Positions 1 through 64,000 of a stretch of DNA of 64,000 nt are shown piece by piece. Where the stretch lies: the NCBI GenBank assembly GCA_021770005.1, contig JAETRV010000006.1:4372-68371 (forward strand). Direction: 5' to 3'. The notes under the pieces were generated by a model, which worked only from the letters and a program-made list of their open reading frames with translations, made no database searches and had not been told where the DNA came from. The position numbers were made by a program, and so were the translations under genes. Numbering within the stretch: position 1 is the first letter of the stretch; each line of letters begins with the position of its first letter. The stretch is from Anaerotruncus sp. GTDB lineage: Bacteria; Bacillota; Clostridia; Oscillospirales; Ruminococcaceae.

Positions 1-740
1 CCGTTAATCACATAGGAGTCGAACCCGGTTTCCCCCTGCCGCATCTTTGCATGAATCTGCGCAAGCGTTTTAAGGGAAGCGTCTTTCTGCGCCTCCTCCT
101 CAATGTTCTGCACCATAATGGTATCTATTGTATTGTCTGCGATGGTCATACCGTTGGCATTGATTGCATAGGCAGAGCTGTTCTCGCTGATACGTACTTT
201 GGAGACAATGTCGTTCAAAAAGGTTTCCGGGGGAACGAAATAGACCACCCCTACCACCTTCGTGCCTGGGATGCCACCTTCCCAGAGCGGTGCAGACACA
301 ATGATCGAAGTTTTCCCCGTAGTCCTGCTCAGAAGCGGATCGGAAATACAGGTCTTCCCCTGCATCGACTGGATAAAGTAATCGCGGTCAGAATAGTCTG
401 TGCCGTCAAAAATACTTTTTCCATCCAAGCCAATGATGTTACCTCTTAGAAATCCATGTGTCTCACACCGCTGGTTGATGATCTCCTGCTTTGCCTGTGT
501 GCTCTGGGAAAAATCCGCCAGCCTCGCAATCGCGCCCGCATCTGTTGCAACATTGGCATAGGAAACCAGCTCCTGTTCCACCCGCACCGCAGCGATCTGT
601 GCAGTTTCGCCCATCGTCTGTTCCAACAGCGTCCTGCTGCTTGTATAGGTGAGGACAATGCTTGTCAATCCCAAGACAGACAAAAGAATCAGCACTGTCA
701 TCAGCATAGAAAACAGTATCTTTCCCCGTATGCTTTTCAT
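1..740 (-). CDS. Cache-domain sensor protein (methyl-accepting chemotaxis protein-like), N-terminal fragment; the gene continues past the left edge
   Basis: Not in the ORF track because it has no stop in the window. My minus-strand translation from ATG 740-738 (GGAGGAA upstream) stays open to nt 1: MKSIRGKILFSMLMTVLILLSVLGLTSIVLTYTSSRTLLEQTMGETAQIAAVRVEQELVSYANV...ETGFDSYVING. One N-terminal TM helix is followed by a Cache-like extracytoplasmic region. Confidence 0.6.
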   Translation of the reverse strand, partial: MKSIRGKILFSMLMTVLILLSVLGLTSIVLTYTSSRTLLEQTMGETAQIAAVRVEQELVSYANVATDAGAIARLADFSQSTQAKQEIINQRCETHGFLRGNIIGLDGKSIFDGTDYSDRDYFIQSMQGKTCISDPLLSRTTGKTSIIVSAPLWEGGIPGTKVVGVVYFVPPETFLNDIVSKVRISENSSAYAINANGMTIADNTIDTIMVQNIEEEAQKDASLKTLAQIHAKMRQGETGFDSYVIN

Positions 741-1048
741 TTGTAAATTCCTCCCCCCACGATGCCCTGCCTCAGAGACCGCCTGAGAAAATCAAGCAGC
801 CCCGGCCCGCCAACACCGACAGGCGGTATGCTTTCTGAAATGGAGCTATCCTTTCGCCGCAAACTTTCCATTTCTTAGCACCCGCATAGGCAAGCAATCT
901 GTTCTGTTGGAATTATAGCACATAGATGGTCAAAATAGCAATAGCGTTTGCATAAATTGTCAATGAAAACAGACCAATTGAATAAAAAAACGGTCGAAAG
1001 TTACAAAATTCTATAGGTTATAGCTCGCCGGCCTCTGCGTCCAATTAT

Positions 1049-1086
1049 CAAAAAACAACAGAAGCGGTTCAAAATGGAACCGCTTC
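1049..1086 (-). terminator. intrinsic terminator downstream of the cupin gene pair
   Basis: 10-bp stem gaagcggttc/gaaccgcttc (1061-1070/1077-1086), followed on the minus strand by UGUUGUUUUUUG. Confidence 0.55.
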
Positions 1087-1264
1087 CGCTGCTTTGCGCT
1101 TTCATAGCGAAAATTGTGACAAAAAGTTTTGTCCGCCTTTCCAGTCCGGCAGGGTCGTGACCTGTATTAATAACCGGAAAGTTTTGGATGTGCAGGGGAT
1201 TTTTCTGTCCCGCAAGCTGTTCCACTCTGTTGGACGGTAAAAGGTCTGCCCAGGCAGTGCCTTT

Positions 1265-2029
1265 TCAAAGCCCTGGGAACCCGTCCGGGCCCACCGGATA
1301 CCCATTGGTGGCCAGCTCGAGCCAGACATAATTGATCCGCTTGCCCTCCGCCGACCGGGAACCGTGCGGGGTGTTGGCCTCGGTATACGAGAGCGAACCC
1401 GGCCCCAGGTCCTGCTCGGTCCCGCCCGCAATGTAGGTGAACGAGCCGTCCGGCAGGACATAATACCACTGCACCAGGTGTTTATGGACATGCTCCCCGA
1501 TAAAGGTGGGGCCCATCCCTTCGTTCCAACCCATGCTCCAGCGGCCGCAGGCCCGCCCTTCGACCAGCAGCCGGGAGGTCACATTCGAACCTGCATCCCC
1601 GGTGAATCCCTCGGTATACTGGACGCACTGGTCAAAATTGCGGAACCGCGGCAGTTTGATGCACCAGTTGGCCATGGTTTCCCTGTCGTAGTCGTTCAAA
1701 TCCCCTACGATATGCAGGAAATGCAGGTCCTGCCCGCCTGCGTGGATCGAGACCTTTTCCCGATCATAATCAGGGACAAAGACCCCCTGCTCGATATTCC
1801 AGCTCTGGGTTTCGGTGCAGACAAAACCGGTCTGATTGGTGAAGAAAAACATCTGGATTTTCTCGCGGAAGGGGAAGAGCGGCGGCTCCCAGACGCTGCC
1901 CGCCTTCAAGGCGCACTCAAACAGTTTTGCTTCCTCGTTGGCCTCCGGCATCAGCGGCTGACGGGACAGCCCGTTTCCATCGAACCGGTGCTGGACCGAG
2001 CCCCCTTGCAACAGACGGATTTTACTCAT
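1265..2029 (-). CDS. cupin-fold protein of unknown function (paralog A)
   Basis: ORF 1265..2236 trimmed to ATG 2029, which is preceded by GGAGAGG. 254 aa, MSKIRLLQGGSVQHRF... It shares blocks with 2055..2783 (VPDYDREKVSIHAGG vs VPDFDKEEVSIHAGN; LPRFRNFDQ vs FPRFRPFSQ). Confidence 0.6.
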   Translation of the reverse strand: MSKIRLLQGGSVQHRFDGNGLSRQPLMPEANEEAKLFECALKAGSVWEPPLFPFREKIQMFFFTNQTGFVCTETQSWNIEQGVFVPDYDREKVSIHAGGQDLHFLHIVGDLNDYDRETMANWCIKLPRFRNFDQCVQYTEGFTGDAGSNVTSRLLVEGRACGRWSMGWNEGMGPTFIGEHVHKHLVQWYYVLPDGSFTYIAGGTEQDLGPGSLSYTEANTPHGSRSAEGKRINYVWLELATNGYPVGPDGFPGL

Positions 2030-2054
2030 ATGATCCTCTCCTTTCCCGAATCTC

Positions 2055-2783
2055 TCAGTCATAGGCCCGGTTGAGCGTATACCAGACATGATGGATGCGT
2101 CCGTCCGGCCCGCATTCGAAACGAAACCGGCTCCCATGCGGGATGTATGCAATGTCCCCTTCTCTGAGCGCGGCCTCCTCCTCATCGACCCACAGGGTGC
2201 AGCCGGCCTGTTCCAGGCAGAGGATAAACTGGTCATAGGTGGGGAGCATATCCTCCGTGACCTTCGAAGCGCCGGGCTGGGCCGACCGGAACAGTCCCAT
2301 GTTGTTCGCGCCCAACTTGCGGTTCTCGATCAGCACGAACGCCCGGGTGTTGGAGTCCTCCGCGTCGATGGTGTGCATCGTGTGTTCCCATGCCTGTGAG
2401 AACGGCCGGAACCGCGGAAAGACCATATGGCTCTTGCCGATCTGGTTGCAGTCCTCCTCGTTCATTTGGCTGACAATTCGGATACATTCGAGCGGGCGGT
2501 TTCCCGCATGGATCGAGACCTCTTCCTTGTCGAAGTCCGGCACAAACAAAGAAGGTTCGGTGATGTTGAACGCCTGCGCTGGAGTGGTTACATACCCGCC
2601 CGCCCCGAGGAAAAGGAACATCTGGGTCACCGCCGGACGCGGGAACAGGGTGGGTTTCCAGACACCTCCTGCCTGTACGGTACAGCGGAAGAGCTGCGCC
2701 CGGTCACAGGCTCCCTCAAGAACCGGAACCTCTTCAACCGGCCCCTGCTGTTTTCCAGCGGACTTTTTGCTGACCTGAATCAT
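2055..2783 (-). CDS. cupin-fold protein of unknown function (paralog B)
   Basis: ORF 2055..2798; ATG at 2783 has GTGAGG upstream. C-terminal motif GDIAYIPHGSRFRF is cupin-like. Paralogous to 1265..2029. Confidence 0.6.
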   Translation of the reverse strand: MIQVSKKSAGKQQGPVEEVPVLEGACDRAQLFRCTVQAGGVWKPTLFPRPAVTQMFLFLGAGGYVTTPAQAFNITEPSLFVPDFDKEEVSIHAGNRPLECIRIVSQMNEEDCNQIGKSHMVFPRFRPFSQAWEHTMHTIDAEDSNTRAFVLIENRKLGANNMGLFRSAQPGASKVTEDMLPTYDQFILCLEQAGCTLWVDEEEAALREGDIAYIPHGSRFRFECGPDGRIHHVWYTLNRAYD

Positions 2784-2806
2784 AAGCGAAAACCTCACTT
2801 TCTCAG

Positions 2807-2838
2807 CCGGACGGCAATCGTTTGTTTTATGCGTCCGG
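2807..2838. promoter_or_regulatory. inverted repeat in the cupin/LysR divergent promoter (candidate LysR-type operator)
   Basis: CCGGACG (2807-2813) and CGTCCGG (2832-2838) form a perfect 7-bp inverted repeat 18 nt apart. TATACT at 2845-2850 lies just before the LysR gene. Confidence 0.3.
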
Positions 2839-2895
2839 ACGTGGTATACTGTGATATATCAACGGATCGAATCCATGCAAAGGAGCGAAGTGCGG

Positions 2896-3825
2896 ATGAC
2901 CCAACAGGACATCGAAATCTTTTTTGCGGTGGTGGAGAAGCGCAACCTTTCCAAGGCGGCCAGTGCGCTTTATATGTCGCAGTCCACCCTCAGCCACCGG
3001 CTGGGGATGCTGGAAAAGGAGCTGAATGCGACCCTGTTCATCCGCCACAAGGGACACCGCACCCTCGAGCTGACCCCCTACGGCCGGGATTTTGTACGGA
3101 TCGCCGAGCGCTGGATGGCGCTCTGGGCGGAAGCGCAGGACCTGCACACGATGCATGGGAGCCACACCTTTTATATCGGGTCGGTGGCCAGCCTGATCCA
3201 GTACCTGTTCCCCCACCTCCTACAGGAGATTTTCCGGAAGGAACAGCACCAGATTCGCCTGATGGTCAAATCGATGCAGTCGGCCGCGCTCTACCCCGCG
3301 CTGGAAAATCGGGAGATCGACCTCGGATTTTCGGTGCTGCCGTCGTTTTACAGCAATGTCATCAACCAGCCGCTGCTCAGCGAAGAAAACGTGCTGATGG
3401 TGCAGAACGCTTCCCCGCTGCCGCCGGGGGAGTACGGGCCGGACGTCCACCCCAGCGAGCTGGACCCCGCTAAGGAAATCCTGTTCCAGTATCACCAAGA
3501 CTACCGGCACTGGCGCAACTACTGGTTCGGGTACTATACCGACCCGGCGATCGGGCTGGGGGACGCGCTGTTGGTGAAGGATTTTTTCTCGACCCCCAAC
3601 GACTGCTGGTGTGTGGCGCCGGTCTCGATGGCGCTGGAAATCCAGCGTTCGTGCAACATTTCAATTCACCGGTTCACCAACCCGCCGCCGCCCCGCACCT
3701 GCTATATGCTGACCCACCGGATTCCACGTACCGGCTACGAATCGAGCATGGAGCTGTTCATGGACTACCTGAACCGGTTTCTTCGGGACGAGGCGGCAGC
3801 GGGACACCTTCAGATTCTCATCTGA
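2896..3825 (+). CDS. LysR-family transcriptional regulator
   Basis: ORF 2851..3825 trimmed to ATG 2896, with AGGAG 10 nt upstream. N-terminal HTH: MTQQDIEIFFAVVEKRNLSKAASALYMSQSTLSHRLGMLEKEL. Confidence 0.85.
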   Translation: MTQQDIEIFFAVVEKRNLSKAASALYMSQSTLSHRLGMLEKELNATLFIRHKGHRTLELTPYGRDFVRIAERWMALWAEAQDLHTMHGSHTFYIGSVASLIQYLFPHLLQEIFRKEQHQIRLMVKSMQSAALYPALENREIDLGFSVLPSFYSNVINQPLLSEENVLMVQNASPLPPGEYGPDVHPSELDPAKEILFQYHQDYRHWRNYWFGYYTDPAIGLGDALLVKDFFSTPNDCWCVAPVSMALEIQRSCNISIHRFTNPPPPRTCYMLTHRIPRTGYESSMELFMDYLNRFLRDEAAAGHLQILI

Positions 3826-5575
3826 CCGCGGTGCGCAGTGCGCGGGTGGCCTCCGCATCGAGGGTGCAGATGCCGTCGCTGTCGCGGTTGATGGCCACTT
3901 TATACTGGTCGCGGGCCGCTTCGACCGAGACATACCCGTCCGCCACATCATCGAGCACCTTTTCGGGAGGACGGCGGAGCGGGTCCCCATAGCCGCCCGA
4001 TCCGGGCGTCAGCGCGATAAGGAGTTCCCCTTTTTCCATCCGGTTGCCGGTGCTCTTGCCTGGGAGCCGGGTACGTTTCCCGTCCATCTCCCGGTAAAAC
4101 GCGCCGGTCGCACCGTCCTTGCCGCCCTCCAGGCCGTAGGGGGCGAACTTCTGCCGGTCGCCGGTCGCCTTGCACTGGATGCCGTCGAGCAGCATCTCAA
4201 ATTCACGGTCGATCCCAAGCCCCCCGCGGAATTCGCCTGCCCCGCCGCTGTCGGTGCGCAGGCTGTATTTTTTGATCATCAAAATTGGGAATTCGGTCTC
4301 CATCGCCTCGATCGGCATGTTGGAGGTGTTGGTCATGTGGACCTGTACCGCGCTCAGACCGTCCGCATGCTTGCTCGCGCCCGAACCGCCCGCAATCGCC
4401 TCATGGCAGATCAGGGTATTGCCCGGATGGCGCGGGTCCTCCCGGGTGAATACAGTGGTCTGGCAGGTGCTGTTGCAGCCCGCGAGCACCCGTTCGCTGG
4501 CGACCTCGGCCAATGCGCCGAAGATGACATCGGGCAGCCGCTGGGCCGCGTTGATCGTGAGCCCCAGCGGGGCCGGGTCGATCGGGTTGACCAGCGAGCC
4601 CTTGGGCGCGACTACCTCGAACACCCGGAAGATACCGCTGGTGGCAGGGATATCCGCGCCGAACAGTGCCTTAAGCGAATAGAAGCAGGAGGCGAGCAGG
4701 GTGTTATACGAGATGTTCAGCGGCGCTTTGAGCTGTTTGCAGGTCTTGCTGAAATCAAAGAGGATGCTGTCGCCCGTGATGCGGATATCCACCGAAATGG
4801 TCTGCGGGTCCGGGCTGTTGTCGCCGCCGTCGTCCAGATAGTCGGTGTACGAGTAGACCCCGTCCGCCACGCTGGCGATCGCTGCCCGCAGCCGCCGCTC
4901 CGAGTAGTTTTGCAGCTCCTCCATGCAGGCGGTGAGCCGGTCGCCGTATTTGGCGAACGCTTCCTCCATCCGGCGCGCGCCCACCCGGTTGGAGGATATC
5001 TGGGCGGTCAGGTCGCCCTCCCGCTCCTCCCGGACGCGGGTGTTGCCCAGCAGGAGCTGGAACACGTCCTCATTGAGTTTTCCTTCGTTGCAGATGCGGA
5101 TGACCGGAATCCGGATGCCCTCCTGAAAGATGCTGTCCGCATAGCTCGAGGTCGAGCCGGGGACCATGCCGCCGATGTCCGAATGGTGGGCCATATTGAC
5201 CACCCAACCGATGATTGCGCCATCCCCGAACACCGGCATGGCGACCACGATGTCAGGGAGGTGGTTGCCGCCGCCGTGATAGGGGTCGTTGCCGATGAAC
5301 ATATCGCCCGGACGGATTTTGGCCCGGTCGAAATGCTGGTAGATATAAGGGATAAAGGTGAGGAAAGCGTTCAGATGAATCGGCAGATAGTCCGCCTGTG
5401 CTACGAGGTCCCCCTCCGGGCCGACCACTGCGGCGGAAACATCCCGCCGCTCCTTGATGTTGGTGGAATAGGCGCTCTTGATGATCGAAAGGCAGGTTTC
5501 CTCCGCAATCGAGAGCATGAGGTTCCCCACGATTTCAACGGTGACCGGATCGACCGGGTTTTGTTTTGCGCTCAC
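3818..5575 (-). CDS. hyuB: hydantoinase B/oxoprolinase-family protein
   Basis: 585 aa. The N-terminus ...VTVEIVGNLMLSIAEETCLSIIKSAYSTNIKERRDVSAAV...GNDPYHGGGNHLPD is typical of HyuB/OplaH-B. It overlaps the stop of the upstream HyuA gene by 4 nt. Confidence 0.85.
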   Translation of the reverse strand: MSAKQNPVDPVTVEIVGNLMLSIAEETCLSIIKSAYSTNIKERRDVSAAVVGPEGDLVAQADYLPIHLNAFLTFIPYIYQHFDRAKIRPGDMFIGNDPYHGGGNHLPDIVVAMPVFGDGAIIGWVVNMAHHSDIGGMVPGSTSSYADSIFQEGIRIPVIRICNEGKLNEDVFQLLLGNTRVREEREGDLTAQISSNRVGARRMEEAFAKYGDRLTACMEELQNYSERRLRAAIASVADGVYSYTDYLDDGGDNSPDPQTISVDIRITGDSILFDFSKTCKQLKAPLNISYNTLLASCFYSLKALFGADIPATSGIFRVFEVVAPKGSLVNPIDPAPLGLTINAAQRLPDVIFGALAEVASERVLAGCNSTCQTTVFTREDPRHPGNTLICHEAIAGGSGASKHADGLSAVQVHMTNTSNMPIEAMETEFPILMIKKYSLRTDSGGAGEFRGGLGIDREFEMLLDGIQCKATGDRQKFAPYGLEGGKDGATGAFYREMDGKRTRLPGKSTGNRMEKGELLIALTPGSGGYGDPLRRPPEKVLDDVADGYVSVEAARDQYKVAINRDSDGICTLDAEATRALRTAVR

Positions 5576-7641
5576 TGCTCTTCGCCTCCTTTATAGTTCA
5601 CATGCAGATTGAGATAACCATCGGTAAAGACGTCCCAATGGGGCGGGATGACGGTCGTGCAGTCCATCTGCTCAATAATCATCGGGCCTTGGGCTTTCAA
5701 GCCGGGGACAAACCCGTCGCGGTGATAGACCGGCGTGGGGATGTAATCACTTTCCCCGACAAACAGCACCTGACGGGTCTCCTGGGGCGCAGGCAGGGAC
5801 GCGCCCGGTACGAGCGGCTTGCAGACCAGAGCGGGCTTTTCGACCTCACCGACCGCGGACAGCCGGAAGTTGACCAGCTGCACATGGAACGCCTCGTTGC
5901 TGTATCCAAAATTTTTCTCGTGGGCCGCATGGAACTGCTGGATTGCGTCCTCGAGAATCTCCGCAGTGACCGCGGGGTCCCGTAGCGGGATGTTGATCTC
6001 ATAGTTCTGCCGCTCATACCGCGCGTCCACCGAGGCGGAGAAGCTGCGCTGTGCGGCGGGGATTTTTTCCCGGTCGAGCAGGTTGCTGCCCTCCTCGATC
6101 ATCTCCTGTAAGACCGCGTTGATTGCGGGGATGTTTTCGGGCTGGGCGAGCATGATGCGGGAGCGGGAGAGGTCAAACCGGGTGTCGGCCATCAGAAGCC
6201 CGAGGCTGCAAAGGGTGCCCGGATTGGGCGGGATCAGGACTTTCCGGATGCCCAGTTCCTCTGCGACCTCGCAGGCATGGAGCGGGCCCGCGCCGCCGAA
6301 CGCCATGAGCGCGAAGTCGCGCGCGTCGTAGCCGCGCTCCACGCTGACGATCCGGATGGCGCGCATCATGTTCGAATTTACGACGCTGATGATCCCGGCG
6401 GCGGCCTCCGAAAGGCTCAGGGAGGAACGGTCACAGATGCTTGCCTGAATCGCCTGTTTCGCAAGCTCCAGATCGACCTCCATCCGTCCGCCGAGGATTT
6501 TTTTCTGGTTGAGTTTTCCGAGCAGGATGTTTGCGTCGGTGACACACGGGTTGACCCCCCCACGCATATAGCAGGCCGGGCCGGGGGTTGCGCCCGCGCT
6601 CTGCGGCCCCACCTTGAGGGCACCGCCCTCGTCAATCCGGGCGATCGAGCCGCCGCCCGCGCCCAGTGTGATAATGTCGATCATCGGGATACGGGCCGGA
6701 TAGCCCTCGACCAGACGCTCGTTGCTCAGCTGGGGCTTGCCGTTCTCGATCAGACTGACATCGATGCTGGTGCCGCCCATATCGAAGGTGATGATATTGG
6801 GCAGGCCGCACAGCCCGCCCAGATAGGCCGCGCCGATTACACCTGCCGACGGGCCGGAAACCGCGGTCTTGATCGGGCAATCGATCGTCTCGCTGATCGA
6901 GATGATCGAGCCGTTCGACTGGGTGACATACGGGCTGACCTTGACCCCGACCTTTTTGACCGATTCCTCGAAGTGGCGGACATACGCTTTCATGACCGGC
7001 CCGAGGTAGGCGTTGAGGGCGGTGGTGCTCATGCGGGAATACTCCCGGAATTCGTGAACCAGCTCGTGGGAGACCGAGACGTAAGCCTCGGGGAAATGCT
7101 CGCGGATCAGCTCCTTAAGGCGGTTTTCGTGGACCGGGTTGAGATAGCTGAACAGGGTGCAGACCGCGATTGCCTGAACCTTCTGTTTTTTCAGGTAGCG
7201 AATCACCCGGATGGCGGCCTCCTCATCGAGCGGGGTTTTGACCGAACCGTCGCAGAGGATGCGCTCGGGCACCTCGCATTTTAGACCGGCGGGGACGATG
7301 CTCTGCGCCTTGGGGCGGAGCAGGTCGTAAAGGTTGGGGCGCTTCTGCCAGCCGATCTCCATCAGGTCCTTGAGGCCCTCGGTGGTGATAATCCCGATGC
7401 GCGCGCCCTTCTTCTCGATCAGGGCGTTGGTGGCCACTGTGGTGCCGTGTGCCAGGTAGGAGATCTGTTCGGCCTGCATCCCGAGCAGCTCGAGCAGTGT
7501 TTCGATGCCGGTCACGATTGCCTGGGACGGGTCCTGCGGGGTGGAGCTGAGCTTGTAGTTGAAGATCTGCTCGGTTTGGGTGTTGAACACGGACAGGTCG
7601 GTAAAGGTACCGCCAACATCCACACCTATCATGTAACTCAT
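5572..7641 (-). CDS. hyuA: hydantoinase A/oxoprolinase-family protein
   Basis: ORF 5572..7776 trimmed to ATG 7641 (AAGGTGA upstream). MSYMIGVDVGGTFTDLSVF... is the ASKHA-type HyuA N-terminus. Confidence 0.85.
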   Translation of the reverse strand: MSYMIGVDVGGTFTDLSVFNTQTEQIFNYKLSSTPQDPSQAIVTGIETLLELLGMQAEQISYLAHGTTVATNALIEKKGARIGIITTEGLKDLMEIGWQKRPNLYDLLRPKAQSIVPAGLKCEVPERILCDGSVKTPLDEEAAIRVIRYLKKQKVQAIAVCTLFSYLNPVHENRLKELIREHFPEAYVSVSHELVHEFREYSRMSTTALNAYLGPVMKAYVRHFEESVKKVGVKVSPYVTQSNGSIISISETIDCPIKTAVSGPSAGVIGAAYLGGLCGLPNIITFDMGGTSIDVSLIENGKPQLSNERLVEGYPARIPMIDIITLGAGGGSIARIDEGGALKVGPQSAGATPGPACYMRGGVNPCVTDANILLGKLNQKKILGGRMEVDLELAKQAIQASICDRSSLSLSEAAAGIISVVNSNMMRAIRIVSVERGYDARDFALMAFGGAGPLHACEVAEELGIRKVLIPPNPGTLCSLGLLMADTRFDLSRSRIMLAQPENIPAINAVLQEMIEEGSNLLDREKIPAAQRSFSASVDARYERQNYEINIPLRDPAVTAEILEDAIQQFHAAHEKNFGYSNEAFHVQLVNFRLSAVGEVEKPALVCKPLVPGASLPAPQETRQVLFVGESDYIPTPVYHRDGFVPGLKAQGPMIIEQMDCTTVIPPHWDVFTDGYLNLHVNYKGGEEQ

Positions 7642-7699
7642 GGCTGTATCACCTTTCTTTCCATCTTTGAAATCTGTTTCATAAACACTTTGCTGCGGC

Positions 7700-8165
7700 T
7701 CGCAGTCAAAGGCGGCGGGGCCGAGGGGCAGTGCGACAGCCGGACGTTTGGCCCCGGACCAAACGTCCAAGCACAAGGCGCTTTCCTCGGGGCTGCTCGG
7801 CTAACGCCGAAGCGCGGCATATGCCGCGATGCCCCTGCGGGCTGTCTTACGGGTTAGGGGGCAGCACCCCCTTCCCGTAGGCCCCACCCCGGCGGGCCTT
7901 GACAGCTCGATTCATCTCTCCACCCAGCTCACCGGGGGAGTTCTCACAAGAGGGGGGCACTGCCTCCCCTCTTGTGGGGCGCATCCTGCCCGAGCGTCGC
8001 GCGTGAGCGCGCTTCGGTCCGAAGGGCCGAGCAGCGAAGGGCGTTGTTTTGGTCGGGAACCCAAAACAACATGCGCCCTGAACAGGGGGTTGTTCCTGAT
8101 TTTGGGCGCAAAAAGCGGAGGCCGACCCAGCAGCCGACCTCCGCCGGTGCAAAACTCGATCTTTC
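7700..8165. repeat. tract of consecutive GC-rich hairpin modules (REP/BIME-like mosaic), tract 1
   Basis: Stacked palindromes, e.g. cgcggcat/atgccgcg at 7813-7828 and acaagagggggg...cccctcttgt at 7946-7975. Modules recur at 14956-15001 (direct) and 18586-18800 (inverted). Confidence 0.75.
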
Positions 8166-8198
8166 AACAGAGTTTTTGTCCCATTGTCTGGTATCTGG

Positions 8199-9305
8199 TC
8201 AGGATTTCATTGCCGTCGCATAGGCGATCAGCTCCGGATCGTTGAAGAAGGATTCCTCCTCCAGCTGGGTGTAGAACCCCTGCATGTTTTCGATCCACTC
8301 GTTGCGGTCAATATCAAGGAAGATTGCGCCCTCTTCGATCATGGTGGGGCGATAGGCTTCGAACTCCGCATAGCATTTCTCGTTGTACTCGTCCGCGGCC
8401 TCCTGTGCGCAGTCGAGCATGATCTGCTGCTGTTCCGGGCTGAGCGAGAGGAACGCCTCGTTGGACATGACAATGCAGTCGAGCGGATACTGGAAGTTGA
8501 CTTCCGCGATGTAGGGCGCATAGAGGTGGAACTTGGAAGTCGAGAACGACTCACTGCTCGTCTCGCCCGCATTGACAACCCCCTGCATCAGCGCTTCCGG
8601 ATACTCGTTGAAGCCGATCTGGTTGACGGTGCCGCCCCAATACTGGAACATCTTCGCCTGGAGCGGGATGTTCGCGACCCGGAATTTTTTGCCTTTGAGG
8701 TTTTCCGGATGGGTGATATCCTCGGTGGAGATCAGCACACGGGGCAGGCGGACAAACTCATAGTTCAGAACCTTGAGGTTCGCGTCGTTCGCGAGCGAAT
8801 CGAGCATGCCCTGTCCCTTTTCGGACGCCATGAATTCGAGCACCGAATCCGCATCCTCAAACAGGAACGGGACCGACAGGATACCAAGGTCGTTGCACCA
8901 GGTGGAATAGGAGTCGAGCGCGGTCGCAACGCCGCCCTGGTTGTTGGCCATCGTCGCTTCGATCTGTGCGGTGCCGTTGCCGAGCTGGCTGGCGGGGTAC
9001 CACTCACAGACCACCGCGCCGTTGGTGCGCTCGGTGACATTGGCGCAGAACTTCTCCATCACAACGCTGCCGAGCTTGTCCGGCGCGCTCGAGTTGCCGA
9101 ATTTCAGGGTAATTGGTTTTTCCGCAGTGGGGCCTTTTGCAGCCTCGGGCTGGCTGGCCGGAGCCGCCTGACTGGGTGCAGCTGCCGAACTGGCAGGCTG
9201 CTGGCTGGAAGCCGGCGCGCTGCTTGCGCTCGAGGAACCGCCGCAGCCGCTGAGTGCCGCGCCTGTCAAACAGAGTGCCAACAACAGGGATAGTGCCTTT
9301 TTCAT
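8199..9305 (-). CDS. dctP: TRAP transporter substrate-binding lipoprotein (DctP family)
   Basis: 368 aa. Lipobox LTGAALSGCGG with a Ser/Ala/Pro-rich linker, then DctP-like sequence (ITLKFGNSSAP...YPASQLG...). Confidence 0.8.
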   Translation of the reverse strand: MKKALSLLLALCLTGAALSGCGGSSSASSAPASSQQPASSAAAPSQAAPASQPEAAKGPTAEKPITLKFGNSSAPDKLGSVVMEKFCANVTERTNGAVVCEWYPASQLGNGTAQIEATMANNQGGVATALDSYSTWCNDLGILSVPFLFEDADSVLEFMASEKGQGMLDSLANDANLKVLNYEFVRLPRVLISTEDITHPENLKGKKFRVANIPLQAKMFQYWGGTVNQIGFNEYPEALMQGVVNAGETSSESFSTSKFHLYAPYIAEVNFQYPLDCIVMSNEAFLSLSPEQQQIMLDCAQEAADEYNEKCYAEFEAYRPTMIEEGAIFLDIDRNEWIENMQGFYTQLEEESFFNDPELIAYATAMKS

Positions 9306-9354
9306 AAGAATATCCTCCTTTATGATTGGGTCTTGAAAATGGGTGCTTTGTGTT

Positions 9355-10635
9355 TTACATCAACCCCAACAGGGATGGGACTGCGGTAGAAAGCGCGGGG
9401 ATATAGGTGAGCATCAGCAGCAGGACCGCGAGCGGGATCAACAGCCAGATTGCGGGCCGGAGCGCCTTCTCAAAGCTGACATTGCAGCATTTGCAGGTGG
9501 TGAACAGCGCTGGAGCCATCGGCGGGGTGGTGCCTCCGATCATGGTGGTGAGCACCAGTACGACGCCCAGATGTACCAGATCGAATCCCATCTCGAGCGA
9601 CAGGCTCATGATAAACGGGGTCATCAGGATCAGGATCGAGCTGCCGCCCATGAAGCAGCCCTCAAACAACAGGATCGCATCCAGCGCGAGCAGCACCAGG
9701 AATGGGTTGCTCAGGCTCATCATACCGTCCAGCAGTTTGCCCATCAGGCCACAGGTGGTAATCATATTGTTGAAAATCTGCCCGGCGCCCATCATAAACA
9801 GGACCATTGTGGTGGTGGTCACCGAGGAGCGCAGGGTCTCCCAGAGGTTTTTGAACGAGAACCGGCGGTAGATGAGCGAAAGCACGACCACATAGACCGA
9901 CGCCATGACGCCGCCCTCGGTAGCGGTGAACATCCCCCCGCTCATTCCGCCCAGCAGGAGCGCCGGCGCGCCCAATGCGGGCAGCGCTTTCACGCCGCTT
10001 TTCAGCGCGACCATCAGCGATTGCTTGGGGGTGGTTGGCGCGATTTCGGGGTTCCGCTTGGCCATGATGTAGCACATAATCATCAGGCTGATCCCCATCA
10101 GGACGCCCGGGAGGAACCCCGCCATAAACAGGGTCAGGATCGAAATCGAGGTCATCGACCCGTAGATCACGAAGCTGATGCTCGGCGGGATGATCGGCCC
10201 GATCCCGGCGCTGGTCGCGGTGACTGCGGCGGAAAAACCATCGTCATAGCCTGCGTCGGTCATCGCTTTGACCTCGATCGCGCCCAAGCCGCCCGCGTCC
10301 GCAATCGCGCTCCCGCTCATGCCCGCAAAGATCATCGACGCCAGCACGTTGGCGTGTGCCAGGCCGCCGGTCCGGTGCCCCACGAGGGCTTTCGCAAAGT
10401 CAAAGATGTCGTCCGAGAAACCGAGCAGGTTCATATAGGAGCCGACAAAGATAAAGGTCGGGATTGCCAGCATGGTAAAACCGGCCATCGCGTTGGACAT
10501 GGTATTCGCAAATAAGCTGAAGTTGGTGGCTGTCTCGAAGCAGTAGAGCGCGGTGGTGGTCATCATCGAGAACGAGATCGGCACATCCAGCAGCATCAGC
10601 ACCAGAAACAGAATCAGATAGATCCAGATGCTCAT
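9355..10635 (-). CDS. dctM: TRAP transporter large permease (DctM family)
   Basis: 426 aa, polytopic membrane protein. Its start overlaps the stop of the small-permease gene by 4 nt. Confidence 0.85.
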   Translation of the reverse strand: MSIWIYLILFLVLMLLDVPISFSMMTTTALYCFETATNFSLFANTMSNAMAGFTMLAIPTFIFVGSYMNLLGFSDDIFDFAKALVGHRTGGLAHANVLASMIFAGMSGSAIADAGGLGAIEVKAMTDAGYDDGFSAAVTATSAGIGPIIPPSISFVIYGSMTSISILTLFMAGFLPGVLMGISLMIMCYIMAKRNPEIAPTTPKQSLMVALKSGVKALPALGAPALLLGGMSGGMFTATEGGVMASVYVVVLSLIYRRFSFKNLWETLRSSVTTTTMVLFMMGAGQIFNNMITTCGLMGKLLDGMMSLSNPFLVLLALDAILLFEGCFMGGSSILILMTPFIMSLSLEMGFDLVHLGVVLVLTTMIGGTTPPMAPALFTTCKCCNVSFEKALRPAIWLLIPLAVLLLMLTYIPALSTAVPSLLGLM

Positions 10636-11168
10636 ATAATATCCCCTCCTTCTCTTGCCTTTTCATCCTGCACATAGATGCGGATGATCTGGCTCAGGCA
10701 GACCAACACGAGCAGAATGCCCATCACGATCATCGGAAGCGCGTAGTAGTAAACACGTCCAAACGGGAGCCCGCCCTGCGGGACCGCTTTGACCTGTACC
10801 CGGTAGAGCCGGAGCCCGCCCTCCACCATCAGCACGCTGACCATCCCGCCCAGCAGGTAGGCCAACGCATTGACCGCCTTTTTGACCTGTCCCGGCAGGA
10901 AGCGCAGGAAAAATTCCACCTGTGCGTGCCCGTTCTGACGGGTCACCACTACCGCGCCGAGCGCCGCAAACCAGACCATCGCGGCTGTGACCCCCTCCTC
11001 AATGCCAAAGATCGGCGATTTGAAAAGGGTGCGGCGGAAAATCTGAACCGCCAAAGCCGCCATCAGCAGCCCCAACAGGACGGCTGCAATCTTCCATGCA
11101 ATTTCTACCACCAGATCAATCAGGTCGCAGTAGCGCAGCAACAGCTTTTTGGTGTTCACTCGTATCAT
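10632..11168 (-). CDS. dctQ: TRAP transporter small permease (DctQ family)
   Basis: 178 aa with four predicted TM segments, immediately upstream of dctM. Confidence 0.75.
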   Translation of the reverse strand: MIRVNTKKLLLRYCDLIDLVVEIAWKIAAVLLGLLMAALAVQIFRRTLFKSPIFGIEEGVTAAMVWFAALGAVVVTRQNGHAQVEFFLRFLPGQVKKAVNALAYLLGGMVSVLMVEGGLRLYRVQVKAVPQGGLPFGRVYYYALPMIVMGILLVLVCLSQIIRIYVQDEKAREGGDII

Positions 11169-11254
11169 CTCCCTTTCGTTTTTATCGCAGTGAAAAATTA
11201 CATCAGCCTTTCTATCCGAACGAAAAGTTTCGCCAGCCTTTGGCCGCGCTCGAA

Positions 11255-11500
11255 CCCCTTAGAGCCTGTTCAAAATCTTTTGCAGGGGGGCTTTTTCACT
11301 TGCAAAAAGCCCCCTCTTGCCGCCAAAACGGCGGCAATTCACCCCAAAAAATGCGCTTCTCAGGATAAAATGTTCCGCCGCGTGTGCGCGGCGGCAGGGG
11401 CTCTGCCCCTTGACCTCGCGATTTTTTGACTGCCGCCGCAGCGGCGTGCACAGGCCAACCGATGCGAAGCATCGGCTCTTGGGCCGGAGCAAAAAATCGA
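11255..11500. repeat. GC-rich hairpin-module tract 2
   Basis: gggggcttttt...aaaaagccccc at 11286-11314; ttgccgcc-aaaa-cggcggcaa at 11317-11337; ccgccgcgtgtgcgcggcgg; ccgatgc-gaa-gcatcgg. Confidence 0.7.
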
Positions 11501-11527
11501 GTAAAACTTTAGATCTTGAATAGGCTC

Positions 11528-12385
11528 TTAGCCGCTTAGCCCGTTGGCTTTCAGCCATGCGACATTCTTGTTCAGCGCCTCGTCAGGGTTAAGCAGGTAA
11601 CGCTTGTCATTAATCTCGAACGACAGGATACCGGTATATCCATTGCGCCGGATCTCTTCCAGATAGCGCGCCATCGGGAAACTGCCATCCCCCAGAGCGA
11701 CATGCGCGCCCGGCCCATCGGTGAAATGGATGTGCCGCAGGTCGCTGCCCAGATTTTGGAAATATTCATCAACCGATTCGCCCATATAGTTCATCACGCC
11801 GATATCCATCATGCTTTTCAGGAATGGGGAGTTGACCTCCCGGATCATCCGCGCGGCATCCCGGCTGGTATTCACCAGATTGGCGGTAGTCGGGGTGAGC
11901 GGCTCGATGGTGATGACGACATGGTTCTCCTGTGCGGTATCCGCCAACTCCTCAAGGGATCTGCGGCTGTGCGTCCACGAGATCTCCTTGCTCTGGTTCT
12001 GGTATCCGAATCCGGGGGAAACCAGCATGGTTTCGCAGCCCATCTTTCCAGCAATCCGCAACGCCTTTTTCAGCATCCGGACCGTCCGGCGGCGCACCGG
12101 CTCCTCGTCAATCGCAATGTTCATCGGGTAGGCGCCCTGTGCCGGGCAAAAGCTGGACAGCTTTAATCCCCGCTTCTGGCATTCATAGATCACCTGTTCG
12201 ACTAACAGGTCGTCCACATCGTCCAGAAAAAAATGGGGCATCGCGCCGAAGAGTTCAAGCTCCCGAAATCCGAAGCGTTTTGCCGCATCCAGAAAATAGG
12301 TTAGCGGGAATTTGATATAATGGCAGTTCATCACCGCCAGGCGGAATGGGGATTCCACCGGGATATACCGCGTTTGTCCGCTCAT
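11528..12385 (-). CDS. sugar phosphate isomerase/epimerase-like TIM-barrel protein (xylose isomerase-like fold)
   Basis: 285 aa. The pattern ...FGFRELELFGAMPHFF...ITIEPL...IHFTDG... is typical of the AP_endonuc_2/IolE-like family. Confidence 0.7.
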   Translation of the reverse strand: MSGQTRYIPVESPFRLAVMNCHYIKFPLTYFLDAAKRFGFRELELFGAMPHFFLDDVDDLLVEQVIYECQKRGLKLSSFCPAQGAYPMNIAIDEEPVRRRTVRMLKKALRIAGKMGCETMLVSPGFGYQNQSKEISWTHSRRSLEELADTAQENHVVITIEPLTPTTANLVNTSRDAARMIREVNSPFLKSMMDIGVMNYMGESVDEYFQNLGSDLRHIHFTDGPGAHVALGDGSFPMARYLEEIRRNGYTGILSFEINDKRYLLNPDEALNKNVAWLKANGLSG

Positions 12386-12409
12386 GCGTAACCTCCTCCT
12401 ATTGGCCCG

Positions 12410-13165
12410 TCAGCTCCGGGGATAGCTGACCAGATAATCCTTCTCCTGCACATAGTGTTCAAACCAGATGTAGTGGATATTCTTGCCCGGTTTACATTGG
12501 AGCGAGTGGTCCAGCCCTGCCGGTACATAGCTGAAATCCCCGCTCTCCTGCTCCACCGTTTCCCCGTTCACCGTCAGGAGCATCTCGGTGTCCCCGAACG
12601 GGACGTTCCACTGGGCAACCGCCGGGTGTCCCTTTTCGAAGCAGCCTTCGGGCTGGGTGCTGTGCTCCGCAGACGCCTCGCCTACCCCCATCAGGACCCG
12701 GCAGAGCCGCTTGGTTGGGATGACCGAAAAGCTCCGGGAACTTGCGGACTTGCAGTCCTGGCAGTACTCCACACACTGGGATAGGCCCTTGAAGAACGGC
12801 AGCTTCATATGAAAAGCGTGGAACCGTTCGACATCCGCGGGCTTCTGCTCCACGACAAACATCGTGTAGGTCATATCGGTTGCCGCGTGAAAGGTAAAAT
12901 GGGAATCCGGGTCAGCGACATAGAACGAAACCTCATCAATACAATACGCCCGCTCCGGAGTGATGATCGCACCTTTGCCATCGGTCAGGCAGAACACCTG
13001 CAAGGTATTTTCGATCATCTCCGGGCTGACCTGACAGCCCGCATCCAGCTTGCATCGGTAGGCGCGTACCCCGCCCGGATAGCTGCCTGCCAGCAGTTCG
13101 GTCTGGCCAAACCCCTGTTTCATCTCCAGATGGATATCGGCCTTTTTCACATATGAAATTGCCAT
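12410..13165 (-). CDS. cupin-fold protein of unknown function (paralog C)
   Basis: ORF 12410..13180 trimmed to ATG 13165 (GGAGGGAAAGAAA upstream). C-terminal motif GDFSYVPAGLDHSL is cupin-like. First gene of the TRAP/Hyu operon. Confidence 0.6.
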   Translation of the reverse strand: MAISYVKKADIHLEMKQGFGQTELLAGSYPGGVRAYRCKLDAGCQVSPEMIENTLQVFCLTDGKGAIITPERAYCIDEVSFYVADPDSHFTFHAATDMTYTMFVVEQKPADVERFHAFHMKLPFFKGLSQCVEYCQDCKSASSRSFSVIPTKRLCRVLMGVGEASAEHSTQPEGCFEKGHPAVAQWNVPFGDTEMLLTVNGETVEQESGDFSYVPAGLDHSLQCKPGKNIHYIWFEHYVQEKDYLVSYPRS

Positions 13166-13404
13166 TTTCTTTCCCTCCATTGCCAGTTTCTATTGTGAAG
13201 TGTGCGGATTCTGTTGCGTCCACCTCCGGTTTTGTTATCTTCATTGTAGCATGGAACGAATCAGAATAAAAATACTGTTTTTTCTCATTAAATAACGAAA
13301 ATATTGAGACCTTTTTTATCCAGATGTTCCTTTGCAAGATTAGATGCGGTTTTTCATGTCCAGCCTCCTGCTATAATTTCCAAAAAACTGGTGTTTTTAG
13401 AACG

Positions 13405-13438
13405 CAAAAAACCCCTCGAAACCCAAGGTTTCGAGGGG
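13405..13438 (-). terminator. intrinsic terminator after tRNA-Thr
   Basis: 11-bp stem cccctcgaaac/gtttcgagggg, followed on the minus strand by UUUUUUGCG. Confidence 0.8.
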
Positions 13439-13439
13439 T

Positions 13440-13515
13440 TGGAGCTAGTGACCTGGCTCGAACAGGCGACCTGCGCATTACGAATGCGCTGCACTACCGA
13501 CTGTGCTACACTAGC
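13440..13515 (-). tRNA. tRNA-Thr(CGU): tRNA-Thr (anticodon CGU), CCA encoded
   Basis: Manual cloverleaf of GCTAGTG-TA-GCAC-AGTCGGTA-GTGC-A-GCGCA-TTCGTAA-TGCGC-AGGTC-GCCTG-TTCGAGC-CAGGT-CACTAGC-T-CCA (76 nt). Confidence 0.9.
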
Positions 13516-13530
13516 AAAGGACGCTTATTT

Positions 13531-13559
13531 AGTATAGCAGTTTCGCTGCCGGACGTCAA
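13531..13559 (-). promoter_or_regulatory. sigma-70-type promoter of tRNA-Thr
   Basis: On the minus strand: TTGACG (13559-13554), 17-nt spacer, TATACT (13536-13531). The -10 ends about 15 nt before the tRNA 5' end. Confidence 0.6.
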
Positions 13560-13773
13560 TATCTTTTCGGCAAAATTCTCCCCCAGCCGGAAAAAACGCC
13601 CTTCCTTTCACACCTCTTTTTTGTTTCCCTCCAAAATTTCACAAAATTATGTCGATTCCTATTGACGGGCAGGGGGATACGCTATAAAATAGGCTTTATG
13701 ACCAAACGGTTTCAAACTTCTATATGGTTTTGAAGCCACTTTTGTCCTATCAAATCCTTATGGAGGTAGCGCT

Positions 13774-14565
13774 ATGCTGCTCGCAATCGACATCGGCAAC
13801 ACCAATATGGAATTTGGAGTCTTCAGCGGGAACGAGATCATTGCTTCGTTCCGCCTGGTCACCAACCGCGACATTACTTCGGATGAGATTGGGCTGTTCA
13901 CCAGCCAGTTTTTTCAGGAGAACAGCCTCGACCGCCGGGACATCAGCGACATTGTCATCGCTTCGGTCGTGCCGCAGGTGATGTACTCGATCACCAACGC
14001 GGTCAAAAAATACTTTTATAATAAGGTACCGCTGATCGTGGGGGATAATCTTCCGTTTGATATTGTAAACTGTTACGACAATCCGCGGGATGTGGGCGCC
14101 GACCGGCTGGTCGCCGCGATTGCTGCACATAAAAAGTATGGCGGGCCGTTGATCGTGGTTGATTTCGGTACCGCTACCACCTTTGACGCAATCGGCCCAG
14201 CAGGGGAATACCTCGGCGGCGCAATCTACCCGGGCATCAAGATTTCGATGGACGCGCTCTTCACCAAAGCGGCCAAGCTCCCGCGGGTTGAACTGGTGCG
14301 CCCCGCATCGGTGATCGGACGCAACACCGTCACCAGCTTGCAGTCCGGGGCGGTCAATGGATATGTCGGCGCGGTCTGCAACATTGTCAGTCTGATGAAA
14401 CGTGAGATGGGCGGCGATGTGCGGGTCGTCGCCACCGGCGGCCTTGCCAAACTGGTTGGGGACGAGACCGATATCTTCCTCGCGATTGACCGCTCACTCA
14501 TGCTTGACGGGCTCTACCTCCTCTATGAATCCTACCAGAAAAAACAGGCGCAGACCACCCTTTGA
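13774..14565 (+). CDS. coaX: type III pantothenate kinase
   Basis: 263 aa. MLLAIDIGNTNMEFGVF...VVDFGTATTFD...GGLA is the CoaX/ASKHA signature. Confidence 0.85.
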   Translation: MLLAIDIGNTNMEFGVFSGNEIIASFRLVTNRDITSDEIGLFTSQFFQENSLDRRDISDIVIASVVPQVMYSITNAVKKYFYNKVPLIVGDNLPFDIVNCYDNPRDVGADRLVAAIAAHKKYGGPLIVVDFGTATTFDAIGPAGEYLGGAIYPGIKISMDALFTKAAKLPRVELVRPASVIGRNTVTSLQSGAVNGYVGAVCNIVSLMKREMGGDVRVVATGGLAKLVGDETDIFLAIDRSLMLDGLYLLYESYQKKQAQTTL

Positions 14566-14569
14566 GAAT

Positions 14570-15050
14570 CTGCTGCTCTTTTCAGAGCGCATGTGTTGCG
14601 GGGAGCCCGCCCCCATGCAGCGGTCCTTTTTGTGCAGCTGCGCAGCACGTTGCCTTTTTTAATTTTAATAAGAGTGCCGCCTTTCCGGCGGCAGGAGATG
14701 CCCGGTCCCGTCCGGGCAGACGGCTTGTTTTTTGCCTGTGCAAAAAGCAAGAGAAAAAGCACACATAAGCGGGGTTCCACCCCTCTTATGGAGCTCCCCG
14801 GAAAGGCGCCCGACCCAAGCCAGGCGGAAACGACGCGCATGTCAGCGCTCGTCTCGACCTGTTTTTTGGGACAGACAAGCCTTGTCCACTCGACCCGGGC
14901 TAGAAGCAAAACGCCTCCACGTGGCTGCTCGATCGAATGGGACACCCGGCCCGGAGGGGGAGTTCTTACAAGAGGGAGGCGCTGCTGCCCCTCTTGTGGG
15001 GTGCGCCGAGCGGCTGTCCCTTTGCCCATCAACCATCTATCATTGATGGG
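14570..15050. repeat. GC-rich hairpin-module tract 3
   Basis: gccgcc-tttc-cggcggc; tgcccgg-tcccg-tccgggca; cttgttttttgc-ctgt-gcaaaaagcaag at 14724-14751. Unit 14956-15001 matches 7935-7979. Confidence 0.75.
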
Positions 15051-15081
15051 TATTTTAAAAATTTTTTTAAATTTAGGCAGC

Positions 15082-15112
15082 AAAAAAGCGGTTGCTGGCA
15101 CAACCGCTTTTT
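15082..15112. terminator. bidirectional intrinsic terminator
   Basis: Stem agcggttg/caaccgct (15087-15094/15101-15108), flanked by an A-run on the left and a T-run on the right. Confidence 0.65.
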
Positions 15113-15250
15113 ATTGTGTTGAGTGTTGCAAGGCTGATCAGACCCTACGATTTTGAAACTGATTTTTCAGGAGGGTTTCAGGCCGTTTACCGTAGCCCTT
15201 AACCTTGGTTATATTATATCCTGTCACGCTTCTGAAATCCTCCTTTTTCG

Positions 15251-15309
15251 GTTACAAAGTGGTTACAAAACGGTAACAGATGCGGGCCAAAAATAACAAA
15301 CCGGTAACA
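15251..15309. promoter_or_regulatory. phased hexamer boxes (GTTACA / TGTAAC), candidate OmpR/WalR-type response-regulator site
   Basis: GTTACA at 15251 and 15262, GTAACA at 15273 (exact 11-bp phasing); ATAACA at 15293 and GTAACA at 15304 (11 bp apart). On the other strand these read TGTAAC-N5-TGTAAC-N5-TGTTAC. Confidence 0.4.
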
Positions 15310-15340
15310 AGCCATCCGCGTGGGATTCTCCTGGCCTTTT

Positions 15341-15679
15341 TCAGCTGATATAATCCTCAATCAGAGCGGTGAGCTTCTGGTAATCCTCCACCCGGACCCC
15401 CCGTTCCAGCTCCTTCTGGTCATATTCAGGGAGTGACTGCACATAAACATCAAACACAAGATCCGGCTCAACCAGATCATCTGTAAAGACTGCGAGCTTG
15501 CCATCATAAGCACGCAACAGATAAGGATAACCGGAAGTATCCTTACGGGCGGGGGGCTGCGGCTCACTGGAAGCCACCAGCTCGGGCGGAGCCTCCACCG
15601 GGGACGAATGTGCTGCCGCAATCGTGATGATCGAAACCAACACCACTCCGATTAAGGTCAATAATATCGCATTTCTCAT
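15341..15679 (-). CDS. membrane-anchored hypothetical protein
   Basis: ORF 15341..15748 trimmed to ATG 15679 (GAGGTG upstream). MRNAILLTLIGVVLVSIITIAAA is a signal anchor, followed by a small soluble domain. Confidence 0.55.
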   Translation of the reverse strand: MRNAILLTLIGVVLVSIITIAAAHSSPVEAPPELVASSEPQPPARKDTSGYPYLLRAYDGKLAVFTDDLVEPDLVFDVYVQSLPEYDQKELERGVRVEDYQKLTALIEDYIS

Positions 15680-15931
15680 TCGGAAACACCTCAATCTATT
15701 TTTGAAACTGGGTTTAAACAGTAAGGCCACAAGCCGCTCCAGGGGCATAGCGGCTGACCCTATTTTTGACGGGGTTTGGATGAAATATACAGTCTGGCAA
15801 CTTTTCCATTATAATATAGAAGCTTCCTCGAAATTTCGTTTAAAAAATGGTAACACTTTATCACGGAAGTGTGCTATACTATAATGGTTGTTAAGACCCC
15901 ATCCTTTTGGACAGGAGGAGATTCCCTACCG

Positions 15932-18205
15932 ATGAGTGCTCATAAGAAACGACGTTCGGCCGGCAGCATGATCGCGGCAGCGTTCGGAAACTTTTTCCGG
16001 TTTATCGCTGCGTTGATTATGGTCATGATTATTACCGGCTGTATTGTCGCATCGGTACTAACCGTCTACATCCTGCGCTATATCAACGCAGATGAACAGA
16101 TCACGTTGGACGATGTGACAATGAAATACACCTCTATTATTTATGCGGGTGACGAGGTCGATCCAGAGACCGGCCTGCCTAAAGAACTGCAACAGCTCCA
16201 AACCGCAGAAAACCGCATCCCGATCAAAGACTACTCGGAAATCCCCAAGCATATGGTGGATGCACTGGTTTCAATCGAGGATAAGCGGTTTTGGGAACAC
16301 CACGGTGTGGACTGGAAACGTACGGTTGGTGCGGCCGTCAACCTATTTATCCCCTCGCGGGCCTCGTTCGGTGGTTCGTCCATTACCCAGCAGCTGATTA
16401 AGAACATCACCGGTGACGACGATTACCGGATCGAACGCAAGGTGCAGGAGATTTTCCGCGCCCTCAAGCTCGAACAGCACTACTCCAAGGAGCAGATTGT
16501 CACCGCCTACCTGAATGTGGTATTCTTTTCCAACCACGCCTATGGCGCGAAAGCTGCGGCAAACACCTATTTCGCGAAGGACCTTTCCGATCTTTCGCTC
16601 GCCGAGTGTGCGTCGATCATCGCAATTACCAACTACCCTACCTATTATAATCCGCTGCTCTATCCGGAACACAACAAGGAACGTCAGGAGTTCATCCTGT
16701 GGGAGATGCTCGACCAAGGGCGGATCACCCAAAAAGAGTATGAGGATGCGATCAATGAAGAGCTGGTGTTCCATACCGAGGTCGCACAGGCGCAGGTCTC
16801 GCCGGTCTACAGCTATTTTGTGGACCACGTGATCGAAGAGGTCATCGATGACCTGATGGACGAATATGGCTACACCTATGAAACCGCCCAGCAGATGGTC
16901 AACGGCGGCGGCCTGCGCATCTATACCACCATTGATACCCAGATGCAGGATTGGGTGACCCAGTATTATAGCGATGTCGCCAATTTCCCCGCAGTCGGAA
17001 ACGCGACCTACCCACAGTCGGCCTGCGTGATTACCGATCCAAATGGCAAGGTGCTTGCCATGGCGGGCGGGATCGGCGAGAAGAAAGGGATGCGTGAATT
17101 CAACCGCGCAACCGGCATGACCCGTCAATGTGGATCTTCGATCAAACCGATCGCCGCCTATCTCCAGGCAATCGAAAACGACATTGTCACCTGGTCCACC
17201 AAGCTGGACGACACCCCGGTAAAATCCAGCGCGAAAGCGGCGGGCGGCGAGGAGGAAAATGACGAGGAAAGCCTGAAAAATCTGGTTGGCTGGCCGGTCA
17301 ACCACTACCGCACCTACCTCGGCCCGATTACGATCGACGAGGCGATCCAGCGCTCTACCAATACCATCCCGGTCAAGCTGGTAGAGCTGGTCACCCCGCG
17401 CAAGGTGTTCGATTTCCTGCACGACAAGCTTGGAATGGAAACACTCGTGGACCGGTATGTCTCGAACGGCGTGGTCTTTTCGGATGTTGACCTCTTCCCA
17501 ATGGCGCTCGGCGGTCTGACCAACGGCGTTTCTCCGCTGGAAATGGCGGGCGCTTATCAGATTTTCGCCAATGGCGGCTATTTCACCAAACCATACTCCT
17601 ATACCCGGGTGCTCGATGCGACCGGCGACCTCATCCTTGAGAAGGACACCACCCCACGCCGGGTGATCTCGGAGGAAACCGCGACCATCATCAACAAACT
17701 GATGCAGCGGGTCACCGGAGGCCCTTACGGTACCGGTACCACCGCCCGCTTCCAGCAGGTGCAGGGAATCCCGGTCGCGGGCAAGACCGGCACCACCGAT
17801 GACGACCGCGACCAGTGGTTCATGGGGATCACTCCATACTATGTCACAGCGGTCTGGCTCGGCTTTGATACACCCGAGCGGATCACCTACTACAGCTATC
17901 CGCCACCGATCATCTACCGCCAACTGATGGAACCGCTCCATCAGAACCTCGAACCAAAGGATTTCCCGGTTTCAGACCTGGTTGAGGAAAAGACCTACTG
18001 TGTCGAGAGCGGCGGTATTGCAGGGGGCGAATGCAGCACTGTTGCGACCGGCTGGTATAAAAAATCCTATGATGGCGGGCCTTGCAATGCGATGCATGGG
18101 AGCAGTTCGATCAATCTGGATGATGACGACCGTTCTTCCACCGTCAAACGCCCCAACCGGCGCAAAACCCAGAGCGGCCTCACCATCATTGATAATGATG
18201 ACTAA
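15932..18205 (+). CDS. class A penicillin-binding protein (glycosyltransferase GT51 + transpeptidase)
   Basis: ORF 15869..18205 trimmed to ATG 15932 (AGGAGGAG upstream). Motifs: EDKRFWEHHGVDW, GGSSITQQLIKN, SSIKP, KTGTTD. Confidence 0.9.
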   Translation: MSAHKKRRSAGSMIAAAFGNFFRFIAALIMVMIITGCIVASVLTVYILRYINADEQITLDDVTMKYTSIIYAGDEVDPETGLPKELQQLQTAENRIPIKDYSEIPKHMVDALVSIEDKRFWEHHGVDWKRTVGAAVNLFIPSRASFGGSSITQQLIKNITGDDDYRIERKVQEIFRALKLEQHYSKEQIVTAYLNVVFFSNHAYGAKAAANTYFAKDLSDLSLAECASIIAITNYPTYYNPLLYPEHNKERQEFILWEMLDQGRITQKEYEDAINEELVFHTEVAQAQVSPVYSYFVDHVIEEVIDDLMDEYGYTYETAQQMVNGGGLRIYTTIDTQMQDWVTQYYSDVANFPAVGNATYPQSACVITDPNGKVLAMAGGIGEKKGMREFNRATGMTRQCGSSIKPIAAYLQAIENDIVTWSTKLDDTPVKSSAKAAGGEEENDEESLKNLVGWPVNHYRTYLGPITIDEAIQRSTNTIPVKLVELVTPRKVFDFLHDKLGMETLVDRYVSNGVVFSDVDLFPMALGGLTNGVSPLEMAGAYQIFANGGYFTKPYSYTRVLDATGDLILEKDTTPRRVISEETATIINKLMQRVTGGPYGTGTTARFQQVQGIPVAGKTGTTDDDRDQWFMGITPYYVTAVWLGFDTPERITYYSYPPPIIYRQLMEPLHQNLEPKDFPVSDLVEEKTYCVESGGIAGGECSTVATGWYKKSYDGGPCNAMHGSSSINLDDDDRSSTVKRPNRRKTQSGLTIIDNDD

Positions 18206-18211
18206 CAACAC

Positions 18212-18261
18212 AAAAGGATACGCCGTACAGATGCATTTCCATCTGTACGGCGTATCCTTTT
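18212..18261 (+). terminator. long stem-loop terminator after the PBP gene
   Basis: 22-bp perfect stem aaaaggatacgccgtacagatg / catctgtacggcgtatcctttt. Confidence 0.65.
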
Positions 18262-18284
18262 GTGCCTCTCTAATAATACATTTG

Positions 18285-18835
18285 TCCAAGCCCCCCCTCT
18301 TGTGGAAACCCCTCTCTGGCAGCGCGCTCGTTTGATCCCAGAGCAAAACAACGCGCTTCGCTTAGGGTATGCCGCCGAGCGGCATGGGGATGCGGGGAGT
18401 CCGCCCCCGCGCGGCGGATTGCTTTTCGGATGCACGAAAAGCAATCAAAAGTGCACGTAAGGGGAGAGCCCCTTACGTATCCCCCAAGCCCCCAGACGAA
18501 GCGCTCATGCTCAAGGCTGACTTGCACCATTGGATGCCCCCAAGCGTCCAAAGATAGATAGAACGGACAAAGCACCCAGCCCGGAAGGGTGAGGACTCCC
18601 CCGGCAAGCTGGGTGGGGAAGCAGGGCGCCAAAGCTTGTCGGGGTGGGGCCTACGGGGAGGGGTCGCCGACCCCTAGCCCGTAAGACAGCCCGCAAGGGG
18701 CGTCGCGCGAAGCGCGCTTCGGCGTTAGCCGAGAAGCCCCGAGGAAGGCGCCTTGCGCCTGAAAGTTTGGTCAGGGGCCAAACTTTCGCTGTCAAAAAGT
18801 GCCCGCACCTGTGGAGGCAGGCGCGGGCATCTAGT
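18285..18835. repeat. GC-rich hairpin-module tract 4
   Basis: ttgcttttcg-gatgca-cgaaaagcaa at 18419-18444; gtaagggg-agag-ccccttac. 18586-18800 is an inverted, diverged copy of 7735-7950. Confidence 0.75.
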
Positions 18836-18852
18836 GCAACTTGATATAGGAG

Positions 18853-20061
18853 TTATCTGGAAACTTTTTTGAAAGCAACCGCGCCGGCAGCGGCCAGTGT
18901 GCCGATTCCGCCAAGGATCGCGGCTGTGACCATATCAGAGCCACCGGTCGAAGGAACCGGCTTTTTCAGGCTGACTTTTTCAATGATATCATCCTGTACC
19001 GCATCGAGATCCAGCTCGGTATCCGAAACGATATAGTTGGTCAGCTTGCGGGTCTTGATGCTCCATCCCTCAATATCATCCCAGTTTTCATAGTAGGTAA
19101 ACTCACTGGTAATATCAGAGAGGGTGCCGTCCGAATTGCGGGTGTAGATGTAAACGTTTTTCGGGTTCAGCGCGTTGTCCGAATCGGTATCCCACGGCAC
19201 ACCCAGTGTCAGGGTCGCGCGGGAAGTGGAAGGAACGGTCGGCGCGCCAACAAAAGTATAGAACCAGAGCTCTGCACCTACCGGGTCCGCATACTTGCGG
19301 TAGATCTCGCTATCCGCCTTGGTGGAGAGCTTCGCATAGAACTTGGATGCTTCGCTGCTCGCGTCAAACCGGAGGGTCGCCATCTCGCCCCACGAGATAT
19401 AGTTTTCGTCGTTGGATTCAGGCTTGAAGATAAACGCGTCGCCTGCTTCCGCGTCGGCGGAGGAACCCGACATTTCATCGTTGCTGATCCAGAAGGTCAG
19501 CTCATACTCCGCGGTATCGTATGTATCTACCGAAACACCGTTGTCCACCAGGATATCCTTGTAAACGCTGGTGGCAATATCCCCGGCATTGACATACTTG
19601 CGGGGCTTGAACGTCACTTCTACAGTCGCTTTTTTCTCCCCGGCTTCATGGGTGGAGCCGGTGGAAACCTTCAGATAAGCGGTGCGCCTATCGGGCGTAC
19701 TTCCGCCGAGGTTTTTGCCGTTGACCAGCTCAACCGATTTGATCAGCGAGCGGCCTTCCCCTTTTTTGGATGCTTTGAAGCTGAAGAGGCTGCCGTCCCC
19801 CAGCTTATTGATTGCATTGGCATTTGCGCCGCTGTCCTTTACCTGATAGGTGGAGCCGTCCCGTTTGGTAAAGGTGATGCTGGAGTCAAGGTCTTCAACC
19901 GGGATATAGTAGGTGCTGTCCGGGCGGACTTCGTCAAACACCAGCCCATTTCCAGAGAGTGTCAGGTCACCATGGCTGTTATACGCATCGGCGGCAAGGG
20001 CGGATACCCCCATACCAGCAACCAGCGCAACGGCCATCACGCAGGAAAGGATTCTCTTCAT
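18853..20061 (-). CDS. sortase-anchored cell-surface protein
   Basis: ORF 18853..20121 trimmed to ATG 20061 (AAAGGAGG upstream). Signal peptide MKRILSCVMAVALVAGMGVSALA. C-terminal sorting signal VPSTGG, then a hydrophobic stretch and KKVSR. Confidence 0.75.
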   Translation of the reverse strand: MKRILSCVMAVALVAGMGVSALAADAYNSHGDLTLSGNGLVFDEVRPDSTYYIPVEDLDSSITFTKRDGSTYQVKDSGANANAINKLGDGSLFSFKASKKGEGRSLIKSVELVNGKNLGGSTPDRRTAYLKVSTGSTHEAGEKKATVEVTFKPRKYVNAGDIATSVYKDILVDNGVSVDTYDTAEYELTFWISNDEMSGSSADAEAGDAFIFKPESNDENYISWGEMATLRFDASSEASKFYAKLSTKADSEIYRKYADPVGAELWFYTFVGAPTVPSTSRATLTLGVPWDTDSDNALNPKNVYIYTRNSDGTLSDITSEFTYYENWDDIEGWSIKTRKLTNYIVSDTELDLDAVQDDIIEKVSLKKPVPSTGGSDMVTAAILGGIGTLAAAGAVAFKKVSR

Positions 20062-20349
20062 TCGTAATTTGCCTCCTTTGAAAAATCCAGCTTTGAAATC
20101 GTAACCAACAGGGTCCTCCAATCCCTCTCTGTTACATTTCCAAGTATAACTATTTGTATATTCAATGTCAAGGCGTTCTACTTTCCAAATTATTCATATT
20201 GCACTATATATGCACCCATTTAGCCAATATATTCCGTCTATACTGCTGAATTATTCCAATAAAAAGGACTTTTATGAAAAGGCTGCCTCCATTTCCTAAT
20301 ATATTTATATACTTTAAGTATTATTTTCCTGTCCTACCAAATATTTTGG

Positions 20350-20388
20350 AAACAACACAAAGCCCCGCTGTGTTACCACAGCGGGGCT
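20350..20388 (-). terminator. intrinsic terminator ending the orphan 630-nt unit
   Basis: 12-bp stem agccccgctgtg/cacagcggggct with loop ttac, followed on the minus strand by UUUGUGUUGUUU. Confidence 0.7.
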
Positions 20389-20979
20389 TACATTTCCATA
20401 TACCCGCGCACAGGGCGGTTGGAGAGACCCGTCCCGTTTTGAGGGTTGCGTGCGGCTGCCCGGAGGGGACCCCCGCATACCTGAGGATTCCAGCCAACTT
20501 TGCAGCCTGCTTTCCACCTCGGGCTGGGCTTGCATGTGATACCGTTCCTCCAGCCTCCATCCCCTCCGGGCCAGACAGCAGCCTTTTGTTGACTGCTGTA
20601 TCCGGAAGGCATAAAAGGTCTATACGGTGAAACATACTTCCCACCGAATCCTGCTTCACAGGACCCGGCTGTTCAATTTGTCGCACGCGAAACCAACTCA
20701 GGGTCAGGCTCGCGAGAACTTGTCCGCGTGCTTTCGCTTGCGCTGGGTACGCGGGCGGATGCAAAGCGCCACTCCCCACTTTCCAACCGTCAGAAAGCTG
20801 TTCTGTGCGAACACGATCCAGATTTCCTCCCAGCTGGGTCCGCAGGATGTGATGCTGTAAACCCGGATGGTCAAATGTCGGTCAAGCCTCCTCCGAAGAG
20901 AAAACCTCCCATGCCCAGTTGTCCTTCCGGAAGCAATCAGTTCTGTCAACGACTGGAACCCTCCGTTCCATTGATTGCT
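20350..20979 (-). ncRNA. candidate large non-coding RNA (family unknown) or decayed gene
   Basis: Bounded by a consensus promoter (20986-21014) and a terminator (20350-20388). No ORF has an RBS. Local helices include GNRA-capped elements (ccgcgt...gcGCAAgcGAAAgc...acgcgg at 20724-20753). Helix ccuuccgg/ccggaggg around acagcag/cugcugu (20562-20609) has a G-U pair only if read on the minus strand. Confidence 0.4.
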
Positions 20980-20985
20980 GAATTT

Positions 20986-21014
20986 ATTATACCTCGAATC
21001 AGACGGAAAGTCAA
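20986..21014 (-). promoter_or_regulatory. near-consensus sigma-70 promoter
   Basis: On the minus strand: TTGACT (21014-21009), 17-nt spacer, TATAAT (20991-20986). Confidence 0.65.
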
Positions 21015-21021
21015 TCCATTT

Positions 21022-21069
21022 TGTAACCGTTTTGTAACTTTTATAATCTTTTTGTAACCGGTTTGTAAT
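21022..21069. promoter_or_regulatory. phased TGTAAC boxes abutting the -35 of the orphan promoter
   Basis: TGTAAC at 21022, TGTAAC at 21033, TATAAT at 21042, TGTAAC at 21053, TGTAAT at 21064. Spacing is 11, 9, 11, 11 bp. Confidence 0.4.
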
Positions 21070-21374
21070 TGTTTCCGCCCGTTGTACCTCTGTTCGACCT
21101 TTTTCTGCCCTTCTTACCGGCTTCCTGAGCGCTCGCCAATGACCCATGATGAAAAGATTTATGTCCATATTTCACACTCTGTTCAAAAAAAGATGCTATA
21201 ATATCCGCAAAGTAGCTATTATACCGGGCTTATGGCCAGAACGATTCGCGGGCAGCCGCCTGCTCCCGTTCCAATGGCCAATTATAGCATCTCGCTGCGC
21301 TTCATGCTATAATAGCAGTTGTGGAGTGGTATGTTATGCTTTTGCAAATAGTCTGATATTACGGGAGGATCATC

Positions 21375-22418
21375 ATGATATTAAAACGGTTTCTTGCTTT
21401 ATTCTGTGCATTCGCTGTTCTGCTCGGCGGATGTGGAAAGGAGGATTCCACACCTGAAAACCCAGAGGAGACATCTTCTGTCTCAGAATCGGAAGAGACG
21501 GAAGCGCCCGAATCGGAACCTGATGCGTCTGATACAGAGTCTGATCCGAGTTCCGATGCATCCGAGACGGCGGACGAAAGCAGCGCGGAGGCTTCCTCTG
21601 GTGAAGCGGATGCCGAACCGGTTCCGGAACAGCCGAAATCCCCTCCTCGCGTCTCGCTTTCCAACCGCATCATTGAACTGGGCGAGGTATTGGTTTTGCA
21701 CATCTCCAATGTGGAAAGTTCAGAGGTCGTTGCTGACACGGATCTCCCACACAATTCCCTGTTCTATCCGGATGGCGACGGTCTGACCGTCCTACTCCCG
21801 ATCTCCTATAATGAAACGCCGGGTAATTATACCCTTTCGATTCAGGCGCGGGATAAAACATTTGACTATACGATTATGGTGGCTGACCGGGAGTTTGAGA
21901 TTCAAAACCTCACCATCTCTGAATCTACAGTTGGTTCGACCAATACCGCAGAGGCGAATCAGGAATGGGAACAGAAAATTGAACCGCTCAAAATGCTTGC
22001 AAGCCCAGACAAATACTGGGAAGGACTTTTTATGCAGCCTGTGCAGGGAGAGATCACCACTGAATTTGGCAGCATCCGTTATACCAATGGTTCTGCAACC
22101 TCGACCCGGCATAGCGGCATCGACATCGCGGCTGCCCAGGGCACACCAGTCGCAGCCGCCAACAATGGAAAAATCCTTTTTGCAGATTTTTTGCAGCTCA
22201 CCGGGAATACGGTTGTGATTGACCATGGATTTGGCCTCAAGAGCTTCTATTACCATATGGATTCCCTGGATGTCAAGGAGGGGGATATGGTGAAAACGGG
22301 AGATATCGTGGGTGCAGTTGGCTCCACAGGCTATTCGACCGGACCTCACCTCCACTACAGTTTGTTGGTAAACAATGTGTTTATCAATCCATGGACCGCA
22401 TTTGAATCTGGGATATAA
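21375..22418 (+). CDS. M23-family metallopeptidase lipoprotein (LytM-like cell-wall hydrolase)
   Basis: 347 aa. Lipobox LLGGCGK, an acidic Ser/Glu/Asp linker, then HSGIDIAA...GNTVVIDHG...GSTGYSTGPHLHYSL. Confidence 0.85.
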   Translation: MILKRFLALFCAFAVLLGGCGKEDSTPENPEETSSVSESEETEAPESEPDASDTESDPSSDASETADESSAEASSGEADAEPVPEQPKSPPRVSLSNRIIELGEVLVLHISNVESSEVVADTDLPHNSLFYPDGDGLTVLLPISYNETPGNYTLSIQARDKTFDYTIMVADREFEIQNLTISESTVGSTNTAEANQEWEQKIEPLKMLASPDKYWEGLFMQPVQGEITTEFGSIRYTNGSATSTRHSGIDIAAAQGTPVAAANNGKILFADFLQLTGNTVVIDHGFGLKSFYYHMDSLDVKEGDMVKTGDIVGAVGSTGYSTGPHLHYSLLVNNVFINPWTAFESGI

Positions 22419-22443
22419 GCACTGATAAAACCCATCTGAAAAA

Positions 22444-22473
22444 ACGGCGCAGCCTTTGGTTGCGCCGTTTTTT
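22444..22473 (+). terminator. intrinsic terminator after the M23 gene
   Basis: Stem acggcgca/tgcgccgt followed by TTTTTT. Confidence 0.75.
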
Positions 22474-22538
22474 CAGACTTTTTGCCACATGTGATTTAGA
22501 GTCCCTACAAAAAAAGATAGAAAATTAAAAAATAGGGC

Positions 22539-22567
22539 TTGCAATTTAGATTGGTATGTGCTATACT
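22539..22567 (+). promoter_or_regulatory. promoter of tRNA-fMet
   Basis: TTGCAA (22539-22544), 17-nt spacer, TGcTATACT extended -10 (TATACT at 22562-22567). Confidence 0.55.
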
Positions 22568-22602
22568 AATCGAGTACTAAAAATTGTGCAAAAAGTGGAT
22601 AT

Positions 22603-22679
<77 letters not shown>

Positions 22680-22871
22680 AAAGACCCGCATGGCAAGCCG
22701 CTTTGCGGGTTTTCTCTTGCCATTTTTCCCTCACAATTTTGTTGCAGTAGGGATTTTTTTACTCGTTAGGAAGAAGTGCAGCAAAAGTGAATAAATTCTG
22801 GGCGGTTTTCAGTGCGATTTGGATTGCTGCACTTTTGTTGCAGCCCTATTTTTTGCCGGGAAAAATCTTCC

Positions 22872-24160
22872 CTACTGTGGAGTGTCCCTACTCGGTTCCT
22901 CTGTCCCCGGAAGGAAACCGCTCATCCGGTCGATGGCCTTCCGCTTTTCATCGTCCAGCACATGAGAGTACCGCTCGGTAGTGACGATGGAGGAGTGGCC
23001 CATAAGGTTCTGGATGATGCGAATGGGGACATTCTGCTCCATCAGTCGGGTGGCGAAGGTATGCCTGAGTGCGTGGACATTGACCCCTTGCAGCTCGCAC
23101 CGTTTGCAGACCGCCTGTACCCGTTTCTGGTAGGTTCGGGGGTCGGTGTAGATCCCCCGCTTGGAGGGGAAGATGAGGTTTTGGGGATTGGGCTGTCCCT
23201 CGTGAAGCTGAACCTGCCGGTGGAGCATGAGCAGCCGCTAGATGTTTTCATAGACCGGCGTTTCCCGGTTGCTGGTTTTGCTCTTAGGGGTCTCCTGGAG
23301 GATCAGCTCGGTCTTTTTGCCGGATGGGTCGTCAAAGAGCTGCACCCGTTCCAGATCCTTGCAGATACGGATGGTCCGCTTCTTCTCGTTGAGGTCGCCC
23401 CACTCCAACGGTAATATTTCCCCATCCTCGCCCCCGTAAAGAGGGAAAGGAGCATTGCCACCCGCAGGCGCTCGGAGAAGATTTCCTTGATGAAAATTTC
23501 CATCTCCTCCACCGTCAGCACCCGGCGTTCGGTGGGCTGAACCTCCGGGAGCCGAAGCTCGGCGGCGGGGTTTTCAATGATGATCTTCCCCCTGGCTTTC
23601 TCCAAGGCGGCATTCAGCACCACGAAGATGTTGTAGATGCTCTTGGGAGAAAGCCCGCCTTTCCTGTCCAGTCGCCCATTGGTTTGCAGAAAGTTGAGAT
23701 AGGTCTGCATATCAGCATCGGTCACTTTGTTCAGCGGCGTCTGGCCGAAGAAGGGCAATATCTGTGTCTGGTAAGTCTGCATATAGGAAGAATAAGTGGT
23801 GCGCTTCACCGAAGGCGGGGTCTTGTAGGTCTGGATAAAGTACAGCACCCAGTCGGAAAGGGAGATGTCTATGTCGATCCCCGCCGGGGGTTTCAATCCG
23901 AGGGGCGCACCTGCCAGCATCCGGTAGGCTTCCTGCTGGCGCTGTCCCCGAATTTCCTTCACCCGTTTCAAGAACTCCTTGTACTTTTTGGCAAGCTGCT
24001 CCTCGGTCTTGCCGGTGAAGGTCACCCGCCGGTATTTGTCGTTCTCATCGGTCTCATATTTCTGGAAAATGAGGTATCCATCCTTGCGGAGATAGAGGGT
24101 GCCGCCCTCGAAAATCTTGGCGTGTTTGGACGAAGGCGTGTAGCTTTTACTTTCTGCCAT
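22872..24160 (-). pseudogene. int: tyrosine recombinase/integrase, disrupted
   Basis: The N-terminal part is ORF 23303..24160 and the C-terminal part is ORF 22872..23228 (HALRHTFATRL...LMGHSSIVTTERYSHV). The frame is lost in the G4 run (plus-strand C4 at 23420-23423), where ...GARMG should continue EILPLEWGDLNEKKRTIRI... There is also an in-frame TAG at 23240-23238. Confidence 0.8.
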
Positions 24161-24455
24161 TGGTAACTCCTCCTGTTTTTAGCTTTGTGAGAATACAAGA
24201 ATCGTCAACAACAGCAGTTGAACGCTTTCCGGCTGCTATGGGGAAAGGCGAGGAGCCTGGATAGGATACAGGCCCGAAGTTAGTTCGCATCCAGAGGTAA
24301 AATTCCTCCTCCGGTATCCGGTAGCTGCGCCCCACCCGGATGACGGGGAACTCCCCGCTGTGGATAAGGCGGTAGGCCGCTACCTGGCCGATCTGGAGGA
24401 TGCTCTGGACATCCTTCACCTTCAAAACCTTTGGACAGGATAAAACGCCATTCAT
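24147..24455 (-). CDS. xis: excisionase-like MerR/Xis-type HTH DNA-binding protein
   Basis: ORF 24147..24536 trimmed to ATG 24455 (GGAGGGGGAG upstream). LKVKDVQSILQIGQVAAYRLIHSGEFPVIRVGRSYRIPEEEFYLWM. Overlaps the int start. Confidence 0.65.
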   Translation of the reverse strand: MNGVLSCPKVLKVKDVQSILQIGQVAAYRLIHSGEFPVIRVGRSYRIPEEEFYLWMRTNFGPVSYPGSSPFPIAAGKRSTAVVDDSCILTKLKTGGVTNGRK

Positions 24456-24788
24456 AAAAGCTCCCCCTCCCTTGTGGGCAGCCGGTTTCACCGCAGTATG
24501 TGCCGCTGGGATCAGCAGCATTTTTTCAAGGTACAAAGGCTCTTCAAGCTAATTGTACCAGCGGCGGGACGAAAAGCAAGAGCTTCACAGGCCCGAACCG
24601 GACTTTATTTTTAACTTCTTTTTTCCTACGGAGAAAAGGCCGCAGAAATACAAAAAAGACTTCCGGCGCCCCAGAGGGGTACCGGAGGTCTTCCTTTTTT
24701 CACGCTTTTATTCTACCTCAAAACAGAGAAAAAAGCAATACCCCAAAGAGGGGAATTTGGGGGGAACTTTGTGGTAGGGGTAAGGCAA

Positions 24789-24829
24789 GTGCAAGGCAAG
24801 TTTAGGGCAGGTGCAAGGCACATTTAGGG
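24789..24829. repeat. two 19-bp direct repeats with 22-bp phasing upstream of xis-int
   Basis: gtgcaaggcaagtttaggg (24789-24807) and gtgcaaggcacatttaggg (24811-24829). Further GCAAGG copies flank them. Confidence 0.6.
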
Positions 24830-24867
24830 AACGAGTAAGGTCGATTTGGGGCAAGGTATGTACCCGA

Positions 24868-25380
24868 TCAGGGGAACAGCTCCTTCTCCCCCTCTGTGAT
24901 CACCGACAGGGAGAACAGCAGCGCGTACTGCTCTGTCAAAGAAGCGACCGCCGTATCCCGCATCTTCCGCAGGGTCTTTACGGCCAGCTCTGTCCCCTCC
25001 TGCATCTCCCGCCAGGTCCGGCGTTCAAAGTAATACCCCCGAAGCACCTCCACCTGGGCCTTGTCCAGTTGACCCAGGTAGAAATCCAGCCGTTCTATGG
25101 CGTTTTCCAAGGCGCTCAGCCTGTGAATGACCGCTTTGTAGGCTTCCTCGTTCACTCGGTCGGCCACCTCTCGGTAGCGCAGAGCCACATCGGTGGTCTT
25201 ATCTGAAATGCGCCCGGAGCGGATGCCATCCCCCATTTGGTGGGATAAGGCCATCCCCTCTATAATCTCATCATCCCCGATCCTCACAAAGTTCTTCAGC
25301 TCGAACCGGAGGGAAGCGGCCTCCCGTACCATCCGGCTGTGGTTTTTCAGCAGCATGACAACATATTCCTTTGGCTCCAT
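24868..25380 (-). CDS. sigma-70 region-4-like / phage late-activator-like transcription factor
   Basis: 170 aa. The C-terminal part LDKAQVEVLRGYYFERRTWREMQEGTELAVKTLRKMRDTAVASL resembles a sigma region 4 HTH. Confidence 0.5.
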   Translation of the reverse strand: MEPKEYVVMLLKNHSRMVREAASLRFELKNFVRIGDDEIIEGMALSHQMGDGIRSGRISDKTTDVALRYREVADRVNEEAYKAVIHRLSALENAIERLDFYLGQLDKAQVEVLRGYYFERRTWREMQEGTELAVKTLRKMRDTAVASLTEQYALLFSLSVITEGEKELFP

Positions 25381-25600
25381 CGAAAGCCCCTCCTTTACAG
25401 CGATAATGCTATTGCTGTTTTTGGCAGAATAAGCCGCTATCTTGCGGATATTCGCACATCTTCCAGGAATAGGACCATCAAAAGGGTATGGCTCTATCGC
25501 ACAATAGCCTTATAAAATTATCCTGATTTCCTCCAGTTTCCTGGTCACTCATGCCTATCACCGTCCTTTCGTTGGGCCCTGGCATAAGCATAACCGAAAA

Positions 25601-26056
25601 CTACCCGGAAGAAACTGCAAAGTGGGTCTGCCACCGGTTCCCGTTTACCAACCGGCAAACGAGCCTGGAAAGCCACCCAGGAGGGGATTCCGAAATCTTT
25701 TTTCGGAGCAGGACGCGCCCGAAACCGGGCAAAGGTGAAAACAGCTCTGCGGCCATAGGCAGGAATATCCGCATGAGCCACAGATAGAGCCGCCGGAAAT
25801 CATTGTCGTCACAGCAGACATCCCACCGGTTTCCGCTGTAAACCTTCTCGAAGGTTGTGGCGGTGTGCCGCTTGTAAGGCAGGAGAAAATCCGGCAGCTC
25901 GTGGTGGATATGTCCGCAGCCTTCACAACGAAAGCGGCGGATCATCAGGATCGCCCTTGTCCCGTTGTCCTGGATAAAGTGCCGCCTGCGGGTGCCGATG
26001 GCGTGGAGCCTGCCCTCGCAGATCGGGCAGAGGCACGGCGCAGCTCTGCTCCTCAC
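25601..26056 (-). CDS. zinc-ribbon protein (resembles the DUF6431-type transposase-associated domain)
   Basis: 151 aa. CPICEGRLHAIG...IRRFRCEGCGHIHHELPDFLLPYKRH has two CxxC pairs. Confidence 0.5.
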   Translation of the reverse strand: MRSRAAPCLCPICEGRLHAIGTRRRHFIQDNGTRAILMIRRFRCEGCGHIHHELPDFLLPYKRHTATTFEKVYSGNRWDVCCDDNDFRRLYLWLMRIFLPMAAELFSPLPGFGRVLLRKKISESPPGWLSRLVCRLVNGNRWQTHFAVSSG

Positions 26057-26432
26057 ATAAAAAGGTTATTATCTCCCTCCTCGATCCTGTAATTCTCGCT
26101 GTCAATGCTGACCATCCTGTCACTTTCCCGCGTGATAGAAAGCTATCTCCTCCTTCCGTCCAGACGCCATTGCAAAAAACAAAAAACGCGGAAGCCCCCT
26201 TTCCAAAGGGCCTCCGCGTTTGACAACTTATGTCTATTTGCCGGTATCTGTTTGGTTTTCTTCTACGACCTGAGTTAGCAGTTTGAGAAAAAAGCGCCGC
26301 TGCTCCTTGGTACACAAAAGCAGCTTTTCCTGAATTTCCGGCCATTCATCCTAATATTCAAAAAGAAAACCGGCAGGGGTGTCCCTGGCTGGAAAGCATC
26401 ATTACCATATTGAAGGGCTGTTTCATGGCGGT

Positions 26433-26660
26433 TCAAGCCCGCCCTTCTTCCTGGGGCGGGCTGTCCGGAATATACTCTGCAATATCTTCTAATTTGCAGG
26501 ACAAAACCGCACACAGCTTATTCAGCGTTTTTGTTTCCATATTATCGTTTGCCCGAAGCCGCCGGACGGTCTTGCTGTCAATACCGCATTTTTCCCGCAG
26601 CTGGTAAGTTGAAACACCCCGTTCCCTCATCACCTGCCACAGCTTGTCGAATACGATCAT
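26433..26660 (-). CDS. XRE-family HTH regulator
   Basis: ORF 26433..26795 trimmed to ATG 26660 (GGAAGGGGGG upstream). MIVFDKLWQVMRERGVSTYQLREKCGIDSKTVRRLRANDNMETKTLNKLCAVLSCKLEDI. Confidence 0.75.
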   Translation of the reverse strand: MIVFDKLWQVMRERGVSTYQLREKCGIDSKTVRRLRANDNMETKTLNKLCAVLSCKLEDIAEYIPDSPPQEEGRA

Positions 26661-26762
26661 CCCTGTGCCCCCCTTCCTGTGTTGACAGGTATTAGTATGG
26701 GGGTTATAATCTTCTTTATTAAGGGGATATAACCCCCATATAGGGAAGAGGGGAAAACTTTT

Positions 26763-27284
26763 ATGAAAGAAATGTCCTGTGCTTTTACAGGCCATCGACC
26801 ATATAAATTCCCATGGGGATATGATGAGTCAGATAAGCAGTGTACTGCGCTAAAAGTAGCGATGGACGCTGAGATCGAAAAACTGATAACCGAAGGAATC
26901 ACCAGCTTCTTTTCCGGTATGGCGGAGGGTGTTGACCAGTGGGCGGCGCTTTCCGTTTTAACAAAGAGAAAGAGTAACCTGGCAATAAAGCTGAACTGCA
27001 TTCTGCCTTGGAAGGGACAAGCAGATGGATGGAGCCAAGCGTCACAAAGACGCTACCAGGAGATATTGAGGCAGGCGGATACCGTGACTTATGTGGGACA
27101 GGACTACCAAAAGGATTGCCTGTTAAAGCGCAACCGGCATCTTGTTGACTCTGCAGCTGTTTTGCTGGCCGTCTACAACGGTGAGTGGAGGGGCGGCACA
27201 GCGGCCACCGTGCGGTACGCGCAAAAAGCCGGTAGAAAAATTATCCTGATTGAGCCGATAACCTTAAAGATAACTTATCTGTAA
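26763..27284 (+). CDS. SLOG-superfamily protein (YpsA/DUF1273-like)
   Basis: 173 aa. N-terminal CAFTGHRPYKFPWGYDE... followed by ...FFSGMAEGVDQWAA...RNRHLVDSAAVLLAVYNGEWRGGTAATVRYA matches the YpsA-type pattern as I remember it. Confidence 0.6.
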   Translation: MKEMSCAFTGHRPYKFPWGYDESDKQCTALKVAMDAEIEKLITEGITSFFSGMAEGVDQWAALSVLTKRKSNLAIKLNCILPWKGQADGWSQASQRRYQEILRQADTVTYVGQDYQKDCLLKRNRHLVDSAAVLLAVYNGEWRGGTAATVRYAQKAGRKIILIEPITLKITYL

Positions 27285-27292
27285 AAAGAAAA

Positions 27293-27315
27293 CCGGCTGG
27301 GGATACCCCAGCCGG
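27293..27315 (-). terminator. terminator ending operon A
   Basis: Stem ccggctgggg/ccccagccgg with loop ata, followed on the minus strand by UUUUCUUUUU. Confidence 0.65.
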
Positions 27316-27396
27316 AAACGCAAACCCGCGTTTTGTATAGCCCCTGCTATATAAGCCTTTGGAAAACAGCCGGAGTACCAGCTATTTTCCTGCCCT

Positions 27397-28341
27397 TCAA
27401 GCGGCGTTTTTCTGCCGCTCCTGTCGCTGCACCCGAACCTGAAGATCCTGGGAGAACATCTGAAGGGTGGAAAATTCGTCGTTCAGGTCGTCCAGCTGGC
27501 GGCGGAGGATACCTTCATAGTGCCGCCGCTTTTCTTCCAGCGCATCAATTTTGGCGATCCAGCGGTTCATCACCGCCGGGCTGGTGATGTTGGTGTCGAT
27601 GAAGTGCTTCACCCGTTCCTGGTAAAGCTCCACCTCCCGGCGCATGGCGATGTAGAACTCCTGGGCCATTTTGTCCCGCTGCTTCTGGTCGTCCAGCACA
27701 TACATACTGTTGACGACAAGCTGGCCGCTGTTCTGGTTGTTGGCGTTCAGGGCCTCGATGAAGTCCTCGAACAGCGTCACCTCCTGCATATGGGTGCGGG
27801 GGACAAAAAACAGCTTGCCGTGGATGGAAATAGGCAGGGCCTCCATCCGGGCAAGGAAAAGGTCGGTCAGACCTTCCACCTGTTTGCGGGTGGCACAGCG
27901 TTTATAAAGCCCGAACAATTCCTCCGCCTTCTGGCAGTAATCCCAGGGGTCCACCAGGCTGTCCACAGCCAGGTTGTCGTACCCCGTCTGCCGGTCCATC
28001 CAGAGGTTGGCCAGCTTGGTGTATTGGTTGGTGGTCTCCCCCAATTCTTCCTTCACCAGCTCCCGGCTGATGATCTGGGGGGATTTTTCGTTGTCCCGGC
28101 AGTAAATTTTGAAGATGCGACTGCCCTGGGTCTTTCGAGCCCGGATGTCCTTGGTGGCGCTGCGGAAGGCGTCCGCTTCACTTAACCGACTTCCTTTGGT
28201 GTATGGCAGATCCACCGACTGACAGAGCTGCTGCAACACCGGCTTTTCGATGAGGATCTTAGCAAGGGAGAAATACAGAATCTTTCCCAACACATCGCTG
28301 CTATCGCCCTTGACTGCCATAAAGTTGCTCATGTTCGTCAT
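27397..28341 (-). CDS. hypothetical protein with a coiled-coil C-terminus
   Basis: 314 aa with protein-like composition. Last gene of operon A. Ends ...QKNAA. Confidence 0.6.
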   Translation of the reverse strand: MTNMSNFMAVKGDSSDVLGKILYFSLAKILIEKPVLQQLCQSVDLPYTKGSRLSEADAFRSATKDIRARKTQGSRIFKIYCRDNEKSPQIISRELVKEELGETTNQYTKLANLWMDRQTGYDNLAVDSLVDPWDYCQKAEELFGLYKRCATRKQVEGLTDLFLARMEALPISIHGKLFFVPRTHMQEVTLFEDFIEALNANNQNSGQLVVNSMYVLDDQKQRDKMAQEFYIAMRREVELYQERVKHFIDTNITSPAVMNRWIAKIDALEEKRRHYEGILRRQLDDLNDEFSTLQMFSQDLQVRVQRQERQKNAA

Positions 28342-28364
28342 AGAGATACGCTCCTTTTCTTTGG

Positions 28365-29441
28365 TTATATAGATGGGATTTGCTCCACTTGTCCGGTGGA
28401 ATAGAGATGCCGGGCGTAGAGGAAATCATCGATCCCCTTAAACCGGGCGTCCCATTCCAGTGGCTCAAACAAAAGTCCGTTCTGGCGGGCGATCTTCTCC
28501 ACCTGGGAGAAGGCGTCCCGCACCTGGGGATTTTCCAGCTTGTCCATATCGTAGGCCCCCACCACCTTTTTCAGCGGCAGGCCGTTCAGTGTTTCGGGGA
28601 GGTACCGCAGGCTGTTGACCCCCGGCACGCAGACAAAGAGGGCGTCCCCCAGAAAATAGCTGGCGACATCCCCTTTGAGCCCGCCCTCGGTGACACAGGC
28701 CACCTTGCTTTGGGAGTCTCCGGTGACATGGACCCAGGTCTGGGCCTTGGTCCCCAAGGTAAAGCCCTTGGCGGGATTGCTGGAGAACCAGCGGTACTTC
28801 ATGCCGCCCTCGGCCCGGTCGGAACGGATCTGCATCCCCTGGATGTACCCGTCCTTGTTGTAGATGGGGATGAGATACCCGCCGTTTCCGGCAAAGGTCC
28901 ACGCCCCGTCCCGGAGGTAGAATCCGGGGACGCCTTTTAGCGGATAGCTGGCCGAGAGCTTGGCCGCGATCCTTTTTCTTGCGGAGTAGGAGGCCGGCAT
29001 CGAGCGATACCGGTTCTCCTTGATCCGCTCCAAGGACAGCCCTCGTTTTAAGAGCTGCTTCTGGTGAAAATCCGAAAGGGTCAGAAGGTCCAGCAGGTCG
29101 TAGTAAACATCATGGCGCAGGGCCAGAGGGGCCAGCTTTGAGGCTGGCTTTTTGGAGGGTGGGATTTTAGCGATTCCTTCCACTTTCTCCACAAGCTGGC
29201 GGTAGGCCGTTTTGTTGTCCACGCCGGTGATTTTGGCATACAGCGTGACGCTGTTGCCGCCTGTCCCGCAGCGGTGGCAGTAACAGAGATCCTCCTCGGT
29301 ATTGAGATACAGATGGTGGCTTTTGTCATCGCAAAAGGGGCACCGGGCCTGTACCTCAATATCATCCAGGGTGGACGGCTTCATCTGGAGGCCGCATAGA
29401 GCGGCAGCCTCCAGAATAGGGATGCGAATATAACCGTCCAT
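28365..29441 (-). CDS. DNA primase-like protein (CHC2 zinc finger + Toprim)
   Basis: 358 aa. CPFCDDKSHHLYLNTEEDLCYCHRCGTGG is a CHC2 finger; VTEGGLKGD and AYDMD are Toprim acidic motifs. AGGAGG RBS. Confidence 0.75.
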   Translation of the reverse strand: MDGYIRIPILEAAALCGLQMKPSTLDDIEVQARCPFCDDKSHHLYLNTEEDLCYCHRCGTGGNSVTLYAKITGVDNKTAYRQLVEKVEGIAKIPPSKKPASKLAPLALRHDVYYDLLDLLTLSDFHQKQLLKRGLSLERIKENRYRSMPASYSARKRIAAKLSASYPLKGVPGFYLRDGAWTFAGNGGYLIPIYNKDGYIQGMQIRSDRAEGGMKYRWFSSNPAKGFTLGTKAQTWVHVTGDSQSKVACVTEGGLKGDVASYFLGDALFVCVPGVNSLRYLPETLNGLPLKKVVGAYDMDKLENPQVRDAFSQVEKIARQNGLLFEPLEWDARFKGIDDFLYARHLYSTGQVEQIPSI

Positions 29442-29461
29442 GAAAAAACCTCCTAATACTC

Positions 29462-29579
29462 ATTTTCGATAAATCGAAAATACGCACGCTTCGCGTGCTG
29501 GTGTCGCTTCGCGCCACCCCGTCTCATCGAAAATCCAATCAAGCAGTTTTCGGTAAATCTGATTTTGATTGGATTTTCG
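29462..29579. repeat. cluster of four inverted repeats with TTTTCGRTAA-type motifs (candidate ori/ssi or RNA element)
   Basis: ATTTTCGAT-aa-ATCGAAAAT at 29462-29481; gcacgc-ttc-gcgtgc at 29484-29498; ggtgtcgc-ttc-gcgccacc at 29500-29518; 15-bp perfect arms cgaaaatccaatcaa (29528-29542) / ttgattggattttcg (29565-29579). Confidence 0.6.
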
Positions 29580-31425
29580 GATAACTGGCTTTTTTGAGGG
29601 GGGCGGGGGCCGACTGGCCGGGGGTCACAACAGAGAGGGGCGCATTGGGCACCACCCTGGCCAGCAAGATCTGGTCCGGCAGCTTGGGCAGTCCGGTGAT
29701 GCTCTCCACATCGTCTATAAAGACGGGGTAGCGCCGCCCGGTGAGCCGCTTCATCAGCTGGGAGACCTCCAGGCCCGCCCGCAGCTTCTCCGAATGGGAA
29801 AGCCGCCGGTAATCCCTGCCGTTAAACTGAAAGCGGAAGGCGCTTTTCAGCTCCCCGGTGGTCTTCACCAGGTCGTAGAGAGAAATTTTCACCTGGGGCA
29901 TGGAGAGGCTGGCAAAGGAAAGCTCGTTTCGCACCGCCAGATAATTGACCGCGGCGCTCATCAGCAGCTTTTTTTGCCGGATCAATTCGTCCACTTCCTT
30001 TTCGCGGGCGTCCAAATCGGGGCCCGGCCGTGCGGCGACCTTCTCCAGAGCGGCCAGTTCTTCCTCCGCCTCCTGTTTCCTGGCGTGGAGCTCGGAAAGC
30101 CGCCGCATCTCCTCATCGTCCAGGTTTCCATAGGTCAGGCTGGCGTTATGCCCTTGGATTTGGCTGTCCAGAGCAGAAAGGGCTTCTCCGTGTTCCCGAA
30201 GCTCCTGTTCCATCTTTGCCCGCTGCCCGTGCAATCGGGCCAGCAGGGCGGCGTTTTTCTCCACATCTTCCTTGTGGAATTGTTCAAAGGTTTCCTGCGC
30301 TTGCTTTTCCAGTGCGGTCAGGTCGTTCAGCTGGGAACGCAGTCCCTGGCCTCGTGAGGTGACTTCCCCCAGCTTTTTGCGAAGATTTTCCTGAGCCTGG
30401 GCTACCGCATCAGCCGGGAGCGGCTGTTTACAGGTGGGGCAGATCGCGCCTGGCTGGGTACGGGAGAGCAGGACGCTTACCTGCTTATGCTCCGCCGCCG
30501 CAGCCTGGAGCGCCGCCTGAGTCTCGGCCAAAGCAGCGGTGAATTTGCCCTCGTAGCTTTTCACCCGCAGCCGTTCCTGGGCCAGCTCCGCCTGGCGCAG
30601 CTGTTCCAGCAGTTCCGGAGGAACCTCCTCCGGCTTGTCCCGAAGCAGCTCCTCGTACCGCTGGTGCAGCCCTTCCAGCTGTTTTTCCAAGGCGGGGCGG
30701 TCGATACCGGCCTCCCTTTTCTGTTCAAGAATGCTGATCTGGGCTTCAAGCTGGGCCAGCTGTTCCTTGCCCTGGGAGATAGCTTCCCTGTTTTCCTTCT
30801 GCTGCCGGAGCAGCTGGACCTTCTGGCCCTCCAGCACCAACTTTCCTTCCTCCAGGTCCCGAATTTCTTCCCGCATGGTTTTCAGAAAGGTCTCCGGCGA
30901 CAGGAGAGAGACATTCTCTAAAAGGGTCTGTTCCGGCTCGGCGAGCCGTTCCAACACCGCCTTGTGGTCGATGAGGGGAAGGTTTTTCTGAAGGAGAGTC
31001 TGTCCATCGTTCCCCAGCGTTTCAATGAAATAGAGGGGATTGAAGATGGAGAGAAATTCGTCCCGTTCCCCGAACATTCTGGCAAGGTCGGCCTGCCGGA
31101 TGGCGTAGCCGTCCCAGGTGACCTGCATCTTGTCCCGTTTCCGGGTGCGGACCAGCTCGTGGGAAACTCCCTTGTCGTCCTTGATCCAGAGGTGAATTTC
31201 AATGTCCGGCAAAGTCTCACAGTAGAGCTTGTCGATATGGGCCCCGCCGAAGCGGTCCTGGCCGGTGACAGCAAAGGCGATGGCATCCGCCACCGAGGTC
31301 TTTCCGGCGTGATTGGCTCCGGTGACAAAGCTCACCGGGCCGAAGTCGAAGGTCTGCTCCTCCCGGAAGCACTTGAAGCCGGAGACGGATAAACTGGTGA
31401 TTTGAAACCCGCTGATTTTTTCCAT
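29539..31425 (-). CDS. Rad50/SbcC-like SMC-family ATPase with coiled coil and CxxC hook
   Basis: ORF 29539..31434; ATG 31425 has AAGGAG 8 nt upstream. Walker A GANHAGKTS, a long heptad-rich middle containing GAICPTCKQPL, and a C-terminal VFIDDVESI (Walker B/D-loop). Confidence 0.7.
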   Translation of the reverse strand: MEKISGFQITSLSVSGFKCFREEQTFDFGPVSFVTGANHAGKTSVADAIAFAVTGQDRFGGAHIDKLYCETLPDIEIHLWIKDDKGVSHELVRTRKRDKMQVTWDGYAIRQADLARMFGERDEFLSIFNPLYFIETLGNDGQTLLQKNLPLIDHKAVLERLAEPEQTLLENVSLLSPETFLKTMREEIRDLEEGKLVLEGQKVQLLRQQKENREAISQGKEQLAQLEAQISILEQKREAGIDRPALEKQLEGLHQRYEELLRDKPEEVPPELLEQLRQAELAQERLRVKSYEGKFTAALAETQAALQAAAAEHKQVSVLLSRTQPGAICPTCKQPLPADAVAQAQENLRKKLGEVTSRGQGLRSQLNDLTALEKQAQETFEQFHKEDVEKNAALLARLHGQRAKMEQELREHGEALSALDSQIQGHNASLTYGNLDDEEMRRLSELHARKQEAEEELAALEKVAARPGPDLDAREKEVDELIRQKKLLMSAAVNYLAVRNELSFASLSMPQVKISLYDLVKTTGELKSAFRFQFNGRDYRRLSHSEKLRAGLEVSQLMKRLTGRRYPVFIDDVESITGLPKLPDQILLARVVPNAPLSVVTPGQSAPAPLKKASYPKIQSKSDLPKTA

Positions 31426-31455
31426 GCTTTTCACTCCTTTGGAAATATCAGGTCC

Positions 31456-32252
31456 TTACGCGGCGATCTCATAGCTTTCCAGCAGATTGACCACCTCGTT
31501 GTTTCTGCCCCGCTGCTGATTCAGCCGCACATTCCGCAGGCAGATGCCCTGGGCCAACTGCCGGTCGTCTCCGGGCCGCAGGCAGACGATCTGCCGCCCC
31601 TGCCGGTCGCAGAGGCTGAGGGCGGTGAGTTTTCCGTCCGGGGAGAGCTTCCTGTCTTGAACGGTGTAATCGAAGGTGAAGGAGCCGGACTTGGCCGGTT
31701 GGAAGGCGGAAGGTGCTGCCGCCGGTCTGGGCGCAGCTGTTCCTTGGGGCGCCGCCTTTTGCGGTGCTGGGGCTTTCCCCTGGAGCATCTGGGTGTACCT
31801 GGCGTCCAGGGACTTGCGTCCTGTCTCGGTGATGTAACAGTTTTTCCCTTCTGTTCCACATCCACCCAGACAGCGCCCAGGGAGTAGAGGTACCGGCCAA
31901 TGCCCCACTGGACAGCGGCCCGCTTGAAGGAATCGGAAAGCCCGCCCTTCACCGGCTCGATGTCGCTGTTCTCGGCCCCGTCGGTCTTGGTGACCCACTC
32001 CTTGCGCTCCTCATCGTAGATGGAGAGGGCACAGAGCTGGGAGCCGTTGCCGATCTGGTGCCAGGGGGCAAAGGTGGTTTTCCAGTGGAAGGGCCCCACC
32101 GTTTCGTCCAGCCGCTTCTGGATGGCCCGGCTGGTGATGAAGGCCACCGCCAGCCCCCGGCTTTTGTCCTGGGTGGTCTGTTGGATGCGCCACTCCACAT
32201 CCTGCGCCTCAAAGGGGGCGGTCAATTTCTGGATCAGTTCCTGCTCATTCAT
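31456..32252 (-). CDS. Rad52/Rad22-type single-strand annealing protein; the reading frame needs a -1 shift at 31848-31842
   Basis: The N-terminal part is ORF 31521..32252 (FEAQDVEWRIQQT...GLSDSFKRAAVQWGIGRYLY). After ...VDVEQKGK the zero frame becomes Arg/Pro/Ser-rich, while the -1 frame (ORF 31456..31998) reads NCYITETGRKSLDARYTQMLQ...NLLESYEIAA. Confidence 0.65.
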
Positions 32253-32265
32253 GGGGAAACTCCTT

Positions 32266-32928
32266 TCATTTCAGAAAATCCTTCAAAGTCCGCCCGCTGG
32301 GGATGAGGACTTTTTCGTAGTAGTGATCCGGTTCCTTATCCTTCATATATTCCAGAAGATCCCGGTGCCCCAGCTTCAGCTGGTTGTTGCGTGAGGTAAA
32401 ATGGTCGTCGTTGTTGGGCATCTCCAGAATCAAGTAGGGCAGAGAGGACAGGGTGTGCAGGCTCTTGCACTCCGGCAAGACATTCCCGCCGGTACACAGG
32501 TGAAAGCCGCTGACATTGGAAAAAGGGTAGTGGAACATGGGGGTGTCCGGCGTCAGCCGGCCCTCAGCCACTACGCCCATCTGGCAGTTTTGCACCCGCA
32601 GCCCCATATGCAGGCCAAAGCGGAAAACCAGCCTTGGTAGGGGAAAATGGGGATACACGGTATTCCCATAGGTGATGTCTGCGTATCGGGCCGGGTGTTC
32701 GATGGAAACGGAACGATAGCCGTTATTTCCGGCGTCAAAGGAGATGCAGCCTGTGGGCAACAGTCCGCTTTGGACCATTTCCCGCTGCAAACTCCCCTTG
32801 ATGCACTCCACCAGGGCGTTATACCCGATGCGCTTGGTGATGATGCTCCCCTCTGAGGAGCGGCTCTCCACCTTGATGGTGGCGGAGCCTGGGTCGATGT
32901 GTAAAATCAGTTCTTGTTCGGGGTTCAT
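32266..32928 (-). CDS. E2-like (UBC-fold-like) protein, putative
   Basis: 220 aa. FHYPFSNVSGFHLCTGGN resembles the HPN...Cys active-site strip of ubiquitin-conjugating enzymes and prokaryotic E2 families. Same operon as E1 and JAB. Confidence 0.45.
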   Translation of the reverse strand: MNPEQELILHIDPGSATIKVESRSSEGSIITKRIGYNALVECIKGSLQREMVQSGLLPTGCISFDAGNNGYRSVSIEHPARYADITYGNTVYPHFPLPRLVFRFGLHMGLRVQNCQMGVVAEGRLTPDTPMFHYPFSNVSGFHLCTGGNVLPECKSLHTLSSLPYLILEMPNNDDHFTSRNNQLKLGHRDLLEYMKDKEPDHYYEKVLIPSGRTLKDFLK

Positions 32929-33539
32929 CAGGCGGCCTCCTTCCAGTTTTCCGGTCTCGGCAACGGCAGGTAGAGGACCTTCGCCTTCCGCTCCCGGTCA
33001 TACTTCCAGATCTCATACCGCAGCTCCTCCACCATATGCTTGTAATAATCGAAGATATGGGCGAGGGCTTTTAACAGAGAAAACTCCTGGTTGAACTCCG
33101 GGGAGAGGTAAAGGGTGATCCCGCTGGCCCACCGGTGGTTGACTTTCGTGCTGTAACGGTAGGTGTAATAATAGGAATATAGGCTGTCCAGCTGTTCCTC
33201 CAGCTCCGTCTTTGCCTGTTCCATATAAGGATTTCGCCGCAGGGGGACTCCTCTTTGTCTGGACCAATCCCGGCACAGGCGGTAAAAATCCATCATGCTC
33301 CGGTGGCTGAAAAACCAGCAGGTATCCATATAGGGTCCAACCTCTCGGCATTTCCAGAAGTCACAGACAGTGGTCACTCCCTCGATGATGTAGGAGTAAT
33401 AATCCTCCGCCACGATTGGCAATGCGCCGATCCCTTCCAGGTAATCCTCTTCCCTTCCGGCGTCGCTGAGGACCTTGCCGACCAGGATGGGGATGGGGAT
33501 AAGGCTCAGCTCAAAATTCTCATACTCGTAATCGTCCAT
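32928..33539 (-). CDS. hypothetical protein (aromatic-rich, 203 aa)
   Basis: GAAGGGGG RBS. Its stop overlaps the start of the E2-like gene (TGATG). Ends ...NWKEAA. Confidence 0.55.
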   Translation of the reverse strand: MDDYEYENFELSLIPIPILVGKVLSDAGREEDYLEGIGALPIVAEDYYSYIIEGVTTVCDFWKCREVGPYMDTCWFFSHRSMMDFYRLCRDWSRQRGVPLRRNPYMEQAKTELEEQLDSLYSYYYTYRYSTKVNHRWASGITLYLSPEFNQEFSLLKALAHIFDYYKHMVEELRYEIWKYDRERKAKVLYLPLPRPENWKEAA

Positions 33540-33552
33540 CCCACAGCCCCCT

Positions 33553-33858
33553 TCAGCAAAAGGCCCGCCGGAGGCTTTGGGAAATCGACCGACTGCAAAG
33601 CTGCCGGTTCATTTCCCATAAATAGAAGCGGCGATGGTAGTGGATCTTCGCCCCGTCCAGCAGGTCGTATAGGTCATCCAGGGTGAACCGGGAGTAGTCG
33701 ATTTGCTTGGGGATCAGCGGCTCTCCGTTCAAAATGGGGGAACAGACAGCTTCCATTAGGTAAGGGTCTATCTCTGCAAACTCGTTTTCGGCGGTATCCT
33801 CTGAGGTATCTTCCAGCAGCTGCCGGAAGGTCTGGGAATTTAATTCATACATTTTCAT
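33553..33858 (-). CDS. hypothetical acidic protein (101 aa)
   Basis: AAGGAG RBS directly after the methyltransferase stop. MKMYELNSQTFRQLLEDTSEDTAENEFAEIDPYL... Confidence 0.5.
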   Translation of the reverse strand: MKMYELNSQTFRQLLEDTSEDTAENEFAEIDPYLMEAVCSPILNGEPLIPKQIDYSRFTLDDLYDLLDGAKIHYHRRFYLWEMNRQLCSRSISQSLRRAFC

Positions 33859-33864
33859 TCTCCT

Positions 33865-35283
33865 TTATGCCAGCGCCTTGAAGCCGGCGGCGGTCAATAT
33901 GTGGAACACCATCTTGTTGGTCTGGGTCTCGGTGATCTCGGTCACCAGTGGTTTCCCTGTCAGGGCGTCTGTGCTGGTGACATGAGAATCGGTGAGCTGC
34001 TCCTTGACAATCCGCCCCTTGATGATATGGGGGCTGTCGCAGGGCATGAGGCCGTTAATGAGGCCGGAGCCGCCGATGAGTCCCACCTGTCCCACTGTCA
34101 GGGGGAGGGGCGGGCGCTTTTCTTTGCTATCCAGAGGACTTTGTTCCAATAGTTTTTTGAAGCTGTCCGATAGTTTTTTGAAGCTGTCCGAGGCGGCAAG
34201 CTGCCTTGCCAGCTCCGGGACATTGAACACCGCCCCCTTGAAGATGGGAACCTTCTCCGGGTGGGCGGGCAGCGGGTAGCTTTTCTCCGGCAGCTGGGTC
34301 AGCTCCGGAATTTTGTCCGCATCCTGCACCTGCCGGAGCAGGCCAGGGACCTCCTTGGAGCCATTGTCCCGTGGCTTGTGGATGCCCAGCACCGCCACCT
34401 GGCGGAACCGCTGGAACTCCGTGCCGCAGAATTTGTACACCGAGAGCCGCTCAAAGTTGTCGCAGAGGATGCGGGCGATGTCGGCGGTCAGCCGGTAATA
34501 GGGGATGATGTAGACCAGCAGGCCGCCCACCATGAGGTGGGAAAAGCTGTTTACCAGGAACCGCTTTTCATCCCGGCCGGTCTGGCCGTTCTTCCCCAGC
34601 ACCGAGAGGTAGGGGGGATTGAGGAACAGGGCGTGAAACGCCTCGTGACTGATCCGGGCGCTGAAATAGCTGCCGATGGCCACCCGGTGGAGCCTGGTCT
34701 GGGCCTCCTCCGCCCGGCGTTCGTCCAGCTCTACCCCGTAGGCGTAGCAGTTGTTGCCGGTGGCCATGAGGCGCAGGGCGATGCCGTCCCCGCAGCAGGG
34801 GTCCAGAAGGTTGGTGGTCACCCCGTCAGGAAATTCGATCCCCTTGGTGATGAGCTTCACATGGTCCGGGTCGGTGGGGTAAAATCCCATCCTCACATGG
34901 TTCATCAGCCGCCCGATGATGGCGGCGCTGGCGGTCTTATCCCCGGTATCCGGCATCCCCTTCACAAAGGCGGAGAGGGTGTCGCAAAGCCGGGAGTAGT
35001 CCGGGGTGGAAAGCTGGAACTTCGCCACCGCTTTCCCCAGGCCAAGGGCCGCAGCCGCCAGGTCGGGCAGGGAGAGGCGGCAGTCCTCCAAAGCGGCCAG
35101 CAGGCAGGCTTGATGGGAGCGCAGCGTCTGATACCAGTCCTTGGCCCCGTTGGGGTCTTTTTTCAGCTGTTTCTCAATCTTTTTCCTGGCGGCGGGCATT
35201 TCCTCCTTTGCCAGCAGGATGACCCGCTTGGACTGTTCCAGCCGGTCTACGGCGTATAGCTGCTGTTCGTTGACTTCTTCCAT
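33865..35283 (-). CDS. SAM-dependent N6-adenine (NPPY) DNA methyltransferase-like protein with a long C-terminal extension
   Basis: 472 aa. Motif I is LLDPCCGDGIAL and motif IV is LFLNPPY. Contains a 21-bp tandem duplication (SDSFKKL x2). Confidence 0.7.
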   Translation of the reverse strand: MEEVNEQQLYAVDRLEQSKRVILLAKEEMPAARKKIEKQLKKDPNGAKDWYQTLRSHQACLLAALEDCRLSLPDLAAAALGLGKAVAKFQLSTPDYSRLCDTLSAFVKGMPDTGDKTASAAIIGRLMNHVRMGFYPTDPDHVKLITKGIEFPDGVTTNLLDPCCGDGIALRLMATGNNCYAYGVELDERRAEEAQTRLHRVAIGSYFSARISHEAFHALFLNPPYLSVLGKNGQTGRDEKRFLVNSFSHLMVGGLLVYIIPYYRLTADIARILCDNFERLSVYKFCGTEFQRFRQVAVLGIHKPRDNGSKEVPGLLRQVQDADKIPELTQLPEKSYPLPAHPEKVPIFKGAVFNVPELARQLAASDSFKKLSDSFKKLLEQSPLDSKEKRPPLPLTVGQVGLIGGSGLINGLMPCDSPHIIKGRIVKEQLTDSHVTSTDALTGKPLVTEITETQTNKMVFHILTAAGFKALA

Positions 35284-35365
35284 CGTTAGAAACCTCCTAT
35301 TACAAGGAGGGGCAGGATCAGATGACCCAGCCCCTCCGATTTTTGCCCCAAATGGGTGTTTTCTT

Positions 35366-35974
35366 TTATGCCGCCAGCTCCTGAACAGGCTGGGCCTCCT
35401 CCTGGATGCGGGAAACGATGTAGCCCTTTTCCCGCAGGACTTCCAGAATGGCAGATACCAGCTCGCTATCCGGTTCCGGCTTTGGCGCAGGCTCCTTTGG
35501 CAAGGAAAGCACCGGCTTTTTGGCCGCTTTTTTCTTCGGCTTTATCATCCTGCGGAAAGGCGCAGTCAACAGCCTTTTCAGCCCGGACAGCAGCTTATTG
35601 GGGAGATACCGGCGCAGGCTCACTACCTCCTGGGCGGTGCAACTGCCGATGTTGGAGCGGTTCACCACCAGCCGCTTAGCCGAGACCTCCAGCGCCTGGA
35701 CAAAGTTCTTGGCGCAGAGAGTTCCTCTGGCCTTGCAGGTGGTGGCGTACAGTTCCCCAAAGGCCCCGCCGCCGATCTCCTCCTCCCGGATAAAGCCGGT
35801 ACGGAGGTTGACGGTATCCGCCTCCAGGCGGCGGGCGTCTACGATTCCCCGGCCCAGAAGCCGCCGAACCTTGAGGGTCCCGTTTACCTTCAGAACACCG
35901 TTGACAACCAGAGTATCCGTGGAAAGGATGCTGTAAAGGGCTGTCTTCCCCTTTTCGATGGTAATGGTTTTCAT
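35366..35974 (-). CDS. hypothetical protein: N-terminal beta-rich repeat region (bactofilin-like impression only), Lys/Pro linker, small C-terminal domain
   Basis: 202 aa. ATGA overlap with the E1 stop. LVVNGVLKVNGTLKVRRLLGRGIVDARRLEADTVNL... Ends ...VQELAA. Confidence 0.5.
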   Translation of the reverse strand: MKTITIEKGKTALYSILSTDTLVVNGVLKVNGTLKVRRLLGRGIVDARRLEADTVNLRTGFIREEEIGGGAFGELYATTCKARGTLCAKNFVQALEVSAKRLVVNRSNIGSCTAQEVVSLRRYLPNKLLSGLKRLLTAPFRRMIKPKKKAAKKPVLSLPKEPAPKPEPDSELVSAILEVLREKGYIVSRIQEEAQPVQELAA

Positions 35975-36744
35975 CTCCTTTTTTCTTTAATCGTAGGCCG
36001 CATATTGACGCTGGTGGTGGAAAAGGAGACCGCTTGGACATTGGTTTCCCCTCTCACCAGGATGTTGTAGACCAGAGCTACCACTGCGCAGGCCGCCGTG
36101 ATGTTGGCGGTAATGGCCTGTGGCGCCGAGACTGAAGCCTCGGCACAGGAAAGCTCGGTGGGGAACTTGTCGGTTCCGTCTAAGATTTCGGGGTACAGGG
36201 CCCCAACCGGCTTGTGGCAGGTGCGCCCGCCGCTGCGGACGCCGCACACCACCTGGCCGGTGTACTCCCCGTTGCCGCTGTCGATGTACACCAGGTCTTT
36301 CATCTGATAGAACACCTTATGGCAAAGGCTCCGGGACTTGTTGTTGTCCACCGCGCCGATGAGGATGACCAGCTCGGTGAGGGTTTTGTCGTGCCATTTC
36401 CCCTCTGAATAATACTGGCCGGTTTTCCAGATACGGGGCGTCACCAGCTTTTTCAATTCCTCTTCACTCTCAATGTAAGCGGGGATGTACTCGGTTTCCA
36501 GGCCAAAGACGGAGGAATACCGCTCGGCCAAAACCTTGGCTTTGTTTTCCCCTAAGTCCGCCTCAATGAAGTTCTGGCGGACCAGGTTCTTTTTCTCCAC
36601 CAGGTCGCCGTCCACAATGAGAAAACGGCAGTTTTCCTGGTCCAGCGCATAGAGCAGGCGGTAAAGGTGGGGGGCGATATGGCCTCCGGTGCCCCCTGCC
36701 CCCAGCATCACGATCTTGACCGGGCGATTTCGGGAAAATCTCAT
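35971..36744 (-). CDS. ThiF/MoeB/E1-like adenylyltransferase
   Basis: 257 aa starting from ATG 36744. MRFSRNRPVKIVMLGAGGTGGHIAPHLY...FLIVDGDLVEKKNLVRQNF carries the GxGxxG and D.D..E..NL.RQ motifs. As sequenced it is also the C-terminal part of ORF 35971..38175. Confidence 0.8.
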   Translation of the reverse strand: MRFSRNRPVKIVMLGAGGTGGHIAPHLYRLLYALDQENCRFLIVDGDLVEKKNLVRQNFIEADLGENKAKVLAERYSSVFGLETEYIPAYIESEEELKKLVTPRIWKTGQYYSEGKWHDKTLTELVILIGAVDNNKSRSLCHKVFYQMKDLVYIDSGNGEYTGQVVCGVRSGGRTCHKPVGALYPEILDGTDKFPTELSCAEASVSAPQAITANITAACAVVALVYNILVRGETNVQAVSFSTTSVNMRPTIKEKRR

Positions 36745-38133
36745 GCCGCCATCGCCCCTTTCAGGGTGAAACCGTCTTCCTCCCCCGTGATGGGGAAGGA
36801 GTCTTCCAGCAGTTGTATCCGGTTGCTCCACCAGTCGGGGAATGCCTTTGGCACCCCCCTCCAGCACATCGCCGGGGTGGATGGGCAGGAAAGTCCCGCC
36901 GTTGCAGATCCGGGCGGATACCTCCGGGAAGTATTGATCCAGCCGGCCCATGACGAGGTACAGGCAGTTTCCCTTCTCGTCGGCGTCGTCAATGCTGGAA
37001 AACTGGGCTGCCATGGAGTTATGCGAGTGTATATCGGCGTAGTAGATCAGCCCGTCCTCCTTCTCCGGGTCGATGGGGATGTCCGCAAAGATGCGGGCCT
37101 TGCTCACCTTCTGGTGGGGGATGTCCAGCAAAAATCTTTCCTCCAGCCGGTTCCAGTAGACCCGGACCAGGGCTTCGGTCTCGGCCCCGTCCCGCATACA
37201 GGAGCGGAAGAAGCCAATGACCTGCTGCACCAGCTCAAAGGGGATGAGGGGAAGGTTGGAATAAAAGCCCTCCCGAACTTCGCCCAATTCTGGGATTTCT
37301 TTTGGTCTGGTGATGAAGCGGCCGGACTCCATACAGCGAATTTCATACACATGGCCATCCCTGGCCGGGACAAAGTTGATGACCTTGGGGGCCTTCTCCA
37401 TCTCCTCCAGGGAGGAAAAAAGACCCTTATACGAGGCGATGCCCTTGGACTGGGCGGCGATGTGGGGGCGCACCTTGCAGGTGAAGTCCCTATCCTTGGC
37501 CTTTTTCAGCATATCCCGGAAGCCTTCGGACTTTTCTATCTCCGCCTTCATGTCGTGGATAACGGAGTCTTTGGGCTTGGGGATGGTTTTGGTGATCTTC
37601 CCGTACTCCATCGTCCAGGAAACACGCTTGCCATCCTCCAATTCGGGGAAGTCCGTCTCCTTCTCCTTGCGGAGTTGCTCAAAGGTCTTTTTCGAGTCGG
37701 TGATCTCCTCCGTCACGCCGCTAAACTGGAAAACCGGCGGCTTTTGGAGCAGTTCCCCGGCAAGGTCCTCGGTAATCTTTTCCTCCACCTGGCGCATGGC
37801 TGCCTCAAAGGGGTTTGCGGGCGCAGCAGACGGTTTGGCTGCCGCCTTGGGAGCCGCAGGCTTTTTTTCTGGGGCAGCGGCCGGTTGGGGCGGGGCTTCG
37901 GGTTCTTTTTCTTCTGGGACATTTGCATCCTCCTTCTTTTCTTTGGGCTCCGGCGTTTCGGCAGGGGCCTCTTTGGGCTGGGCGGTTTCTGTGGTTTCCG
38001 GAGCTTTTTCTTCCGGGGGCTGGGGCGCCGGTTCCTTCTCCGCGAACAGGGCGTCAAAATCCTCCCTGCCGCTGCCAAGGTCCAGGCTGCCCTCTCCTCC
38101 GAAAATCGCCATGAAATCCATGTTGTCACTCAT
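36741..38133 (-). CDS. JAB/MPN (JAMM) metallopeptidase with a long N-terminal region. The native C-terminus is in another frame: one extra G in a G6 run fuses it to E1 as sequenced.
   Basis: ATG 38133 has AAGGAGGA upstream. JAMM motif HSHNSMAAQFSSID (HxHx7Sx2D) at about 37029-36988. Deleting one G at 36854-36859 gives ...HPGDVLEG-VPKAFPDWWSNRIQLLEDSFPITGEEDGFTLKGAMAA-stop, and that stop forms an ATGA overlap with the E1 start. Confidence 0.7.
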
Positions 38134-38162
38134 TGTGTTTTCCTCCTTCTTTGTTTTGGGAC

Positions 38163-38205
38163 AAAAAAAGACCACAGCCGGGCCCTTTTGGGCTGGCTAT
38201 GGTCT
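38163..38205 (-). terminator. intrinsic terminator at the 3' end of leader copy A, about 30 nt before the JAB start
   Basis: Minus-strand RNA reads agaccauagccagccc-aaaa-gggcccggcuguggucu followed by UUUUUUU. Confidence 0.7.
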
Positions 38206-38376
38206 TTCTGTCTGGTCGTATTTCGGTTTTCGTGTTGGACGGATTACGGCGGGGCGCACTGGCCCCTGGGGTCTTTCGCTCCTACCTTGGGCGGCACAAG
38301 GGGCCGCGCCACACTCCTACCTGAAATACAGGTCTATTTTAGCATGAGGAGGAGAGGGTGTACACTTGCACTTTTG
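38163..38376 (-). promoter_or_regulatory. promoter + ~165-nt structured leader + terminator cassette, copy A
   Basis: Extended -10 TGcTAAAAT (TAAAAT at 38341-38336). Conserved core contains two AGGUAGGAG repeats. Roughly 85-90% identical by manual alignment to 60061-60268. Confidence 0.65.
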
Positions 38377-38526
38377 AAAAATTTATTTCTCAATATGAAG
38401 AACAAAAGCGACGATAGGGTGATTTTTTATTTTTGTCTGTTGCGGTTACAGAGAGAACCTATCATAGTTCAGACAGTGCTTAACGATTGTGAATACCAGC
38501 TCTTAGCGCCTTTAATTGATACTCTC

Positions 38527-39864
38527 TCACCCGTTCCATCCCTCCACCCGAATGAGCAGCTGCCGGGTGTAGGTGTAAGCGCTGACCGGAAAATCCCGCA
38601 GATCTGCGGTGTTGGAACAGATCAGGTAGTCTACAACATTGCCTTCCTCATCGGTCACCACATCGCTGATCAGTACAGCATGTCTCCACCGGTCGGCCGT
38701 GCCCATATGGATAATATCCCCCGGCCTGCCTGTATCGTAGGGGGCGTCAGTGACCGCAACCAAACCGTAACCTCTGTTTTCTTTCGCATAGCTCAAAAAG
38801 TCCTCCACCGCCGACCAGGAGGCGGAGCGTCCCGCCGCTCTGGAGAGGTTGTCCGGGGTGCTGCCATACCACTTCCAAATACCGGGGGCAGAAATATCCA
38901 TGGGGATGCCTCCGGCCAGCAGGCACTGGGAGACAAAATTCTGGCAGTTGCCGCCGTTGCGGCTGTAATCCGGCCAGCTGCTGCTGCGGTCCCCTACCCA
39001 CTGACGGGCGTAGGCAACTGCCCTTTCCCGGTCATAGGGATGGCTGGCCGCCACCGCCTTTTCCTCCCCTTGGGAAAGACGCCGCGCTACATCCTCTCTT
39101 GCAGCTTCCAGCATCCGCGCGGTCTGTTCCTTGTAGTAGGCTTCCAGCTCCGTTAAGGACGGGGTCGAGGGAGAGGAGCGGCGATACGCATACCGCCCCA
39201 TCACAGTCCAATACAGGCGCTCCATCTGGCTGTGGGCCGTGACGGTCCAGCGATCCTCCCCCAAAGATGTCAGGGTAAATTGGTGATAGACATTTTTTTG
39301 CTCCGAATCCACTTCCGGGGTGGCCCGGAAATTCTGGATGCTGTCTTCCGACACCCAGAGGGTAACGGAACCGTCCTCCCCCTCCTCCAAATTCCGGCAG
39401 GTCAGCTCCACCTGATAGGAGAGCAGGGAAAGGTCGGCACGCTGCATCTTTCGTATCTCCACGATGTATTCCCAGATCGCCCGGTTCCCCAGCCGTTGGG
39501 CGTCGGCTCCGGGGGTAAAAAGATCATCCGGCTTTTGCAGCTCCAGCCCCGCAAGGGTGTCGTAGTATCGGGTCATCAGCGCCAGCACGATCTCCTGCTG
39601 CCCCAAAGTCATTTCCCCAGGGTCGGCAAAACCCACCGTTCCGATCCCCAACGGCTCCGGTGGGCTGTCTTCCGCGTCAGGTTCCTCCAGCGGCAATATG
39701 ACCGCCTCCGAAGCCGGCTGTTCCGACTGCGAAGAAGCGCTGTATGAAAAATCGGACCTTGGCAGGTCCGATCCCGAAGGAACAGAAGCGCATCCGGCCA
39801 AGGCTCCGGCCAGCAGCAGCGCGGCAAAATGTTCCAGAAAAGCTGTCAAAATAACACCTCCCAT
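38527..39864 (-). CDS. secreted lipoprotein with a C-terminal amidase/cysteine-peptidase-like domain
   Basis: ORF 38527..39873 (ATG at 39864). Lipobox LAGALAGCAS. The C-terminal part ...RNGGNCQNFVSQCLLAGGIPMD...WRHAVLISDV resembles the putative amidase domain family. Confidence 0.6.
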   Translation of the reverse strand: MGGVILTAFLEHFAALLLAGALAGCASVPSGSDLPRSDFSYSASSQSEQPASEAVILPLEEPDAEDSPPEPLGIGTVGFADPGEMTLGQQEIVLALMTRYYDTLAGLELQKPDDLFTPGADAQRLGNRAIWEYIVEIRKMQRADLSLLSYQVELTCRNLEEGEDGSVTLWVSEDSIQNFRATPEVDSEQKNVYHQFTLTSLGEDRWTVTAHSQMERLYWTVMGRYAYRRSSPSTPSLTELEAYYKEQTARMLEAAREDVARRLSQGEEKAVAASHPYDRERAVAYARQWVGDRSSSWPDYSRNGGNCQNFVSQCLLAGGIPMDISAPGIWKWYGSTPDNLSRAAGRSASWSAVEDFLSYAKENRGYGLVAVTDAPYDTGRPGDIIHMGTADRWRHAVLISDVVTDEEGNVVDYLICSNTADLRDFPVSAYTYTRQLLIRVEGWNG

Positions 39865-39889
39865 AGCGGGCAAGAGGCCAGCAGCCCTG

Positions 39890-40393
39890 TTAATCCACCT
39901 CTCCCACGATATTTTCCTTCATGGCGGCCACAACATCAGGCTGATTCTCACAGTCACAGGGCAGGTGGGAAAAGACATTGATCAAAAGCTCCAGCCCTCT
40001 TTGAAGGTCCGCAACATCCTGATCGCTCAGCGCCTCCAGCAGCGGACGAAAACAGCTTGCGTCATGCTCCAGAAAATGCTCGGTGTATCCGGTGGCCTTG
40101 TCCGTCAGCCGGATGCGGATGATCCTGCGGTTTGTGGGATCATAGACCCGATCCACCAGCTCCTGTTCCACCAGGCGGTTTACCATGGCGGTCATCTGCT
40201 GCTTCTGCATTTTGGTCCACCTGGCCAGCTCGGACATGGTCATGATCCCGCCGCCCCACTGCAAGGTCTTGATGCAGTAGTACATCTCCAGGCTGATCCC
40301 CTCCTCCAAAAGCTGTTTGAACGGCTTCGCAACACGGTAATTCCACTGGGGCAGCAGCGTCAGAAACATCTCCTGTATTTTTGTAAAATCCAT
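39890..40393 (-). CDS. MarR-family transcriptional regulator
   Basis: 167 aa. Winged HTH ...MSELARWTKMQKQQMTAMVNRLVEQELVDRVYDPTNRRIIRIRLTDKATG. Confidence 0.8.
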   Translation of the reverse strand: MDFTKIQEMFLTLLPQWNYRVAKPFKQLLEEGISLEMYYCIKTLQWGGGIMTMSELARWTKMQKQQMTAMVNRLVEQELVDRVYDPTNRRIIRIRLTDKATGYTEHFLEHDASCFRPLLEALSDQDVADLQRGLELLINVFSHLPCDCENQPDVVAAMKENIVGEVD

Positions 40394-40461
40394 AAAATCT
40401 CCCTCTTTATTTCAGCATAGGTCTTGACAAAATATAAAGTTGACTATATACTTTCATTTAT

Positions 40462-40479
40462 AGTAAATCTCGTTTTACT
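40462..40479. promoter_or_regulatory. candidate MarR operator palindrome
   Basis: AGTAAA-tctcgt-TTTACT lies in the marR/MATE divergent intergenic region. A third AGTTTACT half-site sits 10 nt downstream. Confidence 0.35.
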
Positions 40480-40577
40480 GAATATTTTAGTTTACTGTAC
40501 TTAGATTATACGCGATATTTGCGGAAAAGGCAAGAGAAAAAATAAATTTCTCAAAAAATCTGTCTGGAATAGGGGGC

Positions 40578-41960
40578 ATGATCTTGACAGCAGAACATGA
40601 GGACCGCGACCTACATCTTATGGCAAGGGCGCCGGTCTCACAAGCGATCCTGAAACTCTCCATCCCAACGGTACTCAGCAACATCGTTTCCCTGCTCTAT
40701 AACCTGACCGACACCTATTTCATCGGCCTGTTGGACGACCCGGTGCAGCTGGGGGCTATCTCTCTGGCCTTCCCGGTGTTTATGCTCATCCAGGCCATCG
40801 GCAATGTCTTCGGCAACGGCGCGCCTTCCTACATCTCCCGCTGTTTAGGCGCCAAGCAGTATGACGAGGTAAAGCGGACCAGCGCCGTGTCGGTGTACAT
40901 CTCTTCCGCCGCCACCGTGGTACTCGGTATCGCTATCTTTCTCTTTATGGACCCCATCCTCCGCCTGCTGGGGACCAGCGAGGCCAACATCGGCCCTACC
41001 CGCGCCTATCTGGAAGTGATCGTCGCCTTCGCCGTGGTCATCATCCTGCAAGTCATCCTGTCCAGTATGCTCCGGGCTGTGGGCAAGGTGAAGGAGGCGG
41101 TGATCGGCATCATCGTTGGCACGGTGCTGAACATCGTCCTGGACCCGGTTTTCATCTTAGTGTTCCGTCAGGGTGTGGCGGGGGCGGCTATCGCCACCAT
41201 TCTCGGCAACCTTGTGGGGGTGATCTACTACCTGTTTGTTTACATCAAGAGGGAGAGTCCCCTTTCCATCCACCCAAAGGACTGCCGCCCCAGCGCGCGG
41301 ATCTTCTCGGAGGTCCTGAAGATCGGCCTGCCCAACTCCATCTCTGTTATCATCATGAGCTGTTCCACCATCATTCTGAACAATCTGGCCTCCGGCTTTG
41401 GCGACCATGTGGTGTCCGCCTACGGCGTTTCCGGAAAGCTCATCCAGATGGTCTACATGATCGTGGTGGGATATGTCACCGGCTATATGCCCTTTGCAGG
41501 GTATAACTACGGCGCGGGCAACTTCAAGCGGATGCTTTCCGCCCTGAAATTTACCATGCTGTCCGGGACGGGGGTCTGTCTGGCGCTGCTGGTCCCCTTT
41601 GTCTGGCTCTCCCCGAACTTTGTAGGGGCCTTTACCACCGACGCGCAGATCATCGATGTGGGGGTCCGCTTTCTCCGGGCCCAGGCTTGGGCGGTCCCCA
41701 TCATGGCGGTGCAGACCACCATGATGGTCACCTTCCAGGCCACCGGGCAGGCGATCCGGGCCATGACCGTCAACATGGGGCGGCAGCTGCTGTACAATAT
41801 CCCCTTCCTTTTCCTGTTCAGCCATCTATGGGGCCTCGACGGACTGCTCTACGCCCAGATGGCGGCGGACTATTGTACCGTCATCACGGCGGTCCTGATC
41901 GGCATTCCGCTGCTTCGCAGCCTGTACCAAAAAAGCAAACAACAAACAGACGACCTTTGA
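40578..41960 (+). CDS. MATE-family efflux transporter
   Basis: 460 aa, 12-TM pattern. ...ILKLSIPTVLSNIVSLLYNLTDTYFIG... Confidence 0.85.
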   Translation: MILTAEHEDRDLHLMARAPVSQAILKLSIPTVLSNIVSLLYNLTDTYFIGLLDDPVQLGAISLAFPVFMLIQAIGNVFGNGAPSYISRCLGAKQYDEVKRTSAVSVYISSAATVVLGIAIFLFMDPILRLLGTSEANIGPTRAYLEVIVAFAVVIILQVILSSMLRAVGKVKEAVIGIIVGTVLNIVLDPVFILVFRQGVAGAAIATILGNLVGVIYYLFVYIKRESPLSIHPKDCRPSARIFSEVLKIGLPNSISVIIMSCSTIILNNLASGFGDHVVSAYGVSGKLIQMVYMIVVGYVTGYMPFAGYNYGAGNFKRMLSALKFTMLSGTGVCLALLVPFVWLSPNFVGAFTTDAQIIDVGVRFLRAQAWAVPIMAVQTTMMVTFQATGQAIRAMTVNMGRQLLYNIPFLFLFSHLWGLDGLLYAQMAADYCTVITAVLIGIPLLRSLYQKSKQQTDDL

Positions 41961-41974
41961 AGGAGGAAATTTTT

Positions 41975-43102
41975 ATGAACAAGAAGAAACTGGGCTTCGG
42001 CCTGATGCGCCTGCCGCTCCTGGACCCGTCTGATGTGACCAAGATCGACTACGAGACGCTGTGCAAAATGGCGGACCGCTACCTGAAGGCGGGCTTCAAC
42101 TACTTCGACACGGCGTTTCCCTATCACAACGGCGGCAACAGCGAGATCGCCTTCCGGGAATGTGTCGCCAAGAGGCACCCTCGTGACGCCTACACCCTTA
42201 CCGACAAGCTGAGCTTCTTTGTGGTCCAGAAAGCGGAGGAATTGGAGGATTTCTTTGCCGGTCAGCTGGAGCGGTGCGGCGTGGAATACTTTGACTACTA
42301 CCTGCTCCACTCCATGAACAAGGACTACCTGGAGCTGGCGGAGAAGATCGGCGCCTTTGACTTTGCCGCCCGGAAAAAGGCGGAGGGGAAGATCCGCCAT
42401 GTTGGTTTCTCCTTCCACGACAAGGCGGATGTGCTGGATGAGATTCTGACCCGCCACCCGGAGATGGAGTATGTGCAGCTGCAAATCAACTACGCCGACT
42501 GGGAGAATGCAGAGGTGCAGTCCCGGAAGTGCTACGAGGTGGCGGTCAGGCACAACAAGCCGGTGCTGGTCATGGAGCCGGTGAAGGGCGGACTGCTGTC
42601 CGATGTCCCGCCGGAGGCGGAGAAACTGTTGAAAAAGGCCCGCCCAGAATGGTCGGTGGCCTCCTGGGCGGTGCGGTTTGCCGCCAGCCTTCCTAATGTG
42701 GCGATGGTGCTGTCCGGCATGACCACCCCGGAGCAGATGGAGGACAACCTCTCCTACATGGACGGTTTCCAGCCCCTCACCGAGGAAGAAATGCAGCTTG
42801 TGAAAAGGGTCGCCGGGATCATCACCTCGAAGGAGACCATTGCCTGCACCGGCTGCCGGTACTGCGTGGACGGGTGCCCGCAGAAGATCGGTATTCCCGA
42901 CTTTTTCAAGCTGGTCAACGATGTGGATAAGTTCGGCGAGCGGCAGATCCCCCTTGCGAAAAACTATTACAACCACTATACGACTACGCTGGGGATGGGC
43001 AAAGCCTCGTCCTGTATCGGCTGTGGGCAGTGTGAGGAACATTGTCCCCAGCACCTGCCCATCAGGAAGCATCTGGAGAAAACCGCAGAAATACTGGAAT
43101 AG
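41975..43102 (+). CDS. aldo/keto reductase with a C-terminal 4Fe-4S ferredoxin-like domain
   Basis: ORF 41687..43102 trimmed to ATG 41975 (AGGAGG upstream). MNKKKLGFGLMRLP... Cys clusters CTGCRYCVDGCP and CIGCGQCEEHCP. Confidence 0.8.
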   Translation: MNKKKLGFGLMRLPLLDPSDVTKIDYETLCKMADRYLKAGFNYFDTAFPYHNGGNSEIAFRECVAKRHPRDAYTLTDKLSFFVVQKAEELEDFFAGQLERCGVEYFDYYLLHSMNKDYLELAEKIGAFDFAARKKAEGKIRHVGFSFHDKADVLDEILTRHPEMEYVQLQINYADWENAEVQSRKCYEVAVRHNKPVLVMEPVKGGLLSDVPPEAEKLLKKARPEWSVASWAVRFAASLPNVAMVLSGMTTPEQMEDNLSYMDGFQPLTEEEMQLVKRVAGIITSKETIACTGCRYCVDGCPQKIGIPDFFKLVNDVDKFGERQIPLAKNYYNHYTTTLGMGKASSCIGCGQCEEHCPQHLPIRKHLEKTAEILE

Positions 43103-43210
43103 CAGCTTGATTTTACGATCCGGTTATACGGCTTCGGAGACAGAAAGACGCAGTATCTGTACATTGGAGCCTGTCATAACAATAAAAAGGAAACACAGGA
43201 GGAACTTATC

Positions 43211-44335
43211 ATGAAGCGAAAAATGGCGAGCATTTTGTCCCTGCTCCTGGTGATGGGGATGATCGGGGGCTGCGCCTCTGCTCCAGCACCGGAGACCCCA
43301 TCCCAGGCCCCAAGCGTGCCTGCATCGGAAAGCGCCCCTGCGTCGGAAAGCACGCCTGCGCCGGAGAGCTCCAGCGAAGACGGGGAGGAAGAGTCTGCCG
43401 GCGGCTATGAAATCTCGGGAATGCCGCCGGAGGAGATGGTGGCCCATGTGAACCATAAGACCGAGGACGAGTCCGCGCCCATTGTCTATTTCACCTCGGA
43501 TGTGAGCCCGGAAGGTCTCAAGAAGGTCTATGACGCTCTGGGGCATACCCTCGAGGGCAAGGTGGCGGTAAAGATCTCCACCGGCGAGCAGGGGAACCAG
43601 AACTATCTGCGCCCGGAGCTGATTGGGGATCTGGTGCAGTCCCTGGACGGAACCATCGTGGAGTGCAACACGGCCTATGACCGGGCAAGGGCCAGCACGG
43701 CGATGCACCTTCAGGTCGCGGAGGATCACGGCTTTACCGCAATTGCGGATGTGGACATTATGGATGCGGACGGCTCCATCGAAATTCCCGTAGAGGGCGG
43801 CACCTATCTTACCGAGGACATTGTGGGAAGCCACCTGACCAACTATGATTCCATGCTGGCCCTTTCCCACTTCAAGGGCCATCCCATGGGCGGGTTCGGC
43901 GGCGCACTGAAGAACATCTCCATCGGCGTTGCCTCCCGGAGCGGCAAGAGCTGGATCCACAGTGCGGGAACCGCCAAGGAGGGGATGCAGATGTGGCCGC
44001 AGAATCCTTTCCTCCGTTCCATGGCCGAGGCGGCCTGGGCGGTGGATCATCACTTTGGGGAGCAGATCTCCTATGTGAATGTGTTGAACAATATCTCTGT
44101 GGACTGCGACTGCGTGGCGGAAGCGGCAGATCCGTCGATGGCCGATATTGGGATCATGGCTTCCCTCGATCCGGTGGCTATTGATTCCGCCAGCGTGGAT
44201 ATGATCTATGACGCCCATGACGGCCATGAACTGGTGGAGCGGATCGAGTCCATGAACGGGCTCCTGATTTTGGAGCACGGGGAGAAAATGGGGATCGGCA
44301 GCCAGAATTACCGTCTGGTCAACCTGGACGAATAA
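43211..44335 (+). CDS. DUF362-like lipoprotein (putative Fe-S-binding)
   Basis: 374 aa. Lipobox MGMIGGCAS. SHFKGHPMGGFGGALKNISIG and DCDC motifs. Confidence 0.6.
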   Translation: MKRKMASILSLLLVMGMIGGCASAPAPETPSQAPSVPASESAPASESTPAPESSSEDGEEESAGGYEISGMPPEEMVAHVNHKTEDESAPIVYFTSDVSPEGLKKVYDALGHTLEGKVAVKISTGEQGNQNYLRPELIGDLVQSLDGTIVECNTAYDRARASTAMHLQVAEDHGFTAIADVDIMDADGSIEIPVEGGTYLTEDIVGSHLTNYDSMLALSHFKGHPMGGFGGALKNISIGVASRSGKSWIHSAGTAKEGMQMWPQNPFLRSMAEAAWAVDHHFGEQISYVNVLNNISVDCDCVAEAADPSMADIGIMASLDPVAIDSASVDMIYDAHDGHELVERIESMNGLLILEHGEKMGIGSQNYRLVNLDE

Positions 44336-45220
44336 ATGGGTGCAGAAATCATTCGGTTGGTCCGCAGGGAACTCATCTACCTTGCCTATTATTTTGAGAT
44401 CCAGTTAGGGCAGATCCTGCCCTACTGGGTCCTGGGCATCATCATCGGGTCGGTGGTGTCGGTCTTCGGAAAGCAAAAGATCCACCGGCTTTTCCTGTCC
44501 ATGCAGAAGCACCGGCTGGGCATCGCTTCCCCCCTATGTATGTACGGGACGATCCCCATCGCGGCTTCCTTCTCGGAACAGGGGATGGCTGACGACTGGC
44601 TGGCGGCTTTTATGATGAGTTCTATTCTTCTGAACCCCCAGCTGATGATCTACACCTCCGCGTTGGGGGAGGCCGCCTTTTGGGTCCGGTTCGTCTCCAG
44701 CTTTCTGTGCGGATGCTGTGCGGGGGTGCTGATCCGAATTTTTTACAAGGATAAAAAGTTTTTCAATTTTGAAGGCTTTGGCTCCGGCGGCAACAGGGAT
44801 ACCGACCCAAACCCGCTTCTGCGGCTGCTGAAAAACATGGGGCGGAATGTAAAGCGGACGGGGCCCTATTTCCTGCTGGGCATCCTGCTGGCCTCCCTCT
44901 TTCAGATCCATGTGCCGTCGGAAGCCTTTGCGGACCTCTTCTCCGCCGACCGGCGCTTCGGCATTTTCATGGCGGCCACCATCGGGGTCCCCATGTATGC
45001 CTGTGGCGGAGGAACCATTCCGCTTTTGCGTCAATGGCTTCTGTCTGGAATGAGTATGGGGGCCGCCGCTGCCTTTATGATCACCGGACCGGCCACCAAG
45101 ATCACAAATCTGGGCGCCATGAAAACGGTTTTGGGGCTCCGACGGTTTTTACTGTATCTGGGATTCTCTATGCTGTTCGCTTTTGTTTGTGGACTGGCCG
45201 TTGATCAGGCGGGCATTTGA
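44336..45220 (+). CDS. permease (ArsP/DUF318-like)
   Basis: 294 aa, polytopic. ...CMYGTIPIAASF...PMYACGGGTIPLL... Confidence 0.6.
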   Translation: MGAEIIRLVRRELIYLAYYFEIQLGQILPYWVLGIIIGSVVSVFGKQKIHRLFLSMQKHRLGIASPLCMYGTIPIAASFSEQGMADDWLAAFMMSSILLNPQLMIYTSALGEAAFWVRFVSSFLCGCCAGVLIRIFYKDKKFFNFEGFGSGGNRDTDPNPLLRLLKNMGRNVKRTGPYFLLGILLASLFQIHVPSEAFADLFSADRRFGIFMAATIGVPMYACGGGTIPLLRQWLLSGMSMGAAAAFMITGPATKITNLGAMKTVLGLRRFLLYLGFSMLFAFVCGLAVDQAGI

Positions 45221-45268
45221 ATCCCGCCATCACAAGCTCAAAAGGGGCAGGAAAAAGGAGGTGGAAAA

Positions 45269-45703
45269 TTGACGGATAGGGCGGAAAAAGCATTGGAGCT
45301 GCGTTCCAAAAGGTATAACTGTTGTCAGGCGGTGGTCTGCGCCTTTGCCGACACGGTGGGCGTAGACGAACAGATCCTTTTCAAAGCCGCCGAGGGCTTT
45401 GGCGCTGGCATGGGCGGGCAGCGGTGCGTCTGTGGCGCCATTGCGGGCGCTGTTATGATCAGCGGGCTGCTGCAAAGCTCTGGACAGGCTGGAGATATGG
45501 ATTCTCTGCTTCGCTCCCTGGAATGCTCCCGGCAGCTTACAGAGAGCTTTGAGCGGCAAAATATGTCTTTGATCTGTAAGGATCTGAGATCCCCCGATGC
45601 GGGAAAAACACAAGCCATCTGCAACGGATATGTTGCGGATGCTGTAAAATTAGTGGAAGATATTATTTTGAATCCCAAAAAGGAGGGCTCCAACGATGCC
45701 TGA
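45269..45703 (+). CDS. C_GCAxxG_C_C-family protein
   Basis: 144 aa. YNCCQAVVCAF...CVCGAIAGAV matches the family-defining motif. Confidence 0.7.
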   Translation: MTDRAEKALELRSKRYNCCQAVVCAFADTVGVDEQILFKAAEGFGAGMGGQRCVCGAIAGAVMISGLLQSSGQAGDMDSLLRSLECSRQLTESFERQNMSLICKDLRSPDAGKTQAICNGYVADAVKLVEDIILNPKKEGSNDA

Positions 45704-47447
45704 ATACTTGGATCGCATCAATTCCCCGGCAGACCTGAAAAAACTATCGCCGGAGCAGCTTCCTGATCTGGCGGCGGAGATCCGGGAGACGCTGCTGATC
45801 CGTCTGATGACCACCGGCGGTCATGCCGGCCCCAACCTGGGCATGGTGGAGGCCACCATCGCCCTGCACTATGTATTCGATTCCCCCAAGGATCAATTCG
45901 TTTTTGATGTTTCCCACCAGTGTTATGTCCATAAGATGCTCACCGGGCGCCGGGACGGCTTTACCGATCCGGCGCGGTACGGGGCCTACTCTGGCTACAC
46001 CAACCCGAAAGAGAGCGAACACGACATATTTACTGTGGGCCACACCGCTACCGCCATCAGCCTGGCTACCGGTCTGGCGATGGCCCGTGACCTGAAGGGC
46101 GAAAGCAACAATGTGGTGGCTATCGTGGGCGATGGCTCCATGTCCGGTGGTGAAGCCTTTGAAGGATTGAACAACGCCTCTATGCTTGGCAGCAACTTCA
46201 TCCTCCTGTTCAACGACAACGGCATTGCCATCGCCCCTAACCATGGCGGGATGTACCGGAATTTTTCCCGGCTGCGAGAAACAAACGGTTTGGAGGAATG
46301 TAATTTCTTCCGATCCTTTGGCATGGATTACCTCTATGTTCCCAATGGAAACGATGTTCTGGCGCTGGTGGAGGCTTTCCGGGCGGTGAAAGACACAAAG
46401 CTTCCCGTGGTGGTCCATATCCACACCGAGAAAGGCAAGGGCCTCCCCTGGAACAAGGAGAATATGGAGGGGACCCACTTTGTTATGCCCGGCCTCGCCC
46501 CCCTGGATGACTTTATGAGCCAGTATCCCAGCTGCGGCGCGATGATGGCGGAGCATCTGCTGGAAAAGATCAAGGCCGATCCCACCATCATGGTTCTCTC
46601 CCCCGCCACGCCGGGACAATCTATGCTCCTGCCGGAGTTTCGGGAAAAGGCGGGGAAGCAGTTCCTGGATGTGGGCATCGCGGAGCAGCACGCGGTAGCG
46701 GTAGCCGCCGGACTTGCCAGCAGCGGGGCCAAACCGGTGCTGTGTATCGTGGCTTCCTTTATGCAGCGGGCCTTTGACCAGCTGCTGCTGAATCTGTCTC
46801 TGGACAAAAGCCCGGCGATCATTTTGGTGTCCAACGCCACCATCAACCCTGGAGACGCCACCCACTGCGGCATCTACGACATCGCCATGACCAGCCCCAT
46901 CCCCAACCTTATCTGCCTGGCTCCTGCCACCGTAGAAGAGTACCTTGCGATGTTTGACTGGGCGCTGGAACAGGTCGAGGCCCCGGTGATGATCCGGGAG
47001 CCCGGTATGCTCATCTCCGCCGGGCGAAACATTGCCTTTACCGACGCCGATGTGGGCAAGTATGAGATCACCGAGCGGGGCTCGAAAGTGGCTCTGTTAG
47101 GTCTGGGCAATTTTTATCACCGAGCCGCCCAGGTCAAAGCGTTGTTAAAGGAAAAGGCCGGCGTTGACGCAACACTCATCAACCCCCGGACCTGGTCCGC
47201 TTTGGATGAAGGAACGCTGGAAAAACTGAAGGCGGCGCATACCGTGGTGGTGACTTTGGAGGACGGTGTTGTTACCGGCGGCTTTGGTCAGAGGGTCGCC
47301 AGCTTCTACGGACCATCTGCCATGAAGGTATTGAACTACGGCGCGGCCAAGGAGTTCCGGGATCGGGTGCCCGTCGAAGAGCAGTACCTGCGGGACCGTC
47401 TGACCCCGGAACAGATCACGGAAGATATTTTATGCTGCCTCCAATAA
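45696..47447 (+). CDS. 1-deoxy-D-xylulose-5-phosphate synthase-like transketolase-family enzyme (short paralog-type)
   Basis: 583 aa. LDRINSPADLKKLSPEQLPDLAAEIRETLL...GGHAGPNLGMVEATIALHYVFDSPKDQFVFDVSHQCYVHKMLTGR. Confidence 0.75.
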   Translation: MPEYLDRINSPADLKKLSPEQLPDLAAEIRETLLIRLMTTGGHAGPNLGMVEATIALHYVFDSPKDQFVFDVSHQCYVHKMLTGRRDGFTDPARYGAYSGYTNPKESEHDIFTVGHTATAISLATGLAMARDLKGESNNVVAIVGDGSMSGGEAFEGLNNASMLGSNFILLFNDNGIAIAPNHGGMYRNFSRLRETNGLEECNFFRSFGMDYLYVPNGNDVLALVEAFRAVKDTKLPVVVHIHTEKGKGLPWNKENMEGTHFVMPGLAPLDDFMSQYPSCGAMMAEHLLEKIKADPTIMVLSPATPGQSMLLPEFREKAGKQFLDVGIAEQHAVAVAAGLASSGAKPVLCIVASFMQRAFDQLLLNLSLDKSPAIILVSNATINPGDATHCGIYDIAMTSPIPNLICLAPATVEEYLAMFDWALEQVEAPVMIREPGMLISAGRNIAFTDADVGKYEITERGSKVALLGLGNFYHRAAQVKALLKEKAGVDATLINPRTWSALDEGTLEKLKAAHTVVVTLEDGVVTGGFGQRVASFYGPSAMKVLNYGAAKEFRDRVPVEEQYLRDRLTPEQITEDILCCLQ

Positions 47448-47586
47448 GCGCCTGTTTGTCCAAAGATAAGGGACCCTTGTTGTATGATAAAATTTGTCCA
47501 TCCCGGATAGGCGAACGCAGGGGTGCGAGGCGGTGTGGAATCGGAAAACCACCTGAAATTAGCCAGTCAAAAAGGAGCGTGAAAAA

Positions 47587-48678
47587 ATGAAGCGGCTGCT
47601 TGCCTTATTTCTTGCCCTCTTCTTGTTGGGAGGATTGACCGCCTGCGGGAGCCAAAGCTATCCGGAAACCGAGACGACCAACGGAAGCGCAGGCTCCCCG
47701 GCGGTCGAAGCGCCGGAGGAGAGCGGAATGGCTGAGCCTGGCCCCTCTTTTGCAGCGCAGGCCCAACCGGAGGAACCGGTCTATCCAGACCCGGCGGAGG
47801 AGCTGCCCTCCACCCAGGATTACATTCATCAGGTGGTACGGGAGCATGTCGATCAGATCGAACAGCCGGGCATGACCGAATTTGAAAAGGTGAAGGCCGC
47901 TACCGACTATTTGATCGCGCTGGGCTACTATTGTCAATCACCGGCCCTGGATGTTTGGCGCTGGCGCACCGCCGGGGATACCATGCCCACCTACGAGGAA
48001 ATGCGGGCGCTCAGTATGCTGCTTTTCGGGGCAGAGACCTGCGAAGGGTACACCTCGGCTTTGAATCTGCTGTTGGAGGAGATGGGGATCGAGACCCGGT
48101 ACATGACCGGGATGACCTACAGCGTCCGGGGAGATCTGGTCTACCACTCCTGGAGCCAGGTCAAGGTGGACGGGGTCTGGTATCATTTGGACAGCGACCT
48201 GACGGACAACATCGCCAGGGACGGAGTGGTGAACTACCGCTATTTTCTCAAGGGCGACGCCACTATGAGCGCCTCCCACTTCTGGGGGCAGAGGCTCATC
48301 GACTCGGGGCGGCTGGAGCCGAAGCAGGTGGAGGAGGTACGCACCAACTATATGGGGGAAAATTGCCCACAGGACTATCCCACCCCGGCAGCGGCGATTA
48401 TCGCAGTCACACCAAAACCAGACATTAACGCCATCCGGGAAGAACTGAACAAGGAATTGGCCGCCTATGAAGAGCGGTACGGCAAGCTGGAATACATGGA
48501 ACTGGATATTCTGCCGCCGGTGTTCATCCGCGGACATGGATTTTCAGAGGATGAGCCCCTCAGACAATGGGCAGCGGATTACCAGGCGCTGCACTGTCTG
48601 ATCCCCCCGCCGGGGCAGGAGATCATAACCGGGGACCCCTTTGAAGATTGGGACGCAGAGTCCGGTTTTCCAAAGTAG
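47587..48678 (+). CDS. transglutaminase-like lipoprotein
   Basis: 363 aa. Lipobox LGGLTACGS. The core carries the Cys-His-Asp arrangement: ETCEGYTSALNLLL...YHSWSQVKVDGVWYHLDSD. Confidence 0.75.
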   Translation: MKRLLALFLALFLLGGLTACGSQSYPETETTNGSAGSPAVEAPEESGMAEPGPSFAAQAQPEEPVYPDPAEELPSTQDYIHQVVREHVDQIEQPGMTEFEKVKAATDYLIALGYYCQSPALDVWRWRTAGDTMPTYEEMRALSMLLFGAETCEGYTSALNLLLEEMGIETRYMTGMTYSVRGDLVYHSWSQVKVDGVWYHLDSDLTDNIARDGVVNYRYFLKGDATMSASHFWGQRLIDSGRLEPKQVEEVRTNYMGENCPQDYPTPAAAIIAVTPKPDINAIREELNKELAAYEERYGKLEYMELDILPPVFIRGHGFSEDEPLRQWAADYQALHCLIPPPGQEIITGDPFEDWDAESGFPK

Positions 48679-48768
48679 CGCCGGGATAGGATCATCGTGT
48701 TATCCGTCTTGGCGGGAGTCGCAAAGTCGGTTTATAACGATCCGGGTGAAGGGTAAAACAAAGTGAAT

Positions 48769-49335
48769 ATGAATAAGACAGCAAAAAATCTTGTATTGGC
48801 CGCCATGTTTCTGGCGATTGGAATGCTTTTACCTATTTTTACAGGACAGATCAAGCAGATCGGGAATATGCTCCTCCCTATGCACCTGCCGGTCTTTTTG
48901 TGCAGTTTGATCTGTGGATGGCAGTATGGAGCAGCGGTCGGCTTGGTTTTGCCCTTGCTGCGTTCCGTTCTATTTGGTATGCCGCCCTTATTTCCGACTG
49001 CCATTGCGATGGCGTTTGAATTGGCTTCTTACGGGCTGGTGGCGGGGTTGCTCTATGGACATTCGCGCTGGCAGTGCATCTTTGCTCTTTATCGTTCCCT
49101 GATCACAGCCATGATTGCAGGCCGGATCGTTTGGGGAGCAGCACAGATCGTATTGCTTGGCTTGAGCGGAAGCACCTTTACATGGCAGATGTTTATGGCC
49201 GGAGCATTACTGAACGCCATTCCCGGAATCATCGTTCAACTGATTTTGATTCCTGTTATTATGCAGACACTCAATAAAACTGGCCTGGTTCCGTTTAAGA
49301 AAATGAAAGCGAAAGAATCTGTGGCTTCATTTTAG
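48769..49335 (+). CDS. ECF-transporter S component (substrate unknown)
   Basis: ORF 48763..49335. ...LLPMHLPVFLCSLICGWQYGAAVGLVLPLLRSVLFGMPP... is typical of ECF S components. Confidence 0.65.
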   Translation: MNKTAKNLVLAAMFLAIGMLLPIFTGQIKQIGNMLLPMHLPVFLCSLICGWQYGAAVGLVLPLLRSVLFGMPPLFPTAIAMAFELASYGLVAGLLYGHSRWQCIFALYRSLITAMIAGRIVWGAAQIVLLGLSGSTFTWQMFMAGALLNAIPGIIVQLILIPVIMQTLNKTGLVPFKKMKAKESVASF

Positions 49336-49622
49336 AACTAAAAACGGAGCGTATAAACGGCAGGATTGTATCATGTTTTCTTTGTGATCGCGGCAAGACG
49401 ATTGGTACATATTTTTTAGATTATTTGTCTCCGCAAAACAGGGATGCCGAATACGAGGTAAGTATATCTTATCGAAAGGTCAATCTACCTTGTGCGGATT
49501 GGCCTTTCGACATTACATTAGCGAAAACCATACTGATAAGGAAGATTGCTTTCGGATACAGCGCAGTTTGAATAAAAAACAGTTTAGATCAAAATGTAGA
49601 AGGGAGGAAAAGTTTTACGGAG

Positions 49623-49949
49623 ATGTTGCGAACCCATTTGCGAAAAGCGCGTGAAGCCAGAAAACTCTCTCAAAGTGTCTTAGGCCGCCTTGCTGGCTGC
49701 GGTCAGGAAAAAATCAGTGCCTATGAAACCGGCAAAAGCCGGCCTCAATACCAAACGCTGATCCACTTGGCGGATGCTTTGCAGGTCTCCACAGACTACC
49801 TCCTTGGCCGGACAGACGAGATGGAGCCGATAATCACTCTTGAAGATGTACTGGAAGAAGATGAAGTAGAGCTAATTCTCAAATACCGGTCTTTGCCCAA
49901 AGAAAAGAAAATCAAGCTGTCCGGCATCGCCATCGGCCTAAGCGAATAA
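49623..49949 (+). CDS. XRE-family HTH regulator
   Basis: 108 aa. LRKAREARKLSQSVLGRLAGCGQEKISAYETGKSRPQYQTLIHLADALQVSTDYLLG. Confidence 0.8.
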   Translation: MLRTHLRKAREARKLSQSVLGRLAGCGQEKISAYETGKSRPQYQTLIHLADALQVSTDYLLGRTDEMEPIITLEDVLEEDEVELILKYRSLPKEKKIKLSGIAIGLSE

Positions 49950-49953
49950 GAAA

Positions 49954-49996
49954 AAGGCAGGGAAGAAAGAGCGTTCTGCTCCTTCTTCCCTGCCTT
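49954..49996. terminator. bidirectional terminator ending operon B
   Basis: 14-bp stem aaggcagggaagaa/ttcttccctgcctt with A/T runs on both sides. Confidence 0.7.
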
Positions 49997-50017
49997 TTGG
50001 CTGTCAGCCAAATCTTT

Positions 50018-50335
50018 TCAGACCAAATCTCTAAACACAAGACGGTTGGCGCAGCTCTCGATGGTATCCCGCACATCCTCCATGTAGCGGGTCTCCAGCT
50101 TCTGCCACTCCCGGTAAATATCCGCCAGAGGACAGGGAGAATCCAACAGGGCGCTGCCCTGCTCCACCGTAACATCCCGTTCCTCCAGCGCCATGAGAAT
50201 ATCCTCTCGGACACTGTACTCATAGGCGTGGTCTAAAATCTCCATGGGCGACAAGCCCAAAAGCCAGTCTCGGTAGGTATCCTGCTCCGCTTTCATCTTC
50301 CGGTACAAAATCGTAGTGAGTTCTTCCGCTGTCAT
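50018..50335 (-). CDS. hypothetical protein (resembles DUF3848-type proteins of Clostridia mobile elements)
   Basis: 105 aa. MTAEELTTILYRKMKAEQDTYRDWLLGLSPMEILDHAYEYSVREDILMAL. Confidence 0.5.
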   Translation of the reverse strand: MTAEELTTILYRKMKAEQDTYRDWLLGLSPMEILDHAYEYSVREDILMALEERDVTVEQGSALLDSPCPLADIYREWQKLETRYMEDVRDTIESCANRLVFRDLV

Positions 50336-50350
50336 ATCATCAATACCTCC

Positions 50351-51943
50351 TTAAATCCTGCCGGAAAGCAGCCGCTCGGCCACCTGCTGGCCGCCCAGCT
50401 CGCTGATCCGGTAGATCTCATCGCAGAAGGGCGCCAGGGTAAACTTCATCCCAGGGGTGGCCTGGTCCATCAGGATGCCGGTGATGGTGAATCCCATCGC
50501 CGCCTTTTTCTTCTGAAGCTCCCGGACAAAGGGCTCGGACACCCTGCATTCCCCATCGGTGATGAATACCACATCCGCCTGCCGGAACTCCCCGGTCTCC
50601 ATGAGCCGGAAAGCCTCCCGCAAGGAGGTCTCGTAGTCGGTGCCGCCGTCCAGGAAGGTGGAGGCGGAGGTCAACACATCCTCCGGGGCATACTGGCCGG
50701 GACGAAAAATATCTGTCCTGAAATCATCTTCATCGGAGAAGTGGATAAGGGCAAAATTCCGCCGATGGAATCCGGTAACATCCAGCAGGGCATAGGCCAC
50801 AGCCTTGCCCCAGGCGGCGTTGTCCCCGCCATGCTGCATGGTGGAGCCAGATTCATCCAGACAGACGATCTTATCCCCCTGGCCCTTGCAGACCTTTTCC
50901 CGTCGCTGGTGCTGGAGCAGCGCCCTTCGCTGGTATTTCCGCAGAAAGAGGGGGATGGTCTCCGGGGCGGCCAGCGGCCCGAACTCGGAGGAAAGCACGC
51001 TCCGCAGCCGGTTGCCCAGCTCCAGGCCGTATTTTTCGCCCCTGCCGTAGACGGTGGCGTTTTTGCGCTTCATTCGCATCATCTCCCGCAGGCGGCCCAG
51101 GTATTGGGAAATCTTCACCAGCTGTTCGTTCTGCCGGACCTTTTGGAGCAGCTGCCCGTTGAGGGCATCCGGCCGCATATTTCCGGGGTCGGTCCCCCAG
51201 GACAAAAGAATCTGGGCCGTTTCCTCTGCTTTCTCCATAGCGGCCTGTTCAGCGGCGGACAGCACAGCCTCCACCTGTTCCTGGTGATGGAGAAGGTTGT
51301 CCTCCACCATCTTCTCCAAAGCGGCCAGCTGCCGCACCTTGCTTTCGGCCCGGTTTGCCAGCCGGAGAATTTTTTTCTCCAGCTTGGAGTCCGGTTGGGA
51401 GGGGTCGTGGCGATCCAAGAGCTGTCGTAGCTGTTCCAGCCGTTCCTCCTGTTTGACAGTCTCCTTTTCCAGCACCGAAAGGCTCTGCTTCGGCCCGTTG
51501 GCGGCGTCCATCAGCCGGTCCAGGTTTTCGCAGGCCTGGCGCATGAACTCCTCCGCCGCATCGTAAGCGGGCAGCTCGTTTCCCTCGCAGACGGCCCTCA
51601 TGGCTGGGTAGACGGGGGACTGCATCAGCTGGCGCAGGATAGGACGGTGGAACTTTTTTGCCATGGGGGAAAGCTGCTCCTCCGGTTTCTCCCGAACATT
51701 CATGCTGAACAGGCTTTGGAACACATCACGGGAAAGGCCCCCGATACCGGGCAGCTTCCCCTGAGCCTGCTTTTCCAGCTTGCTCAACATATCGTCCCTG
51801 CCCTCTCGGACCTCCCGGTAAATTTCGTCCTCGATCCTCCTGGAGTAGAGGGTCCGGTTCTCCTTCCCGAACACCGTTTTCAGGCGGTCGCAAAAGAAGG
51901 CCGATTTCATCAGCCTGCCGAAATCAATAAAAGCGTCTCTCAT
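50351..51943 (-). CDS. von Willebrand factor A (VWA) domain protein, CoxE/NorD-like partner of the MoxR ATPase
   Basis: 530 aa. MIDAS motif VCLDESGST...DVVFITDGEC in the C-terminal third; long helical N-terminal region. Confidence 0.7.
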   Translation of the reverse strand: MRDAFIDFGRLMKSAFFCDRLKTVFGKENRTLYSRRIEDEIYREVREGRDDMLSKLEKQAQGKLPGIGGLSRDVFQSLFSMNVREKPEEQLSPMAKKFHRPILRQLMQSPVYPAMRAVCEGNELPAYDAAEEFMRQACENLDRLMDAANGPKQSLSVLEKETVKQEERLEQLRQLLDRHDPSQPDSKLEKKILRLANRAESKVRQLAALEKMVEDNLLHHQEQVEAVLSAAEQAAMEKAEETAQILLSWGTDPGNMRPDALNGQLLQKVRQNEQLVKISQYLGRLREMMRMKRKNATVYGRGEKYGLELGNRLRSVLSSEFGPLAAPETIPLFLRKYQRRALLQHQRREKVCKGQGDKIVCLDESGSTMQHGGDNAAWGKAVAYALLDVTGFHRRNFALIHFSDEDDFRTDIFRPGQYAPEDVLTSASTFLDGGTDYETSLREAFRLMETGEFRQADVVFITDGECRVSEPFVRELQKKKAAMGFTITGILMDQATPGMKFTLAPFCDEIYRISELGGQQVAERLLSGRI

Positions 51944-52014
51944 AAGTTGTCCTTTCCGGCGTCCAAAATGGGGAGAGCCGAAGCCCTCCCCGTGGTAACG
52001 CCACAGTTTATTTT

Positions 52015-52530
52015 TTAGAACGGCAGGTCTCCGGTCTCCTCTACTTCCTCGAAGGAAGAGGAAAAGCTGGATACCAGACCATCAAAGCCCGCAAAAGCGG
52101 CACTGAAGTCGGCGGCGGCCGGTGCAGCTGCGGGAGCCGCGGCCGGGGCTTGTGCCGGGGCCGCAGGCTGGGGCAGATAAGAGGGCCTTTCCGCTGTCCC
52201 GTCTGCCGGGACGGTTTCGATGGGGGCAAAGCCCACCCGTTCGGCCAGGATACGCACCCCCTCATGCTTGCTGCCATTTTTGTCCGTCCAGGGGGCGGCC
52301 TGCAAGCTGCCGGTGACTTCGATGAGCTTTCCCTTCTGGAAGTTGTTGGCGATAAACTCCGCCGTGGAACGCCACGCCTCCACATTAAAGAAGTCGGCCT
52401 TTTTCTCCTTGCCCTTGCCGGCGTACCGGTCACAGGCGATGCGAATGCCCACATGGAATACCCCCGCCGGGGTCTGGCGCAGCTCCGGGTCTTTGGTGAG
52501 CCTGCCGGTGATCACGATTGCGTTTGCCAT
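52015..52530 (-). CDS. ssb: single-stranded DNA-binding protein
   Basis: 171 aa. OB fold MANAIVITGRLTKDPELRQTPAGV..., an Ala/Pro-rich linker, and an acidic tail ending DLPF. Confidence 0.9.
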   Translation of the reverse strand: MANAIVITGRLTKDPELRQTPAGVFHVGIRIACDRYAGKGKEKKADFFNVEAWRSTAEFIANNFQKGKLIEVTGSLQAAPWTDKNGSKHEGVRILAERVGFAPIETVPADGTAERPSYLPQPAAPAQAPAAAPAAAPAAADFSAAFAGFDGLVSSFSSSFEEVEETGDLPF

Positions 52531-52872
52531 TTATGGTTCCTCCTGTTCTTTTAGGGCGGGATTTTCCCTGCCCTGCTTGTCGTAGATATTCCAGAGGATG
52601 TGCCGGAGCGTTTCCCGCCAATCCCGCCGTTCGTACCGAAACCAACGGCAAAGGGTCAAAAGAGGATGGGGAAACCGGTTCAGATACAGCAGATGCTCCT
52701 CATTCCAATCCCCGATACCGGAAAGCCGGCGGTAGAGGGTCTCACAGACAGCGATCTCTTCTGACCTGGCAAGAAACGCCTGGGGCGTAAGCCCGGAAAT
52801 CCTCTGACGAAAGGTGGCGTAGTCCAAGTCCAGCTTGTCCCGAAGCCCCTGTGGAAGATCATTTCTGCCCAT
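52531..52872 (-). CDS. hypothetical protein (113 aa)
   Basis: ORF 52531..52971 trimmed to ATG 52872 (GGAAGGTGG upstream). Confidence 0.45.
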   Translation of the reverse strand: MGRNDLPQGLRDKLDLDYATFRQRISGLTPQAFLARSEEIAVCETLYRRLSGIGDWNEEHLLYLNRFPHPLLTLCRWFRYERRDWRETLRHILWNIYDKQGRENPALKEQEEP

Positions 52873-53062
52873 TTGCAGACCACCTTCCCAGCCCCTTGCG
52901 AAAGCCCGCAAGGAAATTCTCTGCCAGCTTGCCGAGGAAAACGGCCAGTCCACCCAGCAGCCACAGGCCAATGAGAACCTGCGCCACCCTGGAGCGCAGC
53001 AGGCAGAGCAGCAGGATAACCAGGGTGATGCCGATGAGTACCGAAAGCAGCTTGTGTTTCAT
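52859..53062 (-). CDS. small membrane protein (67 aa, two TM segments)
   Basis: MKHKLLSVLIGITLVILLLCLL...VLIGLWLLGGLAVFLG. Fills the gap between the MoxR gene and the downstream gene. Confidence 0.45.
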   Translation of the reverse strand: MKHKLLSVLIGITLVILLLCLLRSRVAQVLIGLWLLGGLAVFLGKLAENFLAGFRKGLGRWSANGQK

Positions 53063-53078
53063 AACTTAGTCCTTTCCT

Positions 53079-54458
53079 TTAATTCTGGTTGCCGGGGCCC
53101 ATCAGGGCCTCCAGCTCGTTCAGTGGGATGTAGGTGAGATTGGTGGCGGCGTGGGCCTTCTGGCTGGCCTTTTCCAGTTCCTCCAGCAGCCCGTCCACCT
53201 GGGCAGTTTCGGTGTCGTTCTGGGCGTAGGCCCGCAGAGCGGTGATCTTGCGGTAAAGCTCCACCGCCTCGGTGCGGAACCGCTGGAGCGCCCGCACCAC
53301 ATCCCCGTCCGGGGTCTGCTCAAACCGGGCCACAGTATCCACCACCGCCTTGCGGATCTCAGAGATCTTCCCGCCCAGGGGATTCTCGCAGAGGCGGGTC
53401 AGCACCTGGCTGATCTTGGGCAGCTCCTCCGGGCTGGTCCATAGGTAGTTGCGGAGGATGATCAGGTCTGTCCCGATTACCTCATCCCTGCCGCAGAGCC
53501 AGGCGTGGGCCTGGACGATGGGGTAATAGCCGAAATATTTCCGGTCGGAGACATGGACTCCCTGCCGGCGCAGTTCCATGAGGATGTCGTCCATCAGCTC
53601 ATTCACCGCAGCCGGGACACGCACCGAGGAAACCTCCTTCTGCATTTCACAGAGTTCCTCCAGGGTGATGGTGGGCCCGGTAAGAGGGGCCTCCTTGTCC
53701 TCGGCCTGCTTTTTGACCAGCATCGCCAGCCGGGTATTCCGGTCCTCTATGTACTTGACATAGAGCTTCAGCTCCAGCCGGTCGTAGAGGGGCCGGAGGA
53801 TGGACTCAGCGGGGTCGTTGAAATTGGGAATTTCATTGGACGCCGTGAAGAAGGAGATGGTGGGAATGTCCACCGTCACCCCCTCGTTGGTGTACCGCCG
53901 CTCGTTGAGGGCGGTGAGCAGGGAGTTTAAGACCCCATCGCCAGCCTTAAACAGCTCGTCAATGAAGACAATATGGCTCTCTGGGATCTTCCCCTTAGTC
54001 TTGATATGGGGGTCGTTGCCGTGAAGCTCCGCCAGGGCCTTTCGGTAGTCCTGGGTAAGCTGTGCCATTTCCCCCACCTGCCGGAGCCGTTCCGGGGCGG
54101 GGTCGTTGGCTAGGTTTTGCCGGGCATCAGACAACCCCTTTCGCAGGGACTGATAAACGCTGTCCTGCTCCAGAACCTCCTCGGAGACATTTCCGGGGAT
54201 GAGGCTCCCCAGGTCCAGGCGGCCAAAAAGCTGCTCCTCGTCACTCTGCTTGGAGATGAGCCGCTCAAACTGCTTCGCCCCCAGGATGCGGCGGCGGAAC
54301 CGGTTGATGGCGTAGCTTTTGGCCGCGCCGGTATCCCCCAGGATAAAGAGGTTTTTCCTGGTGAGCAGACAAACGGCGATCATGTTGATAAGCTCCCGGC
54401 GTTCGGCCACTTCCTCATTGACAGCACTGATAACAGCGATCATTTTTTCCTTCAGCAT
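53079..54458 (-). CDS. MoxR-like AAA+ ATPase
   Basis: 459 aa. Walker A GDTGAAKS, Walker B IVFIDELFKA, followed by NSLLTALNERRY. Confidence 0.75.
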   Translation of the reverse strand: MLKEKMIAVISAVNEEVAERRELINMIAVCLLTRKNLFILGDTGAAKSYAINRFRRRILGAKQFERLISKQSDEEQLFGRLDLGSLIPGNVSEEVLEQDSVYQSLRKGLSDARQNLANDPAPERLRQVGEMAQLTQDYRKALAELHGNDPHIKTKGKIPESHIVFIDELFKAGDGVLNSLLTALNERRYTNEGVTVDIPTISFFTASNEIPNFNDPAESILRPLYDRLELKLYVKYIEDRNTRLAMLVKKQAEDKEAPLTGPTITLEELCEMQKEVSSVRVPAAVNELMDDILMELRRQGVHVSDRKYFGYYPIVQAHAWLCGRDEVIGTDLIILRNYLWTSPEELPKISQVLTRLCENPLGGKISEIRKAVVDTVARFEQTPDGDVVRALQRFRTEAVELYRKITALRAYAQNDTETAQVDGLLEELEKASQKAHAATNLTYIPLNELEALMGPGNQN

Positions 54459-54766
54459 TTTCCATTCCTCCTAACATACCAGCCCATGACATCACAGATC
54501 TTCCGGCTCTCCTCGATGGCGGCGGCGTCAGACCTGTCCAGGTCCGTCTCCTCGGCCAAGCGGGTAATCAGCAGCGCGGCGATGCGGTAAAGGCCGGTGT
54601 TACTTTCCTCCTCCGAGCCTGCCAGCAGGCAGTCTACAAACCGGTTATAGTTTTCCGGCTGGCTGGCCATAGAACCGGCGAATTTCTTCAGTTCCATGGC
54701 AAGGTTCCCGGCGGAGATAGTACGCTCCGCCCGCTGGGGTCTCAAAACTCTTGTTGTCTCGCGCAT
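54452..54766 (-). CDS. hypothetical protein (104 aa)
   Basis: Tightly packed in the operon: it overlaps the MoxR start by 7 nt and begins 1 nt after the stop of the upstream gene. Confidence 0.45.
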   Translation of the reverse strand: MRETTRVLRPQRAERTISAGNLAMELKKFAGSMASQPENYNRFVDCLLAGSEEESNTGLYRIAALLITRLAEETDLDRSDAAAIEESRKICDVMGWYVRRNGKC

Positions 54767-54767
54767 A

Positions 54768-55145
54768 TTACGCAGCCTCCTTTTTCATTTCCTCGTTGCA
54801 GATCTCAATGACCTCCTGGCACTGGGCCATGGTAAACTGGGCGATATGGGTGCGGTAGTCGGGAAGCTTCATCTTTTTTGCCAGCCAGTGGTAGGCTTCG
54901 CTCCGTTTTAGCCCCTTTTTTCTCCACAGGGGGTCAAAAGCGTTGTGGGCTTCCCGGCGCTTGCTTCTCAGGGCGGCGTTGGCCAGCGTCCCAAGGGGCT
55001 TTTTTGTCCCATCGTGGACGCCCACATAGGCCCCGCAGTTGGTGCAGTAGTAGATGTTCCCATAGCTTTTGCCGTGGTAGACGATAGCGGAATCGGTGAA
55101 GATCACCTTGCCGCCGCAGTAATCGCAGATAGTGGGGATTTTCAT
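54768..55145 (-). CDS. zinc-ribbon protein
   Basis: ORF 54768..55172 trimmed to ATG 55145 (GGAGG upstream). CDYCGG...CTNCGAY has two CxxC pairs. Ends ...KKEAA. Confidence 0.55.
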   Translation of the reverse strand: MKIPTICDYCGGKVIFTDSAIVYHGKSYGNIYYCTNCGAYVGVHDGTKKPLGTLANAALRSKRREAHNAFDPLWRKKGLKRSEAYHWLAKKMKLPDYRTHIAQFTMAQCQEVIEICNEEMKKEAA

Positions 55146-55161
55146 AGAGATGACCTCCTTC

Positions 55162-55758
55162 TTATGCCGCAAGCTGTACCCGCAGCTTTTTCCTTGTCCG
55201 GTAGAGGCAGTTATCTACCGTCTTGGGGTCCATGCCGGAACGCTCCGCGATCTCAGCGTAGGTATGGCCGAAGGAGCGCAGGCGCAGCACATTCCCCTGG
55301 CGGACAGTGACCAGCTTTTTGGTTTTGTCCCACAGCTCGCTGAACTCCGCAGCTTCATAAGCCTCCCCGGATACCGAGGCATCGGAGAGAAAGCGCAGGG
55401 CCGCCTCATAGGCGGAGCTGTCCTGGTTTATCCGGGAGCGGCGGCGGGCCTCCTTTCGGATAAGCCCCAGCAGCTCCCAGCGCATGGCGTTGACCGCCAC
55501 GGTGGTGAAGCTGTATCTCCGTAGCTCCGGGCGTTCATCGTACTGCTGGACCGCCCGCATATACCCGTCCAGGGCGGCATCGTAAATATCCTCCTTCTCC
55601 AAAAAGGAAAAGGGGACTTCTTCGGAAGAACGACAGGCGTTCTTCTGGTTTACCCAGCGGAAGGAGAGGAACCATTTCAGGAGGCTGTAATGCTCCTCCA
55701 TGAAGCTGCTTTGCTCCGGAGTAAAGGGGTGCAGGGTGGTATTGGTTCTTTCACTCAT
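55162..55758 (-). CDS. sigma-70-family (ECF-like) RNA polymerase sigma factor
   Basis: 198 aa. Region 2-like DIYDAALDGYMRAVQQYD; region 4 HTH LRSFGHTYAEIAERSGMDPKTVDNCLYRTRKKL. Confidence 0.7.
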   Translation of the reverse strand: MSERTNTTLHPFTPEQSSFMEEHYSLLKWFLSFRWVNQKNACRSSEEVPFSFLEKEDIYDAALDGYMRAVQQYDERPELRRYSFTTVAVNAMRWELLGLIRKEARRRSRINQDSSAYEAALRFLSDASVSGEAYEAAEFSELWDKTKKLVTVRQGNVLRLRSFGHTYAEIAERSGMDPKTVDNCLYRTRKKLRVQLAA

Positions 55759-55770
55759 GACATTTTCCTC

Positions 55771-56958
55771 CTATGCGGCTTTGGCCGCGGTCTTTTTGGT
55801 TTTGGCGGTCTTTTTCTTGGCGGAAGCCTTTTCCTTCTGCTCCTGCTCTACTTTCGCCTTTTCCACGCGCTTGACCGGCCGTCTGGGGACCAGCATATAC
55901 TTCTCGCTCCCGTTGGCGGCAATCAGCACGCCGTCCTGGGAGACAGACAACGCCAGCATCCCCTCCATGAGGCGGATGCCCTGGAGAAAATCGGACGCCT
56001 TGTAATAGAAACCGGTGTCCCCCGGCATGGCGTTCAGCACCCCTGCCTCCAGCCAGGTGCTGGAGTTGACCCCGTTGGGGCCATCGCAGGAGAGAAAGAG
56101 CTTTTTGTCCAGGGAGAAGCGCAGCTGAAGGCTACTGTATCCATCGGTGGCAGCGGTGACCATCTCCACCGCCTGGCGGAGGGCCTTGGCTTCCACCAGC
56201 GCCCGGTATTTCCCCGGCGTGGCCAGAAGTCCGTCCACATCCAGATAGGGGATCTCCACGATCCGGGAGGTGAAGTACAGGCCCGGCCGGAAGAAAACGG
56301 CGCTGTGGTCCTGTATCCCCAGGTAGACGGTCTCCTTATCCTCCACCAGCCCCGCTAATACACGAAGGGACTTGGCGGGGAGCAGAAGCTCCAGAGCGCC
56401 GCCGCTTTCCGCCTTTTCCCTTGTTTCCACAAGGCGGCTGCCATCGCAGGCAACAGCCTGGACGGAATTGGGGGCGATCTCCAGGCGGACGCATTCCATC
56501 TGCTTCTGTTCGCTTTTCTTGGCGGCGGCAAAGGTGGTGGATCGCTCCAGAGAGGGCAGGCCGGTGAGCCGCACCAGGGTATCCGGCACCGGTATCTTCA
56601 CGCTGGTGAGGATGTCCGGCTTCAAGGTCCCAACGGTGTATTCGGTGTCCCGGCATTTTAGGCGGAGCAGCCCGTTTTTTAGGGACTCCACCGAAACGCG
56701 GTCTCCGCTGGTCAGGCCCAGCATACCGGTGAGCAGCTGGGCGTTGATGATGGCGGAGCCACCGGCCTCCACATCCGCCTGAACCTCGCAGCGGATGGCG
56801 ATCATCAGGTCGGCCCCGAAAAAGGATACCTGCCCGGTGTTTTCATCGGCTTCCACCAGGACACCGGTGAGTTCGGCGATGGGGGAGTTTTCGGGAGCCG
56901 CCTGGGCCGCCTTACGGGCGGCGGAGAGGGCTTGTTTTCTATCAATATGGAATTTCAT
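55771..56958 (-). CDS. dnaN: DNA polymerase III beta-subunit-like sliding clamp (element-encoded) with a Lys/Ala-rich tail
   Basis: 395 aa. MKFHIDRKQALSAARKAAQAAPENSPIAELTGVLVEADENTGQVSFFGADLMIAIRC... has a three-domain clamp-like layout. Confidence 0.65.
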   Translation of the reverse strand: MKFHIDRKQALSAARKAAQAAPENSPIAELTGVLVEADENTGQVSFFGADLMIAIRCEVQADVEAGGSAIINAQLLTGMLGLTSGDRVSVESLKNGLLRLKCRDTEYTVGTLKPDILTSVKIPVPDTLVRLTGLPSLERSTTFAAAKKSEQKQMECVRLEIAPNSVQAVACDGSRLVETREKAESGGALELLLPAKSLRVLAGLVEDKETVYLGIQDHSAVFFRPGLYFTSRIVEIPYLDVDGLLATPGKYRALVEAKALRQAVEMVTAATDGYSSLQLRFSLDKKLFLSCDGPNGVNSSTWLEAGVLNAMPGDTGFYYKASDFLQGIRLMEGMLALSVSQDGVLIAANGSEKYMLVPRRPVKRVEKAKVEQEQKEKASAKKKTAKTKKTAAKAA

Positions 56959-56976
56959 AGATGCCTCCTTTTGGTG

Positions 56977-59900
56977 TTAAGCAGAAATCTGCTCGAAGAA
57001 AGAGAGTTGGTTTTCGTCTGTTTCGGCAGGGGCCTTTTTCCTCCGGCGTGCCAGCTGGCTGTAAGTGATGAAGGTAAGGGGCTGGGTAGGCTCCGTCGGC
57101 TGTTCGGCCACCGGGAGCAGGACCACTGACTTGGGAATCGGCTTCTCCGGGGGCGGCAGTTGCCGCACCTCGCCTTGTGGGTGCAGAAAGGCCATCTTCT
57201 TAAAGACAGCGCCGATATCCTCTACCTCGCTCTTGATCCCCAAAGCCAGCTCCTTGGCCAGCTGGGAGGTCATATCCTGGCAGTTGGACATGGCGGCAAG
57301 GCCCTCATCGGTGATGTTCCCCTCGATGATACCGGCCACCGCCAGCTTGGAGGCCATGAGCTGCATGGCCCGCTCCTGGATGGTGTGCTTGTAGTAGAAG
57401 AAGTACACTTCCACTCTGGGGGCGGTCTGGTTGATCCGCCAGCTGCGGCGGGAGGCTTGGCGCAGGGTGAACAGGTTGTACCCCATGTTATAGAAGATGA
57501 GGGTGGTAAAGGCATTGGCGTCCAGCCCCGTCTCAATAAGGGAGGGGTTGCAGATGAGGACCTCCAGGCCGTTTGCCAGCTGCTTTTCGATCCACCGCTC
57601 CCGCTTGATGGGCTCAATGTTCGCAGGCAGCACGGCGGCGCGGCAGCCCCGTTGGGTCAAAAGCCCCAAGAGCTTTTGCTGGGTGTCGATCCGCACCCAG
57701 CTGGTGTAGATCAGTACCTTTTCCCCCTTCTCCACCTTCTGCCGGACCAGCTCCAGGACTTTCATATCCTTCTGGTGCAGTTCCTCCGGCTGGGCGGTGT
57801 CCATGGGAATCACCAGCGGCCTGCCATCGTAGTCCAGCACCGGCGGGATGCCGTAGGGTTGGTCGGGGTAGACCGTGAGGGTGTTGAGATAGGCAGAAAG
57901 GAGCTTCCTGGCGGTTTTCCGGTCCGAGCGCATCAGGCTTTGGAAGGCTTCGGTGAGGCGTTTATACTCCCGCTCCACCTCCGGGCGCATGGCAAGCCCG
58001 ATGGGAATTTCCTCGTATTCGGGTAGGTCCTTCCCCATATCCATCAGGGAGAGAAAGGCCGTGTTTTCCAGGAGAAAACGGGAGTAGACCAGAGGGGAGA
58101 CCCCCGGCAGCATCCGTTCCCCTTTTTTCGTGCGGGAGGCCCTGCGGTTGGCGTTGTACTTCGCCTCCTTGGCCTCGAAGGTGCTTTCCACCACGCCGTA
58201 CTCATAGCAAAAATGCTTGGGAGCAGCATACGCCTGACCGTCCGCCACCATCTCCGCCGGGGCCAGCCGGAACAAGAGGTGGAAGATGCCGGAGGCATAG
58301 CCGTTGATAAGGGTGGCGGTCATACCCACCACCTTTTTTGCCGTCCCCGCGATCTCCGCCATAGCGTCCCCCTGGCCGCTGTCCTGGGCATACTGGTGAA
58401 GTTCATCCGCAAGGAGGGAGTCGATCTTTCCCTTCATCTTCCGTCTGATGAAGGAGCTGATGGGGAATCGCCGGCAGCCATAGGAGGGATTGTCGAACCT
58501 TTCCGGGTTTTGGGAAAGCTCCCGCAGCGAATCCAGTACCTGGGGCGACCGGGTCTTGTTCTGGTAGGTCCAGAGGAAATCCCGATGGACAAAACCGAAG
58601 CCGCCGATTTTTGCCCATTCGTGAAAACGGGAAGATGGGGCAGCAGCACAAAGAAACTGTTCTGGTTTGCAGAAGGGCTCCCACAGAACGCCGCCGCACT
58701 CTTTGCACTTGTGGTTTTTGCTGTTCTCCCGCAGAAAAAAGGCCGGTTCGGCTGGGACATCATAATGAATCCTGCCTTCGCTGATCTCCTCCATAATAGG
58801 GTTATGGCAGTGTGGACAGAGGAAAGCCTTTTTTCGTCGGTTCCACTGGACAGCGGGGGCCCGCAGATACCCGTCCCTGGCCCGCTCTTTGGAGAGGATA
58901 GCGTAGGCGGTGCGGTCTCCCTTTTCGTAGGCCCGGTAGAGTTTTTTCAGGTCCCGGATGCTGGTGACGATGCCGGCAAAGGCGTCCGGGACTGTTTCCT
59001 CCACCTCCCGCACCCACTTTTCGGTGATGTGGGAGGGGCAGAGGACTACATTGAAGGTCTTTTTCTTTCCGACGGCCAGGTGGCTGGCGGTGAGAGCGGT
59101 GAGGCCGATCTTCGTTTTTCCCACACCACATTCCGCCACCAGCAGGGCGGGCTGGTGTTGATCCAGCCTTCGCTTCAGCCCTTCAGCTGCGGCAAGCTGG
59201 GCATCGTAGAGGGGGTATCCGGCCTTCCGGCGGATGTTGTCGTTGACGGTCAGGACGCTCTGGGAAAGCGCCTCCGATGCCGGGTCGAACAGGGGGACAA
59301 ACTGCCCCTTGATCCGCTGGGCGATGTTGGCCCCGAATTTTTGCAGATACCCGGTGACCGTCTGAATGTCCTCGAAAGCGGCGGCGTTCTCCGGCGTGGA
59401 GCCGGGGATGGAGATGCTACCGCTTTTCAGCCCGTCCTCCACGACCTGGACGATGTTCCTGTCGTCCTTGGTGCAGGTGAGCTGCCAGGCGTCAAACCGC
59501 TTGGTGCGGCTGATGACCTCCAGCTTTCGCAGGATGCTCCGCTCTTGCAACTCCGCCAGCAGGTAGTCCCGGAAATCGGGGATGAGGAGGACGCCGATGC
59601 GCTTGTCGATCTCGCTGAACAGGCGGTCCCTGTCCCCCTGGGGGCAAAAGATGTAGCGTCTCAGCGGCGGGCCCTCCAGTTTCGTCTGCCCTTTCTGGGC
59701 TTTTTCCTGTGCCGCCGGTTCCGGTTCGCTGTCCCGCAGGAACAGGGTAGCCTCGGCGTAGATACCATCGTGGGTAAGCTGCCGCTGGTATTGCTTGGGA
59801 AGGGTGTCCAGCTTTAAGTCCGGCTCCACCTCCACAGTGCCGCCGCCATAGATGGCGTCCGCAAGCCCCCGCACCTTTTCCGGTTCCCCGCCAAAGCGGA

Positions 59901-60024
59901 TGGCCGCCAGCTGGGGGCCATTGTCTCCGGCCGGGTCGTACACGATGGTATCCGCATAGCAGTCGAGCCGAATGCCTCCTTTCTTGTCCTCGTAGGTCAC
60001 TTTCCAAAGTTGTGGCTGGCTCAT
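56977..60024 (-). CDS. SNF2/DEAD-like superfamily-2 helicase with an inserted zinc ribbon and a ~280-aa unknown N-terminal domain
   Basis: 1015 aa. Motif I AECGVGKTK, motif II LADELHQY, zinc ribbon CPHCHNPI...CKECGG, and a helicase-C region ...QASRRSWRINQ. Confidence 0.8.
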   Translation of the reverse strand: MSQPQLWKVTYEDKKGGIRLDCYADTIVYDPAGDNGPQLAAIRFGGEPEKVRGLADAIYGGGTVEVEPDLKLDTLPKQYQRQLTHDGIYAEATLFLRDSEPEPAAQEKAQKGQTKLEGPPLRRYIFCPQGDRDRLFSEIDKRIGVLLIPDFRDYLLAELQERSILRKLEVISRTKRFDAWQLTCTKDDRNIVQVVEDGLKSGSISIPGSTPENAAAFEDIQTVTGYLQKFGANIAQRIKGQFVPLFDPASEALSQSVLTVNDNIRRKAGYPLYDAQLAAAEGLKRRLDQHQPALLVAECGVGKTKIGLTALTASHLAVGKKKTFNVVLCPSHITEKWVREVEETVPDAFAGIVTSIRDLKKLYRAYEKGDRTAYAILSKERARDGYLRAPAVQWNRRKKAFLCPHCHNPIMEEISEGRIHYDVPAEPAFFLRENSKNHKCKECGGVLWEPFCKPEQFLCAAAPSSRFHEWAKIGGFGFVHRDFLWTYQNKTRSPQVLDSLRELSQNPERFDNPSYGCRRFPISSFIRRKMKGKIDSLLADELHQYAQDSGQGDAMAEIAGTAKKVVGMTATLINGYASGIFHLLFRLAPAEMVADGQAYAAPKHFCYEYGVVESTFEAKEAKYNANRRASRTKKGERMLPGVSPLVYSRFLLENTAFLSLMDMGKDLPEYEEIPIGLAMRPEVEREYKRLTEAFQSLMRSDRKTARKLLSAYLNTLTVYPDQPYGIPPVLDYDGRPLVIPMDTAQPEELHQKDMKVLELVRQKVEKGEKVLIYTSWVRIDTQQKLLGLLTQRGCRAAVLPANIEPIKRERWIEKQLANGLEVLICNPSLIETGLDANAFTTLIFYNMGYNLFTLRQASRRSWRINQTAPRVEVYFFYYKHTIQERAMQLMASKLAVAGIIEGNITDEGLAAMSNCQDMTSQLAKELALGIKSEVEDIGAVFKKMAFLHPQGEVRQLPPPEKPIPKSVVLLPVAEQPTEPTQPLTFITYSQLARRRKKAPAETDENQLSFFEQISA

Positions 60025-60060
60025 TTACAATGGTCTTCCTCCTTTTTCTTAAATTCAAAC

Positions 60061-60103
60061 AAGAAAAGACCACAGCCAGGCCCTTGCGGGTTGGCTATGG
60101 TCT
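60061..60103 (-). terminator. intrinsic terminator at the 3' end of leader copy B, about 40 nt before the SNF2 start
   Basis: Minus-strand RNA reads agaccauagccaaccc-gcaa-gggccuggcuguggucu followed by UUUUCUUGUUUG. Confidence 0.65.
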
Positions 60104-60268
60104 TTCTGTTAGGTGTATTCAGGTTTGGTGGACAGGTTACGGCGGGGCGCACTGGCCCCTGGGGTCTTTCGCTCCTACCTTGGGCGGTCTTTGGGGCCGC
60201 GCCACACTCCTACCTAAAATACAGGTCTATTTTAGCACGAGGAGGAGGGGGTTTACACTTGCACTTTT
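60061..60268 (-). promoter_or_regulatory. promoter + ~160-nt structured leader + terminator cassette, copy B
   Basis: Extended -10 TGcTAAAAT (TAAAAT at 60234-60229). Same conserved core as 38163-38376. Confidence 0.65.
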
Positions 60269-60513
60269 CAGAGAATGAGAGGAACAGATGCTATTTCTGT
60301 ATTATGCCTTCCGGTTATATCAATTCATCAAGGATAGGTATTTGACCTACCACGCTGTCGGGTGATAAAATTAAGAAAACACATTGGGAGGGTTTTCCAT
60401 AAAAATAGAGGATATGGGGATTTTTACCGCCTATGGCAAGGAAAACAAATCGGAGGAGCTTCTTTCACAGCTGCGGGAAGCTGGGCGAAAGCTGAAATGA
60501 TGGGGGAAATAAG

Positions 60514-61608
60514 ATGGAATACAGGACCTTGCCCCACGGCGGGGAAAAAATCAGCGTTATCGGCTTAGGAGCAGGCAGCCTGCCGGAAGATGTGGAGCAG
60601 GCCACAAAAATTTTAGACACCGCCATCCAAAACGGTATCAATTTCTTTGACCTGGCGCCGTCCATTCAGGCGCCCTTCTATGCTTATGCCCAGGCTTTTG
60701 CCGGGCGCAGGGACCGGATACTCACGCAGATGCACTTCGGCGCGGTGTATGCGGGCGGAAAATACGGCTGGACCAGAGAGCTGAAGGAAATCAAAGAGCA
60801 GTTTGCCTGGAATTTGCAGACAGTAGGCACCGACTATACCGATTTCGGCTTTATCCACTGCACCGATGACCAGGAGGATCTGGATAAGGTATTGGCTCCC
60901 GGCGGGCTGTGGGATTATATGAAGTTCCTGAAATCGGAGGGAAAAATCCGCCACCTGGGTTTTTCCTCCCATGAACCGGGTGTTGCCCGGCAACTCCTGG
61001 ACACCGGGCTTATCGACCTGTTTATGTTCAGCATCAATCCGGCCTATGATTACCAGAAGGGCGAGTACAGCAAAGGCGAGGTAGCACAGCGCGCCCAACT
61101 CTACCGGGACTGCGAAAAAGAAGGGGTGGGTATCTCGGTGATGAAGCCCTTTGCAGGCGGACAGCTGCTGGATGAAAAGACCTCTTCATTTAAGCGCACC
61201 TTGACCCATACCCAGTGCATCCAGTATGCCCTGGACCGGCCCGCCGTGATGACGGTTCTGCCGGGCGTCCGCAGCTTGGAGGACCTGCATACCGCTTTGG
61301 GATATGTCAGCGCTGCTCCTGAAGAACGGGACTATTCCATCATTGGGGAATTTACCCCAGCTACCGCGGAAGGGGGTTGTGTCTACTGCAACCACTGCCA
61401 GCCCTGTCCTATGGGGCTGAATGTGGGCCTTATCAATAAATATTACGATTTGGCGCTGGCCGGGGACGAGCTGGCAAAAGGGCACTATGACAAGCTGCCT
61501 CTCCATGCCGGTGACTGTGTGAAATGCGGGTACTGTGAAAGCCGCTGTCCTTTCCATGTAAAACAGGAAAGCCGTATGGATGAGATCGCAGCGTATTTTT
61601 CAAAATAA
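60514..61608 (+). CDS. aldo/keto reductase with a C-terminal Fe-S cluster domain
   Basis: 364 aa. MEYRTLPHGGEKISVIGLG... Cys motifs CVYCNHCQPCP and CVKCGYCESRCP. Confidence 0.8.
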   Translation: MEYRTLPHGGEKISVIGLGAGSLPEDVEQATKILDTAIQNGINFFDLAPSIQAPFYAYAQAFAGRRDRILTQMHFGAVYAGGKYGWTRELKEIKEQFAWNLQTVGTDYTDFGFIHCTDDQEDLDKVLAPGGLWDYMKFLKSEGKIRHLGFSSHEPGVARQLLDTGLIDLFMFSINPAYDYQKGEYSKGEVAQRAQLYRDCEKEGVGISVMKPFAGGQLLDEKTSSFKRTLTHTQCIQYALDRPAVMTVLPGVRSLEDLHTALGYVSAAPEERDYSIIGEFTPATAEGGCVYCNHCQPCPMGLNVGLINKYYDLALAGDELAKGHYDKLPLHAGDCVKCGYCESRCPFHVKQESRMDEIAAYFSK

Positions 61609-61630
61609 ATATCGTCAGGAGGTTTTCCCT

Positions 61631-62758
61631 ATGAATGCCAAAAAGCTGGGCTTCGGCCTGATGCGCCTGCCCACAAACGACCCCGCCAACGCCGGGGACA
61701 TTGACATAGAACAGGTCAAAAAGATGGTAGACCTGTTTCTATCGAAGGGCTTTACCTACTTTGATACCGCCTGGATGTACTGCGGCTTTAACAGCGAAGC
61801 CACAGCCAAAACGGTTTTGGTGGATCGTTACCCCAGGGACAGCTTTACCCTGGCCACCAAGCTGCACAACGGCTTTTTCAATTCCCTGGAGGACCGGGAC
61901 AAAATCCTCCGGGAGCAGCTCACCAAGACCGGCGCAAGCTATTTTGACTACTATATGCTCCACGGCATTGAGGAGGGCAGCTACCCCAAATACGAGCAGT
62001 TCGACTGCTTCCATTGGCTCAAGGAGAAAAAGGAGCAGGGGCTGATGAAAACCATCGGCATCTCCTTTCATGCCGGCCCGGAACTGCTGGATGAGATTCT
62101 GACAAAGTATCCGTTTATCGAGTTTGTCCAGCTTCAGATCAACTATCTGGATTGGGAAAGCCAATGGATCCAGTCCCGGCGTTGTTATGAAACTGCGGTG
62201 AAGCACGGCAAGCCCATCATCGTTATGGAGCCGGTGAAGGGCGGCACTCTGGCCAGGGTGCCCGCAGAGGTGGAGAATCTGTTTCGAGCGCACACGCCGG
62301 ATGCCTCCCCCGCCTCCTGGGCCATCCGGTTCGCCACCAACCTGCCGGGGGTGATGATGGTGCTTTCCGGCATGAGCAGTCTGGCCCAGATGGAGGATAA
62401 CCTCCGCTTCATGGAAAACTTCCGGCCGCTGACGGGGGAGGAAAAAGCCTTAACAACCAAGGCGGCGGAACTCATTAACGCCCAGATTGCCGTTCCCTGC
62501 ACCGGCTGCTCCTACTGCACCGAAGGCTGCCCCCAGAAAATCGCTATCCCCCAGTATTTCTCCCTCTACAACGAGGATATGCGGGAGCATCTGGAGGAAA
62601 AGGGGTGGACGGTGAATTTTACAAACTACGAGAATTTGACGAAAAAATTCGGCAAGGCGGGGGACTGTATTGGCTGCGGCCGGTGTGAGGAGATGTGTCC
62701 CCAGCACCTGCCCATTATCCAACATCTGAAAGCGGTGTCCCAGCATTTTGGCGAGTAA
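61631..62758 (+). CDS. aldo/keto reductase with a C-terminal 4Fe-4S domain (paralog of 41975..43102)
   Basis: ORF 61580..62758 trimmed to ATG 61631 (CAGGAGG upstream). MNAKKLGFGLMRLP... Cys motifs CTGCSYCTEGCP and CIGCGRCEEMCP. Confidence 0.8.
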   Translation: MNAKKLGFGLMRLPTNDPANAGDIDIEQVKKMVDLFLSKGFTYFDTAWMYCGFNSEATAKTVLVDRYPRDSFTLATKLHNGFFNSLEDRDKILREQLTKTGASYFDYYMLHGIEEGSYPKYEQFDCFHWLKEKKEQGLMKTIGISFHAGPELLDEILTKYPFIEFVQLQINYLDWESQWIQSRRCYETAVKHGKPIIVMEPVKGGTLARVPAEVENLFRAHTPDASPASWAIRFATNLPGVMMVLSGMSSLAQMEDNLRFMENFRPLTGEEKALTTKAAELINAQIAVPCTGCSYCTEGCPQKIAIPQYFSLYNEDMREHLEEKGWTVNFTNYENLTKKFGKAGDCIGCGRCEEMCPQHLPIIQHLKAVSQHFGE

Positions 62759-62816
62759 TATTCGTCAACATACAAGAGGCCCAGGTCCCCCTGTTATCGG
62801 GGGCCTGGGCCCTTTA

Positions 62817-63698
62817 CTATGCTCCGCACAGCTCCCGCATCTTCTCCAGAAACTTCTGAGCGGGCTTAGAGAGCAGCTGGTACTTCTTCCAGATCATACT
62901 GGCCGTCACCTCGAAGGCAGGGTGCAGAGGGCGGAAACAGAGGTTCGTCCCCTCGGTGTTGATGAGCCGATCAAAGCAGATGGCGTACCCCAGCCCCTCC
63001 GCCACCAGCAGGGAGCCGTTATACAGCAAGGTGTAGGAGGCCACCACATTGAGTTTGGAGGGGTCCTCCGAAACGGCCTGTAGCGTCCGTCCCCCTTCCC
63101 GGCGCTCTTGGGCGGAGATGATGAGGGGCTTGTCCGCGAGGTCTTTCGGGTCTATGAACTCCTTTGCCGCCAGGGGGGAGTCCCGGCGCATCAGCACGCC
63201 GAAGGTGTCGGAAGAGGGCAGGCGGATGGATTCATATTTGGCGTGATCCACCGGAACGTACACCAGCCCAAAGTCGATGAGCCCCCGGTCCAGCTGCTCT
63301 AAAACAAAGACCGCGTTTCCACTGGAAATATGAAAGGAAATGTCCGGGTAGTGTTCCCGCAGCTGGAAAGCCGCCCGGCCCAGGAGGCGGTTTACATCCG
63401 ATTCCCCCGCCCCGATGTAAACATCCCCGGAGACAGCCTCGTCGGAAAGGGCAATCTCATCCTCGGTCTTTTTCATCAGCTGGATGATCTCCTCCGCGCG
63501 TTTACGGAGGATCATCCCCTCCTCGGTGAGAGCGATGCCCTTGTTGCTCCGGGTAAACAGCTGCTTGCCCAGCTCATCCTCCAGGTCCTTTAACTGCCGG
63601 GAGAGGGTGGGTTGGGAGAGGTGCAGCGACTCCGCCGCCCCGGAAAGGCTCTGCTCCCTAGCCACCGCCAGAAAGTATTGCAATACACGAAATTCCAT
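62817..63698 (-). CDS. LysR-family transcriptional regulator
   Basis: ORF 62817..63731 trimmed to ATG 63698. MEFRVLQYFLAVAREQSLSGAAESLHLSQPTLSRQLKDLEDELG. Confidence 0.85.
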   Translation of the reverse strand: MEFRVLQYFLAVAREQSLSGAAESLHLSQPTLSRQLKDLEDELGKQLFTRSNKGIALTEEGMILRKRAEEIIQLMKKTEDEIALSDEAVSGDVYIGAGESDVNRLLGRAAFQLREHYPDISFHISSGNAVFVLEQLDRGLIDFGLVYVPVDHAKYESIRLPSSDTFGVLMRRDSPLAAKEFIDPKDLADKPLIISAQERREGGRTLQAVSEDPSKLNVVASYTLLYNGSLLVAEGLGYAICFDRLINTEGTNLCFRPLHPAFEVTASMIWKKYQLLSKPAQKFLEKMRELCGA

Positions 63699-63848
63699 AA
63701 AATAGCACCTCCAATATTGGCAGTATAGCACAGATAACTATGTCTGTCAAACATAAACAAATATTTGAAATAAGTATTTGTTATCTTTATTTTCTCATGC
63801 TATCATAAAAGCCAGTAAAAGAGTTTTCCCGAAGGAGGAGCGCATCCC

Positions 63849-64000
63849 ATGAAAAAAACAGTTTCCCTGCTCAGCCTGTTTTTGACTTTCTCTTTGCTTC
63901 TGACAGGCTGCGGTGTCGGGCAGACAACATCTCAGTCTTCCCCTCCGGCCAACAGCTCTTCCCGCAGCCAAGCAACATCCATCTCGAAAAATGAGGCTTC
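63849..64000 (+). CDS. lipoprotein, N-terminal fragment (runs off the right edge)
   Basis: ATG 63849 with AGGAGGAG upstream. MKKTVSLLSLFLTFSLLLTGCGVGQ has a lipobox. Confidence 0.55.
   Translation, partial: MKKTVSLLSLFLTFSLLLTGCGVGQTTSQSSPPANSSSRSQATSISKNEA

Follow-up and report, generated by a model that had tools for sequence, protein, structure and literature searches.

A conserved promoter-leader-terminator cassette with tandem 9-mers ahead of two mobile-element operons in gut Firmicutes

In a 64,000-nt stretch of an Anaerotruncus sp. genome (GCA_021770005.1, contig JAETRV010000006.1, positions 4,372-68,371 of the forward strand; hereafter the window), two long operons on the minus strand are each preceded by a unit of about 200 bp that consists of a promoter, a leader and an intrinsic terminator. 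This cassette is real, stands beyond what chance would produce and is a member of a widespread conserved family, whose RNA motif is uncatalogued as an RNA family. Its arrangement suggests a gate on the two operons that would be opened by a trans-acting factor, with tandem 9-mers on the nascent RNA as the likeliest recognition site, a reading that we favour tentatively and to which we give a little less than an even chance.

Layout of the cassette and its relatives

Copy B of the cassette (60061-60268, minus strand, as are all cassette and operon features below) precedes the helicase operon. Its -35 hexamer, TGTAAA (60252-60257), lies 17 bp upstream of an extended -10 read from the sequence as TGCTAAAAT (60229-60237), and 6 nt past the -10 begins a 5' block, GUAUUUUAGG (60213-60222), which is the 5' strand of a closing helix, P1; the transcript probably starts at this block, at 60222. 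A motif count in the window places the first 9-mer, AGGUAGGAG, at 60207-60215 and the second, with the same sequence and followed by GCGAAAGACCCC, at 60172-60180. Between the two lies a G+C insert, GGCGCGGCCCC-aaaga-CCGCCC (60182-60203), present only in lineage W (the window's type), which forms either the 5' arm of a second helix (helix 2) or a local hairpin, and which occupies the position of the second repeat in other lineages; its loop block is variable and includes an indel. Downstream are a local hairpin, HP2 (GGGGC-cagugc-GCCCC, 60144-60159, with GGGGCCAGUGCGCCCC at 60159-60144), that overlaps the 3' arm of helix 2, and the 3' strand of P1, ACCUGAAUAC (60115-60124), placed by fold prediction and shuffles inside an A/C-rich linker. 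The intrinsic terminator (60061-60106) forms a stem of about 18 pairs, one of them a U-G wobble, with the loop GCAA and the tail UUUUCUU, and the ribosome-binding site AAAGGAGGAAG and the ATG of the first gene span 60022-60045, with the ATG at 60024.

Copy A (38163-38364), upstream of a JAB-ThiF gene (35971-38133), has the same layout and is 92% identical to copy B across a 143-nt leader core. Its -35 (TGTACA, 38364-38359) and -10 (TAAAAT, 38341-38336) are followed by a probable transcript start at about 38329, by 9-mers at 38322-38314 and 38287-38279, and by a terminator at about 38212-38163. Both promoters are of sigma-A type, that of copy B being near consensus with an extended -10, the leader RNA is about 160 nt in length, and the start codon lies about 30 nt past the terminator in both copies.

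The operon behind copy B (operon B, 50018-60024) spans 10 kb and opens with a 1015-aa SNF2/ResIII helicase (56977-60024), accompanied by genes for a DnaN-like clamp, a sigma-like protein, DUF3268, a MoxR ATPase, SSB, VWA and DUF3848; it ends in a 20-pair terminator (49997-49953). Operon A, behind copy A (27397-38133, 11 kb), encodes the JAB-ThiF protein (720 aa), a DUF6094 methyltransferase, an E2-like protein, Rad52, an SMC-like ATPase, a primase and DUF6744, and ends in a terminator at 27315-27293. Past operon A lie small HTH genes, an excisionase-like gene and an integrase fragment, adjoining a tRNA gene at 22603 (one of two in the window in an Rfam 15 scan), and further minus-strand terminators at 26221-26184 and about 24700-24650 stand ahead of the excisionase-like and integrase genes. 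Positions 1-22 kb of the window are ordinary chromosome, and 10 kb of metabolic and transport genes separate operons A and B; in two relatives (L247 and L150) the two operons are contiguous, each with its own cassette ahead of it.

The original prediction had held that a strong terminator between a promoter and a 10-kb operon makes expression depend on read-through, and this need is borne out: the near-consensus promoter is separated from the first gene by a genuine terminator on the minus strand, and the interval from terminator to first gene has no space for a second promoter, so operon expression must arise by read-through. In all three flanks that were read (L112, L115 and L121), the upstream operon is closed by its own terminator just before the cassette promoter, which indicates that the cassette terminator acts on transcripts from the cassette promoter. 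No strong internal terminators were found within operons A and B, and processivity is thus not required for their transcription. Constitutive leaky read-through would leave the same sequence picture.

A pattern scan of GTDB species-representative genomes returned five close copies of the cassette, two on a single contig, in MAGs of mouse-gut Oscillospiraceae and Angelakisella, and every relative of the JAB protein that was looked up, down to 39% identity, has a homologous promoter-leader-terminator directly upstream. Anaerotruncus sp. X29 encodes a JAB protein (P0004) with 86% identity. With a looser DNA pattern, at least 120 stretches were found in metagenome contigs, many of them in records labelled as human-gut metagenome assemblies. 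IMG/VR yielded no relative with two DNA patterns and two protein queries, and phage and plasmid collections gave no blastn match. The deduplicated set holds at least 104 distinct homologous leaders, mostly from human-gut metagenome contigs, and the matches listed fall into three lineages, W (9), T (34) and C (57), with four intermediates.

Among the matches listed, a first gene could be called behind 98 cassettes; it is of the JAB type in 65 and a helicase in 27, and one of the same two operon types follows in 92 of the 98, with a gap of 25-34 nt from terminator to start codon in nearly all. The -10 reads TAnAAT in about 100 of the 108 listed cassettes and is preceded by TG at -15/-14 in 63 of these 108, while the -35 position, 17 bp upstream of the -10, follows T(T/A/G)T(A/G)CA. 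The leaders share a 5' block, GUAUUYYAGG, in which GUAUU..AGG is invariant across a 42-sequence alignment, a middle part made up of a purine-rich stretch and then a G+C hairpin (GGGGC...GCCCC), and a 3' part in which a stretch complementary to the 5' block is followed by an A-rich linker and then by the terminator. The leader is better conserved than the downstream proteins, its blocks persisting where the first proteins share 39-45% identity. Rfam 15 gave no match, EAR included, for the window copies or for nine diverse family loci, and at E-values up to 10 nothing relevant appeared across 59900-60500; a literature search on the motif likewise found nothing relevant.

Terminator hairpin and leader fold

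The strings quoted in the original prediction were all found at their places on the minus strand, and the terminator hairpin, together with its reading on that strand, is well supported by the comparative data. As predicted, its arms, AGACCAUAGCC and GGCUGUGGUCU, hold one U-G wobble on the minus-strand RNA where the plus strand would have a C-A mismatch, and the loops differ between the copies (AAAA in copy A, GCAA in copy B). The calculated free energy is -28.6 kcal/mol for copy B and -30.7 kcal/mol for copy A, which has a U7 tail; across the family, stems of 13-21 pairs with 2-4 G-U pairs each reach about -20 to -30 kcal/mol and are followed by tails of 4-7 U. In a covariance-model alignment of 98 distinct sequences, 12 of the 18 terminator pairs are altered on both sides, 93% of cells are paired, and none of 500 shuffles reached the covariation score. 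The wobble of the window copies is itself replaced by C-G in L091 and by U-A in L101. These compensatory changes and the many G-U pairs support the terminator as an RNA hairpin on the minus strand, and the family thus presents both a G+C hairpin with a U tract and a helix kept by compensation, as an intrinsic terminator should.

The apical part of the stem had been taken to change by paired substitutions between the two copies (gccAGccc/gggCCCggc versus gccAAccc/gggCCUggc). Both strings are there, but the pairing is confined to single sequences: in the nine-sequence alignment of lineage W, columns 140/155 pair in one of nine and columns 141/154 also in one of nine. On this alignment, the apical changes are two independent single changes, a different pair having been gained in each copy from an ancestral AA/CC internal loop.

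The minus-strand RNA as a whole folds better than its shuffles, copy B reaching a z of -4.0 and copy A one of -5.7, against only -2.2 for the plus strand. The outermost element of the fold is P1, in which the 5' GUAUUYYAGG pairs with CCUGGAA, GAAUAC or GAAAUAC; it occurs in the minimum-free-energy (MFE) fold of nearly all 43 representatives, with 88-94% of positions paired, and its pair 6/220 is C-G in 57, U-G in 27 and U-A in 10 sequences of the covariance-model alignment, which was itself fitted to the structure. P1 beats dinucleotide shuffles in only 11 of the 43 sequences (p 0.047 for copy B), and we regard the closing helix as plausible, not proven. The local hairpin HP2 is paired in 100% of lineage W, and its four G-C pairs are kept across the 98 distinct sequences. 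RNAalifold on raw MAFFT alignments recovers the local hairpin and the terminator only. Overall, the support for leader structure is statistically weak, and there is little covariation in the leader.

These data bear most directly on a mechanism proposed at first for the region, a self-contained attenuator or riboswitch that a ligand or a protein would control and in which helix 2 and an upstream mimic of the terminator 5' arm, the octamer gaaagacc, would provide alternative arm partners. The arms of helix 2, ggcgcggcccc (60203-60193) and ggggcc-agu-gcgcc (60159-60146), are indeed identical in both copies and enclose a 5-nt block that differs (uugug versus aaaga), and the helix is part of the MFE fold of both window copies. 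As a conserved element it does not hold up: it has no compensatory pairs and no counterpart in lineages T and C, its outer five pairs are 82% paired in lineage W, and its 5' arm is changed without compensation in L092, L246, L106 and L089. The fold with helix 2 lies within 0.1-1.0 kcal/mol of the fold with the local hairpin, which is the MFE structure in L106 and L089, where helix 2 goes unused. The octamer is present in copy B (60170-60163) and in eight of the nine lineage W sequences, but as a conserved alternative partner it fails, being lost in L089 and lacking a counterpart in the other lineages; moreover, an 8-bp duplex is no match for an 18-pair stem, and a conserved antiterminator is missing (see below). 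The self-contained attenuator is thus largely refuted by the comparative data, and we consider it highly improbable. In the larger alignment by which the original prediction had proposed to judge its helices, covariation backs the terminator, backs P1 weakly and does not back helix 2.

Tandem 9-mers and passage of the terminator

The 9-mer (AGGTAGGAG) occurs twice in each copy and five times in the window, against 0.31 occurrences expected, and none of 100 shuffles reached five. Its family consensus is AGG(G/U)N(G/A)GAG, with a conserved core, AGG..GGAG, and variable spacers, repeated with a period of 15-16 nt in 2-4 copies per leader. Three 9-mers are the rule in most of the collected cassettes among the matches listed; lineage T has them at +8, +23 and +38, lineage C at +8, +24 and +40. 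In lineage W, where the G+C insert replaces the middle repeat, there are two (+8 and +43/44), and one family member has four. The 9-mers could be recognised as DNA or serve another purpose. An RNA G-quadruplex built from GGNNGG units was considered and set aside, since it appears in the MFE of only three of 43 full leaders and one of 43 5' parts.

If the repeats acted as DNA, they would serve as operators of a roadblock repressor or would load a Q-like protein that engages a promoter-proximal paused polymerase, a proposal to which the invariance of the region from -10 to +25 in lineage W, the direct repeats from +8, the sigma-like and HTH proteins encoded by the element and the parallel with the lambda PR'-6S RNA-tR' layout all lend something. 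Against it, a period of 15-16 bp would place successive sites on opposite faces of the helix, the outer spacing shifts from about 31 bp elsewhere to 35-36 bp in lineage W, and a pause-type hexamer, TAnnnT, stands at +2 to +7 in some members only, most having TATTTC or TATTCC; nor did Pfam and PHROGs reveal a Q homologue. We judge recognition as DNA very unlikely.

On the RNA side, the leader was searched across the 43 representatives for a conserved antiterminator pairing with the terminator 5' arm, and none was found: z was about 0 against shuffled arms, and the leader segments involved differ from one sequence to another. An alternative-hairpin attenuator or riboswitch platform was rejected on the same comparison, the best leader-arm duplexes being no better than those of shuffles, and so was a zipper-type attenuator (cATT), the RNA 5' end pairing 7-19 nt upstream of the terminator and having no complementarity to the terminator arm. 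Pairing of the GGGCGG repeat with UUGCCC at the top of the 5' arm is found in lineage T only, is absent from lineage W and does not rise above chance. A leader ORF with a Shine-Dalgarno sequence and a start codon that reaches the terminator is present in 55 of 57 lineage C, 12 of 34 lineage T and none of nine lineage W sequences; leader-peptide attenuation was set aside as not family-wide, and it cannot explain the window copies because lineage W lacks such an ORF. The mechanism would thus not be a self-contained RNA switch, as no part of the leader appears able to compete with the terminator stem.

Candidate proteins were sought in the element. Among the element genes scanned with Pfam and PHROGs, none was recognised as encoding an antiterminator-like, NusG-like or RNA-binding protein. 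The DUF3268 zinc-ribbon protein was rejected as a Q-like factor, having no PDB sequence match and a structure model without a PDB fold match; the sigma-like protein was rejected as an antiterminator because it resembles SigH and is thus a sigma factor rather than an antiterminator; and a 201-aa gene upstream of the helicase cassette was dropped as a regulator, being confined to one lineage.

The reading that we prefer is that the terminator would halt most transcripts by default, so that the helicase/clamp/SSB and JAB-ThiF/methyltransferase/Rad52/primase operons would be off or at a low set level. Read-through would be turned on by a trans-acting factor of element or host origin, whose recognition site is probably the array of 9-mers in the nascent transcript and which would then either make RNA polymerase resistant to the hairpin or block hairpin formation.

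A different use of the same parts is a stand-alone sRNA gene, whose product, about 160 nt long, would be abundant and stable, its 5' end being paired and its 3' end carrying the terminator; its Shine-Dalgarno-like 9-mers would sponge a protein or pair with targets, and the terminator would set the ratio of RNA to mRNA, with a fixed small read-through into the operon. In type III toxin-antitoxin loci, a terminator likewise sets the RNA-to-mRNA ratio. A promoter, a structured RNA and a strong terminator are the anatomy of an sRNA gene, the motif occurs two to four times per RNA in two cassettes per element, and no switch element was found in the leader, all of which fits. What speaks against an sRNA gene is that the cassette always stands at a fixed distance of 25-34 nt before the first gene of one of two operons, neither with another promoter, that no clusters of a complementary motif (anti-repeat) were found elsewhere in the elements, that the downstream genes are not ToxN-like, and that the repeat unit is 15-16 nt and not 34-40 nt. 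On balance, an sRNA gene seems unlikely.

The leader could also act in cis without any factor, reprogramming RNA polymerase in the manner of put, EAR or canT, in which case only transcripts from the cassette promoter would pass the terminator. Its conservation beyond that of the downstream proteins, its orientation specificity, the precedent of Tn916 canT (PMC11658703) and the further minus-strand terminators downstream (27315-27293, 26221-26184 and about 24700-24650) agree with this proposal. It is weakened by the lack of any Rfam match, by the little covariation in the leader and by stem length, the stems here having 13-21 pairs while those above 14 bp proved resistant to conAn antitermination (PMC10325885). 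Furthermore, a constitutive antiterminator immediately ahead of its own terminator would leave neither with a purpose, since the upstream operons already have their own terminators. We hold such factor-independent action to be quite unlikely.

Going a step further than the factor-opened gate, the 9-mer array may be the platform of an undescribed antitermination system, in which a host or element factor, or the RNA itself, would load onto RNA polymerase at the leader, so that the long-stem terminator is passed and both operons, and possibly the excision genes, are switched on; we regard this as possible but doubtful. Were it true, such a system, spread through widespread gut-Firmicutes elements, would pass the type of stem that resists the one known system of a Gram-positive conjugative element.

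Gut Firmicutes carry integrated elements in abundance, and these are still poorly understood; the position of the cassette ahead of replication, recombination and modification genes in about 100 variants makes it probably their main activation checkpoint. If read-through is driven by a factor, the cassette would show how a long-stem terminator is overcome, given the resistance of such stems to conAn (PMC10325885). The mechanism is experimentally tractable: the unit of about 200 bp can be moved whole into reporters, giving a handle on the factor that opens the gate, and the alignment and covariance model from this analysis could seed an RNA family entry.

Comparison with known systems

In layout, the closest known system is the lambda PR'-6S RNA-tR' unit with Q; in host and kind of element, the nearest are Tn916 canT, the EGeRS sequences and the leader attenuator of pLS20 with conAn. 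The cassette fails the testable defining features of each of these near systems. Lambda late control combines a constitutive promoter, PR', a short terminated 6S RNA, the terminator tR' and the antiterminator Q. The cassette shares with it a strong promoter, a terminated transcript of 150-200 nt and a long promoterless operon behind one terminator. It differs in having no Q homologue (by Pfam and PHROGs, and with no Q-like fold in the DUF3268 model) and no conserved sigma-dependent pause hexamer, +2 to +7 being mostly TATTTC or TATTCC. Its conserved features (the 9-mers, the G+C hairpin and a possible 5'-3' helix) lie on the RNA, and it occurs as two cassettes per element, in Firmicutes hosts.

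The B. subtilis trp/TRAP and hut/HutP leaders resemble the cassette in their tandem purine-rich repeats upstream of an intrinsic terminator. Their repeats are triplets, spaced 2-4 nt apart, that overlap an antiterminator or the terminator, whereas the 9-mers recur every 15-16 nt at a distance of 60-110 nt ahead of the terminator, and there is no competing hairpin. ToxIN-like type III toxin-antitoxin loci are composed of tandem RNA repeats of 34-40 nt, a terminator and the gene for a ToxN/AbiQ-family endoribonuclease; the cassette, in contrast, has a repeat period of 15-16 nt, and the gene downstream is a helicase or JAB-ThiF gene.

Tn916 canT, HK022 put and EAR are, like the leader, orientation-specific RNA elements of a mobile element or long operon that stand upstream of terminators. 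Unlike the leader, they are not paired one-to-one with an adjacent terminator and none has tandem 9-mers; the cassette gave no Rfam EAR match. CanT is a functionally defined, A+T-rich region of 452 nt without a motif, which reporter assays show to act in cis, processively and in one orientation (PMC11658703), and it can be compared with the cassette by logic only.

The EGeRS sequences of pLS20-family plasmids offer another likeness, as a conserved sequence repeated before the ribosome-binding sites of several establishment operons with SSB, anti-restriction and recombination functions, which together form a regulon (PMC8708921). EGeRS1 covers 420-750 bp without a constitutive promoter, and EGeRS2 is a promoter with a repressor operator; neither is a promoter with a repeat leader and a terminator (PMC8708921).

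In pLS20 itself, a zipper-type cATT works together with conAn and, as in the cassette, a leader terminator precedes a long operon carried by a Gram-positive mobile element, with read-through being decisive (PMC13401043, PMC8191782). The pLS20 leader measures 456 nt (PMC13401043, PMC8191782) and that of the cassette about 160 nt, no upstream leader sequence of the cassette zips onto the terminator arm, and there is no protein gene between its promoter and terminator. The conAn system is defined by the ConAn1 gene and then by conAn2, of about 380 nt, with a 16-bp G+C block and SL1; the layout of the cassette differs, its leader coming directly after the promoter with no ORF. Additionally, conAn antitermination in pLS20 was resisted by terminators whose stems exceed 14 bp (PMC10325885), and the cassette stem, with 16-19 pairs, falls in this long class. 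Taken together, the description that suits the cassette best is a new form of a known kind of device, the leader terminator gate of mobile-element operons, and its RNA motif is itself uncatalogued.

Short ORFs in lineage C leaders and variation of the cassette

In lineage C, one of the three lineages of homologous leaders, we observed that the final repeat of the leader constitutes a strong SD (GGAGGUGA; for example at relatives' loci L111:2314-2466 and L150:11043-11200), with the start of a short ORF following 7–8 nt past it. In 55 of the 57 lineage C sequences this SD-led ORF either ends where the terminator stem has its base or extends beyond the terminator, and read-through in this lineage may be coupled to translation. 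Three variants of the cassette were also found among relatives (L202:4021-4189, L214:1613-1822 and L165:2265-2381), comprising a form with four repeats, arising from duplication of a whole 16-nt unit, a leader carrying a 50-nt hairpin insertion, and a decayed copy.

A promoter-like sequence with a terminator near the integrase gene

On the minus strand of the window, at 24640-24830, a promoter-like TTGCTT-16-TAGAAT is followed, after at most about 15 nt, by the start of an intrinsic terminator (AAGACCUCCGG...CCGGAAGUCUUUUUU), and the covariance model built from aligned homologous cassettes scored 29 bits on this unit. About 110 nt separate it from an excisionase-like HTH_17 gene and an integrase fragment downstream; three to four direct repeats of (T)TGCCTT(G/A)CAC are found immediately upstream of the unit itself. 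The integrase ORF (23303-24160, 285 aa) matched solely N-terminal SAM-like domains, with no match to a catalytic domain; a truncation or a frameshift may have affected the integrase gene, which adjoins a tRNA gene (22603-22676). At the end of operon A, two terminator-like sequences that share 76% identity were seen 923 bp apart (26351-26395 and 27274-27318).

Gene content and arrangement of the element

The gene for a DUF3268 zinc-ribbon protein (54768-55172) stands beside the sigma-like gene, an arrangement kept across all lineages; a single-sequence AlphaFold2 model of the protein (pLDDT 79.5) matched none of the solved structures with which it was compared. One relative of the element contains a group II intron domain (L121:5772-5848; Rfam RF00029, 64 bits).

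To the right of each element half lies one set of paralogous, collinear aldo/keto reductase and 4Fe-4S genes (41961-43075 and 61617-62728), which share 73–78% nucleotide identity in three blocks at a constant offset of 19653. Separately, the part of the window that is chromosomal contains a G+C-rich repeat of 62 nt in two 82% identical copies (7921-7982 and 14943-15004).

The helicase and JAB-ThiF operons, neighbours in relatives, are 10 kb apart in the window, and the intervening stretch (39890-49950), which carries MarR, MatE, aldo/keto reductase, DUF362, permease, DXS, transglutaminase-like and ECF-S genes, could represent a cargo insertion or a rearrangement.
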